From the NCBI GenBank assembly GCA_963663385.2, contig CAXXXD010000004.1:160001-224000 (forward strand): a DNA stretch of 64,000 bases, in the 5' to 3' direction. Origin of the DNA: Oceanispirochaeta sp. Lineage in GTDB: Bacteria > Spirochaetota > Spirochaetia > DSM-2461. Shown one piece after another: positions 1 through 64,000 of this stretch. The notes beneath the pieces were generated by a model. The model had not been told where the DNA came from, made no database searches, and was given only the letters and a program-made list of their open reading frames with translations. Made by a program: the position numbers and the translations under genes. Positions within the stretch are counted from its first letter, which is position 1, and every line of letters begins with the position of its first letter.

Positions 1-588
1 TTCTATTCTTTCTGCCAGATTCTGCATGATGTCGATGTAATTATCGGTAATTGAATCCAGAAGAGAGTATGCCAGATATATTGTATTCTCTTTCCGGACT
101 TTACCAAGGTTCTCATGAAGCCGTTTCCTTACTGAATCAAACACATCGCCCGGATGTTCCTGGAAGGTCAGTAATACGTGACTGCCGGCAATCATGCCGA
201 TCTGCTCCGATTGTACGAGTTCCTTACCTGCATTATAGTTAAGCATCTTTATCGAAAGGAAGAATCCTCCGGGAAGTTCTTCGGCTTTGGGTCTTAGAGT
301 TGTGTTCAGGATGTCCGCCATGGTGAGCTGGGGAATAGAAAAAAGATCTCTTATCCCCGAAAGCTTCTCAATATCTTCCAACCCATCGCAGTTGATCCAT
401 CTATTGAGGGGCGTGTCGGTATCCAGTGTCCGTTGAGGTAATCCGGCGACCCTTAGTTCTTCAATCGAATCTCCGGAATAGAGAATTTCATGTATCTCGG
501 TATTTTTAAGAACTTTTGTTCCGATGTAAACCAATTCTCCTGGACGTCTCCCAAGGAGTTCTGATCTTTTTTTGAAAAAACGGGCCAT
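1..588 (-). CDS. corA: CorA-family Mg2+/Co2+ transporter, N-terminal part (runs off window edge)
   Basis: Not in the ORF track; translated by hand from ATG 588 (AGGAG RBS upstream): MARFFKKRSELLGRRPGELVYIG...WINCDGLED...ADILNTTLRPKAE...SEQIGMI...LLTFQEHPGDVFDSVRKRL...YLAYSLLDSITDNY, a typical CorA cytoplasmic domain; frame open to position 1. Confidence 0.9.
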   Translation of the reverse strand, partial: MARFFKKRSELLGRRPGELVYIGTKVLKNTEIHEILYSGDSIEELRVAGLPQRTLDTDTPLNRWINCDGLEDIEKLSGIRDLFSIPQLTMADILNTTLRPKAEELPGGFFLSIKMLNYNAGKELVQSEQIGMIAGSHVLLTFQEHPGDVFDSVRKRLHENLGKVRKENTIYLAYSLLDSITDNYIDIMQNLAERIE

Positions 589-647
589 AGGCTGCTCCTG
601 AATAATTATAGTGTCAAGTTTGAAATACCTTTTACATATACAGTATA

Positions 648-1421
648 ATGCAATTATTATTAAATGGTGAGGTTGCAGCAATGGGAAGGATTCCGATCCC
701 CTGGGGACAACTGGACATCAGGGATAAAAAAGAGATTGATTTACCATTTGAACAGAAAGTTTCTCTGCAGAGGCTGGAAGATGAAGTGATTGTGACAAAA
801 GCCCTGCATTCCGAGAATACAACGTATCGTTTTATTGTCGGAAAGAACAATCATATCTATCTTCAGCCCAGCCTCCCCGATTTGCCGATTACGATTAAAC
901 CGGAACAGATCACATCAATACTGCCGGGATGCAGGATGGAGGTCTTTATCGAGGTTCCCCTTCTGCTTTCTGTATACTACGGGACTAACTCCAGAAAGGA
1001 ACTATTAATGGAATTCCCGCTAGAGCCGTTATCCCGAAGCTTCTTTGGAAGCCCCGACAATGGCGAGATCTCCTACTTTCTGGAGAGCCCGCTATTGTGC
1101 GAATATGAAGCCTATGAGAATAAGGATTCCAGTATATACTGCCCTGTTGCTATCACCAATAAGTCACTGCAGAAACTGGATGTAGAACGCATGATTGTGA
1201 GAGTTCCTCTCCTGTCAATCTTTTCCTGCAAGGATTCTCTGCTTAGCAGTCCTGTTTCTATTGTATTCAGGGGAGCTGATATGGTCAGCCAGATCAGTTA
1301 TTTAAAATACGGCAGTGAAAAAAAGCAGCAGGTAGTTCCGGTTGCACCACCCCGGCAGAATGATGATAAAAGTCTTATAAAAAAGAGCTTTTATTTCTTC
1401 AAAACTCTATATACAGGATAA
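648..1421 (+). CDS. DUF432-like hypothetical protein
   Basis: 257-aa ORF with P-x-LPD-P, SFFGSPDNGEISY and CPVAITN segments resembling DUF432; 3 bp upstream of mscS. Confidence 0.6.
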   Translation: MQLLLNGEVAAMGRIPIPWGQLDIRDKKEIDLPFEQKVSLQRLEDEVIVTKALHSENTTYRFIVGKNNHIYLQPSLPDLPITIKPEQITSILPGCRMEVFIEVPLLLSVYYGTNSRKELLMEFPLEPLSRSFFGSPDNGEISYFLESPLLCEYEAYENKDSSIYCPVAITNKSLQKLDVERMIVRVPLLSIFSCKDSLLSSPVSIVFRGADMVSQISYLKYGSEKKQQVVPVAPPRQNDDKSLIKKSFYFFKTLYTG

Positions 1422-1424
1422 ACT

Positions 1425-2255
1425 ATGCCGATTTTGAATTTTCAGGCTGTTGCAACGCTATTTGAGAATTTCCAGTTCCGGAAGGTTCTGGAGGTCTTTC
1501 TTATTCTCTTTTCCGGCTGGATAATTATCAGAGTTATCCTGCTTCTGGTCATAAGAGTCTTCATGAAGAACTCAGGTGTCCAGAATCAGATGCTGATAAG
1601 AAAATTTATTAATTATACAGGATTCGGAATCATCCTTATAATCGTGCTTGCGGAACTGGGAATAAAACTCGGCGCTCTACTGGGTGCTGCGGGAATAATG
1701 GGTATTGCAATTGGTGTGGCGTCACAGAAGAGTCTTGGAAATATTATCAGCGGGTTCTTTATGGTGGCGGAAAAAAGCTTTGAAATCGGGGATGTTATAA
1801 AGGTCGGTGATAAAATCGGTGTGGTTTATTCGATAGAGCTGCTCTCTATCATGTTAAAGACCTTTGATAACCTCCTTATCCGGATTCCCCATGAGACACT
1901 GATTTCATCGGATGTTATAAATATTACCAGATTTCCCATAAGACGAATGGATCTGTTTATTACTGTCTCCTACGATCAGGATATTGATTCTGTTATGAGG
2001 GAACTGGAGCAGGCTTACAGGAAGAATGTATTTTGTCTGGATGAACCTAAGCCATTCCTGCTGGTGAAGGATTTTCAGGATTCAGGCATCATGATCCAGT
2101 TTGGTGTCTGGTTTGAAAAAGACTGCTATGTTCAGGTTCGGAATTCGATCATGTCAGATATTCTGAAAACCTTCAGAAATGCCGGGATTACCATTCCCTA
2201 CCCCCATGTTGAAATCGTATACGATCAGAATAAAGAATATAATTTTACTGAGTGA
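1425..2255 (+). CDS. mscS: Small-conductance mechanosensitive channel (MscS family)
   Basis: LGAAGIMGIAIGVASQKSLGNIISG TM3 motif, FEIGDVIKVG, GITIPYP C-terminus. Confidence 0.93.
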   Translation: MPILNFQAVATLFENFQFRKVLEVFLILFSGWIIIRVILLLVIRVFMKNSGVQNQMLIRKFINYTGFGIILIIVLAELGIKLGALLGAAGIMGIAIGVASQKSLGNIISGFFMVAEKSFEIGDVIKVGDKIGVVYSIELLSIMLKTFDNLLIRIPHETLISSDVINITRFPIRRMDLFITVSYDQDIDSVMRELEQAYRKNVFCLDEPKPFLLVKDFQDSGIMIQFGVWFEKDCYVQVRNSIMSDILKTFRNAGITIPYPHVEIVYDQNKEYNFTE

Positions 2256-2392
2256 TGAAGAAAGAATGAAGGTGTTTGTCCTCTCCTGTCTTTAGGCTCC
2301 TCCGGTTTGACAGAGCCAGCGGGGCTACTTATAATTATTATATCAGAAATTATAAAGCCGATACTGTTGAATTGAGATTAAGGAAACTTAAG

Positions 2393-3499
2393 ATGTATAA
2401 GAAGCTTATTGCTTTGGGACTAGTGGTCAGTCTCTGTATTGTATCCCTTATTCTTATTATTTACAGGCCTGCAAAAATCGGGATTATCCTTTCGAACGAA
2501 ACCACTATGGGGTACGAGGAAAATCTGGCTATCAAGTATTATCAGTCCAGATACCCGCGTGCAGGAAAATATCCTCTCAGATTCTATATTGAAACCCCTG
2601 CTGCTCTGGAGGAAGATCTCTACCGGGAGGCTTATTATAAGCTGAAAGACCAAGGGGTTTCCATCATTCTTAGTGGTGAACTCAGCCAGACCGCCATGTT
2701 TGTTGCTCCACTGGCAGAAGAGACGGGGATCCCCACTTTCGGGATCACCTCATCCAGCCATGAATTGAGCGGGAAAGCCGACAATTTTTACCGTATCGTA
2801 ACTCCTACGGATGATATCGGTAGCTACATGGGTGAATATGTAAGCAGTCTGGATTTTAAGAAAGTTGCAATGATCACTTCTGTAGAAAATGCGATCTATG
2901 CTGACGCATTTGCCAGCAGTTTTACCCAAACGTTTTCGGGTATTACCAGACATATCCCATTTAATAATTATCAGAGAGTTATGGACGAGATCGAGTTATT
3001 CAATCCCGAGGCTGTGTTCTGCGTTCTTCCTGTAACTACTCTGATGCAGATCATTAAAGGGATTCGGAAGGAGTATGGGGATAAAGAAATTTTTTCATCC
3101 GACTGGGGCTTTATGCAGCTGATTTCTGTTTTTTCCGGTCCCCAGCTGAATGGTATCACAGCGCTATATCATTCGGGAGAAATCCCTGAACAGTATCGGG
3201 ATATTATACGGGAATTTGAGGAGCTTTACAGCATTGAGTCAACTTATAGTTCTCATAACACAATATCCATACTGAATATGATTCTGAATGCGATAAGAGA
3301 AGTCGGTCCTGACTCTGCGAAAATCATTAAATATTTTAATGAACCACGATATTATGATTCTCTGATGGGATCATTGTATATGGATGAATATGGTGATTCG
3401 AATCTGCAATACCACTATGTCTATCAGATTATGGATGATAAACTGGAATTGAGAAGAAAAATAGAAGACAGGGAGTATCGTAGACATCTTGAAAAATGA
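2393..3499 (+). CDS. Membrane-anchored type I periplasmic binding protein (LIV-BP-like)
   Basis: Start placed at ATG 2393 (MYKKLIALG) after AAGGAA; one N-terminal TM; SSSHELSGKADNFYRIV motif; overlaps the kinase gene by 11 bp. Confidence 0.75.
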   Translation: MYKKLIALGLVVSLCIVSLILIIYRPAKIGIILSNETTMGYEENLAIKYYQSRYPRAGKYPLRFYIETPAALEEDLYREAYYKLKDQGVSIILSGELSQTAMFVAPLAEETGIPTFGITSSSHELSGKADNFYRIVTPTDDIGSYMGEYVSSLDFKKVAMITSVENAIYADAFASSFTQTFSGITRHIPFNNYQRVMDEIELFNPEAVFCVLPVTTLMQIIKGIRKEYGDKEIFSSDWGFMQLISVFSGPQLNGITALYHSGEIPEQYRDIIREFEELYSIESTYSSHNTISILNMILNAIREVGPDSAKIIKYFNEPRYYDSLMGSLYMDEYGDSNLQYHYVYQIMDDKLELRRKIEDREYRRHLEK

Positions 3500-6014
3500 T
3501 TCATTTCAGATTAAGTTGCTTAACCATTCCCTTTCCATCCTTCTGAAACGATCCTGGATAACAATGCTTTTCATCACTTTTTTTCTCTTGACCATGATCG
3601 CCCATGTGACAGTCCGTTCTCTGATTCAGCAACGTGAAATATGGCTATCTCAATTTGAAATGAAGATTCAGGAGATTGAAGATCGGTTACATGGTGATAT
3701 TGAACCAATGTCCAATCATCCTTACCGGTCTGCTTTGGTTCTGGATAGATCTGGTAATGTAATCCGGGCCGATCCATTGGCTTTGGAAGGGATTAATATC
3801 AAAAGCAGTATTGTCTTTAAAAGGATAAATACTCTGGGAAAATATAATATTCTGATCCTTGTATTTCCGGATCTTCATGATGGAAAGAATTCAATATACT
3901 TTGTAAAAAAATCAGGTGAAGAGTATTCAGTTCGCACCTATCTCCCGGAATCCTTTTTCCCGGGGATCCCTGAAGATGTAATCCTGCAGATAAAAAGCGG
4001 AGATCTTGTTCTCTACTCCTCCCAGGCAAATCAGACAGGACAGATCTCGTCCTCTTCTCTAATCAGTCTGCAGTCCCGGCGGTTTTATATTGTCAGCGAC
4101 AAACAGCTGAACAACTCCGATAATCTGAATCTTGTTATCTTACTGGATATAACAGGCTCCTTTTATTCCGTTCTACTCCTCATCCCGTTTCTGATTGTCT
4201 TGATTTATCTGTTTATCCGTTCTTCCCGCAGAATCCGGAAGGAACTTAAAACTCTCGACGAAGAGCAATCCGATTTGACCCGTTTAATCGAAAACCTATC
4301 TCACAAATCACTTACCGAAACTTTTGATCTTACCTCCCGTCTGGAAGGGCTTATAGATTCATTCCGGGAACTAAAGGATCGGATTGGACAGAAGACATTC
4401 CTCTTCAGTGAGCACAGGGAGTACCTTTCCATTCTGTCTTCATTTATTGAGGATATTTTTCTGCTCCTGGAAAAAGTCAGTATGGATTCCTATTCTCTCA
4501 AACGGATGGAATCCTATCTCTCAAACGTGATAAACTCTATGCCTTCCCTTATCTTTGCTCTGGATCCCCAGTGGAGGGTAACTCAATGGAATCAGGAGGC
4601 TGTCAATCGCACTCAAATCCTAAGGGAACAGGCGTTGGGATGTCCTCTGGAGCAGATTCTTCCCCGCTTAATACCGCTGAAAGACTTGATGGAAAAAGCC
4701 CTTTCTTCCGGAGAAATACAATCTCTTTCCCATCAGAGACACAGCAGTGAAAAAGGGATATGCTATGAAAATATCACAATCTTTCCTTTAACGGCCAATG
4801 GTGCTCAAGGCGTAGTTATCCGAATCGACGATGTAACGGAAAATGTTAAACTTCAGGAAAATCTGATGCATAGCCAGAAAATGGATGCTATCGGTCAGTT
4901 AGCGGGAGGGATTGCTCATGATTTTAATAATATGCTAGGCGGTATTATTGGGGCTATGGAGTATATTCGGCCTTACTGTCCAACAGAAGGAGATGTTCCC
5001 GAGTTTATCGATCTCATTTTTGAAGCTACAAAGCGAGCATCCGATCTTGCCAAAGATCTATTGGCTTTTTCCAGAAAAAAACCGGTCAGTTCCACTTCGG
5101 TAAACATACATTACGTGATTCAGAGTTCTCTGGCTATCCTGGAAAAAACGCTGGATAAACGGATTACCATCAAATCCAATCTGCAGGCTGAGAGATGCTG
5201 GATAATCGGTGATGATTCGCAACTGCAGAATATATTTATGAATCTGGGAATTAATGCCTCTCATGCCATGCCAGATGGAGGAGAGCTCACCTTTGCCTCT
5301 GAGAATGTGGATTTGACTCAGGTCGATTGTTCAGTCAGACCCTTTGATCTGAATCCGGGAGCATACATCAGTATTTATGTCCGGGATACCGGGACCGGAA
5401 TTCCAAAAGATCTTATCAGCAAGGTCTTTGAGCCTTTCTTTACCACTAAAGAACAAGGAAAAGGGACCGGTCTGGGATTGGCTGCGGTGTATGGAACGAT
5501 TCAGAGGCACAGGGGGTCTATTACCCTATACAGCGAGGAAAAGGTGGGAACCAGTTTTCATATTCTTCTCCCTCTTTCTGAAAACATGAACAATGAATCC
5601 CCTGAAACTGATTCTCCTATTCTAGAGGGGCAGGGGAATATCCTTCTTGTAGATGACGAAAAAATCATGCTGAATACCGGCAAAACCCTTTTGAAGGAGA
5701 TGGGATATCAGGTCACAACCGCTGCAAACGGTTCTGAGGCTCTGGATATTTTCAGCAGGGAAGATGCTGAATTCGATCTTGTTATTCTGGACATGATAAT
5801 GCCGGTAATGAATGGAAAGGATTGTTTTTTCAAGCTTCGGGAGAAAAACCCTTTAATTCCGGTGATAATTGCTTCCGGTTTTGCCCGGGAGGAGGAGTTG
5901 GATCTTTTAAAAAAATCTGGTTGTTCCGGTTTCATATCCAAGCCCTACCGATCTGTGGAACTCAGTAGGATCATATCCCACACTCTGAAGAATACAAAAC
6001 GAAGAGTTGAGTAG
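3489..6014 (+). CDS. Hybrid sensor histidine kinase (2 TM, PAS, HisKA, HATPase, receiver)
   Basis: H-box GGIAHDFNNML, NLGINA, DTGTGI, FEPFFTTK-GKGTGLGL; C-terminal receiver with LLVDDE and LDMIMP. Confidence 0.95.
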   Translation: MKNDSFQIKLLNHSLSILLKRSWITMLFITFFLLTMIAHVTVRSLIQQREIWLSQFEMKIQEIEDRLHGDIEPMSNHPYRSALVLDRSGNVIRADPLALEGINIKSSIVFKRINTLGKYNILILVFPDLHDGKNSIYFVKKSGEEYSVRTYLPESFFPGIPEDVILQIKSGDLVLYSSQANQTGQISSSSLISLQSRRFYIVSDKQLNNSDNLNLVILLDITGSFYSVLLLIPFLIVLIYLFIRSSRRIRKELKTLDEEQSDLTRLIENLSHKSLTETFDLTSRLEGLIDSFRELKDRIGQKTFLFSEHREYLSILSSFIEDIFLLLEKVSMDSYSLKRMESYLSNVINSMPSLIFALDPQWRVTQWNQEAVNRTQILREQALGCPLEQILPRLIPLKDLMEKALSSGEIQSLSHQRHSSEKGICYENITIFPLTANGAQGVVIRIDDVTENVKLQENLMHSQKMDAIGQLAGGIAHDFNNMLGGIIGAMEYIRPYCPTEGDVPEFIDLIFEATKRASDLAKDLLAFSRKKPVSSTSVNIHYVIQSSLAILEKTLDKRITIKSNLQAERCWIIGDDSQLQNIFMNLGINASHAMPDGGELTFASENVDLTQVDCSVRPFDLNPGAYISIYVRDTGTGIPKDLISKVFEPFFTTKEQGKGTGLGLAAVYGTIQRHRGSITLYSEEKVGTSFHILLPLSENMNNESPETDSPILEGQGNILLVDDEKIMLNTGKTLLKEMGYQVTTAANGSEALDIFSREDAEFDLVILDMIMPVMNGKDCFFKLREKNPLIPVIIASGFAREEELDLLKKSGCSGFISKPYRSVELSRIISHTLKNTKRRVE

Positions 6015-6134
6015 ATCCTGTCTGGATTATTGATTCCTGTTCTTAATCCTGACTGAAACCCTACTAAAAATAAACTTCTTGACGAATCTGTTTATCTATC
6101 TGAAAATTATTTTATATTCATAAGGAGGCTATTC

Positions 6135-7841
6135 ATGACTACTATTGTGTTAGCTGTAGGAATCGCCGTTTATATCATTCTTTATCTTACATATGGTAAG
6201 AAGCTTGAGAAGGATCTTGTTCAGGCTACGGATGATAATGACGCTCCGTCCAAGAGACTCTACGACGGTGTAGACTATGTACCAGCTAAAGCGCCGGTCC
6301 TCTTCGGACATCATTTCGCATCCATTGCAGGTGCCGCTCCCATCGTCGGTCCTGTGCTGGCCATGGCCTGGGGCTGGGTACCCGCCCTGCTGTGGGTCTG
6401 GTTCGGTAATATCTTTATCGGAGCAGTTCACGACTATCTGGCTTTGATGGCTTCGATCCGTTACGACGGCCGTTCCATCCAGTTCGTTGCATCCGATGTT
6501 ATTACCAAACGGACCGGACAGCTCTTTTACTGGCTGGTTTTCTTCCTGCTCATCCTGGTTATAGGAGCCTTCGGAGCCGTGCTGGGTGGTATGTTTATCG
6601 GTAATGGTTCCATTCCTACCGCTTACCTCCTTAAGCTGGTAGCCGCCCTTATTCTTGGTGTTCTGATGTACCGTGTCAAACTCAACTTTACCCTGTCTAC
6701 GGTTATCGGTATCGTTATGCTCGGTCTTGCCATCTGGCTGGGAAGCATTTTTCCCATTACAGCCAGTAAAAATGTCTGGTATCTCGTCATGTTTTTCTAC
6801 ATCATTATAGCTTCGGCCATTCCGGTCAATGTGCTGCTTCAGCCCCGGGACTACCTGAACAGCTGGCTGCTGTATTTCGGCCTGGTGATCGGCGCCCTGG
6901 CTGCGATCTTCAGTTTTCACGGTTTCACTGCGCCCGCTTTTACCTCTTTTGCTCCCATCCTCTCAGGTGGGAAACCCACTCCCTACTGGCCGGCTATTCC
7001 TCTGATCATTGCCTGCGGTTCCCTTTCCGGATTTCATGCCCTTGTAGGTTCCGGAACCAGCAGTAAACAGATTGAGAAAGAAAGCGACGCCCTGCCCATC
7101 GGTTACGGCGCGATGCTTACCGAAGGTTTTTTGTCTACCCTCGTTGTTGTCGCTGTAGCCGGATTCGGTCTTGATTTGATGAAGGGTGCGGGACAAACTA
7201 TCTCCGCCGCCGGCTGGGCTACCGAATATACTCCGGCCATGAGTGGCAGTTTCCCCAGTGCAGCCATGTTTACCAACTGCTACGCCGCTATGGTTGGATC
7301 CACCTGGCTTAGGTTTATTCCTACATCCATCGTTACTCTGATTGCCGGTATGTGGGTCTCTTCCTTCGCCATGACCACTCTGGATACGACGAACCGCCTC
7401 GGCCGTTATACCGTCGTGGAACTTGCTCTTCCCCTGAAGGAAAAAAACGAGGGACTGTACAAATTCTTAACCAACAGCTGGATCGCTTCGGTTATTCCTG
7501 CTGCTATCGGTATGTATCTGGCCTGGTCGGGAAGTTTCTCCGTACTGTGGCCCTCCTTCGGTTCGGCAAACCAGCTGATCGCTTCCATTGCGCTGCTGAC
7601 AGGAACTGCCTGGCTGGCCAAGAGGATGAAAGTGAAGAACGTCAATATGGCTCTGATCCCCGCCTATCTGCTCTGGATCACCGTTACTGCCGCCATTCTC
7701 TGGTTCAGTATCGTCGTTCTGCCTGGAACCATTAAAACCAACCCGAACACAGGAATCACTGTTCTGGTAATTGAAGTCATTATGTTGTTTATGAATTTCG
7801 TATTCATTATCGACTTCCTGAAATCGAAAAAAGAGGCCTGA
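6135..7841 (+). CDS. cstA: Carbon starvation protein A (CstA-family transporter)
   Basis: DGVDYVP, LFGHHFASIAGAAPIVGP, LLQPRDY, IACGSLSGFHAL, TTLDTTNRLGR, WPSFGSANQL; AAGGAGG RBS. Confidence 0.95.
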   Translation: MTTIVLAVGIAVYIILYLTYGKKLEKDLVQATDDNDAPSKRLYDGVDYVPAKAPVLFGHHFASIAGAAPIVGPVLAMAWGWVPALLWVWFGNIFIGAVHDYLALMASIRYDGRSIQFVASDVITKRTGQLFYWLVFFLLILVIGAFGAVLGGMFIGNGSIPTAYLLKLVAALILGVLMYRVKLNFTLSTVIGIVMLGLAIWLGSIFPITASKNVWYLVMFFYIIIASAIPVNVLLQPRDYLNSWLLYFGLVIGALAAIFSFHGFTAPAFTSFAPILSGGKPTPYWPAIPLIIACGSLSGFHALVGSGTSSKQIEKESDALPIGYGAMLTEGFLSTLVVVAVAGFGLDLMKGAGQTISAAGWATEYTPAMSGSFPSAAMFTNCYAAMVGSTWLRFIPTSIVTLIAGMWVSSFAMTTLDTTNRLGRYTVVELALPLKEKNEGLYKFLTNSWIASVIPAAIGMYLAWSGSFSVLWPSFGSANQLIASIALLTGTAWLAKRMKVKNVNMALIPAYLLWITVTAAILWFSIVVLPGTIKTNPNTGITVLVIEVIMLFMNFVFIIDFLKSKKEA

Positions 7842-7842
7842 T

Positions 7843-8148
7843 TTGGCTGAGGGAGAAAAAGGGCCGGAAAGGCTTAATCTGCTGAAAGGTCTGAAGGCTG
7901 TTTTCTCCACTCTGGATGAAAGTCATAGGAAGCAGGTGACCGATGTTACCGAGTTTGAGATAAGAGAACTGGAAAACCTCTTTATCCTGCTTCTGATGGG
8001 TTCTTTTTCCGGAATGCCGTCTCCGCCGTCATTTATTTCGGCGGAGCTGCTGCCCCATCTGGAACATGAAATCAATGTTCTGAATTCCCGGGCCATGCGG
8101 TCTTCCGATTCCTTTGCGGAAATTATATCTGTCCTCGATATTGACTGA
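7843..8148 (+). CDS. Small CstA/ArsA-associated protein (resembles cory-CC-star-type proteins)
   Basis: Starts 1 bp after the cstA stop; E-LENLFILLLMGSFSGMPSPP-ELLPHL motif resembles the small proteins found between cstA and arsA. Confidence 0.65.
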   Translation: MAEGEKGPERLNLLKGLKAVFSTLDESHRKQVTDVTEFEIRELENLFILLLMGSFSGMPSPPSFISAELLPHLEHEINVLNSRAMRSSDSFAEIISVLDID

Positions 8149-8160
8149 AAGCGGAGTACT

Positions 8161-9081
8161 ATGAAGACACTTTTTTTTACCGGTAAGGGTGGTGTGGGAA
8201 AGTCTACTTTGAGCGCGGCTGCCTCCTGGCAGCTGGCTGAGAAGGGGATGCGGGTTCTGACCGTATCCTTTGATCCCGCCCATAATCTGGGTGATATTTT
8301 TCATGTAAACCTGGGGCACAGGAAAAAACGTTTTAAAAAAACAAATCTGTATCTTCAGGAGACCGATCTTGAAAAATCGGCTCAGGAATATCTGGATCAC
8401 AGCATGGACCTGATGAAAGAAGTCTACAGTTATGCCAGGGCTTTCAATATGGAACGTTACTTCAAGGTGCTGAAGTATTCCCCGGGAGTCGAAGAGTATG
8501 CTGCCCTTACCAGTCTGGAGACTATCCTCAGGAAGGAAAAGGATAATTTTGATTACATCGTATTCGATACCCCTCCTACCGGCCTTACCCTGAGAATCCT
8601 TGCCCTGCCTGCCATCACGATCAACTGGATCGACCGGTTGACAGGTATCCGCAGGGAGATTCTGGACAAGCGCCATACAGTGCATAATATCACTGGAAAA
8701 TTCAATGAAACCCAGTTGAAAATTCCCTATAAAGAGGAGGACGACCCGGTAATGAAAAAGCTTCTTGAAATGCGTAGCCGGTATCAGGTAGTGCAGGAGC
8801 TTCTTCAAAGCGGTGATAACAGTATCGGCGTGGTGTTTAATCCCGATCTTTTAAGTCTGCGTGAATCTGAAAGGCTCTTCAAAGGTCTTCTGGAACTGGG
8901 TCTCCCTCTGCGTGTTGTTTTTAACAACAAGGTTGGGAAAAATAATGAGAAACTGGCAGACCGGGTAGAAAAAGAACTTCTCACCGGTCATAAGGCAATA
9001 GCTTTGCAGAGGGTTCCTGTTGTCGACTCTGAAGAACCGACCTGCTATATTATGGATAGCGATATAATCCAATACCTGTAA
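8161..9081 (+). CDS. Single-domain ArsA/GET3-family ATPase
   Basis: Deviant Walker A GKGGVGKS, switch I SFDPAHNL, PGVEE, switch II DTPPTG, NK motif. Confidence 0.9.
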   Translation: MKTLFFTGKGGVGKSTLSAAASWQLAEKGMRVLTVSFDPAHNLGDIFHVNLGHRKKRFKKTNLYLQETDLEKSAQEYLDHSMDLMKEVYSYARAFNMERYFKVLKYSPGVEEYAALTSLETILRKEKDNFDYIVFDTPPTGLTLRILALPAITINWIDRLTGIRREILDKRHTVHNITGKFNETQLKIPYKEEDDPVMKKLLEMRSRYQVVQELLQSGDNSIGVVFNPDLLSLRESERLFKGLLELGLPLRVVFNNKVGKNNEKLADRVEKELLTGHKAIALQRVPVVDSEEPTCYIMDSDIIQYL

Positions 9082-9091
9082 GGAACATTAC

Positions 9092-9784
9092 ATGCTCAAT
9101 TCTGATATAACCCAGCAGCCCCTATTTTATCTTTTTATTGCTGTAACGATTTTACTCTCTCTTGGCTATACCTGGGGAAGACGGCGCAATATGAGAATTT
9201 ACCTCAGTGCTTTTAATGCTCTTGTGGACGCTCTGAAACCCAGGGATCAGAATTTCACAAATATCGGAGGACTGACAGGTTATCATGCCAATATCGTTCC
9301 CCATAAAAACAGATTCGTTCATCATGTGGAGGCAACCATTACCCTGCTGCCCCGGCAGTCCTGGCTCTATTATCCCTTTTCTAAAATAGTCCGCCGTTTT
9401 GATCGTCTGTTTGTTACCATGATCTATTCAAAAAAGGCGGAGAACCTTACAGCCGAGGGACATCTTATCGAAGAAAGGTTCGCCTCCTTCCGTGGGCCGA
9501 AGATCAGTAATGCGGAGAAACTGGAACAGGAGGAACTCCGCTGGGGTAAATTCGGTTTCCATCTCTACTATGAGAATGATGATGTGAGAAAGGAGCTGAT
9601 AGGATTAACAGAACACCTGGATGATCCGGGAGTGGTTCGTCATATTGCCCTGATGCCCGGTCAGGCCCATTTTTTTATGATTCCCAAAAGAGGGGAGGTG
9701 ACCAGAGTTTTTCCGATATTATCCCGCTGGCTGATGAAGTCTCTGGAACAGCGGTACGGGGCCGGAACCGTTAAACAGGGGTAG
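9092..9784 (+). CDS. Hypothetical protein with N-terminal membrane anchor (last gene of the cstA operon)
   Basis: 230 aa, one N-terminal TM followed by GRRRN; 10 bp after the ATPase stop with AAGGA RBS. Confidence 0.7.
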   Translation: MLNSDITQQPLFYLFIAVTILLSLGYTWGRRRNMRIYLSAFNALVDALKPRDQNFTNIGGLTGYHANIVPHKNRFVHHVEATITLLPRQSWLYYPFSKIVRRFDRLFVTMIYSKKAENLTAEGHLIEERFASFRGPKISNAEKLEQEELRWGKFGFHLYYENDDVRKELIGLTEHLDDPGVVRHIALMPGQAHFFMIPKRGEVTRVFPILSRWLMKSLEQRYGAGTVKQG

Positions 9785-9813
9785 TTGAACTTTCCGGAGG
9801 CATCTGTCCGCAT

Positions 9814-10182
9814 TTAAACCGATAATCCAAGATACCGGGAGCATATATCCAGAGTCTTCCGGGTGATAACAGGAGCAGCCAGAAGAGCAAGTTCGTCGGC
9901 ATTCTTATTCTCAATCCCCAGGCTTTCCAGAAGGGTTCGGAAAAGGGCGCGGTTTCTATTTGCTTTACTGGCAACCGCTTTGCCCTCCCCGGTCAGTGTG
10001 ATGCTGCTGCGGGTGCTTTTCTCAATGAATCCCTTTTCCATCAGTTTCCGCATCCTCACGCAGACAGTCGGTTTGGAAACATTTTTATACCGGGCAATGT
10101 CGACAGATCGAACATTGCCGGTTGTTTGGGAGAGGATATAAATAGCTTCCAGGTATTCAAGATTGGCTGAATTCTGTTTCAT
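9814..10182 (-). CDS. DtxR/MntR-family transcriptional regulator, metal site apparently degenerate
   Basis: EYLEAIYIL...VRSVDIA...VSKPTV...L..KGFI...ITLT.EG winged HTH; start at ATG 10182 after AAGGA. Confidence 0.8.
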   Translation of the reverse strand: MKQNSANLEYLEAIYILSQTTGNVRSVDIARYKNVSKPTVCVRMRKLMEKGFIEKSTRSSITLTGEGKAVASKANRNRALFRTLLESLGIENKNADELALLAAPVITRKTLDICSRYLGLSV

Positions 10183-10428
10183 AGACGATTCCTTCTTTGT
10201 GGTTTCACTTCTAAAAACGAATAGCACGGTGAATTATTTATAATTCCCGGAATCTTTCTGAAATAAAAATAATCATCTGAGACTTATTTACAATTTTCAA
10301 TATAACAATTATGTTCTTTTAAGACAGAACTTATTGTTCATTATTTAATTGTGTAATAAAGCCGGATTATCATAACGAATGGTTTTCAGCAGTTGAATTG
10401 CAACTTGTTATAGAACTAGGAGGTTTCT

Positions 10429-11010
10429 ATGAAAAAATATGTTATATTTATGGTATTGGCCCTGGTCATCCCGGGCTCAATTGTGGCGCAATCCCTCTAT
10501 TTCGATATTGGTCTGGGTGCCGGAAACGCAATAACCGAGATCGACGGTGAAGATGTCGCCGATTCTCTCGGATCATCCATAGATGATATAGGTGTTGATT
10601 TCAGTGTGAAACTGGGCGTGGGTCCTGTATTCAACGTCCCTCTTTACATTGTCGGTGATTTTGGCGGTATAGGACATCGTCTGTACGATGATTATAACTA
10701 TCTGCAGTTCAATTCTTACCTGATAGGTCCCGGTATTGTATTTTATCCCATTCCCCTTATACAGATAGGGGCATCCTTCGGTTACTCCTTTGTTGCAAAT
10801 GATACAGATTTACCGGTGGAGATGTACGATAGTGAAGGCGGTTATGCCGGTAATGTTTCCATTGCATTCGACTTTGGAGCAGAGAAAAACGGCTGTCTTC
10901 TGGGTGTAAAATATGCATTTGCCGAGAACACTCTGGAGGTCTCCGAGGCTGAACAGAAATCCACAGCACTGACTTTTATGATAAAGTATGCTTACAGGCA
11001 GAAACTGTAA
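10429..11010 (+). CDS. Secreted small outer-membrane beta-barrel-like protein
   Basis: Sec signal peptide, alternating Gly/aromatic beta-strands, aromatic-rich C-terminal strand (IKYAY); AGGAGG RBS. Confidence 0.6.
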   Translation: MKKYVIFMVLALVIPGSIVAQSLYFDIGLGAGNAITEIDGEDVADSLGSSIDDIGVDFSVKLGVGPVFNVPLYIVGDFGGIGHRLYDDYNYLQFNSYLIGPGIVFYPIPLIQIGASFGYSFVANDTDLPVEMYDSEGGYAGNVSIAFDFGAEKNGCLLGVKYAFAENTLEVSEAEQKSTALTFMIKYAYRQKL

Positions 11011-11040
11011 AACCGGAATAGAGAAATAAACCGGTATTAT

Positions 11041-11071
11041 ATACTGAAGGTAAATCGCCTTCAGTATTTTT
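11041..11071 (+). terminator. Putative intrinsic terminator between convergent genes
   Basis: ATACTGAAGG-N7-CCTTCAGTAT stem followed by a T-run. Confidence 0.65.
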
Positions 11072-11091
11072 AACAATAATGGGGAATCCAT

Positions 11092-11526
11092 TCAAAATGA
11101 ATGGCGGTTACGCAATACCAGGTTCGCTATACGGCGCATGGAAAGATTCCATATAAACATGGTTAATGCAGCGATGCTTTTTGAAACGATATAGTGTACA
11201 GAAAGATATTTTAATCCGAAAGATAATATAAGAGTGTGAATCCCGGCGGCGATTAGGGCAATTAATATAAATAGGGCTGTTTCGGTTCCGATACAGCTGC
11301 CGGGAACAGGAGGGAAGAACCAGAACCGGCCTGCCACATGGATAAAGATCAATCCCGAGACCATTCCAATTGTTCCGGCTGTCAGCACGTTTACTTTGCT
11401 AACTTCGACCAGCAGGAATAATATCCCATAATCCAGGACTGTTCAGGTAAGGCTGGAAATCCCTGCCCTGGTCATCTGGATACGCTTTTGATCATGATGG
11501 CCCCAAAAGAAATCTGTCAGCTTCAT
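11092..11526 (-). pseudogene. GtrA-family membrane protein interrupted by an in-frame TGA
   Basis: From ATG 11526: MKLTDFFWGHHDQKRIQMTRAGISSLT*TVLDYGILFLLVEV...HYIVSKSIA...FIWNLSMRR; the TGA at 11443-11445 is in frame with the 11092-11388 ORF. Confidence 0.7.
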
Positions 11527-11585
11527 AATAGTTTTTGAATTGTCCGATATCATTCAGGTTAAGTCAACTGCTAAAGCTGTGCTCC

Positions 11586-11924
11586 TCAACGGCGGCTCAT
11601 TCGGGACAGTTTCACTTTCTTTCCAAAAGCAAAAAGGCAGAAGATTAATCCCAGGAGAGGAAGGCCGTAATAGTAAAAGTAGTCGTAATAGGAAGATGAT
11701 GTTAGTGCAACCGATATTATCACCCCAATCAATATCATGGCAATTCCCGCAAGCAGCACTCTGTTCATGGATAAGCCTTTGCTTCGGAACACTTCTTTAT
11801 AAACTTCTTCTGCTGTCTCTTCGGACAGATCCCATTCTGAGCACTTTTTTAGTATTTCATTTTTCGGTTTTTTTATAATATTAAGCTCAATATACCGACA
11901 GGCCTTTGATTTCATTTTATCCAT
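11586..11924 (-). CDS. Hypothetical membrane protein (two C-terminal TM segments)
   Basis: 112-aa ORF with GGAG RBS, 10 bp after the upstream gene. Confidence 0.6.
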   Translation of the reverse strand: MDKMKSKACRYIELNIIKKPKNEILKKCSEWDLSEETAEEVYKEVFRSKGLSMNRVLLAGIAMILIGVIISVALTSSSYYDYFYYYGLPLLGLIFCLFAFGKKVKLSRMSRR

Positions 11925-11934
11925 TATCCGCTCC

Positions 11935-12693
11935 CTACTTCTGGAATATCCGGCTTACAGTCCTTCCGCACAGGTAAGCTGCATTGGTCATGACTTTTTT
12001 GTTTGAAAGCAGCCAGTATCCCGAACCAGCCTCCTGAACGATTGTTGTTTCATACAGGAGCTCATCCGCCTTCCGGATCTTCACATCCAGTTCAATCGAT
12101 CCCTTTCCCATCAAACCGGCTGTCATATACTGAAGAAAACGGTTCCCAATATCCGCTTTCAGAATCTCACCTCCAATTGTGACGGTAGATTCATTTACTT
12201 TTCTATCGGAAACATCGTACTTTCTTCTTTTCAGAAAATATTTGATCCCGTCTTTGAAAATAGATGGTAACTCACCTCCGCTGAACCTGTCTCCTACATC
12301 AACAAGGTCCATATCAACAGCAAATTCCTCTATAACAATCGAATCAGAAACTGTGGAACGGGAGATGATGTTTTCTCCTCCACCGGACCTGAACCCTTCC
12401 GAAGCGTCTTCCGCTCCGGGGATGTTTTCTGCATCAAATTTGCCATAGGCAATACGCTGAATCAAACGGAAAAGGCATAGGTATAAATAGACCATCAACG
12501 CAAAAGAGGCAAACCCAAGCAATTCTCCTTTATATTGAAAAATACCCGTTTCTTCCGAAGGGATAATCATTATCACAGCGGCCAGAACCCAAAGAATAAG
12601 GGTGAAAATCCCGGTTATTCTCTGATTTCTGATGAGTTTTTTTCTTCTTCTGTACTGACGTTCCGGTTTTGACATTTTCATGATCTTCTCCAT
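11935..12693 (-). CDS. Hypothetical membrane protein with DUF4410-like C-terminal domain
   Basis: Two N-terminal TM; C-terminal I.GEI...D.GNRFLQYM.AG..GKGSIELDV pattern. Confidence 0.55.
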   Translation of the reverse strand: MEKIMKMSKPERQYRRRKKLIRNQRITGIFTLILWVLAAVIMIIPSEETGIFQYKGELLGFASFALMVYLYLCLFRLIQRIAYGKFDAENIPGAEDASEGFRSGGGENIISRSTVSDSIVIEEFAVDMDLVDVGDRFSGGELPSIFKDGIKYFLKRRKYDVSDRKVNESTVTIGGEILKADIGNRFLQYMTAGLMGKGSIELDVKIRKADELLYETTIVQEAGSGYWLLSNKKVMTNAAYLCGRTVSRIFQK

Positions 12694-12966
12694 TTTTCTG
12701 ACTCTTTGACCGTTTCATTACTGTACCAGGAATCCATCCGGAATAGACTGCACAACCATAATCGGGGCTCGGAGGCTTGAGGTCTAATAATTCTTATTGA
12801 AGAACTCATTATATTACAGGATTTTAACGCAATCAATAATAATCGTTCGTTATCTTACATGAGTGGGTGATCTGTTATGTGCGGCATGACTCAGAAGTTT
12901 AAACAATCCTGATATCATAACCGCTCAGACAGTAGCCCCCTCTGCCAAGGCCCTGTCGTTCTGAGT

Positions 12967-14373
12967 CTATAATTCTCCGGCAGCTGTAGCCGTCTGTCCT
13001 GCAATCCTGCCGAATACGATACAGCTGGTTACAGCACAGCTTCCCAGACGGCAGGCTCCATGAACCCCGCCTGTTATCTCTCCTGCGGCATAGAGCCCCG
13101 GAATGGCTTTCTGATTCAGGTCCAGAACACGGGCAGAGGTATCGATATGCACTCCTCCCATTGTATAGTGAACCTTGGGCCATACCCTCATGGCATAGTA
13201 GGGGAGTGTCTGAATGGGGAGGGCGTCATCGGGCATTTTTCTTCCAAAACGGTCCTTTATTTTCGATCCAGTAATATTATTGAACTCTGATAGGGTTGCC
13301 GCGAGCCCTTGCAGGGGAATACCGTATTCTCCTGCAAGGGTTTCAAGGGTGTTGAAGGTTTTGACAACCCCCTTGCTGACGGCCCTGCTGATATCCCATC
13401 CCGTATGCCTTACGGCAGCTTCATCACTGATGCAGAGGCAGGGCTTTCCCGCAGCAAGGATGGCATCCGAGAGGATCTTCCGGTCCGACTGTTCATTGAT
13501 AAAACGCTCCCCCGTTTCCGGATGGATTAGTATGCCGTAGATAAATCCGGTATAGTCCGTAAAAAGCGGACCGTGCCCCATCCCTTTTTCATCCGGTGAC
13601 GCCCAGGGTCCAAGCTGTATATGGGACAGCTGTACAGGCGCAGCTCCCTTTCTCATGGCTTCTTTTAACAGTCCGGCCGTGGCAAAGGGCTTGTTGGTTG
13701 TATCGATCTCTCTGTTCAACCGGGGATCCTGGACCATCCGGAAAGGGATATCCGCTCCAAACCCACCTCCTGCCAGGATAACTCCTTTTCCAGCTTCAAT
13801 CCGGAACGTCTCGGTACCCCTGTCCTCTTTAAAGTTATAGGAGGATGAAACGAGAACGCCGCTAATTCGGCCTTTCTCAAGGATCAGTTCTTTAACGCAG
13901 TGACCGTATTCTACAGTTACTTTCAGTTCTTTCAGTCTGTTCAGCATGGGTTTTATAATGGTCGCCCCTGTCACCCCGGCGGCTCCGTGACTGCGGGCTG
14001 TACTGTGACCGCCGAACAGGTCCACCCTGTCCATAAACTCAACACCGAGATCTTCTGTCAGCCAGAGGTAGGCTTCCCCGGCATGGTCTGTCAGTGTTCT
14101 GACCAGTTCCGGATGATTCAGTCCAAGGCCGGCTTTCATCATATCCCGGTAAAACAGGTCGGCCGAATCCTCAATCCCGTGCCTTTTCTGCAGGGGACTC
14201 TCCGCTACAGCCATACCCCCGTCGCTTATAATGGAGTTTCCACCGGCAGCTTTCATCTTTTCCAGAACCAGTACGGAGGCCCCGGCAGTTGCCGCTTCGA
14301 TAGCAGCGGCCAGACCGGCAAACCCTGTTCCCACAACAATAATGTCATAGCTTTTATTAATCATGGACTCCAT
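12967..14373 (-). CDS. Flavocytochrome c / fumarate-reductase-flavoprotein family enoate reductase, no signal peptide
   Basis: GTGFAGLAAA FAD motif, GGNS, FGGHS, VHYTMGG, GLYAAGE..GGVHGACRLG; the fumarate-binding His position is replaced (IQLGPW). Confidence 0.88.
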   Translation of the reverse strand: MESMINKSYDIIVVGTGFAGLAAAIEAATAGASVLVLEKMKAAGGNSIISDGGMAVAESPLQKRHGIEDSADLFYRDMMKAGLGLNHPELVRTLTDHAGEAYLWLTEDLGVEFMDRVDLFGGHSTARSHGAAGVTGATIIKPMLNRLKELKVTVEYGHCVKELILEKGRISGVLVSSSYNFKEDRGTETFRIEAGKGVILAGGGFGADIPFRMVQDPRLNREIDTTNKPFATAGLLKEAMRKGAAPVQLSHIQLGPWASPDEKGMGHGPLFTDYTGFIYGILIHPETGERFINEQSDRKILSDAILAAGKPCLCISDEAAVRHTGWDISRAVSKGVVKTFNTLETLAGEYGIPLQGLAATLSEFNNITGSKIKDRFGRKMPDDALPIQTLPYYAMRVWPKVHYTMGGVHIDTSARVLDLNQKAIPGLYAAGEITGGVHGACRLGSCAVTSCIVFGRIAGQTATAAGEL

Positions 14374-14414
14374 TATAGCCCCGGATTGTGTTTGGGGGAT
14401 ACCGGTTTAACCGG

Positions 14415-15026
14415 TTATTCCCGTATCAGGGGCACAAAGGAAAAACCGTAAAACTCCTCTTTCACAATCCCCTGTCCGGTCCGGTTGAATTTCCAGATGG
14501 AATGGTCCACCGGAATGACAAGTCTTCCACCGGGATTCAGCTGTTCTATCAGTTCTTCGGGGAAACAGGGGGCTGCGGCGGAAACAAGGATCCGGTCATA
14601 TACTGTTCCGGGATTGCCCAGGGCCGTTCCAGCCCGGGTAATCCGGGCCCACGGGAAGGAGTACTGTCTGAGGTTGCTGCTCCCGAATTCCACCAGTTCC
14701 GGACATCTCTCCAGTCCCAGTACAGTTCCGTCCGGACCGGTCAGTTTCGCCAGAAGAGCGGTCGTCCATCCCGATCCGGAACCGATGTCCAGAACTGCCT
14801 GACCGGGCAGGACATTCAGCAGATCCAGCATAAATGCCACTGTAAAGGGCTGGCTTATGGTCTGCCCGAACCCGATGGGCAGAGGGCCGTCGAAGTATGC
14901 CGCTACAGCATATTCGGGAAGGATGAAATCTGCCCGGTCTACTTCCCGTATGGCCTCTGCCACGGCCGGGTTTTCCAGAACCTGCCGGTCTTTCAGATAG
15001 ATAACGAGTTTTTCCAGGGATGTCAT
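14415..15026 (-). CDS. pcm: Protein-L-isoaspartate O-methyltransferase
   Basis: D.PLPIGFGQTISQP, VLDIGSGSGWTTALLA, YDRILVSAAA, QLNPGGRLVIP, FSFVPL. Confidence 0.92.
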   Translation of the reverse strand: MTSLEKLVIYLKDRQVLENPAVAEAIREVDRADFILPEYAVAAYFDGPLPIGFGQTISQPFTVAFMLDLLNVLPGQAVLDIGSGSGWTTALLAKLTGPDGTVLGLERCPELVEFGSSNLRQYSFPWARITRAGTALGNPGTVYDRILVSAAAPCFPEELIEQLNPGGRLVIPVDHSIWKFNRTGQGIVKEEFYGFSFVPLIRE

Positions 15027-15124
15027 ACAGTCTGTCCCCCTGCTTTTAAATCTAGTAGAGTTTCGTATCCCTGTCTAATAATCCCGGATTATTCAGAAGG
15101 TTCCATAACATCCCTGCAATTGCA

Positions 15125-16720
15125 TTATTTATTGTCTGCTATAATGGTTTCTCCGGCCAGTTTACCGAATACGGTAATATCAGTCAGAGCATTACCGCCC
15201 AGACGATTGGAGCCGTGAATACCGCCGACAATCTCTCCGGCCGCATAAAGACCGGGGATGACACTGCCTTCAGTACTCAGAACCCGGGTTTCTGTATCGA
15301 TAGAAAGACCGCCCATGGTATGATGAACCGCGGGGACAACTTTCTGGATGTAGAAAGGCCCGGTTTTAATTTCAGCCATTTTAGCGTTTCTGTTGAACTC
15401 TTTATCGGCTACCTTGGTGTCGGTACCGTTGTTCAGGTAATCGGCGGCGTAGCTGTTGTAGTCGGCTATTGTCTTAGCCAGACCTGCTTTGTCTATTCCA
15501 AAGAAATCCGCCGCGTCATCCAGAGTTTCCGCTTCGATCAGAACCTTGTCATCCATCAGCATCCGGTACTCTTTCCCATAAATCTCCAGAGTCCTGGCCT
15601 CATCCAGGATACTTTTATCCCATACCATGTATCCGTAGCTATCGCTCTGAGCCAGGATCATTTTGGAAACAACATCTCTCCGGTCATTCTCGTTTACGAA
15701 TCTTTTACCTTCAATGTTTACCATGGGAGCCCCGTACATCCTGGTGTCGGCTACAAAGGCAATCTTACCGGTAGTGGGGAAACAGAAGGGGTAGGTCTGG
15801 ATGTATTCCATATGAGTTGTTCCGGCTCCGATCTCTTCTGCCATAAGGATACCGCTTCCCAGATGACCGGGCGCATTGGTGGTTTTAACCCCTTCGCCAA
15901 GATCGTCTCTGTATTTCAGTCTCATATCCGCATTTCCGGCAAAACCGCCGGATGCCAGGACTATACCGTACCCTGCGTTAAATGTCAGCTCCTGACCGGA
16001 TCTGTTTTTCGCTTTTACACCGGTAACACGCCCGTCCGTATCGGTAATCAGAGAAGTAGCCTGCGTATTGACAATGACTTTTACACCCAGTTCATTGGCC
16101 TTCTCATACATCTTGTAGATCATCTGGGAACCTACTCCGCCCTTGACCACCAGGGCGCGGGCTACAGTATGGCCCCCGAAGTGTTTCTGGAAATCATCCA
16201 TAATTTCCACTTCTACAAAGTCTCTGAGCCATTCGGCAGTGGGAAGAGCCCGGTTAACCAGAACGTTTACCAGAGGTACGATACCCTTGTAGTCTCCGCC
16301 CTTCAGTGTATCTTCCTTGTAGAGTTCCCTGCTGTCTTCAATGCCCTGGGCTTTCTGTACCCAGTTTTCAGGAATGTCAAACCCTGCACCGGAGAGAGCG
16401 GTATTACCGCCGACCTTACTTTCCTGTTCCAGTATAACGACACTGGCTCCGGCGGATGCCGCAGAGACAGCTGCGGAAAAACCACCGCCGCCGGCGCCGA
16501 TAACGACTACATCAAAGCTCTGCTCTGTTTCTTTTTCGGCCTTGGGGTCGATTACTGGCAGTTTATACAGACCGGATTCATCAATGGCAGCTGATGCCTG
16601 GGAAGTGGAATCTACCGCTCCCGCTGTTTTCTCTTCGTTTGATTCCTGTGTTCTGGGGGCACATCCGGCAAACAGCAGAGCCGCCAGTACGGTGTACAGT
16701 ATCAATTTGAATCTTTTCAT
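15125..16720 (-). CDS. Lipoprotein flavocytochrome-c-type reductase (urocanate reductase UrdA-like FAD domain)
   Basis: Lipobox LLFAGC; GAGGGG FAD motif, FGGH, IQTYP, RRDV, VHHTMGG, HGSNRLGGNA; AAGGAG RBS. Confidence 0.88.
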   Translation of the reverse strand: MKRFKLILYTVLAALLFAGCAPRTQESNEEKTAGAVDSTSQASAAIDESGLYKLPVIDPKAEKETEQSFDVVVIGAGGGGFSAAVSAASAGASVVILEQESKVGGNTALSGAGFDIPENWVQKAQGIEDSRELYKEDTLKGGDYKGIVPLVNVLVNRALPTAEWLRDFVEVEIMDDFQKHFGGHTVARALVVKGGVGSQMIYKMYEKANELGVKVIVNTQATSLITDTDGRVTGVKAKNRSGQELTFNAGYGIVLASGGFAGNADMRLKYRDDLGEGVKTTNAPGHLGSGILMAEEIGAGTTHMEYIQTYPFCFPTTGKIAFVADTRMYGAPMVNIEGKRFVNENDRRDVVSKMILAQSDSYGYMVWDKSILDEARTLEIYGKEYRMLMDDKVLIEAETLDDAADFFGIDKAGLAKTIADYNSYAADYLNNGTDTKVADKEFNRNAKMAEIKTGPFYIQKVVPAVHHTMGGLSIDTETRVLSTEGSVIPGLYAAGEIVGGIHGSNRLGGNALTDITVFGKLAGETIIADNK

Positions 16721-16839
16721 TGTTTGATTTACTCCTTTTCAGGTAAAAAATATTGAACAACATTCCTGATTTATGAATTGCAGAAATAGTCCTTTCTCCG
16801 TTTTGTCTGCCAAAAATACAAATGAAGTACATTCTGATT

Positions 16840-16862
16840 TAAATAGACGAATAGTCTATTTA
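16840..16862. promoter_or_regulatory. Inverted-repeat operator, putative AcuR site 1
   Basis: Perfect TAAATAGAC-GAATA-GTCTATTTA between the divergent reductase and acuR genes. Confidence 0.75.
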
Positions 16863-16942
16863 TTTGGCAATGGATCTACTATATACTGTCCGACAGAGTC
16901 ACTGTCAATATATTTAGTGAAAAAATTATCGATAAAGGTCAT

Positions 16943-17599
16943 ATGGATACGAATCAGAATACACCAAAGAGAAAGAGAGGCCGGCCTCCCAAGGATAAAC
17001 AGGGATACAATGAAACAAGGGAGGCTCTTATCCTCGCCGGGCTGGAATCCCTTACAGAGAAAGGGTTTGTCTCATCCAGCATTGATGAAGTGCTGAAGAA
17101 GGTATCCATTCCGAAAGGCTCGTATTATCATTACTTTCCCAGCAAGGAAGAATTCGGCAAGGAACTGATGGAAAGGTATATTTCCTATTTTGCCAATAAG
17201 CTTAGAAAGCATCTGGAGGATGAATCCCTTTCTCCCCTGGAGCGTCTGGAGTCCTTTGTCTGCAATGCAGCACGTGGAATGGAGCGTTATAACTTCAAAC
17301 GGGGATGCCTGATCGGGAACCTGGGACAGGAGATGAGCGTTATTCCGGAGAGTTTCCGGGACAGGCTCAAAGAGGGGTTTGATCTCTGGCAGGATATTGT
17401 GGCCCGGTGTCTGGAAGAAGCAAAACAGGATGGCAGAATCCATTCCGGAGCAGACTGCAGGAAGCTGGCCGAGATATTCTGGACAGGTTGGGAAGGCGCT
17501 GTGATGAGAGCAAAGATAGATCAGAGCAAAGAACCTTTATTTCAGTTTCATCGTTTTTTTCTGAATTGTATTCTGAATAATAGTGTCCCTTTTACCTAG
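16943..17599 (+). CDS. acuR: TetR-family regulator, AcuR/NemR-like
   Basis: RKRGRPPK N-terminal arm, PKGSYYHYF.SKEEFG, GCLIGNLGQE, FWTGWEGA..RAK; directly upstream of acuI. Confidence 0.8.
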   Translation: MDTNQNTPKRKRGRPPKDKQGYNETREALILAGLESLTEKGFVSSSIDEVLKKVSIPKGSYYHYFPSKEEFGKELMERYISYFANKLRKHLEDESLSPLERLESFVCNAARGMERYNFKRGCLIGNLGQEMSVIPESFRDRLKEGFDLWQDIVARCLEEAKQDGRIHSGADCRKLAEIFWTGWEGAVMRAKIDQSKEPLFQFHRFFLNCILNNSVPFT

Positions 17600-17714
17600 A
17601 GATGCTCTCTAAAGATTTGTTCTGAAGCCGCTACCGGAACCATACTCATATTCTGTAAAATAGTACGGAGCATTGCATTCTATTGATAATTCTAAATGTG
17701 AACTGTCTTGTTAT

Positions 17715-17738
17715 TGATTTAAATAGACGATTAGTCTA
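17715..17738. promoter_or_regulatory. Putative AcuR operator site 2
   Basis: TGATTTAAATAGACGATTAGTCTA, 23/24 identical to 16835-16858; core TAGAC-N5-GTCTA. Confidence 0.75.
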
Positions 17739-17838
17739 ATTTATTTGAATACGGGATAGAAAACATAAAAACGCAGAAAAAATGCTCGGCGAAATAGCTG
17801 AACTGAGCGAAATCATAACTGTTAATCAGGGAGAAAAC

Positions 17839-18819
17839 ATGTTTAAGGGAATACTTATCGAGAAAGACGGGGATCATTATTGTGCAGCCCTTAAAGATAT
17901 TGATGAAGCCGGGCTTCCTGAAGGGGATGTTACGGTCAAAGTGGAGTATTCAACCCTGAATTACAAGGATGCCCTGGCTGTTACCGGCAGGGGCCGGGTT
18001 ATACGGGATTTCCCCATGATTCCCGGTATTGATATGGCGGGAGAGGTTTTATCATCCAGCAATCCCGAATTTCAGGCGGGGGATAAGGTTCTTCTAAACG
18101 GATGGGGAGTTGGTGAGAAACATTGGGGAGGGCTGGCGGAAAAGGCCCGGGTTAAGGGGAAATGGCTGATTCCCCTTCCTTCCGGACTCTCTCCGGAAAA
18201 AGCCATGACCATCGGTACAGCCGGTTATACGGCTATGCTCTGTATTCTCGCTTTGGAGGAGAACGGCGTAACCCCGGACAACGGGGAGATACTCGTGACC
18301 GGGGCTACCGGAGGTGTGGGAAGTTTTGCTATATCCCTGCTGGCAAAAGCAGGTTTCAAAGTAGTTGCCATGACCGGAAAGAGGGATGCGGAATCCTATC
18401 TGAAAGAACTGGGCGCTGCCGAAGTGATTGACCGTGCGGAATACTCCGAACCGGGAAGACCTCTGGAGCATGAACGCTGGGCCGGTGTTGTTGATGTGGC
18501 CGGCGGTTATATTCTGGCCAATGCCTGCGCCGCTGTAAAATACGGCGGTACGGTAACAGCCTGTGGCCTGGCGGGAAGCATGGATCTGCCGGCAACTGTT
18601 GCTCCCTTTATTCTGCGGGGCGTAACTCTGGCTGGAATTGACAGCGTTATGTGTCCTGTGGAAAGAAGAAAAAAAGCCTGGTCACGCCTGGCGCTGGAAA
18701 CGGAGGACCTGGAATTCGATTTGATTGCCCGGGAGATAAGACTTGAGGATGTGCCGGATGTCTCCCGTGATCTGCTGGATGGGAAGATCACAGGAAGGCG
18801 GCTGGTGCGGATCGCTTAA
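17839..18819 (+). CDS. acuI: Acryloyl-CoA reductase AcuI (YhdH/YhfP MDR family)
   Basis: YSTLNYKDALA, PGIDMAG, GWGVGEKHWGG, IGTAGYTAMLC, VTGATGGVGS, PFILRGVTLAGIDSV; start at ATG 17839 after GGGAG. Confidence 0.88.
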   Translation: MFKGILIEKDGDHYCAALKDIDEAGLPEGDVTVKVEYSTLNYKDALAVTGRGRVIRDFPMIPGIDMAGEVLSSSNPEFQAGDKVLLNGWGVGEKHWGGLAEKARVKGKWLIPLPSGLSPEKAMTIGTAGYTAMLCILALEENGVTPDNGEILVTGATGGVGSFAISLLAKAGFKVVAMTGKRDAESYLKELGAAEVIDRAEYSEPGRPLEHERWAGVVDVAGGYILANACAAVKYGGTVTACGLAGSMDLPATVAPFILRGVTLAGIDSVMCPVERRKKAWSRLALETEDLEFDLIAREIRLEDVPDVSRDLLDGKITGRRLVRIA

Positions 18820-19904
18820 ACAATCAAACCAAGTTCAGCCAGGGCATCTGTCATCTCCTGTTTTGGAGAGTCAGATACCGGCAGTTTTGTTCCTGTAATT
18901 TTTTCGGTCAGATCAATATAGAGCCGGCTGACTTCCATCATCTGTTCATCCTTCAGGCGGAAGGTCTCGGCAAGAGCTTTCCGTTCATCCATCCGGTTTT
19001 TGTTCAGCAGGACATCTTTGTCGGGAACACTGGCCTGGAGCATTTCCCGGAAGAACTCTTTGGAATCCTCCCGGATTTCCCCTTTGTCATAAAGGGCTTT
19101 GTCCCAGTAACGGGAGGAATCGGGGGTGCCGATCTCATCTATATAGATCATCCTGGCTCTATCTCCCTCTCCGCTGAAACCGAACTCAAACTTGGTGTCT
19201 ACAAATACTTTACCGATTTTTTCCAGCTCCCGGGATATCAGGCTGAATCCTTGGGAGAGCAGTTTTTCATAAGTCGTCACATCTTCCGCATTACGGAAGT
19301 TAAAGGCCTGGAGATTACCAAGAATCTGATCGCGGGTGATATTTACATCATCGATTTCGGGGATCCCTTCCACTCCGCTGATAATACCCTTTGTGGAGGG
19401 AGTGAGTAGAAGCTTGTCCAGTTTCTGATTCTTTTTTAAACCCTCCGGCAGGGTGATACCGCAGATATCCCGGTCTCCCTTCTCATAGGAACGCCACATG
19501 CTGCCTGTTATATACTGCCGGGCGATGGCTTCCACCATGACAGGCCGGGCTTTGCGGACAATCCAGACCAGGGGATGGGGATTATCTACAATATGATTCC
19601 CTGCCAGGCCTTCTTCTTCAAATCGGGTAAACCAGTAACGGGCTATGGTATTGAGAGCGGCGCCTTTGCCCGGAATCCCCTTTAATCCCCCCTCGCTCTG
19701 CCAGACGCATTCATAAGCGGAAATCCTGTCGCTGATGATCATAACCGCCAGTTCTTCATTTTCAAGGCCATAGCGACTGCACAGGCGCTTGTTGTCCTCA
19801 TCCGTCAGCCAGTATACAGACCGGACTTTCCCTGAATGGATCTTTCCTGCATGTCTGATGGGCAGGTCATCTGTATTCACCAGCGCTTTGTCTGTTATTG
19901 CCAT
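18816..19904 (-). CDS. purC: SAICAR synthetase, long Vibrio-type
   Basis: HSGKVRSVY, SDRISAYE, EAIARQYITGSMWRSY, TPSTKG, VDTKFEFG, DEIGTPDSSRYWD. Confidence 0.93.
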   Translation of the reverse strand: MAITDKALVNTDDLPIRHAGKIHSGKVRSVYWLTDEDNKRLCSRYGLENEELAVMIISDRISAYECVWQSEGGLKGIPGKGAALNTIARYWFTRFEEEGLAGNHIVDNPHPLVWIVRKARPVMVEAIARQYITGSMWRSYEKGDRDICGITLPEGLKKNQKLDKLLLTPSTKGIISGVEGIPEIDDVNITRDQILGNLQAFNFRNAEDVTTYEKLLSQGFSLISRELEKIGKVFVDTKFEFGFSGEGDRARMIYIDEIGTPDSSRYWDKALYDKGEIREDSKEFFREMLQASVPDKDVLLNKNRMDERKALAETFRLKDEQMMEVSRLYIDLTEKITGTKLPVSDSPKQEMTDALAELGLIV

Positions 19905-20059
19905 CGATTATCCCCCGTTATCCAGATGCTTATTTTCTATTCTGTTAAAAATCCGGTTAAGCTGAAATATGAAACAATAGTAAAATCTTCATTCATACGG
20001 ATTTACTCATGATTTATACTACTTGTCTGACCTCTTTATCAATAGCCTGGAGAGCTAAA

Positions 20060-20323
20060 TCATGCCATCGCCATGCTTCTTTCCCGTATCTCCCAGCATA
20101 TGGCAAAATACAGGTCATCAAAGAGTTCCATTTCCACCCCGGCTTCTTCCATCCTCTTTTTTATTACCCGTTCTGTGGCTTCCAGGTACATCCACCCCAG
20201 GGGATCGGTGTTCCGATTGCCGGTTATGGATGATCGCCATCCGTCATAGCGCGGTTTTACACTGCTGTAGAGATCGAGTATGGCGCTTTGCATTATATAG
20301 CTCATGTCTGTATTCATAGGCAT
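20060..20323 (-). CDS. Small hypothetical protein
   Basis: 87-aa ORF with protein-like composition filling the gap; start uncertain. Confidence 0.4.
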   Translation of the reverse strand: MPMNTDMSYIMQSAILDLYSSVKPRYDGWRSSITGNRNTDPLGWMYLEATERVIKKRMEEAGVEMELFDDLYFAICWEIRERSMAMA

Positions 20324-20412
20324 AAGTTAAAGGTCCCGTGTGACAAACCCTGGCACATGAAGTGAGATTTCCGGGATAATAACTGTTATACTTGCCGGCA
20401 AAGGAGTACGTT

Positions 20413-20589
20413 ATGTCAGATAATGCAGAAAAGGGCTGCCTGGAATATAAGCTGGAACGGATAAGGGAGCAGGAAGAGCTTATCGCTGCCTATCAGCAGA
20501 AGCTGAAGGATAATCCGGCGGATGCAGAGACGGCCGTAACCATAATGACTCTTCAGGTTGCTCTGGAAGAGTTGAAGAGCAACCTTTGA
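20413..20589 (+). CDS. Small coiled-coil hypothetical protein
   Basis: AAGGAG RBS before ATG 20413; 58 aa, helical pattern. Confidence 0.6.
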   Translation: MSDNAEKGCLEYKLERIREQEELIAAYQQKLKDNPADAETAVTIMTLQVALEELKSNL

Positions 20590-20612
20590 ATTCTGATGGG
20601 ACTGAATACTCC

Positions 20613-21275
20613 CTAATCTATCAGTTTCTGTAGATCCTCAATCTTATTAATCCTTAATCCGGGGTATCCGCTTCCAATCGTATTTTCATCAATCAGTTCT
20701 TTCATTACCCTGTTTAAGTGCCTGTATGTTGTTCCCAGCATTGAGGCCAGTGCTTCTTTTTCCGGTAGAATAATCACACTCCCGTTGGCGACATCAGGTT
20801 TGGACAGTATATAGAGAGCAAGTCTTGATTTTACCGGAACCAGATGACCGAGACGCAGGGTTGTTGAATTATGGAGTTTTTCAACCAGACCTTTACATAG
20901 AAATTTAAGGAAAATCGGGTCGTTAAGTCCCTCTTTTCGGGCAACAGGTACAGGAATCCCCAATACTTTAGATGGGCAGGTTGTTACAACGGAGGTCATA
21001 GTCAGGTCGTTGCCAATGATTTCAACATCTCCCAGTATGGCAAAAGGGTGCATCATCGCGACTACTGCCAGAGTTCCGTTTGAATTGTAATGGGCACACT
21101 TGATTTGACCATCCACCAGAAAGTACAGATAGGATATTTCTGTCTGTTCTCTCATAATTGTATCATAGGCGTTAAAATGGAACAGTTGCAGGTGTTCTAT
21201 TAATTTTTCGTTCAGGAAGCGGTCCATCCTGAATCTGTCTATATAGTCCCTGATTTCACTACCGGATAACACCAT
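20613..21275 (-). CDS. Crp/Fnr-family regulator (YeiL-like)
   Basis: LYFLVDG, LGDVE cNMP-binding fold, RLALYIL, HTH LASMLGTTYRHLNRV. Confidence 0.88.
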   Translation of the reverse strand: MVLSGSEIRDYIDRFRMDRFLNEKLIEHLQLFHFNAYDTIMREQTEISYLYFLVDGQIKCAHYNSNGTLAVVAMMHPFAILGDVEIIGNDLTMTSVVTTCPSKVLGIPVPVARKEGLNDPIFLKFLCKGLVEKLHNSTTLRLGHLVPVKSRLALYILSKPDVANGSVIILPEKEALASMLGTTYRHLNRVMKELIDENTIGSGYPGLRINKIEDLQKLID

Positions 21276-21335
21276 AATTCCTCTCGTTTTCTGATGGATA
21301 ATCTAATTATAGTTCATTGGGAAGAAAATGATTAA

Positions 21336-21345
21336 GACATATGTC
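21336..21345. promoter_or_regulatory. Palindrome GACATATGTC, putative site for the adjacent Crp-family regulator
   Basis: Perfect 10-bp palindrome 60 bp upstream of the regulator start, in a divergent promoter region. Confidence 0.5.
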
Positions 21346-21407
21346 CTGGAGTTGATTTCTATCCGGGAGTAAATTCTATTTATGGCTGATCTGAAGGAGA
21401 GTACAGG

Positions 21408-21596
21408 ATGTATGAAGGGTATGGGAAAAAAAAGGAGAGAATATCCGGGAATGATACTAACCTCACTGAAGAGGCAGTAGAAACGGCTGAAGAATCCCTG
21501 TTTTATAAAAGTATAGCAGAAGCTCTCCAGCTGATAGACCTGGAGAAAGATCTTCAAAAACGTTCAGAATTATCAAAAGCTTATAAATCCCGCTGA
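21408..21596 (+). CDS. Small hypothetical protein
   Basis: 62-aa ORF; AAGGAG near the start; start codon ambiguous. Confidence 0.35.
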   Translation: MYEGYGKKKERISGNDTNLTEEAVETAEESLFYKSIAEALQLIDLEKDLQKRSELSKAYKSR

Positions 21597-21713
21597 TTTT
21601 ACTCCTGAAAGTTTTAATGATTTTTATTTATTCTCTCGCTATAATACTACCTGCTGGAAACAGTATTAAATCACCATTTTGCTGCTGTACATTAACAAAC
21701 GAGGTTAAAGATC

Positions 21714-22316
21714 ATGCCCGGTACTAGCGAAAAAGAAAACTATCAATCCGATTCCCGGAAACGTAAAGAAAAGGTGGCTGCGGATGTTGCCCGGGCAAAG
21801 GAAGAGCGGGGTATTGTTCTTCTGATCACGGGAAACGGGAAGGGAAAAAGTACCGCCGGGTTCGGTGTGGTGTCCAGAAGTGTCGGGCATGGGTACAAGG
21901 CGGCGGTTGCCCAGTTTATTAAAGGGAAATGGGCCTGCGGGGAGCGGATCCTTCTGGAGGAAAAGGGGGTCCCCTTTTCGGTCATGGCTACGGGATTTAC
22001 CTGGAATACCCAGGACCGGGAGGCTGATATTGCCGCTGCGGAAAAGGTCTGGGCTGAGGCGAAACAGTATCTGGCCGACCCCGGGTATCATGTGGTTCTG
22101 CTGGATGAGCTGACCTATATGCTGGAGTATAAATACCTGGATACGGACGAAGTTCTTCAGACTATTGCCAACAGACCGAAAGAGCAGTCAGTTGTGATTA
22201 CCGGGAGGGGAGCCATCCCCGAACTGAAAGACCTGGCGGATACAGTAAGTGAAATACAGGATATAAAACATGCCTTCCGATCCGGGGTTAAGGCCCGTAA
22301 GGGGATTGACTGGTAG
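21714..22316 (+). CDS. cobO: Cob(I)alamin adenosyltransferase
   Basis: TGNGKGKSTAGFG, QFIKG, GFTW, LLDEL, ITGR, HAFRSGVKARKGIDW. Confidence 0.95.
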   Translation: MPGTSEKENYQSDSRKRKEKVAADVARAKEERGIVLLITGNGKGKSTAGFGVVSRSVGHGYKAAVAQFIKGKWACGERILLEEKGVPFSVMATGFTWNTQDREADIAAAEKVWAEAKQYLADPGYHVVLLDELTYMLEYKYLDTDEVLQTIANRPKEQSVVITGRGAIPELKDLADTVSEIQDIKHAFRSGVKARKGIDW

Positions 22317-22343
22317 GGAAATATGACAGTCATTGCCGGATGA

Positions 22344-24044
22344 CTAATTCGTAATAAACCTGTTAATCTCCTTGCTCAGAATCAGAACATTATCCCGGTT
22401 TTCCGCATTAAGGTTCATAACAGTTCCAATTCGCTGGTTGATGTTATTGGAACTCTCTTCGATCTCCTTGATATCCTTGCGGACCACTTCCGCTATGTCA
22501 TTGATTTTCTTCATGGAGTCTTTGATAATCTCTGTCCCTTCCAGCATTTCCACAGAACCCTTATCAACTTCTCCTGAAATATCCTGAAGGGTGCCTATCA
22601 TATGCAGAACATTGGAGCTGCCCAGAGCCATTTCAGACATGGAGCCGGAAATCTCTACGAACGCACTCGTTACTTCTTCAATTCCTTTCAGGATACTTTC
22701 AAAGGCTGATCTAGTGGCTTCGGCGGAATCCTGCAGCAGGGCCACCCGGTTGATGGACTCTTTCAGGGTGAGGTTTATCTGTTTGGCGTTGTCTGAAGTT
22801 GATTCGGCAAGATTCCGGATCTCCGATGCTACAACAGCGAAGCCCTTCCCGTATTCGCCGGCATGGGCTGCTTCAATAGCCGCATTCATGGAAAGCAGGT
22901 TGGTTTTGGAGGCGATAGCATTTATGACATTGACGACCTGAAGCATATTATCCACGTCACCGGCAATATTCTGAATAATGGCGTTGGTATTCTCCAGTTT
23001 TTCCCGCCCCTCTTCCGTTAACTTCACTACCTGATCTGTCGATTGAATCTTGTCCTCGGAAACCCTGCTGATATTGGTCACCGCAGAGGCAATCTCTTCA
23101 ATTCCGGCAGAACTCTCATGAATTGCCTCTGACTGTACCGCAATCTTGCTGTTTAAACCGTTAAGATTGGATAGAACCTGATCTATAGCTGCTGTGGAGT
23201 CGGAAATCCTGTTGTTCAGATGATCAAACTGTTCGCTTATGGATTTGATACTGCCGGTAATTTCTTCAACCTCCCGGACAGAATGGTCTACATGGGAATA
23301 GATCTCATCTCCTGTTTCGGCTGTTTTATTGAAGGATATTTTTAAGTCGGTGATGATATGATTCAACGACCCGGAAAAAATATTGAAAAAACGTGACAGT
23401 TGACCGATTTCATCATCAGACCGCACTGTCAGTACCTTCGTCAGGTCTCCCGCTCCTTCAGAAATATCTTTCAGTCCGGAACTAACGGTATAAAGGGGGT
23501 TGAGCACAAGAAAGTGTAAAACAATGACGGTAATCAGAATAAGCACAATCCCCAGGATAACTGATTGGACAATAACCGTTACCATTTCATCCAGTAAGCG
23601 GCTGCGAATCCCGGAATCCGTAACATAGGCTGTCAGTACGCCCAGGGGTTCGTCCTCCATTACAATTTTCATCGAATCCTTCAGGTAGTAATCCTCCGGA
23701 TCAAGCCCATGTTCATCCCAGGAAATGAACTCGGAAATCTCATCTGTTGCGGTTTTATATCTTCCCAGCAACAGATTGTCATTCTGATATATCAGAACCG
23801 TCTGAATATTCTCATCCTGCATCCCTTCCACGATCATGGATGCCATATTCTCTTCATTAAAATACCACAGGGGTTCGCTTAAGCTCTCAGAAAGCCGTAT
23901 GACTGATTCCCTGGTACACTGGGTAAGTTCAGACTCCAAACGGTTTTTATTAAAGGAATACGATATGAATGATGAGATGGACAGCAGGATGAATATGGAA
24001 AGAGACTGAACGATTACTATTTTAATTCTTAGATTAAATTTCAT
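22344..24044 (-). CDS. Methyl-accepting chemotaxis protein
   Basis: Two TM, HAMP (GDLT...DEIGQL), [34 protein letters not shown]. Confidence 0.95.
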
Positions 24045-24053
24045 ATGGGCCTA

Positions 24054-24803
24054 TTATTCAAAGAGTTCCGAATACCATTCGCCGGAATCCCAGTTCTCAA
24101 ATATGGCAAGCAGCTCCCCGCTTTTCATCATTTCATTTATACGGACATCCCATTTACCGGCCAGCTCCTTACCCCTTTGATTGCCCTGAAAGCACATATA
24201 CAGTTCAAGGTTCTTAATGCTTTCGATCGATACAATATCTGCATACTGGGGGAAATCCTCAATCATGCTCTCCAGTTCGCTGCAGGCGTCAAGGTAATAA
24301 TCCACTCTCCCGGCCTTCAGCATTTTCAATGCGGTCTCACGGTCATCCACCTCAAAAATCTTTATAGGCACATCAATGTACTCATCAAGTTCATAGCCGC
24401 GTATATAGGAACATCTTGTGTCTTTTAATCCGGGTTCACCGCCCCAGGAGGATGAATTCGCGGAAAGGAAGAGGGCGCTTACATCATCTGCATCGAAGAA
24501 TAAATCAGGATACGTCACTCCTTCGATCTCATCCGCATAAGATCCGACCATAACGTCAGCCTGTCCCTTCTGGATCAGGACCGTCGAACGGGCATAGGGG
24601 ACGATTTTGAAATTAACAGAAATCCCCTCTTTTTCAAATACAGCTCTTAAAATATCAAAATAGAGACCTGTCCCATCTGTATTCGTGGCATCTTCCCACT
24701 CTTCCGTTACAACCAGAATCTGATCGGTAGACTGTGCGGTCAGGATTGACGGCATTAAGATGCACAGGATCATGATACAGATCCATCCCGTTTTTCTTTT
24801 CAT
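24054..24803 (-). CDS. Family 3 solute-binding protein
   Basis: Signal peptide, GLYFDIL..F...GI, PYAR, IRGY, ML..GRVDY, G.L..IF..W. Confidence 0.8.
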   Translation of the reverse strand: MKRKTGWICIMILCILMPSILTAQSTDQILVVTEEWEDATNTDGTGLYFDILRAVFEKEGISVNFKIVPYARSTVLIQKGQADVMVGSYADEIEGVTYPDLFFDADDVSALFLSANSSSWGGEPGLKDTRCSYIRGYELDEYIDVPIKIFEVDDRETALKMLKAGRVDYYLDACSELESMIEDFPQYADIVSIESIKNLELYMCFQGNQRGKELAGKWDVRINEMMKSGELLAIFENWDSGEWYSELFE

Positions 24804-24984
24804 TTCAAATTCCTCGCTTATTTATTCACTTATGTTTAATGAGATAATGAATTTTAGTCCTCACTTTCATGAATTACCATTTTTTTTTACAATTTATATA
24901 CTTTTCAGGGGGGCGACTGTCCAGTCAGTCTGCTTTGTAATCTTTGAAATTTGATGCAGGAGCAGACGTGTCTCAGAATGTAGT

Positions 24985-26589
24985 TTAACCATCCGCCATT
25001 CTGGCAAGCCTGAAACTGTAGGACGTACTGATTGAGGATGTTCCTACAAAAATTACATAACCGTTTCCTGCAGAGTAGGAAACAGAGTTGAAAGAGCCGC
25101 CTTTCAGTATCCGATCCGAGGTTGTCTCTCCATAGGACGCGGTAAATTCATAAGCATTTCCCCCCATATCATAGAGACCAAGAAGATTTTTGGTTTTCCC
25201 TTTGACCCTCTGTGTCGCACCTACAGAATTGTTGTACCAGGCAACCAGGTCCGTTGCGGTTGAATTGGAGGTTGTATCGGTTGCGCCGCTGGCATAATTG
25301 CCCGGATACCAGTACCTCCCGCTGCTGGCAGGGTATTCAACCGCTCCGTCCGCACTGTTCGCTCCCTTCCAGCGGGCGGCCAGTTCCCATTCGGGGGCGG
25401 TGGGCAGGCGGAACCCGTCCGAGGCGGCTTCTGTTGTCGGTGTCGTAACGCTTAAAGCGTTTCTCACAGGTGTTCCCCCATCTGTGTAAACACAGCTGTA
25501 AGTCGTATTCTGCCGGTCATTGTACCATTCGGTCAGGGCATTGCAGAAAATGACGGCATCTGCCCAGTAGACCCTTGTGACCGGTTTGGTTTCATCCCCA
25601 TTGGTGGAGGGGGCTGCATTGGCTATGCCGTCGCTTCCCTCTCTGCTGTCGGTGGTGCGGAATGTATAGGCCGGGGAGGCTGTATTTTCCGCCCAGTCCT
25701 TTACTGTATACCAGAGTTTGTAGGTCAGTTCCGTTTCGGCTATCCAGTAGGCACCGGTAACTGTTTCTTCTCCGTCCGGGTCGTCAATACCGGTATCCAG
25801 CAGATCGCCGTCGCCATTTCCATCTCCCGCATCATCCACTCCGGTGGGGAAAGCCAGTCCCCCCGGAACATAGACCAGGCTGAAACTGATCCCCGAGACT
25901 GAGAATATCTGCTGATCTCCGGGATCGTATACGTAATCGACCGTAACAGCGCAGGAGGCATTGTGACCACCGCTCACTGTCGTGACAGTTATCAGAGCGG
26001 TTCCTTCCGCCCCGGCTGTTACCAAGCCGTTTGAATTTACCGTAGCGACCGCTTCGTTGCTGCTGCTCCAGTTGACCGACTTGTCTGTGGCATCCGATGG
26101 GGACACTGTTGCCGTTAACTGCAGAGTTTCGCCGGCTCCTGTCAGGGTACTGGCGCTTTCATTCAATGTGACGCCCGTTACGGGGACTGCTTCTTCTTCT
26201 ACCGTAACATCGCAGGTTGCCGCATAGCCACCGTCGGTTGTGGTAACAGTAATCGTGGCTGTGCCTGTTGATTCCGCTGTTACCAAACCCTCTGAGTCGA
26301 CGGTTGTCACGGTCCCGTCGCTGCTGCTCCAGCTGACGGATGGATCTGTGGCTTCTGCCGGTGAAACTGTTGCTGTTAACTGAACTGTATTTCCGATTCC
26401 TGTTATTGTGAGTTCCGGAGTATTCAGAACCACTCCCGTAACACGGACTTCCGGGATTTCCTCTTCCTCGTAATTATCGGATTCGATTTTCTCTTCAATG
26501 AATTCAGTGACAGGGGAGTTTATCTCGCAGGACCAGAACAGACCGGACAGGAGAGACAGCAGTATAAGAATCTTTATTTCATCAGCCAT
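24985..26589 (-). CDS. Lipoprotein with two Big_2 Ig-like domains and a C-terminal FGE-sulfatase (C-type-lectin fold) domain
   Basis: Lipobox LFWSC; two V.VTGV.LN...QLTATVSP..ATD.SV.WSSS...VTV repeats; PVTRVYW.DA..FCN, GFRLPTAPEWELAAR, N.LGLYDMGGN, KGGSF, FRLAR. Confidence 0.88.
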   Translation of the reverse strand: MADEIKILILLSLLSGLFWSCEINSPVTEFIEEKIESDNYEEEEIPEVRVTGVVLNTPELTITGIGNTVQLTATVSPAEATDPSVSWSSSDGTVTTVDSEGLVTAESTGTATITVTTTDGGYAATCDVTVEEEAVPVTGVTLNESASTLTGAGETLQLTATVSPSDATDKSVNWSSSNEAVATVNSNGLVTAGAEGTALITVTTVSGGHNASCAVTVDYVYDPGDQQIFSVSGISFSLVYVPGGLAFPTGVDDAGDGNGDGDLLDTGIDDPDGEETVTGAYWIAETELTYKLWYTVKDWAENTASPAYTFRTTDSREGSDGIANAAPSTNGDETKPVTRVYWADAVIFCNALTEWYNDRQNTTYSCVYTDGGTPVRNALSVTTPTTEAASDGFRLPTAPEWELAARWKGANSADGAVEYPASSGRYWYPGNYASGATDTTSNSTATDLVAWYNNSVGATQRVKGKTKNLLGLYDMGGNAYEFTASYGETTSDRILKGGSFNSVSYSAGNGYVIFVGTSSISTSYSFRLARMADG

Positions 26590-28724
26590 TACTCGTCCTC
26601 CTCATCCCAGAGCACAATATCCTTCAGTCCTGTCGCGTCCGCTGCACGCTGGGACTCTTCGCCTCTCAGATCCAGATAGGCAAACCGCATGGCCAGATCG
26701 GGGTCCAGGGTTTTAAGAGCGGCATAACTGCTTTTAACGATTCCGTAATTTTCCAGCTCATGATTACACCGTGCCGAAGCCAGTAAGGCTGATTTGTTAT
26801 TACCGTTGATAAGCAGCGCTCTGTTGTAGAAGTCCAGAGCTGTAACATAGTTTTTAAGCACGAAGTAGATATTCCCGGCATTAATCAGGGCCGGAGGATA
26901 ACTATGCTCTGCGGCAATTGAATCGAAAATCTTCAGGGCTTTATCGTACAGTCCGTATCTGGCATAGAGAACGGCCAGGGAATTTTCCTGTTTATATGGG
27001 GTTTCGCTACTGGCAATCCGCTGTTGAATACGCGCCGCCTGAGGATAGATTTCCCGCTCTACATGCCTTTGGATACTGTTAAGAAAGGCGGTTTCCACCT
27101 CACTCCTGTCCGGAAGAAGCAGGTTTGAAGATCCTTCCCGGAATCCCACCGGCTGATAAGATCTCCATGCCTCTCTGGTCGGATAGATCCGGGCCTGTTT
27201 CCGGCTGTTGTGTTCCCTCCACTCTTTGGCGCCCGTATTCCATGCAGAATCGAATGTTTCCTGAAACATTGTAATTTCAACAGGAATCCAGACTTTGTCG
27301 GCCTGAAAGATCAGATTATCCGGTTGTGAGAAGCTCTTTCTGGCTTCATCGGGAGTCATTTCCAGAGCAAATGCGGCATAGATATGCCCGGGAACAGTTA
27401 TAACCGCCGTCTCTACCCCAATCGCTTCGAGAAGGGCCGTATACAAGGCAGAGAGGTCGTCGCAGTCTCCGTTTGTATACAGAAGGGTCTGTCTGGGAAA
27501 CTGAAGAAAATCTATGGATGTTACATCCTCCGAGTATTCAGTAAAGGGGGTGGACGGATCAATTTCATATCGTATTCCGTAGGCTTTGACGGCTTCGAAC
27601 AACGCAAGGCCCTTCTGGAAATTATCATCCACCGCAGGGTTTTTTATAGCCTGAATCCATGACATGACATTTTTGGCAAAACCAAGGATTTCCGGGTCCT
27701 TGGCCGTAATAAAGGAGGCTATTTTACGGTCATCATCCCAGGAAAGGGCATTCCTGTTATAGAACTCAACAACCGGATTGAGCTCTATGGAGGATGGGGT
27801 GTCATCCATCAGATAGGATATGGTTATCCTGGCAGAGGCTTTGGTCCCCTCTGTAATTTCCATCAGGTCTTCCGTAAAAAGTCCGAACAGGTCCACCTGC
27901 CTTTCTTCGCCGGGGTTTAACGAGAAGTTCTCACTGATGGCCATGGGATTATCCATATAGCGTTCGACAAAAAACTGTATGCTGATATTTTCTGCCGGGG
28001 TTTTGTCAGTATTGATAAGATTCAGGGAGCCGATCGGCATGGTATCGTAGTACTTGTACAGTACAGGGAAAATCGGATTAATTACCGTTTCCTCAACAAT
28101 AATCCCCTTACCCTTCTGCTTTAAAAGCTCGATACCAGGCTCCTCCTTTCGGGTTCTGACAGCCTTCTCCTGTTTCTGCACGGGGAATCCCACATCAAGG
28201 TAGATATCTATTCCAATTCCATTATACAGATTGAAATAGTAGTCATAGGATGGTCCTGCCCCAAGGGAAAACCGGTCATTCAACCTGATTAGAGCCGTCA
28301 GGCTCCCCCGCAGCATCAGGTCTCCTCCATTATTGTTCTCACCGCTCCAATCCATGGTATTCCATAGATAGTAACCGGCGCTGCCCTGAGCCAGAAGGGC
28401 GAGCTGCTGTGTAACCGGAACCTTAACGGCAGGTCCCCCGTATCCTGCCAGAACGCGTATGTAACCGGATGTCTCAACAGGCAGCAGGGCAACCCGGGCA
28501 CCGGCTCCTATACCCGGGAGGAGTGTTCTTTCGGGGATATAGGATGTGTTCGCATCAATAGCTCCGCCGAATTTGAAAAGATCACTGCTTGAACCGAGAG
28601 GCATAAGTCCGGAAGGGATAACCCTGGTTGAAAAAGTCCCTGCTTTTTCCGGCTCAGTGGTTTGGCTGTATAAATGGAAAACTGTAAATAGTGAAAGGAA
28701 TGATATAAATATTAGGAGTTTCAA
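26589..28724 (-). CDS. Outer-membrane beta-barrel / transglutaminase-like / TPR multidomain protein (paralog A)
   Basis: TTG start with TAAGGAGG RBS; signal peptide, about 160 aa of amphipathic beta-strands, FPVLYKYY, DFLQFP.QTL....GDCDDLS, PGHIY, WIPVEIT, C-terminal TPRs. Confidence 0.8.
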   Translation of the reverse strand: MKLLIFISFLSLFTVFHLYSQTTEPEKAGTFSTRVIPSGLMPLGSSSDLFKFGGAIDANTSYIPERTLLPGIGAGARVALLPVETSGYIRVLAGYGGPAVKVPVTQQLALLAQGSAGYYLWNTMDWSGENNNGGDLMLRGSLTALIRLNDRFSLGAGPSYDYYFNLYNGIGIDIYLDVGFPVQKQEKAVRTRKEEPGIELLKQKGKGIIVEETVINPIFPVLYKYYDTMPIGSLNLINTDKTPAENISIQFFVERYMDNPMAISENFSLNPGEERQVDLFGLFTEDLMEITEGTKASARITISYLMDDTPSSIELNPVVEFYNRNALSWDDDRKIASFITAKDPEILGFAKNVMSWIQAIKNPAVDDNFQKGLALFEAVKAYGIRYEIDPSTPFTEYSEDVTSIDFLQFPRQTLLYTNGDCDDLSALYTALLEAIGVETAVITVPGHIYAAFALEMTPDEARKSFSQPDNLIFQADKVWIPVEITMFQETFDSAWNTGAKEWREHNSRKQARIYPTREAWRSYQPVGFREGSSNLLLPDRSEVETAFLNSIQRHVEREIYPQAARIQQRIASSETPYKQENSLAVLYARYGLYDKALKIFDSIAAEHSYPPALINAGNIYFVLKNYVTALDFYNRALLINGNNKSALLASARCNHELENYGIVKSSYAALKTLDPDLAMRFAYLDLRGEESQRAADATGLKDIVLWDEEDE

Positions 28725-28971
28725 GGTGTCCTCCTTATCTGTTAATTATAAGAGATAGAAAGTGATATTTAAAGGAATAGCTGACGGATCAGATAAAACA
28801 TTCCCGTATAAAAATACAGTAATCCAATTCAATCTTTTTCGATTTTAGTGCTATAATCAAAATCTCAGCAATTATGCTGCAAAAATCTATGGATTTAATT
28901 GCAATAAATTTACCTTTTACCGGATTTACCTCATTTTATGTTTTTGGTAGAAGGAAAAAACGGAGAGGATA

Positions 28972-29985
28972 ATGAAAAAGATACTGAGCCTGTTGATTCT
29001 GGTTGTTTTTCTTTTCAGCGCATGTGCCAAAAAAGAAGACGGAGAGACTGCCAAAAAGAAAACCTATAGCTTTAACTATGCCGTTTTTTTTCCGGCAACC
29101 CATCTGCAGGCTAAAACAGCAGAAGCCTGGGCTAAAGAAGTGGAAGCCCGTTCTGAAGGTCAGATTCAAATCACCATGTTCCCCGGAGGAACCCTTTCCA
29201 AGGCGGCGCAGACCTACGAAGCTGTCGTTTCGGGAGTTGCCGATATGGGAATGAGTGTCTTTGCCTATACCAGGGGACGCTTCCCCCTTCTGGAAGGCCT
29301 GGACCTTCCCGTCGGTTACCCCGATGGCGTAAGGGCGACGAAAATTGCCAATGATCTGGTTAAAAAATATCAGCCCGAAGAACTTTCCGATGTACATGTC
29401 CTTTATCTTCACGCCCATGGCCCCGGTATCCTGGCCAGTAAAAAAGAGATCAGATCCGGTTCCGATATAGCCTCGCTCAAGGTGAGAGCAACCGGGCTAT
29501 CCGCCAAAATAGTGGAAGCCCTGAAGGGAACTCCCGTTTCCATGAGCCAGGGAGATACTTATGAATCCCTGCAGAAAGGCGTTGTGGATGCCACCTTCTG
29601 TCCCGTCGAAACCCTCAAGGGCTGGAAGCAGGGTGAAGTGATTGATTATGTGGTGGATACCAAATCCATCGGATACACGACATCCATGTTTGTTGTCATG
29701 AACAAGGATAAGTGGAACGCCCTCCCCGAAGATCTTCAGAATATCCTGACTGAAGTCAGCGAAGAGTGGGTTTATAAACAGGGGGCGGCCTGGGATGAGA
29801 GCGACAAACAGGGGGAAGCCTTTGTTAAAGAGCTGGGTAAAGAATTTATCAGTCTGAGCGATTCAGACAATGCCGTACTGGTAGATGCCATGGCTCCGGT
29901 CTATGCCGAGTATGTTGCCGCTGCCAAAGAGAAAGGTCTCCCCGGAGAAGAATTCCTGAATGATCTCAGAGAGATGCTCAAGTGA
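28972..29985 (+). CDS. dctP: TRAP transporter substrate-binding lipoprotein (DctP family)
   Basis: Lipobox [45 protein letters not shown]. Confidence 0.92.
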
Positions 29986-30464
29986 GATTCTTCGCCTCAG
30001 TCAGCCGTCTGATTATTCTGTTCGCCTATATGGCAGGGGGGGCAACCCTTCTGATGATGAGTGTGACCGTTCTGGATATTATCCTGAGGATTTTCGGTAT
30101 CGGGATAACCGGAGCCTACGATATGGTCAGAGCCTGCGGCGTTATTGCCGTTGCCTGCGCTCTGCCTTATGTTACCGCCACCAAAGGGCATATTGCTATT
30201 GAGTTCTTCTACCATAAATGCGGCAGAACAGGGCGTCTGGTTCTGGATCTGATATTCAGGGTTTCGGCTCTGGTCCTATTTGCCATTCTGACCTGGCAGA
30301 CCCTGCTTTACGGTGTTGCCCTGTTTGAAAGCGGGGAAGTCTTTCCCAATCTGGGGCTGCCTGTGTTCTGGATACCCTTTGTTATCAGTCTGAACTGCCT
30401 GCTTATGATGGTTGTTTTTGTTTACCATCTTATCCATCCCGGCAAGGAGTATATTAAAGCATGA
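29982..30464 (+). CDS. dctQ: TRAP transporter small permease (DctQ)
   Basis: Four TM, GHIAIEF motif; GTGA overlap with dctP. Confidence 0.88.
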
Positions 30465-31762
30465 GTCCTCTTCAAGTCGGAATCCTGGGATCCTTAATTC
30501 TGTTTACCCTGCTGTTTACCAGCATGCCCGTTGCCTTTGCCATGCTGGCTTCGGGGGTTATTGGTTTTGCCCTGATTGTCACCCCCCAGGCGGCATTCAG
30601 CATGGTTATCGCCGAGCTGTATGAAACTTTCAGCGCCTATAACCTCACTGTGATCCCCCTCTTTGTCATGATGGGACAGGTCTCTTTTCATGCGGGGATC
30701 AGCAGAAGACTGTTTCATACAACCTATGTATGGCTGGGGCATCTGAGAGGCGGACTGGCCATGGCTACTGTGGGAGCCTGTGCAGGTTTCGGGGCCATAT
30801 GCGGTTCCGGCCCTGCCACGGCGGCTACCATGGCTTCCGTGGCTCTTCCTGAAATGAAACGCTACGGTTATGCTGATTCCCTGGCTTCCGGATCTATTGC
30901 CGCCGGCGGCTCTCTGGGGATGCTGATTCCTCCCAGTGTGGTCTTTATTGTTTACGCCCTGATGACGGAGCAGTCCATCGGCAGCCTCTTTCTGGCGGGG
31001 ATTGTCCCCGGTCTGCTGATTGTCCTGCTGTTCTGCCTGAACATTTTTTTCCGGTGCAGCCGGGATGAAACCCTTGGTCCCGCCGGTCCGAAACATGGCT
31101 GGAAGGAGCGTTTTCTCTCTTTAAACGGGATTCTGGAAACACTCATTCTGTTTATTCTTGTAATGGGCGGTATGTTTCTCGGGTTCTTTACTCCCATTGA
31201 GGCGGCGGCTGTCGGAGCTGCCGGAAGTTTTCTGGTTGCGGGTGTACAGAGAAAGCTGAGTTTTGACAAACTCAAGCGTATTCTCCTTGAGACAGTCCGG
31301 ACCTCCTGCATGATCTTCTTTATCGTGGCCGGAGCGACGGTGTTCGGCCGGTTTCTGGCTATCTCCCGTATCCCTTTTGCCGTAGCCGAGGGGTTTATAT
31401 CCCTGCCTCTGCCCGGCGAAGTTGTGATGATGCTTATTATCCTCTTTTTTCTGGTGGCCGGCTGTTTTATCGATGCCCTGGCTCTGATGCTGCTGACTAT
31501 CCCGATCTTTTTTCCGGTTGTGCAGCAGCTGGGGTTTGATCCCGTCTGGTTCGGGGTTATTGTTGTTGTTATCACACAGATGGGTGTTATTACTCCCCCT
31601 GTGGGTGTTAATGTTTATGTGGTGAGCGGGATTGAGAGAGATATTCCTCTGCCCGTAATCTTTAAAGGGTCCCTGCCGTTTCTCTGGATGCTGGTTCTGG
31701 CGGCTCTGATCCTGATTGCCGTCCCGGAGCTCTGTCTGGTGCTGCCCCGTATTTTTCATTAA
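30461..31762 (+). CDS. dctM: TRAP transporter large permease (DctM)
   Basis: IPLFVMMG, GGSLGMLIPPS, TP.EAA, ITPPVGVN. Confidence 0.95.
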   Translation: MSPLQVGILGSLILFTLLFTSMPVAFAMLASGVIGFALIVTPQAAFSMVIAELYETFSAYNLTVIPLFVMMGQVSFHAGISRRLFHTTYVWLGHLRGGLAMATVGACAGFGAICGSGPATAATMASVALPEMKRYGYADSLASGSIAAGGSLGMLIPPSVVFIVYALMTEQSIGSLFLAGIVPGLLIVLLFCLNIFFRCSRDETLGPAGPKHGWKERFLSLNGILETLILFILVMGGMFLGFFTPIEAAAVGAAGSFLVAGVQRKLSFDKLKRILLETVRTSCMIFFIVAGATVFGRFLAISRIPFAVAEGFISLPLPGEVVMMLIILFFLVAGCFIDALALMLLTIPIFFPVVQQLGFDPVWFGVIVVVITQMGVITPPVGVNVYVVSGIERDIPLPVIFKGSLPFLWMLVLAALILIAVPELCLVLPRIFH

Positions 31763-31795
31763 TTAGGACCCGAAAATGTTTGAAGGAGGCCTTTG

Positions 31796-32251
31796 ATGCC
31801 GCATAAGAATCTGTTTAAAAAAATCATGTTCTGTACCGACTTTAACAGCGATGCCCTGAAGGCCTTTTACTATGCCCTGAATGTTGCCGAAGGAAACCCC
31901 GGGAGCGAGCTGATTATCTACCATGTGATACCCGAGCCGGAAGCCCAGTTCTGGAAATCCTACATCTACGAAGTGGATAATGTGGATGAAAAAGCGAGGC
32001 AGGATATTGATAAGGTGATCAGAGAAACCTATCTGGATAAACTGCCTGAGGGTTTGAACTGTACCGTGCGGACCACCATCGGCAATGTAGGCAGCGAGAT
32101 CCTGGCGTATTCCAGAAAGGAGAATGTTGATCTGATCGTGATCGGCCGGGGCGCCGGATCAAATATGATTAACCGCCTGCTGGGGGACTTTATCAAGAAA
32201 CTGATCCATAAAAGCCACTGCCCCGTACTGGTCATACCGGAAGAAAGCTGA
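31796..32251 (+). CDS. Universal stress protein (UspA family)
   Basis: KKIMFCTDF, DLIVIG, LLG...K....CPVLVIP; GGAGG RBS. Confidence 0.9.
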   Translation: MPHKNLFKKIMFCTDFNSDALKAFYYALNVAEGNPGSELIIYHVIPEPEAQFWKSYIYEVDNVDEKARQDIDKVIRETYLDKLPEGLNCTVRTTIGNVGSEILAYSRKENVDLIVIGRGAGSNMINRLLGDFIKKLIHKSHCPVLVIPEES

Positions 32252-32278
32252 GTTTGAGGAATCCGGAGTCCATTGCCT

Positions 32279-33706
32279 TCAGTCTCCGGCTTTCCAGGGG
32301 TGCAGCTTTTTACGGACAGCTTTATCTTCGTACATTCTGCTGTCTGCTGCGGAAAGCAGGCTTTTATAATCCGTTCCATCTGTCTGGTAATGGGATATTC
32401 CGAAACTGAATTTACAGGAAAGGGATCTCCCTTCAAAGTGGAATGGCTGATTTTCAATCAGACTCCGTTGTTTTTCGATACGGGTTTTACATCTGTTGTC
32501 TTTTCCGAAGCATACAGCAATAAATTCATCTCCTCCGAATCGGGCAAATATATCAGATGATCGGAACATGCCGCTCATTTTTCCGGCAAAGTGGAGCAGC
32601 ATTTCATCACCGGCACTGTGGCTATAGGTATCGTTAATTTTTTTTAAATCGTTCAGATCAAAAAGCACCAGACAGAAACTATCTTTATAGCGTTCGGATC
32701 TTTTTAAAATCAGTTCCAGAATACTCTCAAAATAACGGCGGTTGTATAGATTTGTCAGTTTGTCATGTTCGGATTCGTAGGTGGTCCTTTCAAAATTTTT
32801 GAACATGCTTATGGCGATGGGGATCTGGGACCGGACGCACTCCATCAGGGCTCTGTCCGTATCATCGAAAATGTTATTTTTCCAGCTGTCCAGGTTAAAC
32901 AGGCCGTACAGGGAACCGTTAATCAGGAGAGGAGCGCTCATGGTTGATCGGATCGTTCTCCCTTTGTTGTCAGTAAGGAGAGTATCGGGCATATTGTGTT
33001 TTTCCAGAAAATTCTGAAGGTCGTTAATTATCAGGGTTTCCTTCGGTTCACTATTGGCTTCTTTCCAGTGAAATGTATCTTCCACCTTAATCCGGAAATC
33101 TCCTGTTTCAGCAGGAGGATAACCCCTGGAGGAGGCAATTCTCAGTTGACGGTTTTCATCCAGCAGGAGAACACAGCCTATGACGGCATGGTCAACAGCA
33201 GAGAGTACTTTTTCCAGGATAAGGGAGAATAGTTCATCCTGATTGTTAAGTTCCTGTATGGAGTTGTTGATGGACAGAATCGCATCCTTCAGACGCATGA
33301 CCCTGTCGGCGCTTCTTTCCTTATCGCTTTTCAGCCCCATATCGGATATTGTCCCGGTAGTACCGATAATCGCACCGTCACTATTGGCTGCGGATGTAAT
33401 ATTCAACTGGAAGAACTCGTCATGTCCCCTTTTTTTTAAGGTAAAAGACTGACGGGAACTCCCCTCCATCCTGCTTATTTCATTATCAGCCCGCTTAAAT
33501 GCCTTTTCCGGAGAACCGGAGCAGATATCAGAAATAAGACGACCGGTGATTTCCTCTTTTGAGAGATCAAAAAGGGCGCAGAACTCATCATTGCAGAGGG
33601 ATATCCGAAAATCCCGGTCTCTGAAAAATGCGGGGATGGGTGATGCTTCCATAAAGGCATCCAGTATGGCTTGCGTATCCGCAGCGGACAGGTTTTTTTT
33701 CATCAC
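32279..33706 (-). CDS. PAS-GAF-GGDEF diguanylate cyclase
   Basis: HDKLTNLYNRRYF, FDLNDLK.IND.YSH.AGD, RSSD I-site, RFGGDEF, ADSRMY. Confidence 0.93.
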   Translation of the reverse strand: MMKKNLSAADTQAILDAFMEASPIPAFFRDRDFRISLCNDEFCALFDLSKEEITGRLISDICSGSPEKAFKRADNEISRMEGSSRQSFTLKKRGHDEFFQLNITSAANSDGAIIGTTGTISDMGLKSDKERSADRVMRLKDAILSINNSIQELNNQDELFSLILEKVLSAVDHAVIGCVLLLDENRQLRIASSRGYPPAETGDFRIKVEDTFHWKEANSEPKETLIINDLQNFLEKHNMPDTLLTDNKGRTIRSTMSAPLLINGSLYGLFNLDSWKNNIFDDTDRALMECVRSQIPIAISMFKNFERTTYESEHDKLTNLYNRRYFESILELILKRSERYKDSFCLVLFDLNDLKKINDTYSHSAGDEMLLHFAGKMSGMFRSSDIFARFGGDEFIAVCFGKDNRCKTRIEKQRSLIENQPFHFEGRSLSCKFSFGISHYQTDGTDYKSLLSAADSRMYEDKAVRKKLHPWKAGD

Positions 33707-33901
33707 TATCAGTTTAATGGATTTTAATCTGTTAATCGAGAAATTTTTGATTATAGGGCAGATGGAGAACTGGATAATATTTCTGTTGACAGGATTCCGT
33801 CTATTCCATTTATTATAATTTGTTTTGAAGTATCCTTAATACATCTCCGAATGAAAGGACTCTCTGAAATGAAAATCATGATTTTCTCCTCTATCCTGTA
33901 G

Positions 33902-35248
33902 TCACTCCCCCGGAATCAAATCGATAACATAGAAGGTTCCCGGTTCGGTATAGTCCAGGCCGTAGGCGTAGTTCCCTTCAATAGAGAAAATATTGAGACC
34001 TTCCGAAATTGATGAATATAGAACAGGTCTTGCCGGATCCGAGATATCCACAAAATCGGATGCACCGGTGCTGTAGTTGCTGACATACAGATACTTTCCG
34101 ACAATTCCGCCGACTGTGGTTCCGCCCCCATTATCAAAGGTGCTGACAACAGAAAGAGAGGATGGGTCTGTCAGATCAACGAATCTGACCGGACCATTCA
34201 GATCGGAGACACAGGCATAGTTTTGATATATTTGAATAAAACCGCTGAGCATCCCGGGAATTTCCAGAAAATCACCGCCGTCTCCTACAAGATTAATCGC
34301 ACCTAATCCGGGATCTACACCAGTCCCGCCTCCCGGTTGGGTATAAAGCAGAAGATTTCCGGAAACAGCAATATCAAAACCGTCATCTGTGATAGCTCTT
34401 ACATAATCCAGAGACGGATTCTCAGGATCTGATATATCAAACTGCCCAATAACATGACTGTCACCGTCACCGGTATCCTTTCTTAAGGGAGCATATAGAG
34501 AACTGCCGTGAAAAGCGAAGGCATGGGAGCCCGCTTTGTAAGTGTTTCCACCATATGAAAGATCGGCTGAAGCGATTTCCAGAGGAGAGGCACAGTTGGA
34601 GATGTCGTAGACTTTAAACTGCTTGGGATTAAGCGTATCTGTTACATCCAGAACATAAAGATAGTTCCCTGAAACGGCAAGATCATGGCTGGTTTCAATC
34701 CCGGTGATAGACCCGGCAAGAACGGGATTTGTTTTGTCGGATATATCGACTATGGTTACACCGTTTTCAATCCTTGCCAGAAATGCATAATCCTCTTTTA
34801 ACTGTATTCTGTATCCGCCCCCTCCGACGTCAAGAGAACCTATAACCTGGGGATCGGTAGAAGGAATGATTTCAAAACTCCGGGCCTCACTCCAGGGACC
34901 GGCTTCGCTGTCCTTTAACGCCCGCACCCGCCAGTACTTCTGATCACTGATAGTCAGGGCTTCCGGATACTCATACCCGGACTCGGATACCGTGATAATA
35001 TCAGCTCCGTCCAGCTGATCTTCCGCTTCTGCAATCTGAACTTCATAACTTGTTGCCCCCCCGGAATCTTCCCAGTCCAGAAGAGGAGTCTTTTCCGCAA
35101 TCTCAGCTTCGTCTGCCGGTGATATAAGGGTTACTGATCGGGTCCATCCCAGAACCATTTCGTCTATTGTGTCCTTCAGGCCGATGGGGTCGCAGGAGAG
35201 GATAAGTACAAGTGGAAATAACATAAAGACTTTCTTTTTCAAAATCAT
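33902..35248 (-). CDS. Lipoprotein with FN3/Ig-like domain and LVIVD-repeat beta-propeller (copy 3)
   Basis: Lipobox LILSC; TPLLDWED...YEVQI...YWRVRA...W; repeated IVDISD.TNP / VYDISN.ASP / FVDLTDP units; exact start within a few codons. Confidence 0.85.
   Translation of the reverse strand: MILKKKVFMLFPLVLILSCDPIGLKDTIDEMVLGWTRSVTLISPADEAEIAEKTPLLDWEDSGGATSYEVQIAEAEDQLDGADIITVSESGYEYPEALTISDQKYWRVRALKDSEAGPWSEARSFEIIPSTDPQVIGSLDVGGGGYRIQLKEDYAFLARIENGVTIVDISDKTNPVLAGSITGIETSHDLAVSGNYLYVLDVTDTLNPKQFKVYDISNCASPLEIASADLSYGGNTYKAGSHAFAFHGSSLYAPLRKDTGDGDSHVIGQFDISDPENPSLDYVRAITDDGFDIAVSGNLLLYTQPGGGTGVDPGLGAINLVGDGGDFLEIPGMLSGFIQIYQNYACVSDLNGPVRFVDLTDPSSLSVVSTFDNGGGTTVGGIVGKYLYVSNYSTGASDFVDISDPARPVLYSSISEGLNIFSIEGNYAYGLDYTEPGTFYVIDLIPGE
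35139..35170. repeat. 32-bp repeat, copy in lipoprotein gene 3
   Basis: CGGGTCCATCCCAGAACCATTTCGTCTATTGT; identical at 36466-36497, one mismatch at 37797-37828. Confidence 0.9.
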
Positions 35249-35264
35249 CTCCTTTGTTCAGATA

Positions 35265-36569
35265 TCAGTCTCCCGGAATCAGATCTACTACATGCAGTTT
35301 CCCTGTGGAATACTCTGTCCCGTAAAGATAGTTCCCGCTTACCGCATTTACTGAGATAACGGCCTCTTCTGCAGGGATGGTTCCCCACTCTTCAGGAGAT
35401 TCAGGGTCGGTAAGATCCAGGATCAGAACGCTGCCGTTAAACAGGGAAACAAAGGCAAAACGGTCCGCTATTGAGATATTGTTCCCTCCTGCAGAAAGAG
35501 GATAGGCTGCCGCTGAAACAGGATTGGTCACATCTTCGATATCAAAAATTTCAATAGAATTAACATTCATACTCGTGGCATACGCATAGTGGTCATATAC
35601 GGTCACCATACTGTTATCCCAATCGGTCTGGAAATCTGCGGCAGTGCTGCCCACCTCGACATTCCCGTTCATCTGGAGAATCCGGATACCAGTATCATCA
35701 ACCGTGTATACCAGGTAACTCCCGTAGGTATCAAAAGAGTTAACCCTTTTCCCCAATCCGGCAGGATCAATCATTTCGGGAGCAGAATCAAACGCGGAAA
35801 GGATATTGTCAAATCGATAATAACCGTTCCAGCATCCCGCATATAAGCTGGTTCCCCCGTAGAACAGCCCGTACCACTGGTTGTTTATTCCATAAGAATC
35901 CTTTACAGCAACACTGGAAGGATCTGAAATGTCCAGAATATAAACATAATATGGACTGGTTTCGGCAAAACTTTCCGAGACGTAGGCATAATTCCCGGAG
36001 ATATTGATATCCCATACACCGTTTGCAGTGGAGACCGTGTCTATAAGCTCCGGAGCAGAAGGAGAGGTTATGTTAAAAACTTTAATGCCGTTATCTCCTG
36101 CTGACGCATAAAGATAATTTCCCGACACTTCCAGTCCCCAGGCATGTACCCCCAGATCAAGAGTATTGACCAGTTCAGGGCTTGCAGAAGGAACAATCTT
36201 AAAGGTGCGGATATCACTCCAGTCCCCTGTTGATCCGTCGGCAACCGCTCTGACCCGCCAGTACCGTTCGGAACCGAGAGTCAGTTCATCGGGGATTTCA
36301 TACTGCGACTCTGTTACTTCAATTGAAGTAGTGCTTTCAAGCTGATCTTCAGCTCTGACAATCTGAACTTCATAACCTGTTGCTCCCCCGGCGTCCTCCC
36401 AGTCCAGCAGCGGGGTTTTATCTGCTATTCCTTCACCGTCATCCGGAGAGACTACGCTTACCTCCCGGGTCCATCCCAGAACCATTTCGTCTATTGTCTC
36501 CTTTAAGGCGATGTCTTTACAAGAGAAAATCAAAATCAGCGGTAATAGAATCAAAACAGTTCTTTTCAT
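35265..36569 (-). CDS. Lipoprotein with FN3/Ig-like domain and LVIVD-repeat beta-propeller (copy 2)
   Basis: Lipobox LIFSC; same N-terminal module as copies 1 and 3; SGNYAYV, ILDISDP, IFDIEDVTNP repeats. Confidence 0.85.
   Translation of the reverse strand: MKRTVLILLPLILIFSCKDIALKETIDEMVLGWTREVSVVSPDDGEGIADKTPLLDWEDAGGATGYEVQIVRAEDQLESTTSIEVTESQYEIPDELTLGSERYWRVRAVADGSTGDWSDIRTFKIVPSASPELVNTLDLGVHAWGLEVSGNYLYASAGDNGIKVFNITSPSAPELIDTVSTANGVWDINISGNYAYVSESFAETSPYYVYILDISDPSSVAVKDSYGINNQWYGLFYGGTSLYAGCWNGYYRFDNILSAFDSAPEMIDPAGLGKRVNSFDTYGSYLVYTVDDTGIRILQMNGNVEVGSTAADFQTDWDNSMVTVYDHYAYATSMNVNSIEIFDIEDVTNPVSAAAYPLSAGGNNISIADRFAFVSLFNGSVLILDLTDPESPEEWGTIPAEEAVISVNAVSGNYLYGTEYSTGKLHVVDLIPGD
36457..36501. 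repeat. 45-bp repeat, copy in lipoprotein gene 2
   Basis: 44/45 identical to 37788-37832. Confidence 0.9.
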
Positions 36570-36589
36570 AATCTACTCCCGGGGTTCCC

Positions 36590-37900
36590 TTAAGGTAATA
36601 AATCCGTAATAACCAGTTTTCCCTTATAGTAATCCACTCCGTAGGCATAATTCCCAATAATTTCACTGATCGGCAGATCTTCTTTTGTTGTATACAGGGT
36701 AGGATTTGTAATGTCTGAAATATCAATAATGCGAAGTTTTTTATCAGGATCTGTTGTTGTAAAAAGGTAGTCCCGATAGACAGCAACCCAGGCTGTAGCC
36801 ATTTCGGGATTATACTCACTTACGTAAGTCAGATTTGAAGGATCAGCTATATCCAGGATAATCAGAGGATGACTGGCATTCAGGCCGTCTGAAACAAACA
36901 GATAGTGGTCAGAAACAGCTGTAAACGCTTCTCCCTGATTGTTAATGGGATAATAATCCAATTGATCCACTTCTCCGAAAAAACTACAGGAGAAAACTCC
37001 TGCATTTGTTGTTACAAAACCGTACCCGCCGCTTAACTCCATATACCATAACGGATCGGTATCTGGAGTGATTTTCTGAAAAACCGGATTCCCGGGGGAT
37101 GCGGGATCCGATATAAGAATTCTTAAAATACCCCATTCTGAACTGTCACCCTGGACTGCAATGTATATGTTATCTCCAAAAAGGACACTGTCCTCAGGAT
37201 CATAATTAACAGAACCTGCCGTCAAAGAACAGGAACTGACAAGTTCGGGAGAAGAGGGATTGGAAATGTCATAAATCTCCAATTGATTATCCATGTCGTT
37301 ATCAACCTGCAGCATATAGAGATACTGATCTTCAACGGATAAATCCTCTACCTTTTTTTCAATCGTTTTCACAAGAACAGGAGCTGAAGGATCTGAAATA
37401 TCAACGATTTTTACACCGACTGAGTCACAGTAGGGAATATAAGCATAATCCCCTTGAATTTCCATTTTATAGGGATTCCCGCCTATATCGAGTTCCCCCA
37501 GCAGAGCAGGGGTATCGGATATAATGATTTTAAAACTGCGGGTTTCACCCCATTCTCCGGCCTCGTCATCCTTTACAGCTCGTACCCGCCAGTAGCGGGT
37601 ATCGCAGATAATCAGTTCGTCTGGTATCTCATACTCCGATTCGGTAGTTTCAATGATCTCTGCTTCTGCGAAATGGTCGATGGATTCAACAATCTGCAGT
37701 TCATACCCGGAGGCTCCTCCCGCATCTTCCCAGTCCAACATGGGTGTTTTTTCAGTCAGCCCGGCATTATCCTTAGGAGAGAGAACACTTACCTCCCGGG
37801 TCCATCCCAGGACCATTTCGTCTATTGTCTCCCTGAGGCTGATGTCATCGCAGGAGAGAATGATTCCAGCCAGAAGAAGCAGGAATATCCCCTTTTTCAT
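36590..37900 (-). CDS. Lipoprotein with FN3/Ig-like domain and LVIVD-repeat beta-propeller (copy 1)
   Basis: Lipobox IILSC; IVDISDPSAP, IYDISNPSSP, ILDIADPSN, IIDISDITNP repeats; ATGA overlap with the upstream gene. Confidence 0.85.
   Translation of the reverse strand: MKKGIFLLLLAGIILSCDDISLRETIDEMVLGWTREVSVLSPKDNAGLTEKTPMLDWEDAGGASGYELQIVESIDHFAEAEIIETTESEYEIPDELIICDTRYWRVRAVKDDEAGEWGETRSFKIIISDTPALLGELDIGGNPYKMEIQGDYAYIPYCDSVGVKIVDISDPSAPVLVKTIEKKVEDLSVEDQYLYMLQVDNDMDNQLEIYDISNPSSPELVSSCSLTAGSVNYDPEDSVLFGDNIYIAVQGDSSEWGILRILISDPASPGNPVFQKITPDTDPLWYMELSGGYGFVTTNAGVFSCSFFGEVDQLDYYPINNQGEAFTAVSDHYLFVSDGLNASHPLIILDIADPSNLTYVSEYNPEMATAWVAVYRDYLFTTTDPDKKLRIIDISDITNPTLYTTKEDLPISEIIGNYAYGVDYYKGKLVITDLLP
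37788..37832. repeat. 45-bp repeat, copy in lipoprotein gene 1
   Basis: 44/45 identical to 36457-36501. Confidence 0.9.
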
Positions 37901-39993
37901 TCCCCGTCCTCCCAGGGCATCATGCTTGTAAAGCGTTCACTGTCCGAGGCCCTGGTCGTTCCGGCATCCTGCATTTCCAGGTAGGAGTACTCTTCCGCCA
38001 GCAACGGATCAAGATCTTTCAGCTGTCCGTAGGCATCCGCGACCTTGTCGTACTCTTCAATCTGATAGCAGGCCCGGGCGATTCCCAGAAGAACTTTGGG
38101 GGAATCCGGTTTGATCCGGTTCACCTGATTGTAGTAATCAAGAGCTTCCGCATAATCTTCGTTCAGGAAATTAATATTGCCGAGATTGACAAGCGAGGGG
38201 AGGAAGTTATTAGAGCTGACCGCTTTTTTAAACTGCTCTTCCGCCTCATCCTTATAGCCGTAGCGGGCATATAAAACGCCCAGCTTATTGTAGTTCCTGG
38301 GATGCGGATCTTCCTCTATCTTCTTTTTCAGAGCTTCAATCTGCGGACGGAGTTCCCTGTCTATAAAAAGGGCATACTCTTTATTGAATGATTCAGTAAC
38401 TTTTTCCGGGTCCGGCATGGTGATATCAGCCTGAGCAATATCAAACCCAACAGGCTTGTACTGTTCCCATGCCTGGTGGGTGGGATAGAATCCGGCTTTC
38501 AGTTTTGCCGCATTTTCCCGCCATTCCTTTGCTCCGATCTGCCAGGCTTTCAGAAACCCGCCCTCGATTTCGGTGATTTCCACGGGGATCCAGGATTTAT
38601 CTTCCATAAAGATCAGATCTTCAGGTCTGGTAAACTGTTTTTCCGCCTCTTTCTGGGTAATCCCCAGAGAAAAAGCCATAAAGATGTGACCAGGTGTAGT
38701 AACAAAGGCGGTTTCCACACCTACCGCTTCCAGAAGGGCGCAGTTCAGAATGGACAGATCATCGCAGTCTCCGGCTTTGTACTCCAGGCTCTGCATGGGG
38801 AACTGGAGAAAGTCCACGGCTCCGGTGTTACCGGCCAGTTCCGAATAGGGGGTGGCCGGATCGATAACGTAGGCCATCCCGTGCTCCCGGAGGGCTGCAT
38901 TGATACCCATGGCCAGAGCCAGATTTCTGTTTACCCCGGAATCTGTATTATCCTTAACAATTCCCGCGGTATTCTTGGCGAACTTCAGAACCACCGAATC
39001 CTTCGCGGTTACAAAAGCGGCGACACGCCGGTCATCGTCCCAGGTAATGGCGTTTCTGTTCTGAATCTCCTGGGTTTCGACCCGCTCTCTTATATAGCTG
39101 TCGTTATTATAGGTATATTTGATACTGATCTGGGCGGAGACCTTGCTGCCTTCGGAAACTTCCAGGATACTGTTGGTAAACAGTCCGTAAAGGCTGATTT
39201 CCATCTCTTCTCCCGGTTCCAGGGTTGTCGGGGCAGTGCATGTTTTCGGGTTGTCCATATACTGTTTCACGTAGTATGTAACCTCTATATCCTTGATTTT
39301 TTTCTTTTCATGATTCCTGAGAACCGCCGTACCGACCGGATTGTCATCGTAGTAGCTGAAAAAAACGGGAAAGACACTATCCAGGTCGACTTTCAGCAGA
39401 TCGAGTCCCTTTCCGGGTTTGTGCTGCAGAACACCGCCCGTTCCGCCTCCCTTTTGGGAGGGGATTATATTGAAAATAAGTCCGGCGTTAACAAACACCT
39501 GGCTTTCCAGGCCCAGATACTGCCGGTAACCCGCGTCAACCCCAACGCCGAATCGGGAGGAGAACAGCACATAGGCTCCCAGGCCGCCTCCTGCATAGGG
39601 GTAGCCGCCCGAATCATCGCCGTTATGCAGAAACCCGTAATAGTAACCGCCCGAACCGAAGGCCCGGATACTCAGAGTCGGTATGGGATTGAGTTCTAGT
39701 CCGAGGCCGGCGCCGAATGCCATTAGGGAGAGTTCCGTAATGTCTGTTCTCAGGGGAACGTAGTTATATCCCACATCCACGCTTGTATACAGGGCCGGAA
39801 AAAAGGGCATGGAAATCTCTCCGGAGATGTTCCCCCCGTAGTTCAGTTCAAACAGGTCCGAATCCTCACCCATCGGAATGTTTGCCCCGGGAGCTACTTT
39901 CAGAGTCAGCAGTGAATTGAATAAACTCTGTGTGAATACAGGGGTTGCAATAACCACCAGGAACAACAGGAAAAAAAGGTCTCTTCTGCGCAT
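37897..39993 (-). CDS. Outer-membrane beta-barrel / transglutaminase-like / TPR multidomain protein (paralog B)
   Basis: Start at ATG 39993 (GGAGG RBS; MRRRDLFF signal peptide); Gly/aromatic beta-strand region; FPVFFSYY, DFLQFP.QSL....GDCDDLS, PGHIF, WIPVEIT; TPRs (YNKLGVLYARYG, NLGNI). Confidence 0.8.
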   Translation of the reverse strand: MRRRDLFFLLFLVVIATPVFTQSLFNSLLTLKVAPGANIPMGEDSDLFELNYGGNISGEISMPFFPALYTSVDVGYNYVPLRTDITELSLMAFGAGLGLELNPIPTLSIRAFGSGGYYYGFLHNGDDSGGYPYAGGGLGAYVLFSSRFGVGVDAGYRQYLGLESQVFVNAGLIFNIIPSQKGGGTGGVLQHKPGKGLDLLKVDLDSVFPVFFSYYDDNPVGTAVLRNHEKKKIKDIEVTYYVKQYMDNPKTCTAPTTLEPGEEMEISLYGLFTNSILEVSEGSKVSAQISIKYTYNNDSYIRERVETQEIQNRNAITWDDDRRVAAFVTAKDSVVLKFAKNTAGIVKDNTDSGVNRNLALAMGINAALREHGMAYVIDPATPYSELAGNTGAVDFLQFPMQSLEYKAGDCDDLSILNCALLEAVGVETAFVTTPGHIFMAFSLGITQKEAEKQFTRPEDLIFMEDKSWIPVEITEIEGGFLKAWQIGAKEWRENAAKLKAGFYPTHQAWEQYKPVGFDIAQADITMPDPEKVTESFNKEYALFIDRELRPQIEALKKKIEEDPHPRNYNKLGVLYARYGYKDEAEEQFKKAVSSNNFLPSLVNLGNINFLNEDYAEALDYYNQVNRIKPDSPKVLLGIARACYQIEEYDKVADAYGQLKDLDPLLAEEYSYLEMQDAGTTRASDSERFTSMMPWEDGE

Positions 39994-40253
39994 TTCAATC
40001 CTCCAAATGACAACTGAATAATGCTGTTCATATAAAAGGGAAAATGCAGAAAAAGAATGAGGGGGAAGCAGGATCAAAGCGAGTAAGACAACCTGTATCA
40101 ATGCACAATACATTTTACCGCTTTCAGATAATTATAAACCATGTTATTGAGGGTTACAAATCAAACCACTTCTATCTATTGATGGACAGGCATTCATAAT
40201 GCTATCCTGATCCCGGATTTGTTAATAATGAACATTGTAAAAAAAACGGGGTA

Positions 40254-42716
40254 GTGGGGCATATGGAAGGACATATAAGATATCGTTGGAAACAGTTCTA
40301 TGTTCTTTCCTTCTTCTTTATAATTCCGATGGCTGTTCTCTGTCTGTCCGGCTGCAGGCTTGGCTCTGATGATCCGAAGGTTGTCGAATCCCTTGTGGTC
40401 AGCTGGACCTCCTACGAAGAGGACGATGGCTCTATCATCCTCAGCTGGACTTCATCCGGGGGAAAAGACGGACACCGTTATATTCTGCAGCGTCTGACCG
40501 CCGAATCCGACTGGCTTCCCGAAGAGGATGTCCTTTATTCGGACGGGGACTCCTCCATCCCCGGACTGCTGTACGCCGGGACGGATATTACCTATACGGA
40601 TTCTACGGTTATTGCCGGGAAGAGTTATTACTACCGTCTGTTTGTGGTAGACGGCAAACTGAATTATGCCGATCCTGTCACCGTCACCATTTCGATTCCG
40701 GCAGCGGATACCAACGACGATACGGATACAGACTCTGAAACAGATACGGATGATACGGGTGGGATTTCTACCGTTGAAGCCCCGCGACTGCTGAGCATAA
40801 GCCAGAAGTCCTACTATACCAGCCTCAGCTGGGAGGGGTCCGGTACGGATACGGCCGGTTATATTATTGCCCGGTCGGAATCCGATATAACCTGGGTTCC
40901 GGTCAACGGCGCTTCCTACTCATCAGGAGACACTCTTACGGATGCCACTGTTGTGTATAACGGGACAGACAGTTCCTATAACGATACGGATGTTATTGAC
41001 GGGCACGAGTACCACTATAAAATTTTCGCGTACAACTCCGACAATCTCTATTCCTACGGTTTATCGGTACAGCTGCTGTTCGAAGATGAATCGGATCTGC
41101 TCTTTGACCGTTTTCCCTGGGTGGATAATTATATTATCTATTACGGCGCTCTGGACTCCCAGGCCATCAGCACTCTCAAGGAGTATGATATGGCCATTAT
41201 TCATCCCACGAATAATCACATTACCCGGGACCAGGTCCGGCAGGTACAGCGGGGGAAAAACTCCGCGGATCCTTCGGATGATGTTCTGGTAATTGCCTAT
41301 GTGGCTGTGGGAGAAGATCTGCGGACAGCGCCATTTTTCCAGGGAGCAGGGAATCCTCCCAATTATACTGCTATGCAGGCGGATGAGCGTTTTGTCCGGA
41401 ACGGTATCGGTCCCCGGGTCGATCCAAGAGGGCCGAAACCGAACGGGGATACCCTGGAGTACAACTACTCTATCGGCAGTATCAGTCCCGGGGGCAGCGG
41501 GTTTGCCAGTTACTACCTGGACGATAATGATGTGGTCAATAACTTCCTTGATGGGAGTCATGTGATAGATGGGAAGCCGGATTTTAATGACTCCTGGGGC
41601 TGTGCCTTTGTGAATGCGGGGGATCCCCTGTGGTTTCAGGAGGTGGATCAGATGCGCTATGCCTCAGACGGCGTATTCGGATTGCAGGAACTTTTGACTA
41701 CAACCGTCGGGGAAGGGCTCGGGGTGGACGGGATCTTTATGGATGCCATGGATACCTTCGAACCCAATAGCTGGACCAGTCTGGCCGAAAAAGAAGCCGG
41801 GACCTGTGTCGTTCAATGTGAATTCGAGTGGACGGCTCCCGGATTTGCCGATTTTATCCGACGGCTGAAAGAGAAATACCCCGACAAAATTGTGGTGCAG
41901 AACCGGGCAGTCTATCTGTTTCGCAGCGGGTTTACACAGAAGTATCTGTATTATACCTCCCGCCCCTATATTGATTTTCTGATGTTTGAGAGTTTTCGAT
42001 TGGATTCTGCACCCAATGATCTAGGATACGACAGTAACATTTATCCTGATAACCGCTACAATTATGCTCCAGCCATCCTGGCGGAGGCCGCACGGGATGA
42101 TGGTTTTCAGGTTCTCTCCCTAGGCTATGCGGAAGACAAAAACGGAAACTTGAAGAGTGATCTGGATGCAGGAATTTACAACTCTTCTCTGGAGGAAGAT
42201 ATTAAGGTAACCCAGAATATAGGATTTCGGCACTACTTGACTCTTAATGGAGCTGTGACGCATCTAAATACCTATGTGCTTGATTATGGAGACTGGTCGG
42301 ATACAGCGGCCCCTAAATGGAGTTCCGTGTACAATGCCCACTCCCCCGGCGAAGCGACACCCCGTTACGGCTTGTTAAAGGCTGAAGGCGTCGGCGGCGG
42401 GAAGATCAAAGTGTATTGGGATGTCGCCCTTGATAAGTATCCCGTGGACTATTATCTGTATTACGATACGGCCGAACTGGATTTTACAGGAAATCCTGAA
42501 TTAAACGGGATTCGCCATGTGAAGCTTTCCCCCCGGATTCCGGAGGAGTACCAGACTCATACCGGAGCTTTGGATAACAGTTTTTACCCTTTTTACGATG
42601 TGGTAGACGGTTTTACTCCCGGTACGACCTACTACCTCTGTATCCGGGCGGTGGATCGGTCGCCCAACCAGAATATGGACACAAATACGTCCACCCTTTT
42701 TCTTACCGTATTCTGA
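40254..42716 (+). CDS. Lipoprotein with FN3-like domains and a GH114/PelA-like glycoside hydrolase domain
   Basis: Lipobox CLSGC; two LSW...YTD...YYY.LF modules; YYG...YDMAII, VIAYVAVGED, DGIFMDAMDT, VVQNR, LMFES; C-terminal FN3 (YYLCIRAVD); start uncertain (GTG 40254 or ATG 40263). Confidence 0.7.
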   Translation: MGHMEGHIRYRWKQFYVLSFFFIIPMAVLCLSGCRLGSDDPKVVESLVVSWTSYEEDDGSIILSWTSSGGKDGHRYILQRLTAESDWLPEEDVLYSDGDSSIPGLLYAGTDITYTDSTVIAGKSYYYRLFVVDGKLNYADPVTVTISIPAADTNDDTDTDSETDTDDTGGISTVEAPRLLSISQKSYYTSLSWEGSGTDTAGYIIARSESDITWVPVNGASYSSGDTLTDATVVYNGTDSSYNDTDVIDGHEYHYKIFAYNSDNLYSYGLSVQLLFEDESDLLFDRFPWVDNYIIYYGALDSQAISTLKEYDMAIIHPTNNHITRDQVRQVQRGKNSADPSDDVLVIAYVAVGEDLRTAPFFQGAGNPPNYTAMQADERFVRNGIGPRVDPRGPKPNGDTLEYNYSIGSISPGGSGFASYYLDDNDVVNNFLDGSHVIDGKPDFNDSWGCAFVNAGDPLWFQEVDQMRYASDGVFGLQELLTTTVGEGLGVDGIFMDAMDTFEPNSWTSLAEKEAGTCVVQCEFEWTAPGFADFIRRLKEKYPDKIVVQNRAVYLFRSGFTQKYLYYTSRPYIDFLMFESFRLDSAPNDLGYDSNIYPDNRYNYAPAILAEAARDDGFQVLSLGYAEDKNGNLKSDLDAGIYNSSLEEDIKVTQNIGFRHYLTLNGAVTHLNTYVLDYGDWSDTAAPKWSSVYNAHSPGEATPRYGLLKAEGVGGGKIKVYWDVALDKYPVDYYLYYDTAELDFTGNPELNGIRHVKLSPRIPEEYQTHTGALDNSFYPFYDVVDGFTPGTTYYLCIRAVDRSPNQNMDTNTSTLFLTVF

Positions 42717-42864
42717 TCCATAACAGCTTGTTCTTCTGATTTAAACTTTCTTCCCAATGGAAGAGAGTTGTTGCTCTGGTATGCTGTGTTCATATTTAAT
42801 TCATTATAGAAAAGGACAATGCTGCTTCGAGCATTCTATCATTTAATTGTAATCAAAGCCGCAC

Positions 42865-42917
42865 TTGACATATCCCTAATACAGCTATTTAATAAAGCTA
42901 TTAAATAGCTGTATTAG
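42865..42917 (+). promoter_or_regulatory. Sigma70-type promoter overlapped by a 42-bp inverted-repeat operator
   Basis: TTGACA 42865-42870, 17 bp, TTTAAT 42888-42893; perfect 19-bp arms CTAATACAGCTATTTAATA-AAGC-TATTAAATAGCTGTATTAG at 42876-42917. Confidence 0.8.
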
Positions 42918-42929
42918 AGGTGAGCCGAA

Positions 42930-43571
42930 ATGAGTCCAAAAGAAAATTTAAATAAAAAGGACATGGAGGAGATTATCCTCAAGGCCGCGGAAGAAACCTT
43001 TCTGGAAAAGGGATACGCCCTGGCCTCCACAACGGAAATCGCCAAAAGGGCAGGGTGCAATCAAACCCTGGTGCACTACTATTTCAGAACCAAGGAAAAG
43101 CTCTTCGAAGCCTGTTTCGAAAAGGTGGTCGCCCTTTTTTTCTCATCCTTTCAGTGGCGGAAAGAGCAGGATCAGCCCTTCCTGGAGAAATTCCGGAAGC
43201 TATCGGATGCCCATTTTGAAACTCTGCTTGCCAATCAGAAGATCCCCTTTCTGCTGCTGAATGAACTGACCACAAATCCCGGACGGATTCGGCAGGTTAA
43301 GCAGAAGTTCCGGGATAAGGCTCTGCTGCTCTACAATCAGGTTGTCGCCGATATCGAGTCGGCTGTCTGCCAGGGTGAGATCAGAAAAATAGAGCCCTTT
43401 GAACTGCTTTTCTCCATGGCGTCTCTGAATGTCTCCGTTTTTCTGTTGAGACCTGTACTGCAGGAAGTGGTAAATATGGGAGAGGAGGACTTCCAGGCCT
43501 TTGCCCGGAAAAGGAAAAAAGAGAATATGGATATTATTCTGCACCGTCTTACTGTAGTGAAGGAGGGATGA
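42930..43571 (+). CDS. TetR/AcrR-family regulator
   Basis: IILKAAEETFLEKGY..STTEIAKRAGCNQTLVHYYFRTKEKLF. Confidence 0.93.
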   Translation: MSPKENLNKKDMEEIILKAAEETFLEKGYALASTTEIAKRAGCNQTLVHYYFRTKEKLFEACFEKVVALFFSSFQWRKEQDQPFLEKFRKLSDAHFETLLANQKIPFLLLNELTTNPGRIRQVKQKFRDKALLLYNQVVADIESAVCQGEIRKIEPFELLFSMASLNVSVFLLRPVLQEVVNMGEEDFQAFARKRKKENMDIILHRLTVVKEG

Positions 43572-44824
43572 AAATGAAAAAGGCCCTGCCTGTGCTGTTC
43601 CTGCTGTTCTGTACTTCTCTGTCCGCCCAGATAACCCTGGATCAGTGCCAGGATAAAGCTCTCGAAAACTACCCCTCTCTCAGACAGTCCGGATTAATTG
43701 AAGAAGCGAAAGGATACTCCCTGAGCGCAGCCAATACAAACTACCTGCCTCATATAAAATTCTCCGGAAAAGCCAGTTACCAGTCTGAAGTTACCGAATT
43801 ATCCATCCCCGGGATGCCTGTGGACCCCCTGTCAAAGGATCAGTACCAGATTAAGGTCGAAGTATCCCAGTCCCTCTGGGACGGAGGAATAACGGCCTCC
43901 CGGAAGAAGATTATTGAGGCTTCTTCCAGGCTGGAACGGGAAGTGCTTGATATCGAGCTGTACTCTCTGAAAGAGCAGGTGAATCAGATCTTCTTCGGGA
44001 TTCTGCTGCTGGAAGAGAGGCTGAATCAGAATGCCCTGCTGCAGGAAGAGCTGGAAACAAACTTTAAAAGGGTCTTATCCCTTCAGAATTATGGAATGGC
44101 GACAGAATCCGATCTGAATATCATCAGGGTGGAGAAGCTGAATGCGATTCAGTCTGAGACCGATCTGAGGCAGGGGATTCTGTCCTACAGAATGATGTTA
44201 TCCCGGATGACGGGAGAGCCCCTGGCAGAATCCGCTGTTTTCATAAGGCCTTCAGGAGAGGGCCTCTCCCCGGGCAGTGAGGCTGTCAACCGACCGGAAG
44301 TCTCTATGTACAATGCCCGGATCGATCTGCTGGAAGCTCAAAAGGATCTTGTTTTCTCACAGAAGATGCCCCAGCTTAGCGCCTTTGTTCAGGGCGGTTA
44401 CGGCAGGCCGGGACTGAATATGATGGATGACAGTTTCAGATCCTTCTATATTGCGGGGGTGCAGTTTTACTGGTCTCTGGACGGATTCTATACAAGCCGC
44501 AGCGATCTGGCATCCATCGAGGTGGATAAACAGCTTGTTCAGACAGAGATCGACCGATTTCTATATAACACGGGACTGCAGGCGGTTTCCCGGCAGTCGG
44601 AGATAGAACGTCTGAAACTGCTGATATGGAAGGATGATGAAATCATTGCCCTGCGCAGCGGGATAAAGAAAGATGCGCAGATCAAACTGGAAAACGGCAC
44701 CATCACGATCAATGACCTGATAAGAGAGATTACTGCAGAGAATCTGGCCAGACAGACAAAGTCCCTCCATGAGATTCAGCTTCTGCAGTCTCTCTACGCC
44801 CTCAACTTTACAACGAACAATTAA
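43568..44824 (+). CDS. TolC-family outer membrane efflux protein
   Basis: Signal peptide, ALENYP, NYLP, QSLWDGG, second repeat MPQLS...GGYG. Confidence 0.88.
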   Translation: MKMKKALPVLFLLFCTSLSAQITLDQCQDKALENYPSLRQSGLIEEAKGYSLSAANTNYLPHIKFSGKASYQSEVTELSIPGMPVDPLSKDQYQIKVEVSQSLWDGGITASRKKIIEASSRLEREVLDIELYSLKEQVNQIFFGILLLEERLNQNALLQEELETNFKRVLSLQNYGMATESDLNIIRVEKLNAIQSETDLRQGILSYRMMLSRMTGEPLAESAVFIRPSGEGLSPGSEAVNRPEVSMYNARIDLLEAQKDLVFSQKMPQLSAFVQGGYGRPGLNMMDDSFRSFYIAGVQFYWSLDGFYTSRSDLASIEVDKQLVQTEIDRFLYNTGLQAVSRQSEIERLKLLIWKDDEIIALRSGIKKDAQIKLENGTITINDLIREITAENLARQTKSLHEIQLLQSLYALNFTTNN

Positions 44825-44834
44825 GGATGCGGAT

Positions 44835-45749
44835 ATGAAAAAAATACCACTGATTTTAACGACTGTTTCAGCCATGCTGCTATCTTCCTGTGCTGATACC
44901 GAAGGGCGTATTGATGCTTCCGGATCATTTGAAGCCGTTGAGATTACTGTTTCCGCCGAAGCTTCAGGCAAGATAGATTCCTTTGATATTTTCGAAGGGG
45001 ATTCTGTCGAAGACGGTCAGGTTCTGGGACAGATAGAAACAACGCTTTTAGCCCTTAAAAAAGAGCAGCTTCTCTCCAGCAGGGAGGGGATGAAAAGCCG
45101 GCTTGTGGACGTTCCTGTACAAACCGCTGCACTGCGCCAGCAGCTGGACACCCTTGAATCGGAAAAGGTACGGATTGAGAATCTGCTCAGGTCCGATGCG
45201 GTCAATACCAAGCAGCTGGATGATATCAATGCACAGCTGGCCATGACGGAAAAGCAGCTCCAGGCTCAGACGGTCTCTCTGAACAACGGGAACAGTGCTC
45301 TCCGGAATGAGATGGCAGCCCTGGACAGTCAGATCGCCCAACTGGATGAACAGATCGGGAATGCCGCTATTACCAGTCCTCTGAACGGTACGGTACTGGT
45401 CAAGTATGCGGAAAAAGGGGAATTCACAACAAACGGAAAGGCCCTGATTAAAATTGCGGATCTGGATCAGATGTTTTTAAGAGCCTATATCACTGCCGGA
45501 CAGCTCAGCCGGATCAGACTGGGGCAGACGGTAAAAGTCCTGTCCGATTTCGGTGAAAAAGGTTTCCGGGAGTATACAGGCCGTGTCACATGGATTTCCG
45601 ATAAGGCGGAGTTTACACCCAAAACTGTTCAGACCCGGGATGAAAGAGCCAACCTCAGCTACGCGGTAAAAGTCTCTGTTCCCAATGACGGGTTTATCAA
45701 GATAGGAATGTACGGCGGGATTATCCTGAACGACGGGATGCCGGAGTAA
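44835..45749 (+). CDS. HlyD-family periplasmic adaptor (lipoprotein)
   Basis: Start at ATG 44835 (MKKIPLIL, LLSSC); VSAEASGKI..EGD.V, ITSPLNGTV, AEFTPKTVQT.DER, KIGMY. Confidence 0.9.
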   Translation: MKKIPLILTTVSAMLLSSCADTEGRIDASGSFEAVEITVSAEASGKIDSFDIFEGDSVEDGQVLGQIETTLLALKKEQLLSSREGMKSRLVDVPVQTAALRQQLDTLESEKVRIENLLRSDAVNTKQLDDINAQLAMTEKQLQAQTVSLNNGNSALRNEMAALDSQIAQLDEQIGNAAITSPLNGTVLVKYAEKGEFTTNGKALIKIADLDQMFLRAYITAGQLSRIRLGQTVKVLSDFGEKGFREYTGRVTWISDKAEFTPKTVQTRDERANLSYAVKVSVPNDGFIKIGMYGGIILNDGMPE

Positions 45750-45759
45750 GAGCGATCAG

Positions 45760-46671
45760 ATGATACACGCACGGGATATATCAAAACAGTATGGTTCCCT
45801 TAAGGCTCTGGACAGCCTCAGCTTCAGCGTGAAAGAGGGGGAAATCTTCGGAATTATCGGGCCCGACGGCGCCGGCAAAACAACCCTGTTCCGGATTCTG
45901 ACTACCCTGCTTCTGGCGGACAGGGGGGAGATCACCCTGAATGGTCTGGATGTTGTGAAGGATTTCCGCTCCATACGGAAGATTATCGGGTATATGCCCG
46001 GGAAATTCTCCCTGTATCAGGATCTGACCGTAGAGGAGAATCTGGATTTTTTTGCTACCGTATTTAATACCACCATTGAAGAGAACTATCACCTGATCAG
46101 GGATATCTATGTACAGATTGAACCTTTTAAAACACGGAAGGCAGGGGCCCTTTCGGGAGGTATGAAGCAGAAACTGGCCCTCTGCTGCGCCCTGATTCAC
46201 TACCCGAGAATACTGTTTCTGGATGAGCCGACGACCGGCGTGGATCCCGTCTCCCGGGCCGAGTTCTGGGATATGCTGCTTTCTCTCAGGAAAAGGGGGC
46301 TGACCATAGCGGTTTCCACTCCCTATATGGATGAGGCCGGAAGGTGTGACAGGATCGCCCTGATTCAAAAGGGCAGCTTCCTCCGAATCGATACCCCCGA
46401 AAATATTACAAACCGGTTTCATCTGACTCTGATGGCTGTAAAAAGTGATGCCATGTATCCTCTGCTGAAAGATTTGAGGTCTATTGAAGAAGTGGAGAGC
46501 TGCTTTTCCTTTGGAGACTCCCATCATATAAGTTTTGAACCCGGCACTCTTAAACAGGAATCCATAGAAAGGCTTCTCAGGGATAAGGGCCACACCGGGA
46601 TAGAGGTTCTCCCGATCAGTGCGGGTATCGAGGACTGCTTTATGAATCTTGCCGGAGAGGAAACCCTATGA
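45760..46671 (+). CDS. ABC transporter ATP-binding protein
   Basis: GPDGAGKTT, LSGGMKQK, LDEPTTGVDP. Confidence 0.95.
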   Translation: MIHARDISKQYGSLKALDSLSFSVKEGEIFGIIGPDGAGKTTLFRILTTLLLADRGEITLNGLDVVKDFRSIRKIIGYMPGKFSLYQDLTVEENLDFFATVFNTTIEENYHLIRDIYVQIEPFKTRKAGALSGGMKQKLALCCALIHYPRILFLDEPTTGVDPVSRAEFWDMLLSLRKRGLTIAVSTPYMDEAGRCDRIALIQKGSFLRIDTPENITNRFHLTLMAVKSDAMYPLLKDLRSIEEVESCFSFGDSHHISFEPGTLKQESIERLLRDKGHTGIEVLPISAGIEDCFMNLAGEETL

Positions 46672-47405
46672 GCGTCATTACAGCGGAAAACCTGACCAAA
46701 AAGTTCGGAAATTTCACAGCCGTGGATAATATCACCTTTTCTGTGGACAGGGGGGAGATCTTTGGTTTTCTGGGGGCCAATGGAGCGGGGAAAACAACGG
46801 CCATGCGCATGCTCTGCGGTCTGAGTATTCCCTCCGGGGGAACGGGGAGTGTCGCCGGATTTGATATTTACTCTCAAACGGAAGAGATTAAAAGGAATAT
46901 CGGTTACATGAGCCAGAAGTTCTCATTATACGAGGACCTTACGGTCAGAGAAAATATCCGCCTGTTTGCGGGAATCTATGGTATCAGCAGCAAAGAGATT
47001 CCTCTCCGGACGGACCGGATGCTGCGGAAACTGGGGTTTCTGGAAGAGAAGAACACCCTTGTTAAGAGGCTTCCTCTGGGGTGGAAGCAGAAACTGGCAT
47101 TTTCGGTAGCTATCTTCCATCAGCCCAAGCTGGTTTTTCTGGATGAACCGACCGGAGGGGTCGACCCGGCTGCCCGGAGGCAGTTCTGGGAGTTGATTTA
47201 TGATGCGGCCGAGAGCGGTATTACCGTTTTTGTAACGACTCACTATATGGATGAAGCGGAGTATTGTAACAGGGTTTCCATAATGGTGGACGGTAGAATT
47301 GAAGCTCTGGACAGCCCCCGGAAACTGAAGGAACAGTTCCGCAGTGCTTCCATGGACGGGGTGTTTCAGATCCTGGCCAGAGGCGCCGTAAGGCAGGGGG
47401 ATTAG
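46668..47405 (+). CDS. ABC transporter ATP-binding protein (YbhF second-half type)
   Basis: GANGAGKTT, LPLGWKQK, LDEPTGGVDP, TTHYMDEAE. Confidence 0.95.
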   Translation: MSVITAENLTKKFGNFTAVDNITFSVDRGEIFGFLGANGAGKTTAMRMLCGLSIPSGGTGSVAGFDIYSQTEEIKRNIGYMSQKFSLYEDLTVRENIRLFAGIYGISSKEIPLRTDRMLRKLGFLEEKNTLVKRLPLGWKQKLAFSVAIFHQPKLVFLDEPTGGVDPAARRQFWELIYDAAESGITVFVTTHYMDEAEYCNRVSIMVDGRIEALDSPRKLKEQFRSASMDGVFQILARGAVRQGD

Positions 47406-47407
47406 GA

Positions 47408-48514
47408 ATGAAACAATTTTCGGCTTTTATAAGAAAGGAATTTCACCATATCTTCCGGGATACCTGGACTATGGTTATTCTCCTGCTTTTGCCTATTCTG
47501 ATGCTGATCCTTTTTGGCTATGCCCTTTCCACAGAGGTCAGGAATGTCCACATGGCTGTTTATGACCCTTCCAAAGATGTTTTGACAGAAGAGATCATCC
47601 GCAAGCTGGAATCCAGTGAGTATTTCACCATCAGCCGGATGATGAGCTCCCCTTTTCAGATGGAAGATCCCTTTCTGTCGGGAGAGGCGGGGATGGTAAC
47701 AGTCTTCAGTGAGAAATTTTATGAAAACTGTATGAAAACCGGGGAGGCTGAAGTTCAGCTGCTCACAGACGGAACGGATCCCAATACGGCTGTAACAGTT
47801 ACAAACTATGCTTCCAGTATTATCCGGTCCGTGACAGGGAGTTTCCTTCCGCCGGATCCGGGCCGGGTAAGAATCAATATTATTAACAGGTTGATCTATA
47901 ATCCGGAAATGAAAAGCGCCTATAATTTTGTTCCCGGAGTGATGGGTATGGTTATTATGCTGATCTGTGCCATGATGACATCCATCTCCATTGCCCGGGA
48001 GAAGGAAACCGGTACGATGGAGATTCTGCTGGCGTCTCCCATGAAGCCGCTGCTGATTATCCTTTCAAAGGCAGTCCCCTATTTCTTCCTTTCCTGTGTC
48101 AATCTGCTGACCATTCTCCTTTTTTCTGTTTTTCTGCTGAAAGTTCCCATTGCGGGAAGCATTCCGGCCCTGCTGACGGTATCCCTGGTTTATATCTTCG
48201 TATCCCTTTCCATCGGGCTGTTGATATCCTCCGTTACTTCATCCCAGCTGGTGGCACTGCTGCTCTCGGGGATGGCATTGATGATGCCGGCCATTTACTT
48301 TTCGGGGATGCTCTTTCCCATTGAGAATATGCCCCGGGGGCTTCAGTATCTTTCACAGATAATACCCGCCAGATGGTACATTGCCGCAGCCAGGAATATC
48401 ATGATCAAGGGGCTCGGGTTTTCATCCATTCTGAAAGAGCTGGCAATCCTCTCGGCTATGGCTCTTGTTCTGATTGCCATCAGTCTAAAAAAGTTCAAAC
48501 TGAGGCTGGAGTAG
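47408..48514 (+). CDS. ABC-2 permease (YbhS-like)
   Basis: KEFHHIFRD, YNP, VPG, REKETGTME.L. Confidence 0.92.
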   Translation: MKQFSAFIRKEFHHIFRDTWTMVILLLLPILMLILFGYALSTEVRNVHMAVYDPSKDVLTEEIIRKLESSEYFTISRMMSSPFQMEDPFLSGEAGMVTVFSEKFYENCMKTGEAEVQLLTDGTDPNTAVTVTNYASSIIRSVTGSFLPPDPGRVRINIINRLIYNPEMKSAYNFVPGVMGMVIMLICAMMTSISIAREKETGTMEILLASPMKPLLIILSKAVPYFFLSCVNLLTILLFSVFLLKVPIAGSIPALLTVSLVYIFVSLSIGLLISSVTSSQLVALLLSGMALMMPAIYFSGMLFPIENMPRGLQYLSQIIPARWYIAAARNIMIKGLGFSSILKELAILSAMALVLIAISLKKFKLRLE

Positions 48515-48517
48515 CAT

Positions 48518-49618
48518 ATGCTGAAATACCTTATAGAGAAAGAGTTTAAACAGATCCGGCGGAATCCTTTTCTGCCGCGGCTTGTTGTTATGTTTCCCCT
48601 TGTAGTTATGATTCTGATCCCTATGGTTGCCAGTTATGAAGTGAAGAATATTAATCTGGCGGTTATTGACAATGACCGGAGCACCCTGTCCGTCAGGCTG
48701 ATTCACAAAATCACATCTTCCGGTTATTTTATCCTTGCGGATTTCTCCGACAGCTATGAGGACTCTCTGCTCTCTCTTGAGCAGGATAGATCGGATATTA
48801 TTCTGGAAATCCCCCCGGATTTTGAATTGAACCTCAGCAGGGAGAAGACGGGAGATCTTTCTGTTTCAGCCAATGCGGTCAATGCTGTAAAGGGCGGTCT
48901 GGGTTCGGCCTATCTTGCCGCGATCATTCAGGATTTTTTTGCCGACCTTAACCCTCAATCCTCCGGGAACCGGCCGGGGAGTGTGGAGATTATCCCTCAG
49001 TACAGGTATAACCCCTACCTGAGGTACCCGGTTTTCATAGTCCCTGCCCTGATGGTTATGCTCCTGATAATGATCTGCGGTTTTCTACCGGCTTTGAATA
49101 TAGTCGGTGAGAGGGAAAAGGGGACCCTTGAACAGATCAATGTAACGCCTGTAAAGCGTTTCGATCTGATCCTCTCCAAACTGATCCCCTACTGGATCAT
49201 CGGTTTTATTGTGCTGACCATAGGCTTTATAGTGGCCCGCCTTGTTTACTCCCTTGTGCCGGAGGGTTCTCTTTTCACCATATACCTGTTTGCATTTGTC
49301 TTTATTCTGGGTATTTCAGGATTCGGGCTGATTATTTCCAATTATGGAAAAACTTTGCAACAGGCTATGTTTATGATGTTCTTCTTTATAATTACGTTCA
49401 TATTTCTGAGCGGCCTGTATACGCCGGTCAGCAGCATGGCCTCATGGGCGCGTTTCATGAGCCACTTTGTGCCTCTCCGCTATCTGATGGAGGTTTTCCG
49501 CCAGGTTTACCTGAAGGGCAGCCGGTTTCAGGATCTGTATCCCCAGCTGGCTGCCCTGGCCGGCTTCGCCGTGTTCTTTAACAGCTGGGCTGTATTGAGC
49601 TACCGGAAAACCAGTTAG
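48518..49618 (+). CDS. ABC-2 permease (YbhR-like)
   Basis: KEFKQIRR, YNP, EREKGTLEQINVTP, LSGLYTP. Confidence 0.92.
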   Translation: MLKYLIEKEFKQIRRNPFLPRLVVMFPLVVMILIPMVASYEVKNINLAVIDNDRSTLSVRLIHKITSSGYFILADFSDSYEDSLLSLEQDRSDIILEIPPDFELNLSREKTGDLSVSANAVNAVKGGLGSAYLAAIIQDFFADLNPQSSGNRPGSVEIIPQYRYNPYLRYPVFIVPALMVMLLIMICGFLPALNIVGEREKGTLEQINVTPVKRFDLILSKLIPYWIIGFIVLTIGFIVARLVYSLVPEGSLFTIYLFAFVFILGISGFGLIISNYGKTLQQAMFMMFFFIITFIFLSGLYTPVSSMASWARFMSHFVPLRYLMEVFRQVYLKGSRFQDLYPQLAALAGFAVFFNSWAVLSYRKTS

Positions 49619-49625
49619 CCCTTCT

Positions 49626-51776
49626 TCAGGAATCCCCGACTTCATCCGCAGGAAGAGCCCGGGCGGCAATTTTAAAGGCCGCAATAATCAGAGCCGTCAG
49701 GGCTGCGGCAATAGATATATAAAGGGGATTGTGTCCCTCAGCAATCTGGTAAAAGAGGGTGGATACAATCCAGGCTATCAAAGTCAGATACAGGGCCTGG
49801 AGCAGACCGAAACGAACATTGATCTCTTTCATGGACGTTCCTATGGCCGCCACGCAGGGCATATACAGAAGGATGAAAAGCAGGTAGGCATAAGCTGCCG
49901 CCGGTGTGAATCTTGACTTCAGGATTAACAGACCGGTGGATGATCCCGCGGAAGAGGCAATATTTCCCAGCTGGCTGTAGATGGCATTCAGAGTTCCCAC
50001 CACAGACTCTTTGGCAAATACTCCCGTAAAGAGTCCGACTGTAGCAGGCCAGTTGTCATCTGTTATACCTATGGAAGAGAACAGGGGGGTAAGAAAACGG
50101 CCGAGAGAGGCCAGCAGAGAGCCCGTAACATTTTCCGGATTGAATCCCCCGCTCAGGCTCAGGGAAGAGAACAGGGACATAATAAAAACGGCAATGATAA
50201 TAACCTCGCCGGCCCGTCTGATAAAGTCTTTGACTCTGGCCCAGGTATGAAGCAGAATATGCTTGGCCCGGGGAACATGGTATCGGGGCAGCTCCATAAT
50301 CAGATGGGAAGGTTCTCCCCTGAAGAGGGTCACTTTTATCAGAAGACCTGACAGAACCGCAACAAGGATCCCTGTCATATACAGGGAAAATACTACCAAT
50401 CCGGTTTTTTCGGGGAAAAAGGCTGCCGCAAAGAGGGCGTAGACCGGAAGCCTGGCTCCGCAGGACATCATGGGGACCATAAAGATTGTAATCATTCGGT
50501 CCCGCTTGTTATCAAGGGTTCTGGTGGCCAGAATAGCCGGCACGGTACAGCCGAAACCCACTATCATGGGAACAAAGGCTTTACCGGGGAGGCCGAGTTT
50601 TCCCATAAAGCTGTCCATAACAAAAGCTGCTCTGGCCATATAGCCGGAGTCTTCCAGCAGCGAAAGCATAAGGAACATAAAGAATACGAAGGGTATAAAG
50701 GATATTACCATCTGTATACCGGCTCCTATGCCGTCCGCTGCAAAGAATGAGATAATTTCCGGCGCTCCGATTGTCTCCAGGAGCGATCCCAATCCGTCTA
50801 CAAACACCATCCCGGCCAGATGATCAAACCAGCCGACAAAATAATTCCCGATTTCAATCGTGACAAAGAATACGAGCATCATTATTCCGAAGAATATGGG
50901 AATGCCGAAGAAGGGGTGCATTACAACAGAATCCACCATATCGTTGATAGATTTTACCTGTCTGATCCGCTTAACAACTTCCCGGCTGATGCCGTTTACC
51001 GCGCCGTAGACATAATCGGCTATAATCATATCGGGTGTTTCATTCAGGATATGTTTTATATGATCCAGCTCCGAAGAAATTTCGTCTTTGCTCAGGAGCC
51101 CTTCACCTGTTACGGCAGAACTGATCCAGGGATCCTCCTCAATCAGCCGGAGAGTCATCCATCGGGAATCAATATTGAGCTGTGCCGCTTTATCTTCAAG
51201 TATGGCCTGCCAGTTTTTTACCAGATCTTCTATTTCGTTGGGATATTTCAGGTCAGCCGACGAACAGGGCTGGAGCTCGGAGTTCTTCTCCAGAAAATCC
51301 TTCATCCGGGGGATGTCACCCTGGCTGACGGCGCTTACTCCTAATACAGGACATTTAAGATGAGCCGACAGGTGTTCGATATCAATCTGGTAGCCGCTGC
51401 TTTCGGCCAGATCCATCATATTCAATACGACAACGACGGGGACTCTCATTTCAATCAACTGGGCTGTCAGATACATATTTCTGGACAGATTTGTTGCGTC
51501 TAGGATATTTACTACAAGATCCGCTTTGCCGCTCAGTATATAATCTCTGGATACCCTCTCATCTTCCGTATTGGGTGAAAGGGAGTAAATCCCGGGAAGA
51601 TCTACGATATTATAGTTTTTATTATTGTATACGTATCGGCCTTCCACCCTTTCCACGGTAACGCCCGGCCAATTTCCAATCTGCTGCTTTGCTCCGGTCA
51701 GAGCATTAAACAGAGAGCTTTTACCGCAGTTCGGATTGCCGGTAAATGCAAGAGTTAAATCATTTTTGTGTGACAT
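49626..51776 (-). CDS. feoB: Ferrous iron transporter FeoB (copy 1)
   Basis: GNPNCGKS, NWPGVTVE, DLPG.YSL, NMMD, LEDSGYMARAA, GFGC, SCGARLPVY, YMPC. Confidence 0.96.
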   Translation of the reverse strand: MSHKNDLTLAFTGNPNCGKSSLFNALTGAKQQIGNWPGVTVERVEGRYVYNNKNYNIVDLPGIYSLSPNTEDERVSRDYILSGKADLVVNILDATNLSRNMYLTAQLIEMRVPVVVVLNMMDLAESSGYQIDIEHLSAHLKCPVLGVSAVSQGDIPRMKDFLEKNSELQPCSSADLKYPNEIEDLVKNWQAILEDKAAQLNIDSRWMTLRLIEEDPWISSAVTGEGLLSKDEISSELDHIKHILNETPDMIIADYVYGAVNGISREVVKRIRQVKSINDMVDSVVMHPFFGIPIFFGIMMLVFFVTIEIGNYFVGWFDHLAGMVFVDGLGSLLETIGAPEIISFFAADGIGAGIQMVISFIPFVFFMFLMLSLLEDSGYMARAAFVMDSFMGKLGLPGKAFVPMIVGFGCTVPAILATRTLDNKRDRMITIFMVPMMSCGARLPVYALFAAAFFPEKTGLVVFSLYMTGILVAVLSGLLIKVTLFRGEPSHLIMELPRYHVPRAKHILLHTWARVKDFIRRAGEVIIIAVFIMSLFSSLSLSGGFNPENVTGSLLASLGRFLTPLFSSIGITDDNWPATVGLFTGVFAKESVVGTLNAIYSQLGNIASSAGSSTGLLILKSRFTPAAAYAYLLFILLYMPCVAAIGTSMKEINVRFGLLQALYLTLIAWIVSTLFYQIAEGHNPLYISIAAALTALIIAAFKIAARALPADEVGDS

Positions 51777-51981
51777 TGATATGTTTTGCCATCCCTCGTC
51801 CGATCATTATCTGGGATCCCTGAACAGACAGAACCATAGGGCCCATCCTGTTGGCACGTACCACGGTTATTTCTGATCCCGGTATCATTCCAAGGTTGAC
51901 AAGCTTCTGTCTGAGATGACGTCCTCCGTGTATGGATTCTACAATGGCTGCTTTTCCTGGTTCCAATTCAGACAAGCTCAC
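51760..51981 (-). CDS. feoA: FeoA family protein
   Basis: 73-aa SH3-like, L..LGMIPG.EI.V...GP; overlaps the feoB start. Confidence 0.9.
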   Translation of the reverse strand: MSLSELEPGKAAIVESIHGGRHLRQKLVNLGMIPGSEITVVRANRMGPMVLSVQGSQIMIGRGMAKHINVTQK

Positions 51982-52031
51982 ACTTACCTCCCCCGGATAG
52001 TATTTTTTTTAAATTTTATCGGTAACAATAT

Positions 52032-52075
52032 TTTAGTCTAAGTTAACAATCCCTTGTGAATTAGTCAATTCTAAC
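52032..52075. promoter_or_regulatory. Tandem DtxR/MntR-type boxes upstream of feoA-feoB1
   Basis: TTAG-TCAATT-CTAAC (52061-52075) and TTAG-TCTAAG-TTAAC (52033-52047). Confidence 0.6.
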
Positions 52076-52183
52076 AAGTCTCGTCCCATCTATTATTTTC
52101 GAATAATCAGCATAGCCGGTTCCGACTAATCAGTTCCTGAGGACTGTACCGGTCAGAGTATGAAAAATCGGAAAACAGAATGA

Positions 52184-52219
52184 CAAAAAAAAATCCTGTC
52201 AGCCAGGGGGCCGACAGGA
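52184..52219 (-). terminator. Intrinsic terminator after the feoB2 operon
   Basis: Minus strand TCCTGTCGGCC-loop-GGCTGACAGGA followed by a long T-run. Confidence 0.8.
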
Positions 52220-52257
52220 ACCTTTTCATTCAAATACAGAAATTCCGGTAGATTGAA

Positions 52258-52425
52258 TCAGGTGGTATGACTTTTTTCTACAGATGCATCGCAGCTTCCC
52301 GCCATGGGGCAGGAGCTGCAACCGGAACAGGGTACCCCCTTTTTTTTATCCCGGATGATTTTCCAGACCGCTCCGCCAATCAGCACGGCAACTGTCAACA
52401 GAATAATAATATCTGTTCCTTTCAT
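52258..52425 (-). CDS. FeoB-associated Cys-rich membrane protein
   Basis: 55 aa from ATG 52425: one TM then CSGCSSCPMAGSC; 2 bp after the feoB2 stop. Confidence 0.88.
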   Translation of the reverse strand: MKGTDIIILLTVAVLIGGAVWKIIRDKKKGVPCSGCSSCPMAGSCDASVEKSHTT

Positions 52426-52427
52426 AA

Positions 52428-54431
52428 TCAAACCGCCTTTAGAGGTCCGGTTGCAGCCTTTCTTCCGCCGGTTACAGCAAGGAAGAAAATTATCCCGGCT
52501 ATAGCGGCAACTCCGATCAGGCCTCCCAGGAACCCGGCTCCAAAAAATCCTGTTGTCAGCAGGGTTCCCAGCTGGTACACCAGGTAGGCAATAACGTATC
52601 CGGTTCCCAGCTGGAATCCGATGGCTCCCCATATCCACTTTCTGGATTCCATTTCAGAGTTCATGGCACCGATCGCGGCAAAACAGGGGGGGGTAAAGAG
52701 ATTGAATACCAGGTAGGAGAGGGCCGCTACAGCGCCAATCCCGAATACGGACATTACTTCGGAGCTTCCCGATACCAGAGCCAGCTCTTCCACATCAATG
52801 AAGTTCGTGATGGAGAAGGTTACAGCCAGGGTCCCGACCACATTCTCCTTGGCAATAAAGCCGGTAATAGCTGCGGCGGCAAACTGCCATATCCCGAATC
52901 CCAGAGGAATAAACAGCCAGGCAAGGGGGGAGGCCATTGATGCAAGGATGCTGGTTTCGGGCATGGATTCTGCCACAACCTGAAACTGCCAGTTGAAGGT
53001 TTGAAGAAGCTGTACGACGGCATTACAAACCAGAATGATGGTTCCGGCCTTGATGATAAACGCTTTGGCCCGGCTTATCATGGAAATGGCGGCTCTCTTG
53101 AAACTGGGGAAGCGGTACTCGGGGAGTTCCATTAAAAAATAGGATTTTGAGTTATCCCCTGTAATCTTCCGTATGATCAGACCACTGAGGATAATCATGG
53201 CGATGGCCAGGAAGTACATGGATGTTCCCACCCAGGCATTATCATCGAAGAATACTCCCGCAAAGAGGGCAATAATGGGCAGTTTGGCGCCGCATGGCAT
53301 AAAGGGCGCCAGCATGGCAGTTGTTCGTCTCTGCCTCTCGTTTTTAATGGTTCGAGTAGCCATAATGCCGGGGATGGCACAACCTGTACTGACAATCATG
53401 GGGATGATGGATTTCCCTGAAAGGCCGATTTTCTTGAAGAACCTGTCCATAATAACAGCAACCCGGGCCATATAGCCGGAATCTTCCAGAAGGGCCAGCA
53501 TAAAAAACAGTACCATAATCAGGGGCAGGAATCCAACTACGGCACCAACCCCGCCGATAATACCGTCCAGCAGCAGTGAGCTTAGTACCGGGTTCGCATT
53601 CTCTCCTATGGCTCCTTCTGCCAGGCCGTAGAATCCGTCAATCCAGCCGACAAAAAGATCGGCCAGCCAGGGGCCGACCCATGACTGGGAGATGGAGAAA
53701 ACAAGCCAGATCACAACCGCAAAGATGGGGAGCCCCAGCCATTTGTGAGCAATAATCCGGTCTGCCCTGTCCTGCAGGGTCTGAGTAGAGGACTCAATCT
53801 TTCTTCTCTCTACCTGATCGACAATGCTGCCGACAAAATCAAAACGTTTTTTATCATAGGCTTCCGACTCTTCTTTCGTTGAAGCATCTTTGATACCCCG
53901 GATGCGGGGAGCCGCCTGTTTTCTGCTTTCTTCCTTTACATGGATAACCGCATCAATCAGATCCGACAGGCCGTTAGCGCTGTCTCTGGTTGCTACTGTT
54001 TCAATGACGGGGCACTTCAGGGTTTCGCTTAGAAGCTGGTTGTCGATGATGATATTTTTTTTTGCGTTTACATCACTTTTATTCAGAGCCACAACTACAG
54101 GGATTCCCATTTCAAGCAGCTGTGTCGTAAAAAACAGACTTCTGCTGAGATTGCCCGCATCAACAATATTGACAATTACATCGGGCGACTCGTTTATCAC
54201 AAACTCTCTTGTAATAGATTCTTCACTGGTGTAGGGAGACATGGAGTAAGCCCCGGGCAGATCGACGACTGTTATTTTCTGCCGATTGGGATTTAAGGAG
54301 GACTTTACGGATCCTTCTTTTTTTTCTACGGTTACGCCGGGCCAGTTGCCCACATGTTCAATTTTTCCGGTAATGGCATTGAACAGTGTTGTCTTTCCAC
54401 TGTTGGGGTTACCGGTTAAGGCAATTTTCAT
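52428..54431 (-). CDS. feoB: Ferrous iron transporter FeoB (copy 2)
   Basis: GNPNSGKTT, DLPGAYS, NKSD, LEDSGYMARVA, PCGAKLP, FTPPCFAA; AGGAG RBS. Confidence 0.96.
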   Translation of the reverse strand: MKIALTGNPNSGKTTLFNAITGKIEHVGNWPGVTVEKKEGSVKSSLNPNRQKITVVDLPGAYSMSPYTSEESITREFVINESPDVIVNIVDAGNLSRSLFFTTQLLEMGIPVVVALNKSDVNAKKNIIIDNQLLSETLKCPVIETVATRDSANGLSDLIDAVIHVKEESRKQAAPRIRGIKDASTKEESEAYDKKRFDFVGSIVDQVERRKIESSTQTLQDRADRIIAHKWLGLPIFAVVIWLVFSISQSWVGPWLADLFVGWIDGFYGLAEGAIGENANPVLSSLLLDGIIGGVGAVVGFLPLIMVLFFMLALLEDSGYMARVAVIMDRFFKKIGLSGKSIIPMIVSTGCAIPGIMATRTIKNERQRRTTAMLAPFMPCGAKLPIIALFAGVFFDDNAWVGTSMYFLAIAMIILSGLIIRKITGDNSKSYFLMELPEYRFPSFKRAAISMISRAKAFIIKAGTIILVCNAVVQLLQTFNWQFQVVAESMPETSILASMASPLAWLFIPLGFGIWQFAAAAITGFIAKENVVGTLAVTFSITNFIDVEELALVSGSSEVMSVFGIGAVAALSYLVFNLFTPPCFAAIGAMNSEMESRKWIWGAIGFQLGTGYVIAYLVYQLGTLLTTGFFGAGFLGGLIGVAAIAGIIFFLAVTGGRKAATGPLKAV

Positions 54432-54488
54432 TCTATTCTCCTATGTTTTATTTACGTAACAAAGTTAGACAAAGCTTTCTTTCGGGCT

Positions 54489-54514
54489 AAAAAAACTGAT
54501 CCCTTCGGGATCAG
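54489..54514 (-). terminator. Intrinsic terminator-like hairpin between feoA2 and feoB2
   Basis: Minus strand CTGATCCC-GAA-GGGATCAG followed by T7. Confidence 0.7.
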
Positions 54515-54530
54515 ATAGTACCTGAGCAGC

Positions 54531-54806
54531 TCAGATAGCTTTTGAGCTGTAATTCAGGGAAGAATCAGATTTGGCAGTCTGGATCTCGATCGCTGCCGCA
54601 AGGTCTTCATCTATACTGTAACGGGCGTCCTTTACATTGATAATGTAATTTGAACAGAGCTGTGAGATCAGGGTAATGTCCTCTCCGGGATAGCAGCCCA
54701 GGGTAAAGAGAAACTCGCGCATTCCTTCCTCGTTCGCATTGATCGTGGTGATGTTATATTTCCGGTTAATAGCGCCTTCTTTCAGCATCATGATTTTTGC
54801 CTCCAT
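54531..54806 (-). CDS. feoA: FeoA family protein
   Basis: FLFTLGCYPGE.IT.I....YIINVKDARYSID..LA.AI. Confidence 0.88.
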   Translation of the reverse strand: MEAKIMMLKEGAINRKYNITTINANEEGMREFLFTLGCYPGEDITLISQLCSNYIINVKDARYSIDEDLAAAIEIQTAKSDSSLNYSSKAI

Positions 54807-54867
54807 GATATATCTGTCTTTTTCAGCTTATAAATTAGTTTATCAAGGTTAACTTCCTCTGTCAATA

Positions 54868-54883
54868 GTTAGCTGTGTCTAAC
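54868..54883. promoter_or_regulatory. DtxR/MntR-type box upstream of feoA2
   Basis: GTTAG-CTGTGT-CTAAC; weaker copy at 54838-54853. Confidence 0.6.
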
Positions 54884-54942
54884 ATTGAATGGAACTGCTT
54901 TTTGTGTGAGAGTAGTGTAATTTAAAGGTTTTTTTTGATGGG

Positions 54943-55309
54943 TTATCCTCCGATCCAGCTTATCAGAGGAAGATATTCCCCGGTTGGAATTCCATAGAAA
55001 ACCGGCAGCACCGCTCCCGTCAAAGCTGCTGTCGGAGAAATAATGGAAACTGATCCACAGGACAGTCCATGATAGAGGATCCCCACGCCTATGGCCCCCG
55101 ATATCCCGGCGGCCATTCCCCATATGAGATCCCGGAGAGCGACTGATGGGGCTCCCAGCAGGGGGGGAGGCGATCAATGCTATCAACAGTCCCATCCCCT
55201 GAGACCAGACTGCAACCGTAATGGCAGAATTCTTCCGTGAAGCCAAAACGCCGTAAAAATCGGCGGCTCCGTATGTTAAAGCCGAGAGTGAAGAGAAAAG
55301 TATAACCAT
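54943..55309 (-). pseudogene. EamA/DMT-family transporter remnant, frameshifted and truncated
   Basis: SALTYGAADFYG..ASRK N-terminus; removing one base from the G7 run at 55161-55167 restores DLIWGMAAG..GAIG..LYHGLS.G.VSIISPTAA...LPV..G..GE, which stops at TAA 54943 after only one EamA repeat. Confidence 0.8.
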
Positions 55310-55503
55310 ACAGGGACTGTACCGTTTCCTGTTATATTGGGGAATCTCATGTTCTTTTCAGTCTGATCACTGAATAACGAATTGATGGTTCTCCGGGGGT
55401 GTTAATAGATTTTTAAACAGGAGAAATCAGGAAGAAGATGTCCTTAATAATTAAAATGCGGAGTATTGAATAATCCCGGTGGTTGAAGCTAAGATCCATC
55501 CAG

Positions 55504-56292
55504 ATGCAGAAAAAAACTGTTAATCACAAAGTTCTTTATATTGTCTCCTCCCACAATCAGGTTCTGGAAGCCTGGGAAGCTGCGCCCGGTCTGAACGTTT
55601 TCTCTCTGGATTACCATACCGATACAAGGGGCGCCTTTCAGAACTACTCCTACTGGAGAGCGGACAGTGAAGTAAAAGCCGGGAAGTGCGGTGATCAGGA
55701 TAAGAGAACCGGTGAATTGAAGGTTGAAAAGATCCGGCAGTACCTGGATGGCCGGGTAAGCATTGATCGGATTAATGATAATCTGAGGCATGATGAACAT
55801 ATCGATTTTGCGGTTCGCACCAATCTGATTGATACGGCTTTTATCCTGTCTGCAAACAGGAATGAGTCAAGTTCCAATCCCAATGTCTTTATTGTAAATA
55901 GTGATGAGACCTATCAGAATCAGAGGATAATCGAGTACTCTCCCTTATGTGTTCCGGACTGCCGGAAAAGCATTCATGACGGGGCGTGTAAGACCCTGAG
56001 GGCCGACAGTGCAATTGAGGACTCTTTTCTGGCAGAGGCTGTCTACAGAGCCAGCTCTTTCAAGAGTAATTTTTTTGATAATTATATTCTGGATATTGAC
56101 TGTGATTACTTTAATACAGACCAGAGCCTTTTTCCCGGGCATATGGATGTGTTTCTGCGTCTGATCCGGGAAGCCAGTTTTTTGACGATTGCCCTGGAGC
56201 CGGAATGCGTTAAAATCTGCCGTCAGGACGACTGCGGGCTGACCAGTGATACGATACTGCAGAGGCTTATTGAAATTATTGAAAAGGGGTAG
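55504..56292 (+). CDS. UPF0489-like protein (arginase/deacetylase-like fold)
   Basis: HNQVL..W, LDYHTD, LDIDCDYF, TIALEP motifs; start at ATG 55504 or TTG 55483. Confidence 0.65.
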   Translation: MQKKTVNHKVLYIVSSHNQVLEAWEAAPGLNVFSLDYHTDTRGAFQNYSYWRADSEVKAGKCGDQDKRTGELKVEKIRQYLDGRVSIDRINDNLRHDEHIDFAVRTNLIDTAFILSANRNESSSNPNVFIVNSDETYQNQRIIEYSPLCVPDCRKSIHDGACKTLRADSAIEDSFLAEAVYRASSFKSNFFDNYILDIDCDYFNTDQSLFPGHMDVFLRLIREASFLTIALEPECVKICRQDDCGLTSDTILQRLIEIIEKG

Positions 56293-56398
56293 ACCGTTTT
56301 TGCCCATTACCAGGTAAAGATCAGGAATTGCTCTACCCGGTACCGGTTGTCAAACCTCCGGACGGTAACGGTTTATCTCTCTCCCCTGAATTCGGTCC

Positions 56399-56815
56399 TC
56401 AGCCTTTGAAATCCGTCAGATACGATTTTATCTCATCCCTTACCCGTCTGAAAGGTTCCAGCTTCTTCTCTTCATCCTCAATGCCCTTAGCCAGTCCGGG
56501 GGGGTCATCGAACCCTTTGTGTATTCTGGTTGTCTTCCCCGGGAAATAGGGGCAGTTCTCTTCGGCATGGCCGCAGACTGTAACGACATAGTCAAAGGTT
56601 ATATCGGAAAGAGCGCTGACCAGCTTGCTTTTATGCATGGAAATATCTATGCCGGCCTCTTTCATTACCCGCACCGCATCGGGGTTCAGCCCATGAGTTT
56701 CAATACCGGCGGAATAAACATTGTATTCATCCCCGTGAAGATGCCGCATCCATCCTTCTGCCATCTGACTACGGCAGGAATTCCCTGTACAGAGAAACAG
56801 TATATTCTTTTTCAC
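56399..56815 (-). CDS. arsC: Thioredoxin-type arsenate reductase (LMW-PTP fold)
   Basis: CTGNSCRSQMAEG, TVC..A..NCP.FP, FDDP; GTG start with AAGGAGG RBS. Confidence 0.9.
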   Translation of the reverse strand: MKKNILFLCTGNSCRSQMAEGWMRHLHGDEYNVYSAGIETHGLNPDAVRVMKEAGIDISMHKSKLVSALSDITFDYVVTVCGHAEENCPYFPGKTTRIHKGFDDPPGLAKGIEDEEKKLEPFRRVRDEIKSYLTDFKG

Positions 56816-56992
56816 CCGGGAACCTCCTTAAATAATATATATAAACTGTTAATTATGATGATTATAGTCATAAATGTTAAAATTGTGTGAAATTCAGAAA
56901 ATCAGTACTGAATTTCCATTTAGGATGAAAAACTTTGGAATTTCCATTATTGTATCATCTTAATACATATGATCTGTTTTTCCGGGAGTTCT

Positions 56993-58207
56993 ATGAAAAA
57001 ATCTTCAAAGAGTATCTATTTTTATTATGCTTTTCTGGCATTGACAGCACTTGGTCTGGGACTGAGTTTCGAAACCCTCTCCAACTACCTGAAAGACGCT
57101 TTTGCCGTCAATGCCCTGGAAAGGGGACTGATTGAATTCCCCAGAGAGATTCCCGGAGCGATTGTGTTCCTTGTTATCTCCTATCTGGCTTTTCTGGGAG
57201 ATATCCGTATTGCCATAATCGGTGAGACCCTCTGTGTACTCAGCATACTGCTGCTGGGATTCCTGTCTCCGGGATTTGCCGTCATGATCCTGTTATTATT
57301 TGTATTTTCTCTGGGTATGCACCTGCTGCTGCCCCTTCTGGACAGCATCGGACTGTCCCTTGTTGAGGATGAGAAAACCATGGGATCGAAACTGGGTTTT
57401 TTCAAGGGAATCTACACATCTTTTTCCATGGTTGCCATGGGGATGCTGTTTATCGGTTTCAAAACAGGTTTCTTTTCCTATACTGCCAGGGTTATCAAAC
57501 CGTTTATCCTCTGTGCCCTGTTTATGTCTCTGGCGATCGTGATCCTTTCTCTTCTGAAATCCCGGATCAGGAACCCCATATCAGCAGACCGCAAGGTTAA
57601 ATGGGTTTTCCGGAAGGAGTACAAATACTACTATGTGCTGACAATTATGACGGGAATTCAGAAGCAGATTATGTTTGTTTTCGGTCCCTGGGTTCTGATT
57701 GAAATGCTGAACAAGAAGACTGATGTTATTTCTGTGCTGTTTTTTTTCGGAACTTTCATAGGGATCTTTTTTATTCCCTGGCTGGGGAAGCTGATCGACC
57801 GCTTCGGAGTCAGGAAGCTGCTTTATGCCGATGCGATCTCTTTTGTCTTTGTTTATGCCTCCTACGGGCTTCTGACATCCGGATTCAGGAACGGAATTCT
57901 TGCCACTATTGGTATTCCCGTATTTCTGGCGTATGTTTTGATTATCCTGGATAAAATGTCCATGCAGATGTCCATTATACGAACCATTTATTTAAAGAAT
58001 ATCCTGGTGGAGGAGAGTGATCTTACAAAGACTCTGACAATGGGACTGAGTCTGGACCACTGTGTTACCATCATGTTTGCCGTACTGGGCGGGTTTATAT
58101 GGACCCGGTATGGAGCAGAATATATATTCTATGGGGTTTCCCTGCTGTCATTTGTCAATGTTTTTGTTGCCTGGAAGGTTAAGCCGGAATCTCTGAAGAT
58201 ACACTGA
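56993..58207 (+). CDS. MFS transporter
   Basis: About 12 TM, ERGLIEFPREIPG, GKLIDRFGVRK motif; start at ATG 56993 after GGGAG. Confidence 0.88.
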   Translation: MKKSSKSIYFYYAFLALTALGLGLSFETLSNYLKDAFAVNALERGLIEFPREIPGAIVFLVISYLAFLGDIRIAIIGETLCVLSILLLGFLSPGFAVMILLLFVFSLGMHLLLPLLDSIGLSLVEDEKTMGSKLGFFKGIYTSFSMVAMGMLFIGFKTGFFSYTARVIKPFILCALFMSLAIVILSLLKSRIRNPISADRKVKWVFRKEYKYYYVLTIMTGIQKQIMFVFGPWVLIEMLNKKTDVISVLFFFGTFIGIFFIPWLGKLIDRFGVRKLLYADAISFVFVYASYGLLTSGFRNGILATIGIPVFLAYVLIILDKMSMQMSIIRTIYLKNILVEESDLTKTLTMGLSLDHCVTIMFAVLGGFIWTRYGAEYIFYGVSLLSFVNVFVAWKVKPESLKIH

Positions 58208-58243
58208 GCCGTTTAATCAATAAGGGAAGAGGGATCCCGAATT

Positions 58244-58317
58244 AACCTCCCCCTGGCCCCTCCCGAGGAGGGGAATCATTATTGACCTCTCCCTTTGAGG
58301 GGAGATTGAGAGGGGTT
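58244..58317. repeat. REP-like pair of GC-rich hairpins in inverted orientation
   Basis: AACCTCCCCCTGGCCCCTCCCGAGGAGGGG and, on the opposite strand, AACCCCTCTCAATCTCCCCTCAAAGGGAG; between convergent genes. Confidence 0.55.
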
Positions 58318-58333
58318 TGGAGAGAATGGGAAT

Positions 58334-59680
58334 TCAGGCCGTAGCTGATACTTTTTCCTTTCTTCCGGCAGACAGAAAAAAATACACAATTGTACAGATT
58401 AAAAGAACCATGCAGTAGTGGACGTTGGATGCCACAGCAATGGGAGAGATCCCGAAGATAGATGCTGCAAGCAGGAGCTGGGCTCCCCAGGGGATCAGTC
58501 CCTGACAGATACAGGAAAAAATATCCAGTGTTCCCGCGGCTTTTTTCGGTTCAACCCCATTCTTACGGGCAATGCTCCTGGCTACACTTCCTGTAACCAG
58601 TATGGTAACCGTGTTATTAGCGGTACAGAGGTTTGTCAGAAAAGCCAGAACACCGATACCGATTTCTGCGGCAACTGTATTTTCCCTGCCGAAGGAAAGG
58701 CGGTTGATCGCTGCGGTTACGGTTTTTTCCAGAGCGAGAAGCCCCCCCTGTGCCTTGAGCAGTTCAGCCAGGCCCCCAATGAAAATCGAAAGGATGAATA
58801 TTTCCTGCATACCCGTAAAACCATTATAAATTTCTTTTGCCATGACAAGAAGGGTAAAGTCGGGCGTCCTGATAAAACCGACAATCCCGGCCATAATGAT
58901 CCCGGAAATCAGCACGGCGAACACATTGATCCCGGACACTGCCATTACAAGTATGGCAAAGTAGGGAACAGCCAGGAGGAATGAAACAGGTTTTGCTCCT
59001 GTAACAGTTGAGCCTTCCGACAGAAAGAGGAGCAGAATAACCGTAATAACTGCCGCCGGGATGGCAATGGCAGCATTAACCTTGAATTTATCTTTCATCT
59101 CGCAGCCCTGAGTTCTTGTGGCGGCAATTGTGGTATCGGAAATAATGGAGAGGTTGTCTCCGAACATGGCGCCTCCCGTTACAACTCCCGCTGTAAGCGG
59201 TATGGAGAGACCCGCTTCCCCGGCAATGGCAACGGCTATGGGGGCAAGGGCGGCGATGGTCCCCATGGAGGTTCCCATGGCGGTAGAGATCAGGGCTCCC
59301 ACAATAAAGAGTCCGGGCAATAGAAAAGAGGAGGGGATTATGTTGGTTGTCAGTGTTACAACCGCCTCTACGCCTCCTGTCGCCTTGGCGACAGAACTGA
59401 ATCCTCCGGCCAGAAGGTAGATCATACACATGGCCATGATGTTGCTGTGACCGGCTCCCGTCAGAAATGTTTCTATTGTCGAGTTCAGTCTCTTTCTTCC
59501 TGCCATCAGGACGGCCAGTATAATGGCGGGGAGAGCGGCAACGGGGGCGGCAATCTGATAGAAGGCGAAATCGGTTCCGATGCTCTGAAAATAGATCCCG
59601 CTGCCTACGAATATGGTTAGAAATAGTCCCAGAGGGAGAAGCGCCGTCAGACGCGGCCGGATTATATTGTCGTTGTTCAA
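58334..59680 (-). CDS. Na+/H+ antiporter NhaC-family transporter (putative amino acid transporter)
   Basis: MGTSMGTI, GAMFGDNLSIISDTTIAATRTQGC.MKDKF, ANNT, PWGAQLL; TTG 59680 with GAGGT RBS. Confidence 0.88.
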   Translation of the reverse strand: MNNDNIIRPRLTALLPLGLFLTIFVGSGIYFQSIGTDFAFYQIAAPVAALPAIILAVLMAGRKRLNSTIETFLTGAGHSNIMAMCMIYLLAGGFSSVAKATGGVEAVVTLTTNIIPSSFLLPGLFIVGALISTAMGTSMGTIAALAPIAVAIAGEAGLSIPLTAGVVTGGAMFGDNLSIISDTTIAATRTQGCEMKDKFKVNAAIAIPAAVITVILLLFLSEGSTVTGAKPVSFLLAVPYFAILVMAVSGINVFAVLISGIIMAGIVGFIRTPDFTLLVMAKEIYNGFTGMQEIFILSIFIGGLAELLKAQGGLLALEKTVTAAINRLSFGRENTVAAEIGIGVLAFLTNLCTANNTVTILVTGSVARSIARKNGVEPKKAAGTLDIFSCICQGLIPWGAQLLLAASIFGISPIAVASNVHYCMVLLICTIVYFFLSAGRKEKVSATA

Positions 59681-59979
59681 TCTGAATACCTCGGTAGTGT
59701 TAATTTGCCTGTTTTTATTAAAAAACCGCTTCATAGTATCCGAAAGGGGAATTTGTATAAAGATCATTCCTAATGAAGTTTTGAAACTGTTTTTTTTTAC
59801 TTGAATCGGAATCCTGTTTTAAGAAAAGTGGGATATATAGGGTTAAGCTCGGATAATGAGAATTGAAAATTTTTTAAAAAACTGTTTCTCTGGATTTATA
59901 CATGTCAGGATCTTCCTGCAACTATACAAGTGGTCAGGGAGTGGAAACAGTAATCCGGTAGAAGTTGCTCAGTTTCAGC

Positions 59980-61227
59980 TTAATAAGGTGTCTCTACATG
60001 GCTGTTATCGGGGAAATCAGCACAAAGGAGAAAGTGTTTCTTTTCTCTGATAAATGCTTTGGAAAGGGTAATACAGGATTCCCCGGATGCCTGGGATATA
60101 TAGGGCGCCGATATCTGAAGTCTCTGCTTGCCCTCCGGTTCAAAAAAATAGGGTTTTAAGGAGTGGTCCGTTCCTTTCCGGGCCGGCTGAAACAGAAAAT
60201 GTTTATTCTGGTATTCCTTGTAAATGGTTATGGTTTCGCCTGTCTGTATCCCGTCCCGGTTGAGAATATACAAACAGTCGATCTCTTTTGTTCTGATAAG
60301 ATAATCCTTCAGGATGCTCTCTTCATCAGTTTCTGCGGCAATCAGTGCTCTGCAAATCTGTTCAACCACTTTTTCATAATGGAGCATCCTTTTTCGGGAA
60401 GATTGCCTTTTTCTGATTAATTGCGCTTTATACCTCTTTCTTTCGGATAGAATTTTACTCTGTGATACCTCTTTTATGGTCCTGAAGGATGGATTGGGGC
60501 GGCAGAAGTGGAACCCCTGAATCAGTTCGGCTCCCAACTCCAGGCATTTCTGGGTCTCGCGTCTGTTTTCTACTCCCTCCGCCAGGGGGATGGCGCCAAT
60601 ATCATTTGCCAGACGGATAAGGGATTCAAATACTTTCATTTTGTAGTAGTCATCCTGTATGTCCTGCACCAGAGATCTATCCAGTTTGAGAATATCCGGT
60701 TTGATCAGGGCAATCCTTTCCAGATTGGAAAATCCGACTCCTACGTCGTCAAGAGCTATCAGGAAATCCGATTTGCGGCAGTATTCGAAAAACATCAGGA
60801 TCTCTTTTTCCATTTCCAGATTGTCTTCCAGGATCTCCAGCACCACCTGCCTGGATGATATGCCTGTTCTGTCCAGTAAGTTCAACAGCCTGTCGATCGA
60901 CTTTCTGCCTTTCTGTACAAAGGAGGAACTTATATTGATAAAAAGGAGGGTTCTGGGGTCACAGCTCTGATGAACAAATGATTCGGCTGCTTTTCTGATT
61001 AAAATCCAATCCAGGGCTAACAGTTCATTCGTTGTTTCAAACCGGGAGATAATTTCCTGTATGCTGGAGTAATTTTCATCACTGCTATATCTATAGCGGC
61101 TTAATGCTTCAAGGGCAACGATTTTTTCGTTTTTAATGGATATGATCGGTTGAAAGTAAGTTACTATATCCAGAGATATTTTCAGGTTTTCAACCCATGG
61201 GTTCTTAATAATAGTATTATATTCCAT
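59980..61227 (-). CDS. EAL-domain phosphodiesterase-family protein with YkuI-like C-terminal domain
   Basis: FQPI, EALSR, LFINIS, LEILE, ALDDVGVGFSNL, KLDR, AEGVE, QGF; C-terminal KPYF...SAPYIS..SGE.CIT. Confidence 0.9.
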   Translation of the reverse strand: MEYNTIIKNPWVENLKISLDIVTYFQPIISIKNEKIVALEALSRYRYSSDENYSSIQEIISRFETTNELLALDWILIRKAAESFVHQSCDPRTLLFINISSSFVQKGRKSIDRLLNLLDRTGISSRQVVLEILEDNLEMEKEILMFFEYCRKSDFLIALDDVGVGFSNLERIALIKPDILKLDRSLVQDIQDDYYKMKVFESLIRLANDIGAIPLAEGVENRRETQKCLELGAELIQGFHFCRPNPSFRTIKEVSQSKILSERKRYKAQLIRKRQSSRKRMLHYEKVVEQICRALIAAETDEESILKDYLIRTKEIDCLYILNRDGIQTGETITIYKEYQNKHFLFQPARKGTDHSLKPYFFEPEGKQRLQISAPYISQASGESCITLSKAFIREKKHFLLCADFPDNSHVETPY

Positions 61228-61238
61228 TCTTTAGAAAT

Positions 61239-61254
61239 AGCAATAATCATGCCA
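61239..61254 (-). promoter_or_regulatory. Putative sigma54 -24/-12 promoter
   Basis: Minus strand TGGCATGATTATTGCT against consensus TGGCAC-N5-TTGCW. Confidence 0.6.
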
Positions 61255-61489
61255 TAAAGAAGTTTTCCTGTCTGGCAGACATGTAGATCAATGAGAAGGG
61301 AATCTTATTGTATAGTTTTTTAAGTAAACACATAAATGTCGCATTATGCCTCTTGAAATAACGGATATGTAGGATTTTTTTTAATGCTTCTGCTGACCAG
61401 AGAATCGATTGTGGTGATGATTGTGTAGTCCCTGCAGAATTTACAGTGAGTTAACATTTCTTTTGGAATTTTGATATATAATTCCTGGT

Positions 61490-61699
61490 ATGAGTAAAAT
61501 CTGTGAGTATTGTGAAAAACTGGATCTTGTCAGTTTGCTGGAAGAACCTGCTTCTGTGGATTCATCCCTGGCAGACAGGCTGGTACGCTATTACTGTCAG
61601 AATCCGGAAACAGATCAGAATTACTGTCCCTATTGGGGGGATAAAGATAAGTGTATTTACCACAAAATGCTTTCTTTTAATCAGGCAGTATTAAAGTAG
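61490..61699 (+). CDS. Small Cys-containing hypothetical protein
   Basis: 69 aa with CEYC and three further Cys; TATAAT just upstream, no clear RBS. Confidence 0.4.
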   Translation: MSKICEYCEKLDLVSLLEEPASVDSSLADRLVRYYCQNPETDQNYCPYWGDKDKCIYHKMLSFNQAVLK

Positions 61700-61970
61700 G
61701 CAATGTAAGTTTGTTTTTAGCTTTAGAAGCTCTTATCTATAAAATTCTCTTGCATTTATGTTTCTTTAAAAATATTCAATGGTTTTCCTTTTGCAGATGA
61801 ATGACGATATCATTTATACTCTATGGAGCACTACTGTCTGCAATTAAAAACCATCTTCTTCAAAGGCCAATTACTTTTAGTTGATTTATTATTTTGTGTC
61901 AAAACTATCATTCATCTATTTAAAAAATAAAACATAACATAAATACTGCTATTTATAGGTATTAATCATA

Positions 61971-63009
<1,039 letters not shown>

Positions 63010-63029
63010 TGGATTTATAGTATTTTCAG

Positions 63030-63060
63030 CACCCTCCTCTCTGATGGGAGGGTGTTTTTT
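63030..63060 (+). terminator. Stem-loop/terminator after the binding-protein gene
   Basis: CACCCTCC-loop-GGAGGGTG followed by T6. Confidence 0.7.
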
Positions 63061-63071
63061 CAGGAGCCAAT

Positions 63072-63749
63072 ATGGATTTCAAGATTTATAAAAAAGCCGT
63101 TTTATTTTTAATAGTTTTCTTTTCTTTTTTATCCTGTACAGTTGTCAGGCATGATGATCAGGCAAAATCAAGTGAAAACGAAGTGACATTTTATTTTGAA
63201 GATGAGTCTTTCGATGCGGCTTCTTATGTAGAGGAAAACTGGGGAACTAGAATTCTTCCTGAGATAAAAGAAGGTGCCCGGAATCTTGAAGAGCTGATTA
63301 GTGAATTAAAATCTGATCCTTCAAAGACATCTGAGCAATCCGGAATTCGAAAAGAGGACACGTCGCCCTATAGTTTCATGGTCAAGGGACAATTTAAAAT
63401 TCAGGAAGTGAACAGGGAATCTTCAGCGGGAATCATGACATTGGATATTCCGGATATTTCTGAGGACGGTAACTGCAGGGTACAGATAGGTCCGGTTATT
63501 AAAAAGAGCATGATCCGGGACTCTCTGGAATTTATCAAATTCGGGGATTTCAGCAATCAGATCGAATTTGCCAATATATCAAGGGAAATCAATTTCTATG
63601 TGAGAGATAATATAGTCAATGAAATTGATGATTTATGGGAAACCGGGAAGACTGTTGACCTTTATGGCGTTTTCACGATGGATGATACCGGTGCGGTTCT
63701 CATTACACCTGTAATGATTGAACTTTTAGATGGAGATAACAATGAGTGA
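63072..63749 (+). CDS. DUF2291-family lipoprotein
   Basis: Lipobox FLSC-TVV; FDA..YV...W, QIGPVI....RDSL.FI.FGDF.NQIEFA. Confidence 0.85.
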   Translation: MDFKIYKKAVLFLIVFFSFLSCTVVRHDDQAKSSENEVTFYFEDESFDAASYVEENWGTRILPEIKEGARNLEELISELKSDPSKTSEQSGIRKEDTSPYSFMVKGQFKIQEVNRESSAGIMTLDIPDISEDGNCRVQIGPVIKKSMIRDSLEFIKFGDFSNQIEFANISREINFYVRDNIVNEIDDLWETGKTVDLYGVFTMDDTGAVLITPVMIELLDGDNNE

Positions 63750-64000
63750 CTCTGTAATTCTCAGAGCAGAAAATATAAGGAAAGTATACCCTGGAACAAT
63801 AGCTTTAAAAGGAGTGGATTTTAACGTTTATGAAGGTAAAGTGAATGTACTGGTTGGTGAGAACGGCGCTGGAAAATCCACTTTGATGAAAATTCTTTCG
63901 GGGGTGGAAATCCCAACTAGCGGTCATTTTTATTTGAACAATGAGGAATTGACTCAGCTAACACCGAAAAGTGCAGCAGAGAAGGGTATTGGGATTATTT
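63742..64000 (+). CDS. Sugar ABC transporter ATP-binding protein (partial, runs off window)
   Basis: Translated by hand: MSDSVILRAENIRKVYPGTIALKGVDFNV..G.VNVLVGENGAGKSTLMKILSG. Confidence 0.9.
   Translation, partial: MSDSVILRAENIRKVYPGTIALKGVDFNVYEGKVNVLVGENGAGKSTLMKILSGVEIPTSGHFYLNNEELTQLTPKSAAEKGIGII

Follow-up and report, generated by a model that had tools for sequence, protein, structure and literature searches.

How lipoproteins of spirochaetes arrive and are retained at the cell surface is an unsettled matter, and the LptD model for Borrelia lipoproteins is called controversial in PMC13692018. The window, that is, the whole stretch of 64,000 nucleotides of Oceanispirochaeta DNA analysed here, holds two loci at which a protein combining a predicted outer-membrane barrel with a cysteine-protease-like enzyme is co-encoded with lipoproteins, raising the question of what such a protein does for its neighbours. 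In this family there are many natural pairs, the tag is short and transferable, and dead, barrel-less, and multi-barrel forms serve as clean variants, making a barrel-docking route directly testable.

Paralogue A (26589..28724, minus strand; 711 aa) has a TTG start with AGGAGG upstream and consists of a signal peptide, a predicted 8-stranded barrel, an Ig-like domain, a transglutaminase-like core (C421, H447, and E483), TPRs, and an R693-A...W706 tail; its Pfam matches are TPR and, weakly, Transglut_core, and its barrel matches the barrel profile with E 1e-33. Paralogue B (37897..39993, minus strand; 698 aa counted from the ATG at 39993, with GGAGG upstream, the longest ORF call beginning at 40113) has the same architecture. 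The first-pass annotation had described two paralogues of ~700 aa at these positions, with the motifs RNA..WDDDR, DFLQFP..GDCDDLS, PGHI, WIPVEIT, and W-[DE]-[DE]; both ORFs were found, their alignment of 725 columns shows 35% identity (E 3e-155), and every motif occurs in both proteins. The stop/start overlaps it reported are exact, the stop of A overlapping the start of its partner gene in TAATG at 26589 and the stop of B that of its first partner gene in ATGA at 37897-37900. Its statement that the system is present twice does not hold for the genome, which contains nine family paralogues, each with a lipoprotein gene at most two genes away.

The partner of A (24985..26589, minus strand; 534 aa) is a lipoprotein with lipobox Cys21, a tag helix, an acidic linker, two Big_2 domains, and an FGE/C-type-lectin-like domain of the FGE-sulfatase fold; its tag, residues +1 to +18 (26476..26529, minus strand), comprises the lipid Cys and an acidic amphipathic helix. 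B has three partner lipoproteins on the same strand, of which the first (36590..37900; 436 aa), joined to B by the ATGA overlap, contains Cys17, a tag helix (37799-37852), an FN3-like domain, and an LVIVD propeller, while the second (35265..36569; 434 aa) and third (33902..35248; 448 aa) carry near-identical tags (36468-36521 and 35141-35194, respectively) and divergent propellers. The second is 72% identical to the first in the first 36 mature residues and 36% over the whole protein, the corresponding values for the third being 64% and 42%. Among the partner modules named earlier, the two Ig domains (as Big_2), the FGE fold, and the LVIVD propellers of all three lipoproteins were recovered, whereas the N-terminal FN3/Ig-like domain has weak Pfam scores and appears in two of the three. 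A cytoplasmic GGDEF gene comes after the B operon. A promoter scan placed sites with a 10/12 match upstream of both operons (-28773 and -40159), which were set aside because the site total equals that of shuffles (28 versus 25.7). The RNA search listed no RNA holder, and when the 3' ends of the two lectin-type partners were checked for a template of a diversity-generating retroelement, self-hits alone came back.

Architecture of the fused protein

In the AlphaFold model of B, residues 29-176 (39466..39909, minus strand) form eight amphipathic antiparallel strands after the signal peptide, as in the OmpA/NspA/OmpW barrels, with structure matches to Legionella T4SS porin III (Z 18.5), NspA (Z 18.0), OmpW (Z 16.9), and OprF (Z 16.6); the N-terminus is thus predicted to be an eight-stranded OmpA/NspA-type outer-membrane barrel. 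The earlier estimate of about eight strands is borne out by the model, as is the view that the barrel is too small for a monomeric protein pore. On average the predicted outer loops are acidic (-0.5 to -1.1), the periplasmic turns are slightly basic, and Pro40, at the first strand, is nearly invariant. Two- and three-barrel fusions, and tandem pairs of a dead and a live copy, occur in the family. The barrel of B is followed, on the minus strand, by an Ig-like β-sandwich (aa 197-310; 39064..39405), the transglutaminase-like core (aa 321-511; 38461..39033), a long helix with a TPR superhelix (aa 529-668; 37990..38409), and a tail recognized by its conservation, R681-A682...W694-E-D (37900..37953).

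The core contains D409-C410-D411-D412, H436, and E472. By DSSP a helix starts at 410 and strands span 436-442 and 466-471, and covariation (441-469 and 439-471) pairs the His and Glu strands; a Cys at a helix start with His and an acid on adjacent strands of a papain-like core is the arrangement of the transglutaminase-like superfamily, supporting the Cys410-His436-Glu472 triad proposed at first pass. The Cys, His, and Glu are invariant in 100/100 cores of an alignment that left out dead forms, and 95 of the 100 core sequences match Transglut_core (best E 9e-7), the window's own falling under the curated cut-off. The fold matches are LapG (Z 8.9 over 142 residues), PNGase, BDI_1141, and TG2; a PDB sequence search gave TPR matches and otherwise sub-threshold ones to LapG (E 0.6) and transglutaminases. 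The D-C-D-D motif resembles the D-C-E of DvhG, which according to PMC13090378 requires D316-C317-E318 and calcium; the third triad residue is Glu, where BTLCP proteases such as LapG have a C-H-D triad, and Peptidase_C93 is absent from the listed Pfam matches. As modeled, the core is likely a LapG-like cysteine protease of the periplasm. A plasmid search with the core gave no match.

In the tail, Arg is present in 358/388 and Trp in 361/388 sequences, and the gene after B takes its GGAGG ribosome site from the W-E codons of B. Active barrel forms have the Arg in 100/124 cases, versus 1/4 for dead full-length forms; the dead copies L087 and L254 retain it. Residues of the tail covary weakly with the TPR (V651-S690, z 5.5, rank 32), and the nearly invariant Arg is in none of the pairs. 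The Arg-Ala motif is a conserved candidate substrate within the enzyme's own tail. Small secreted TPR proteins, presumably FecR-like, are often encoded next door to family genes; Pfam finds TPRs alone in them, and a [VI]-[RK]-[GA] motif occurs in 10/10 aligned, followed in eight by Trp and acidic residues.

The lipoprotein tag tracks the barrel

The family comprises 1848 clusters (50% identity, E<=1e-30) and occurs in 54/401 Spirochaetota genomes with at most nine copies per genome, its members being annotated as TPR or hypothetical protein and mostly nothing more; outside the spirochaetes, the Atlas clusters are led by Calditrichota and Ignavibacteriota. Across Spirochaetota, 129/147 barrel-bearing homologues have a same-strand lipobox gene at most two genes away (genome baseline 16%), in line with the earlier expectation that lipoprotein genes lie preferentially beside homologues. 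Such a gene is at +1 in 114/147 barrel forms versus 217/4403 genes of this genome, with 67 of these 114 pairs overlapping and 104 lying at most 20 nt apart. The link is far above chance, although the counts overstate independence because the genomes are kin. Among the 18 barrel forms without a lipobox neighbour by this rule, some are misses of the rule or tandem pairs at contig ends, and in L102, L187, and L209 the absence looks real.

The variants separate the barrel from the enzyme. Homologues with another N-terminal domain in place of the barrel (WD40, laminin G, PorV-type barrel, NHL-like, and others) have a lipoprotein neighbour in 3/20 cases, all three with negative tag scores, so that a tagged partner stands beside none of the 20 active barrel-less homologues. 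Tagged partners persist beside the single catalytically dead copies L041, L064, L080 (kin), and L258, and the dead copy L086 is without one; since such single dead copies keep their partners, the pairing goes with the barrel rather than with a working active site. No barrel-only member was found among the short frames opened from the 150 matches listed, namely L190, L083, and L158, which are broken or gapped genes.

The partners differ in fold (Big_2/5/13, LVIVD, FG-GAP, BspA-LRR, InlB-repeat, Lcl_C, and FGE across the family) and reach 1950 aa, but in sequence they share, right behind the lipid cysteine, a predicted helix that is acidic and amphipathic, with a median helical moment of 0.46 versus 0.21 and a charge of -3 versus -1 in 267 other lipobox proteins. 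When a matrix was trained without this genome, its 11 partners ranked 1-32 of 279 lipobox proteins, that of A being rank 1; with the genus left out, 9/11 remained in the top 23 and the other two fell to ranks 80-130. A genome-wide tag search gave eight matches at E<=0.012, every one beside a family barrel, while the same search of five barrel-less genomes gave nothing better than E 0.29.

A comparable pairing is seen for the stand-alone TP0733/BB0027 barrel, which, from a profile-profile kinship to the family barrel (HHalign 96%, with no control barrel family in the comparison), appears to be a distantly related 8-stranded spirochaete barrel. Against NCBIfam, the B barrel (window 39460-39918) gave no model at E<=0.05 and did not reach the cut-off of the TP0733 family NF047328. 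The TP0733-type barrel occurs in 74/81 class genomes and is followed in 30/30 top loci by a lipoprotein gene whose product starts C-x(2-5)-[IL]-F-x-x-[IL]-E-x-E-like, with a less amphipathic helix (median 0.30). It differs in being single copy, without enzyme or TPR, and with one partner type. Judged from gene order alone, the lipoprotein after it in this genome would be the orthologue of BB0028, which is encoded beside bb0027 and modeled as a periplasmic BamB (PMC4377024), TP0733 itself being viewed as a small-molecule channel (PMC4377024, PMC8407342); the present pairing suggests a second job for these barrels. DUF2715 barrels, also considered as stand-alone partners, are not supportive, being found in 3/121 genomes (4 loci) beside lipobox genes with low tag scores.

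Proposed clamp, alternatives, and known systems

The architecture, the gene coupling, the common tag, and its tracking of the barrel over the active site are the observations behind our preferred reading, a 1:1 clamp, to which we assign a probability of about 0.5: the barrel docks the helix of its own lipoprotein, and the target of the LapG-like protease in the periplasm is not that lipoprotein but an Arg-Ala tag. The barrel would grip the acidic helix next to the lipid anchor, holding the partner, probably at the cell surface, once a general pathway (BAM co-assembly or Lpt), and not the barrel, has carried the lipoprotein across the outer membrane. The Ig-like domain, enzyme, and TPR would lie on the periplasmic side because the strand number is even. 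The D-C-D-D motif may bind calcium, as in LapG/DvhG, and the ligand of the enzyme would be the R-A...W-acidic tag, both of its own tail and inside the small secreted TPR proteins, a tag that may be cleaved or else kept bound as a latch; that cleavage would serve as a signal, in turnover, or to release the complex is a guess. A complex prediction for mature B with a 36-residue tag scored 0.01, with controls not folded, and is evidence neither way. A more general picture is tentative and, on balance, doubtful: a spirochaete barrel clamp displaying lipoproteins would descend from the near-universal TP0733/BB0027 pair, free-living lineages having fused to it a periplasmic protease that is specific for Arg and that its own tail keeps latched. 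The product would be a modular receptor spanning the envelope, with exchangeable lectin or propeller lipoproteins at the surface that turn on proteolysis in the periplasm.

Of the outcomes that the first-pass annotation named as refuting, none of those accessible to computation was observed. It had the enzyme itself sort, cross-link, or release the lipoprotein, an idea weakened by the dead copies and barrel-less forms described above and by partner N-termini without a LapG site or conserved Gln/Lys. In the version in which the helix targets the protease, which cuts near the anchor and sheds the adhesin, the LapG fold match, the calcium-type D-C-D motif, the adhesin-like partners, and the targeting helix of LapG substrates (PMC13090378) fall into place, but we consider it unlikely: no conserved scissile motif follows the helix ([TAP]AAG in the first 60 mature residues of 2/114 partners, R[AG][AS] in the N-termini of 2/114), dead single copies keep partners that active barrel-less forms lack, a surface-anchored tether is out of reach for a periplasmic enzyme, and neither a LapD-like receptor nor type I secretion genes are among the 32 largest neighbour clusters read from sequence, some of them annotated. 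That the enzyme, as a transglutaminase, transpeptidase, or acyltransferase, joins the lipoprotein covalently with peptidoglycan, with lipid, or with its own chain is the least probable reading; the Transglut_core and TG2 matches speak for it, yet Gln (51/114 tags versus 144/279 lipobox proteins) and Lys (79/114 versus 179/279) are, on these frequencies, not enriched. In addition, the Ig-plus-core module of B matches the N-terminus of the helicase ProA (NCBIfam NF058533, E 7e-13, far under the cut-off). ProA is a cytoplasmic protein, and a module that it shares therefore indicates a protein rather than a cell-wall substrate.

The side of the membrane on which the helix binds bears on the clamp itself, as the acidic outer loops and slightly basic periplasmic turns suggest that an acidic helix is better suited to the inner face, which counts against a surface clamp. 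An inner-leaflet lipoprotein might bind the barrel from its periplasmic side, or else the Ig/TPR part, in an envelope scaffold or sensor, comparable to OmpA-RcsF (PMC7553776) or to BB0027/BB0028, BB0028 being modeled on periplasmic POTRA domains (PMC4377024); these two precedents also weigh against the clamp. We regard the periplasmic arrangement as rather improbable, given that 26 of the 94 complete partners are longer than 1000 aa, with surface-typical lectin, propeller, or LRR modules as their last domains; moreover, barrel-less forms keep Ig and TPR yet have no partner, so any periplasmic site would still be on the barrel. There is a slim chance that oligomers of the barrel act like Slam and bring their own lipoprotein to the outer side of the outer membrane, with the helix as export signal: adjacency is above the 185/353 of Slam (PMC5449769), acidic N-terminal export signals are known in Bacteroides (PMC13692018), the multi-barrel fusions and dead/live tandem pairs hint at oligomers, and Pro40 is nearly invariant. 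Against it stand the eight strands instead of 14, the reversed domain order, the lack of a common fold among partners, and the one barrel gene per partner of most operons, which fits a stoichiometric complex.

Compared with known systems, the family appears to be neither Slam nor Lap. With LapG/LapA and DvhG/DvhA it shares a transglutaminase-like Cys protease fold, likely also periplasmic here, acidic residues beside the Cys, and linkage to large adhesin-like proteins (PMC13090378); however, the third residue here is Glu, the enzyme is fused to barrel, Ig, and TPR, the partner is a lipoprotein instead of a type I-secreted adhesin (PMC13090378), no [T/A/P]AAG site or, among the annotated neighbour clusters, LapD-like gene accompanies it, and pairing outlasts loss of the catalytic residues. 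Slam is likewise a barrel and TPR protein encoded next to lipoproteins, but there the TPR comes first and a 14-stranded DUF560 barrel forms the C-terminus, and the cargo proteins have a soluble 8-stranded barrel in common (PMC5449769), whereas here an N-terminal 8-stranded barrel precedes the enzyme and TPR, and partners have the N-terminal helix alone in common; Pfam found no DUF560 in the window proteins and no TbpB-like 8-stranded barrel domain in the window partners and the others scanned. ProA, of the Prometheus anti-phage system, resembles B in its Ig-like and transglutaminase-like module (aa 224-500 versus model 16-297), but ~15% of the model is matched, at 43-47 bits versus a 1500-bit cut-off, with no DUF4011 helicase and no PADLOC match. 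OmpA-RcsF also joins an 8-stranded barrel with a C-terminal periplasmic domain to a lipoprotein, although in the account of PMC7553776 RcsF binds the periplasmic domain and not the barrel. Nor is RcsF encoded together with OmpA, which lacks a protease domain. The open-access literature yielded no description of a barrel-enzyme/tagged-lipoprotein system, consistent with the initial remark that none of this architecture was characterised. The export signal of Bacteroidota lipoproteins is similarly an acidic motif directly after the lipid cysteine, but serves lipoproteins generally and is recognised by a pathway linked to Lpt (PMC13692018), whereas the tag here is a longer amphipathic helix limited to a few lipoproteins beside cognate barrels.

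Architecture and occurrence of the barrel–enzyme protein

The two paralogues in the window, A (711 aa; 26589–28724, minus strand) and B (698 aa; 37897–39993, minus strand; its residue numbers are used throughout), have the reading frames, sequence motifs and stop/start overlaps with a lipoprotein gene that the first-pass annotation described. Its count of two copies holds for the window but not for the whole genome, which encodes nine full-length paralogues; the lipoprotein gene lies directly downstream of seven, directly upstream of one (sequence C3), and two genes upstream of another, with a small secreted TPR protein in between. Around the window pairs, a solute-binding protein and a methyl-accepting chemotaxis protein follow the partner of A on the same strand (22344–24803, minus strand), and an 820-aa probable lipoprotein with FN3 domains is divergent from B (40254–42716, plus strand); its large C-terminal region has no Pfam or NCBIfam match, and, having no tag, it was left out of the partner counts. 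A PAS-GAF-GGDEF diguanylate cyclase (32279–33706, minus strand) lies 196 bp 3′ of the three-lipoprotein operon, and no such cyclase was seen as a recurring neighbour of the family. Elsewhere in the genome, an adenylate/guanylate cyclase, a 922-aa FecR protein and a LIC11435-like barrel protein (L213:5782–11873, sequence C4) are grouped about 7 kb away from the operon of one paralogue.

As modelled by AlphaFold (51 sequences, mean pLDDT 88.9), B has an eight-stranded barrel (aa 29–176), a disordered linker, a beta-sandwich (aa 197–310), an alpha/beta core (aa 321–511) and TPRs up to aa 668, followed by the tail. The barrel, anticipated to have about eight strands, is structurally matched by NspA, OmpW, OprF and a Legionella T4SS porin (Z 16.6–18.5). 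The core, also modelled alone (pLDDT 93.6), matches BDI_1141 (Z 10.6), LapG (Z 8.9) and PNGase (Z 8.8); these values are moderate, yet for 95 of 100 members Pfam gives the same assignment. A helix begins at Cys410, and the His436 and Glu472 strands are coupled by covariation, in support of the suggested transglutaminase-like Cys-His-Glu core. In even-stranded OmpA-type barrels the chain end is on the periplasmic side, so the enzyme domain is probably periplasmic.

The core was found in 54 of the 401 Spirochaetota genomes searched, patchily by family (15/17 in one; 0/75, 0/38 and 0/8 in others). The family forms 1848 clusters at E ≤ 1e-30; named loci in the genome-collection scan are almost all from Spirochaetota, and Atlas leads point to proteins with barrel and core in Calditrichota as well.

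Tagged lipoproteins beside the barrel

The preference for lipoprotein neighbours that had been proposed is evident: by a lipobox rule devised for this analysis, which overlooks some partners, a lipobox gene lies on the same strand within two genes of 129 of 147 barrel forms (non-duplicate, next gene in view), and at +1 of 114, against a source-genome baseline of 714/4403 and 217/4403, respectively. Contig-edge rows, cores shorter than 250 aa, four unclear and four N-terminally cut forms were set aside. Overlap is found in 67 of the 114 gene pairs (exactly −1 or −4 in 51). Of 17 homologues added later, 16 could be read as far as the next gene; 13 of these have a lipobox gene at ±1, with a tag score of at least 5 in 12. 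Kinship among the genomes inflates every count. In one subfamily (L119, L142, L160 and L167), a secreted protein of 1050–1180 aa with a C-terminal small barrel, and PKD domains in L160, is encoded two genes downstream.

The partners compared have no common fold. Their mature start is an acidic amphipathic helix, C-x-[ND]-P-L-L-[DE]-x-I-x-x-[ED]-V; 55% of 114 partners pass a joint moment and charge test, versus 3% of 267 other lipobox proteins. With a matrix trained without the source genome, its 11 partners rank 1, 2, 3, 5, 6, 7, 8, 12, 15, 31 and 32 of 279; when the genus was omitted, nine remain within the top 23 and two fall to 89 and 130. In the lipoprotein triplet of the window, the first 36 mature residues are 64–72% identical, and the entire proteins 36–42%. 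A tag profile gave eight matches at E ≤ 0.012 in five whole genomes, three of which had supplied training loci, every match being beside a family barrel; in five genomes without the barrel it had no match below E 0.29. Two strongly tagged orphans of the source genome with no adjacent barrel gene (C2:1195093 and C4:650837; L211:5094–8024 and L212:5838–8858) are possibly clients in trans.

The tag follows the barrel. Other proteins join the Ig-core-TPR-tail module to a different domain, among them WD40, laminin G and PorV/PorQ-type barrels; in 20 such barrel-less proteins, which span several different fusions, the catalytic motif is intact in 19, a lipobox neighbour of any kind occurs in three, and a tagged one in none. 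The PorV/PorQ-family fusions (L196, L197, L199, L203 and L205) have no tagged lipoprotein, and some adjoin Big_5/FlgD-Ig proteins. Homologues with two or three tandem barrels (L147:6872–9601; L093:7082–10096) still have a tagged lipoprotein next. The catalytic motif is missing in 16 of the 147 barrel forms, ten of these with a lipoprotein nearby; single dead copies are followed by a tagged partner in L041, L064 and L080 (kin) and L258, not in L086. Most dead forms belong to tandem pairs with a live copy (L173–L180, L192, L053, L087, L254), the latter often carrying extra C-terminal domains or being TPR-less, about 530 aa, which suggests heterodimers. We consider it likely that the barrel recognizes the tag.

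Of 81 class genomes, 74 encode a TP0733-family barrel, which could be aligned with the barrel of the present family at 96% probability (E 2e-9) in a comparison without a control barrel family. A lipoprotein is directly downstream in 30 of the 30 top loci. A hydrophobic-hydrophobic-x-x-hydrophobic-E-x-E start occurs in 18/30 of its partners, a count partly circular because the partner filter used part of the same pattern, in 30/114 family partners and in 2/267 other lipobox proteins. In the source genome, one such barrel and its 407-aa lipoprotein (L224:265–2151, C3) are divergent from a gene that we take, from its sequence, to be folD-like. These loci support barrel–lipoprotein pairing, not surface exposure.

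A candidate ligand of the enzyme

Of 388 active sequences, 358 keep Arg681 and 361 keep Trp694 of the tail. The codons for its W-E/D residues also provide the partner gene with its GGAGG ribosome site (37900–37920 and 26589–26612); barrel-less homologues without a coupled gene keep the tail, which is thus not only a by-product of coupling. The Arg motif is present in 100/124 active barrel forms, 12/21 barrel-less forms and 1/4 dead full-length forms; of the later dead copies, L258 has lost it and L254 retains it. Small secreted TPR proteins with an internal [VI]-[RK]-[GA]...W-acidic stretch directly adjoin the family in 18 of 21 loci matched by profile (10 being seeds). Conserved aspartates surround the active site, which would suit calcium, by analogy with DvhG (excerpt of PMC13090378), and a basic substrate residue; the enzyme may cleave after Arg. 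In the partner N-termini a LapG-type site is not conserved (2 of 114), and neither Gln nor Lys is enriched.

Proposed function and relation to known systems

The system is a real and widespread two-component envelope system, and, in agreement with the first-pass annotation, no published description of such an architecture was found in the open-access literature. That the barrel clamps the tagged lipoprotein while a periplasmic enzyme acts on the Arg-Ala tail has, in our estimate, an even chance (about 0.5) of being correct. The size of the partners (median 610 aa; >1000 aa in 26 of 94) and the kinds of domain that they carry suggest a surface location. Against the clamp model stand the acidic outer loops and slightly basic periplasmic turns of the barrel, and, by analogy, the periplasmic location of the nearest literature cases: RcsF-OmpA (excerpt of PMC7553776) and, in Borrelia, BB0028, whose gene adjoins bb0027 and which is modelled as a periplasmic BamB (excerpt of PMC4377024). 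Although it lacks defining features of both Slam (excerpt of PMC5449769) and LapG, the barrel–enzyme system shares with Slam a dedicated barrel encoded beside its lipoprotein, and with LapG the protease fold of its core.
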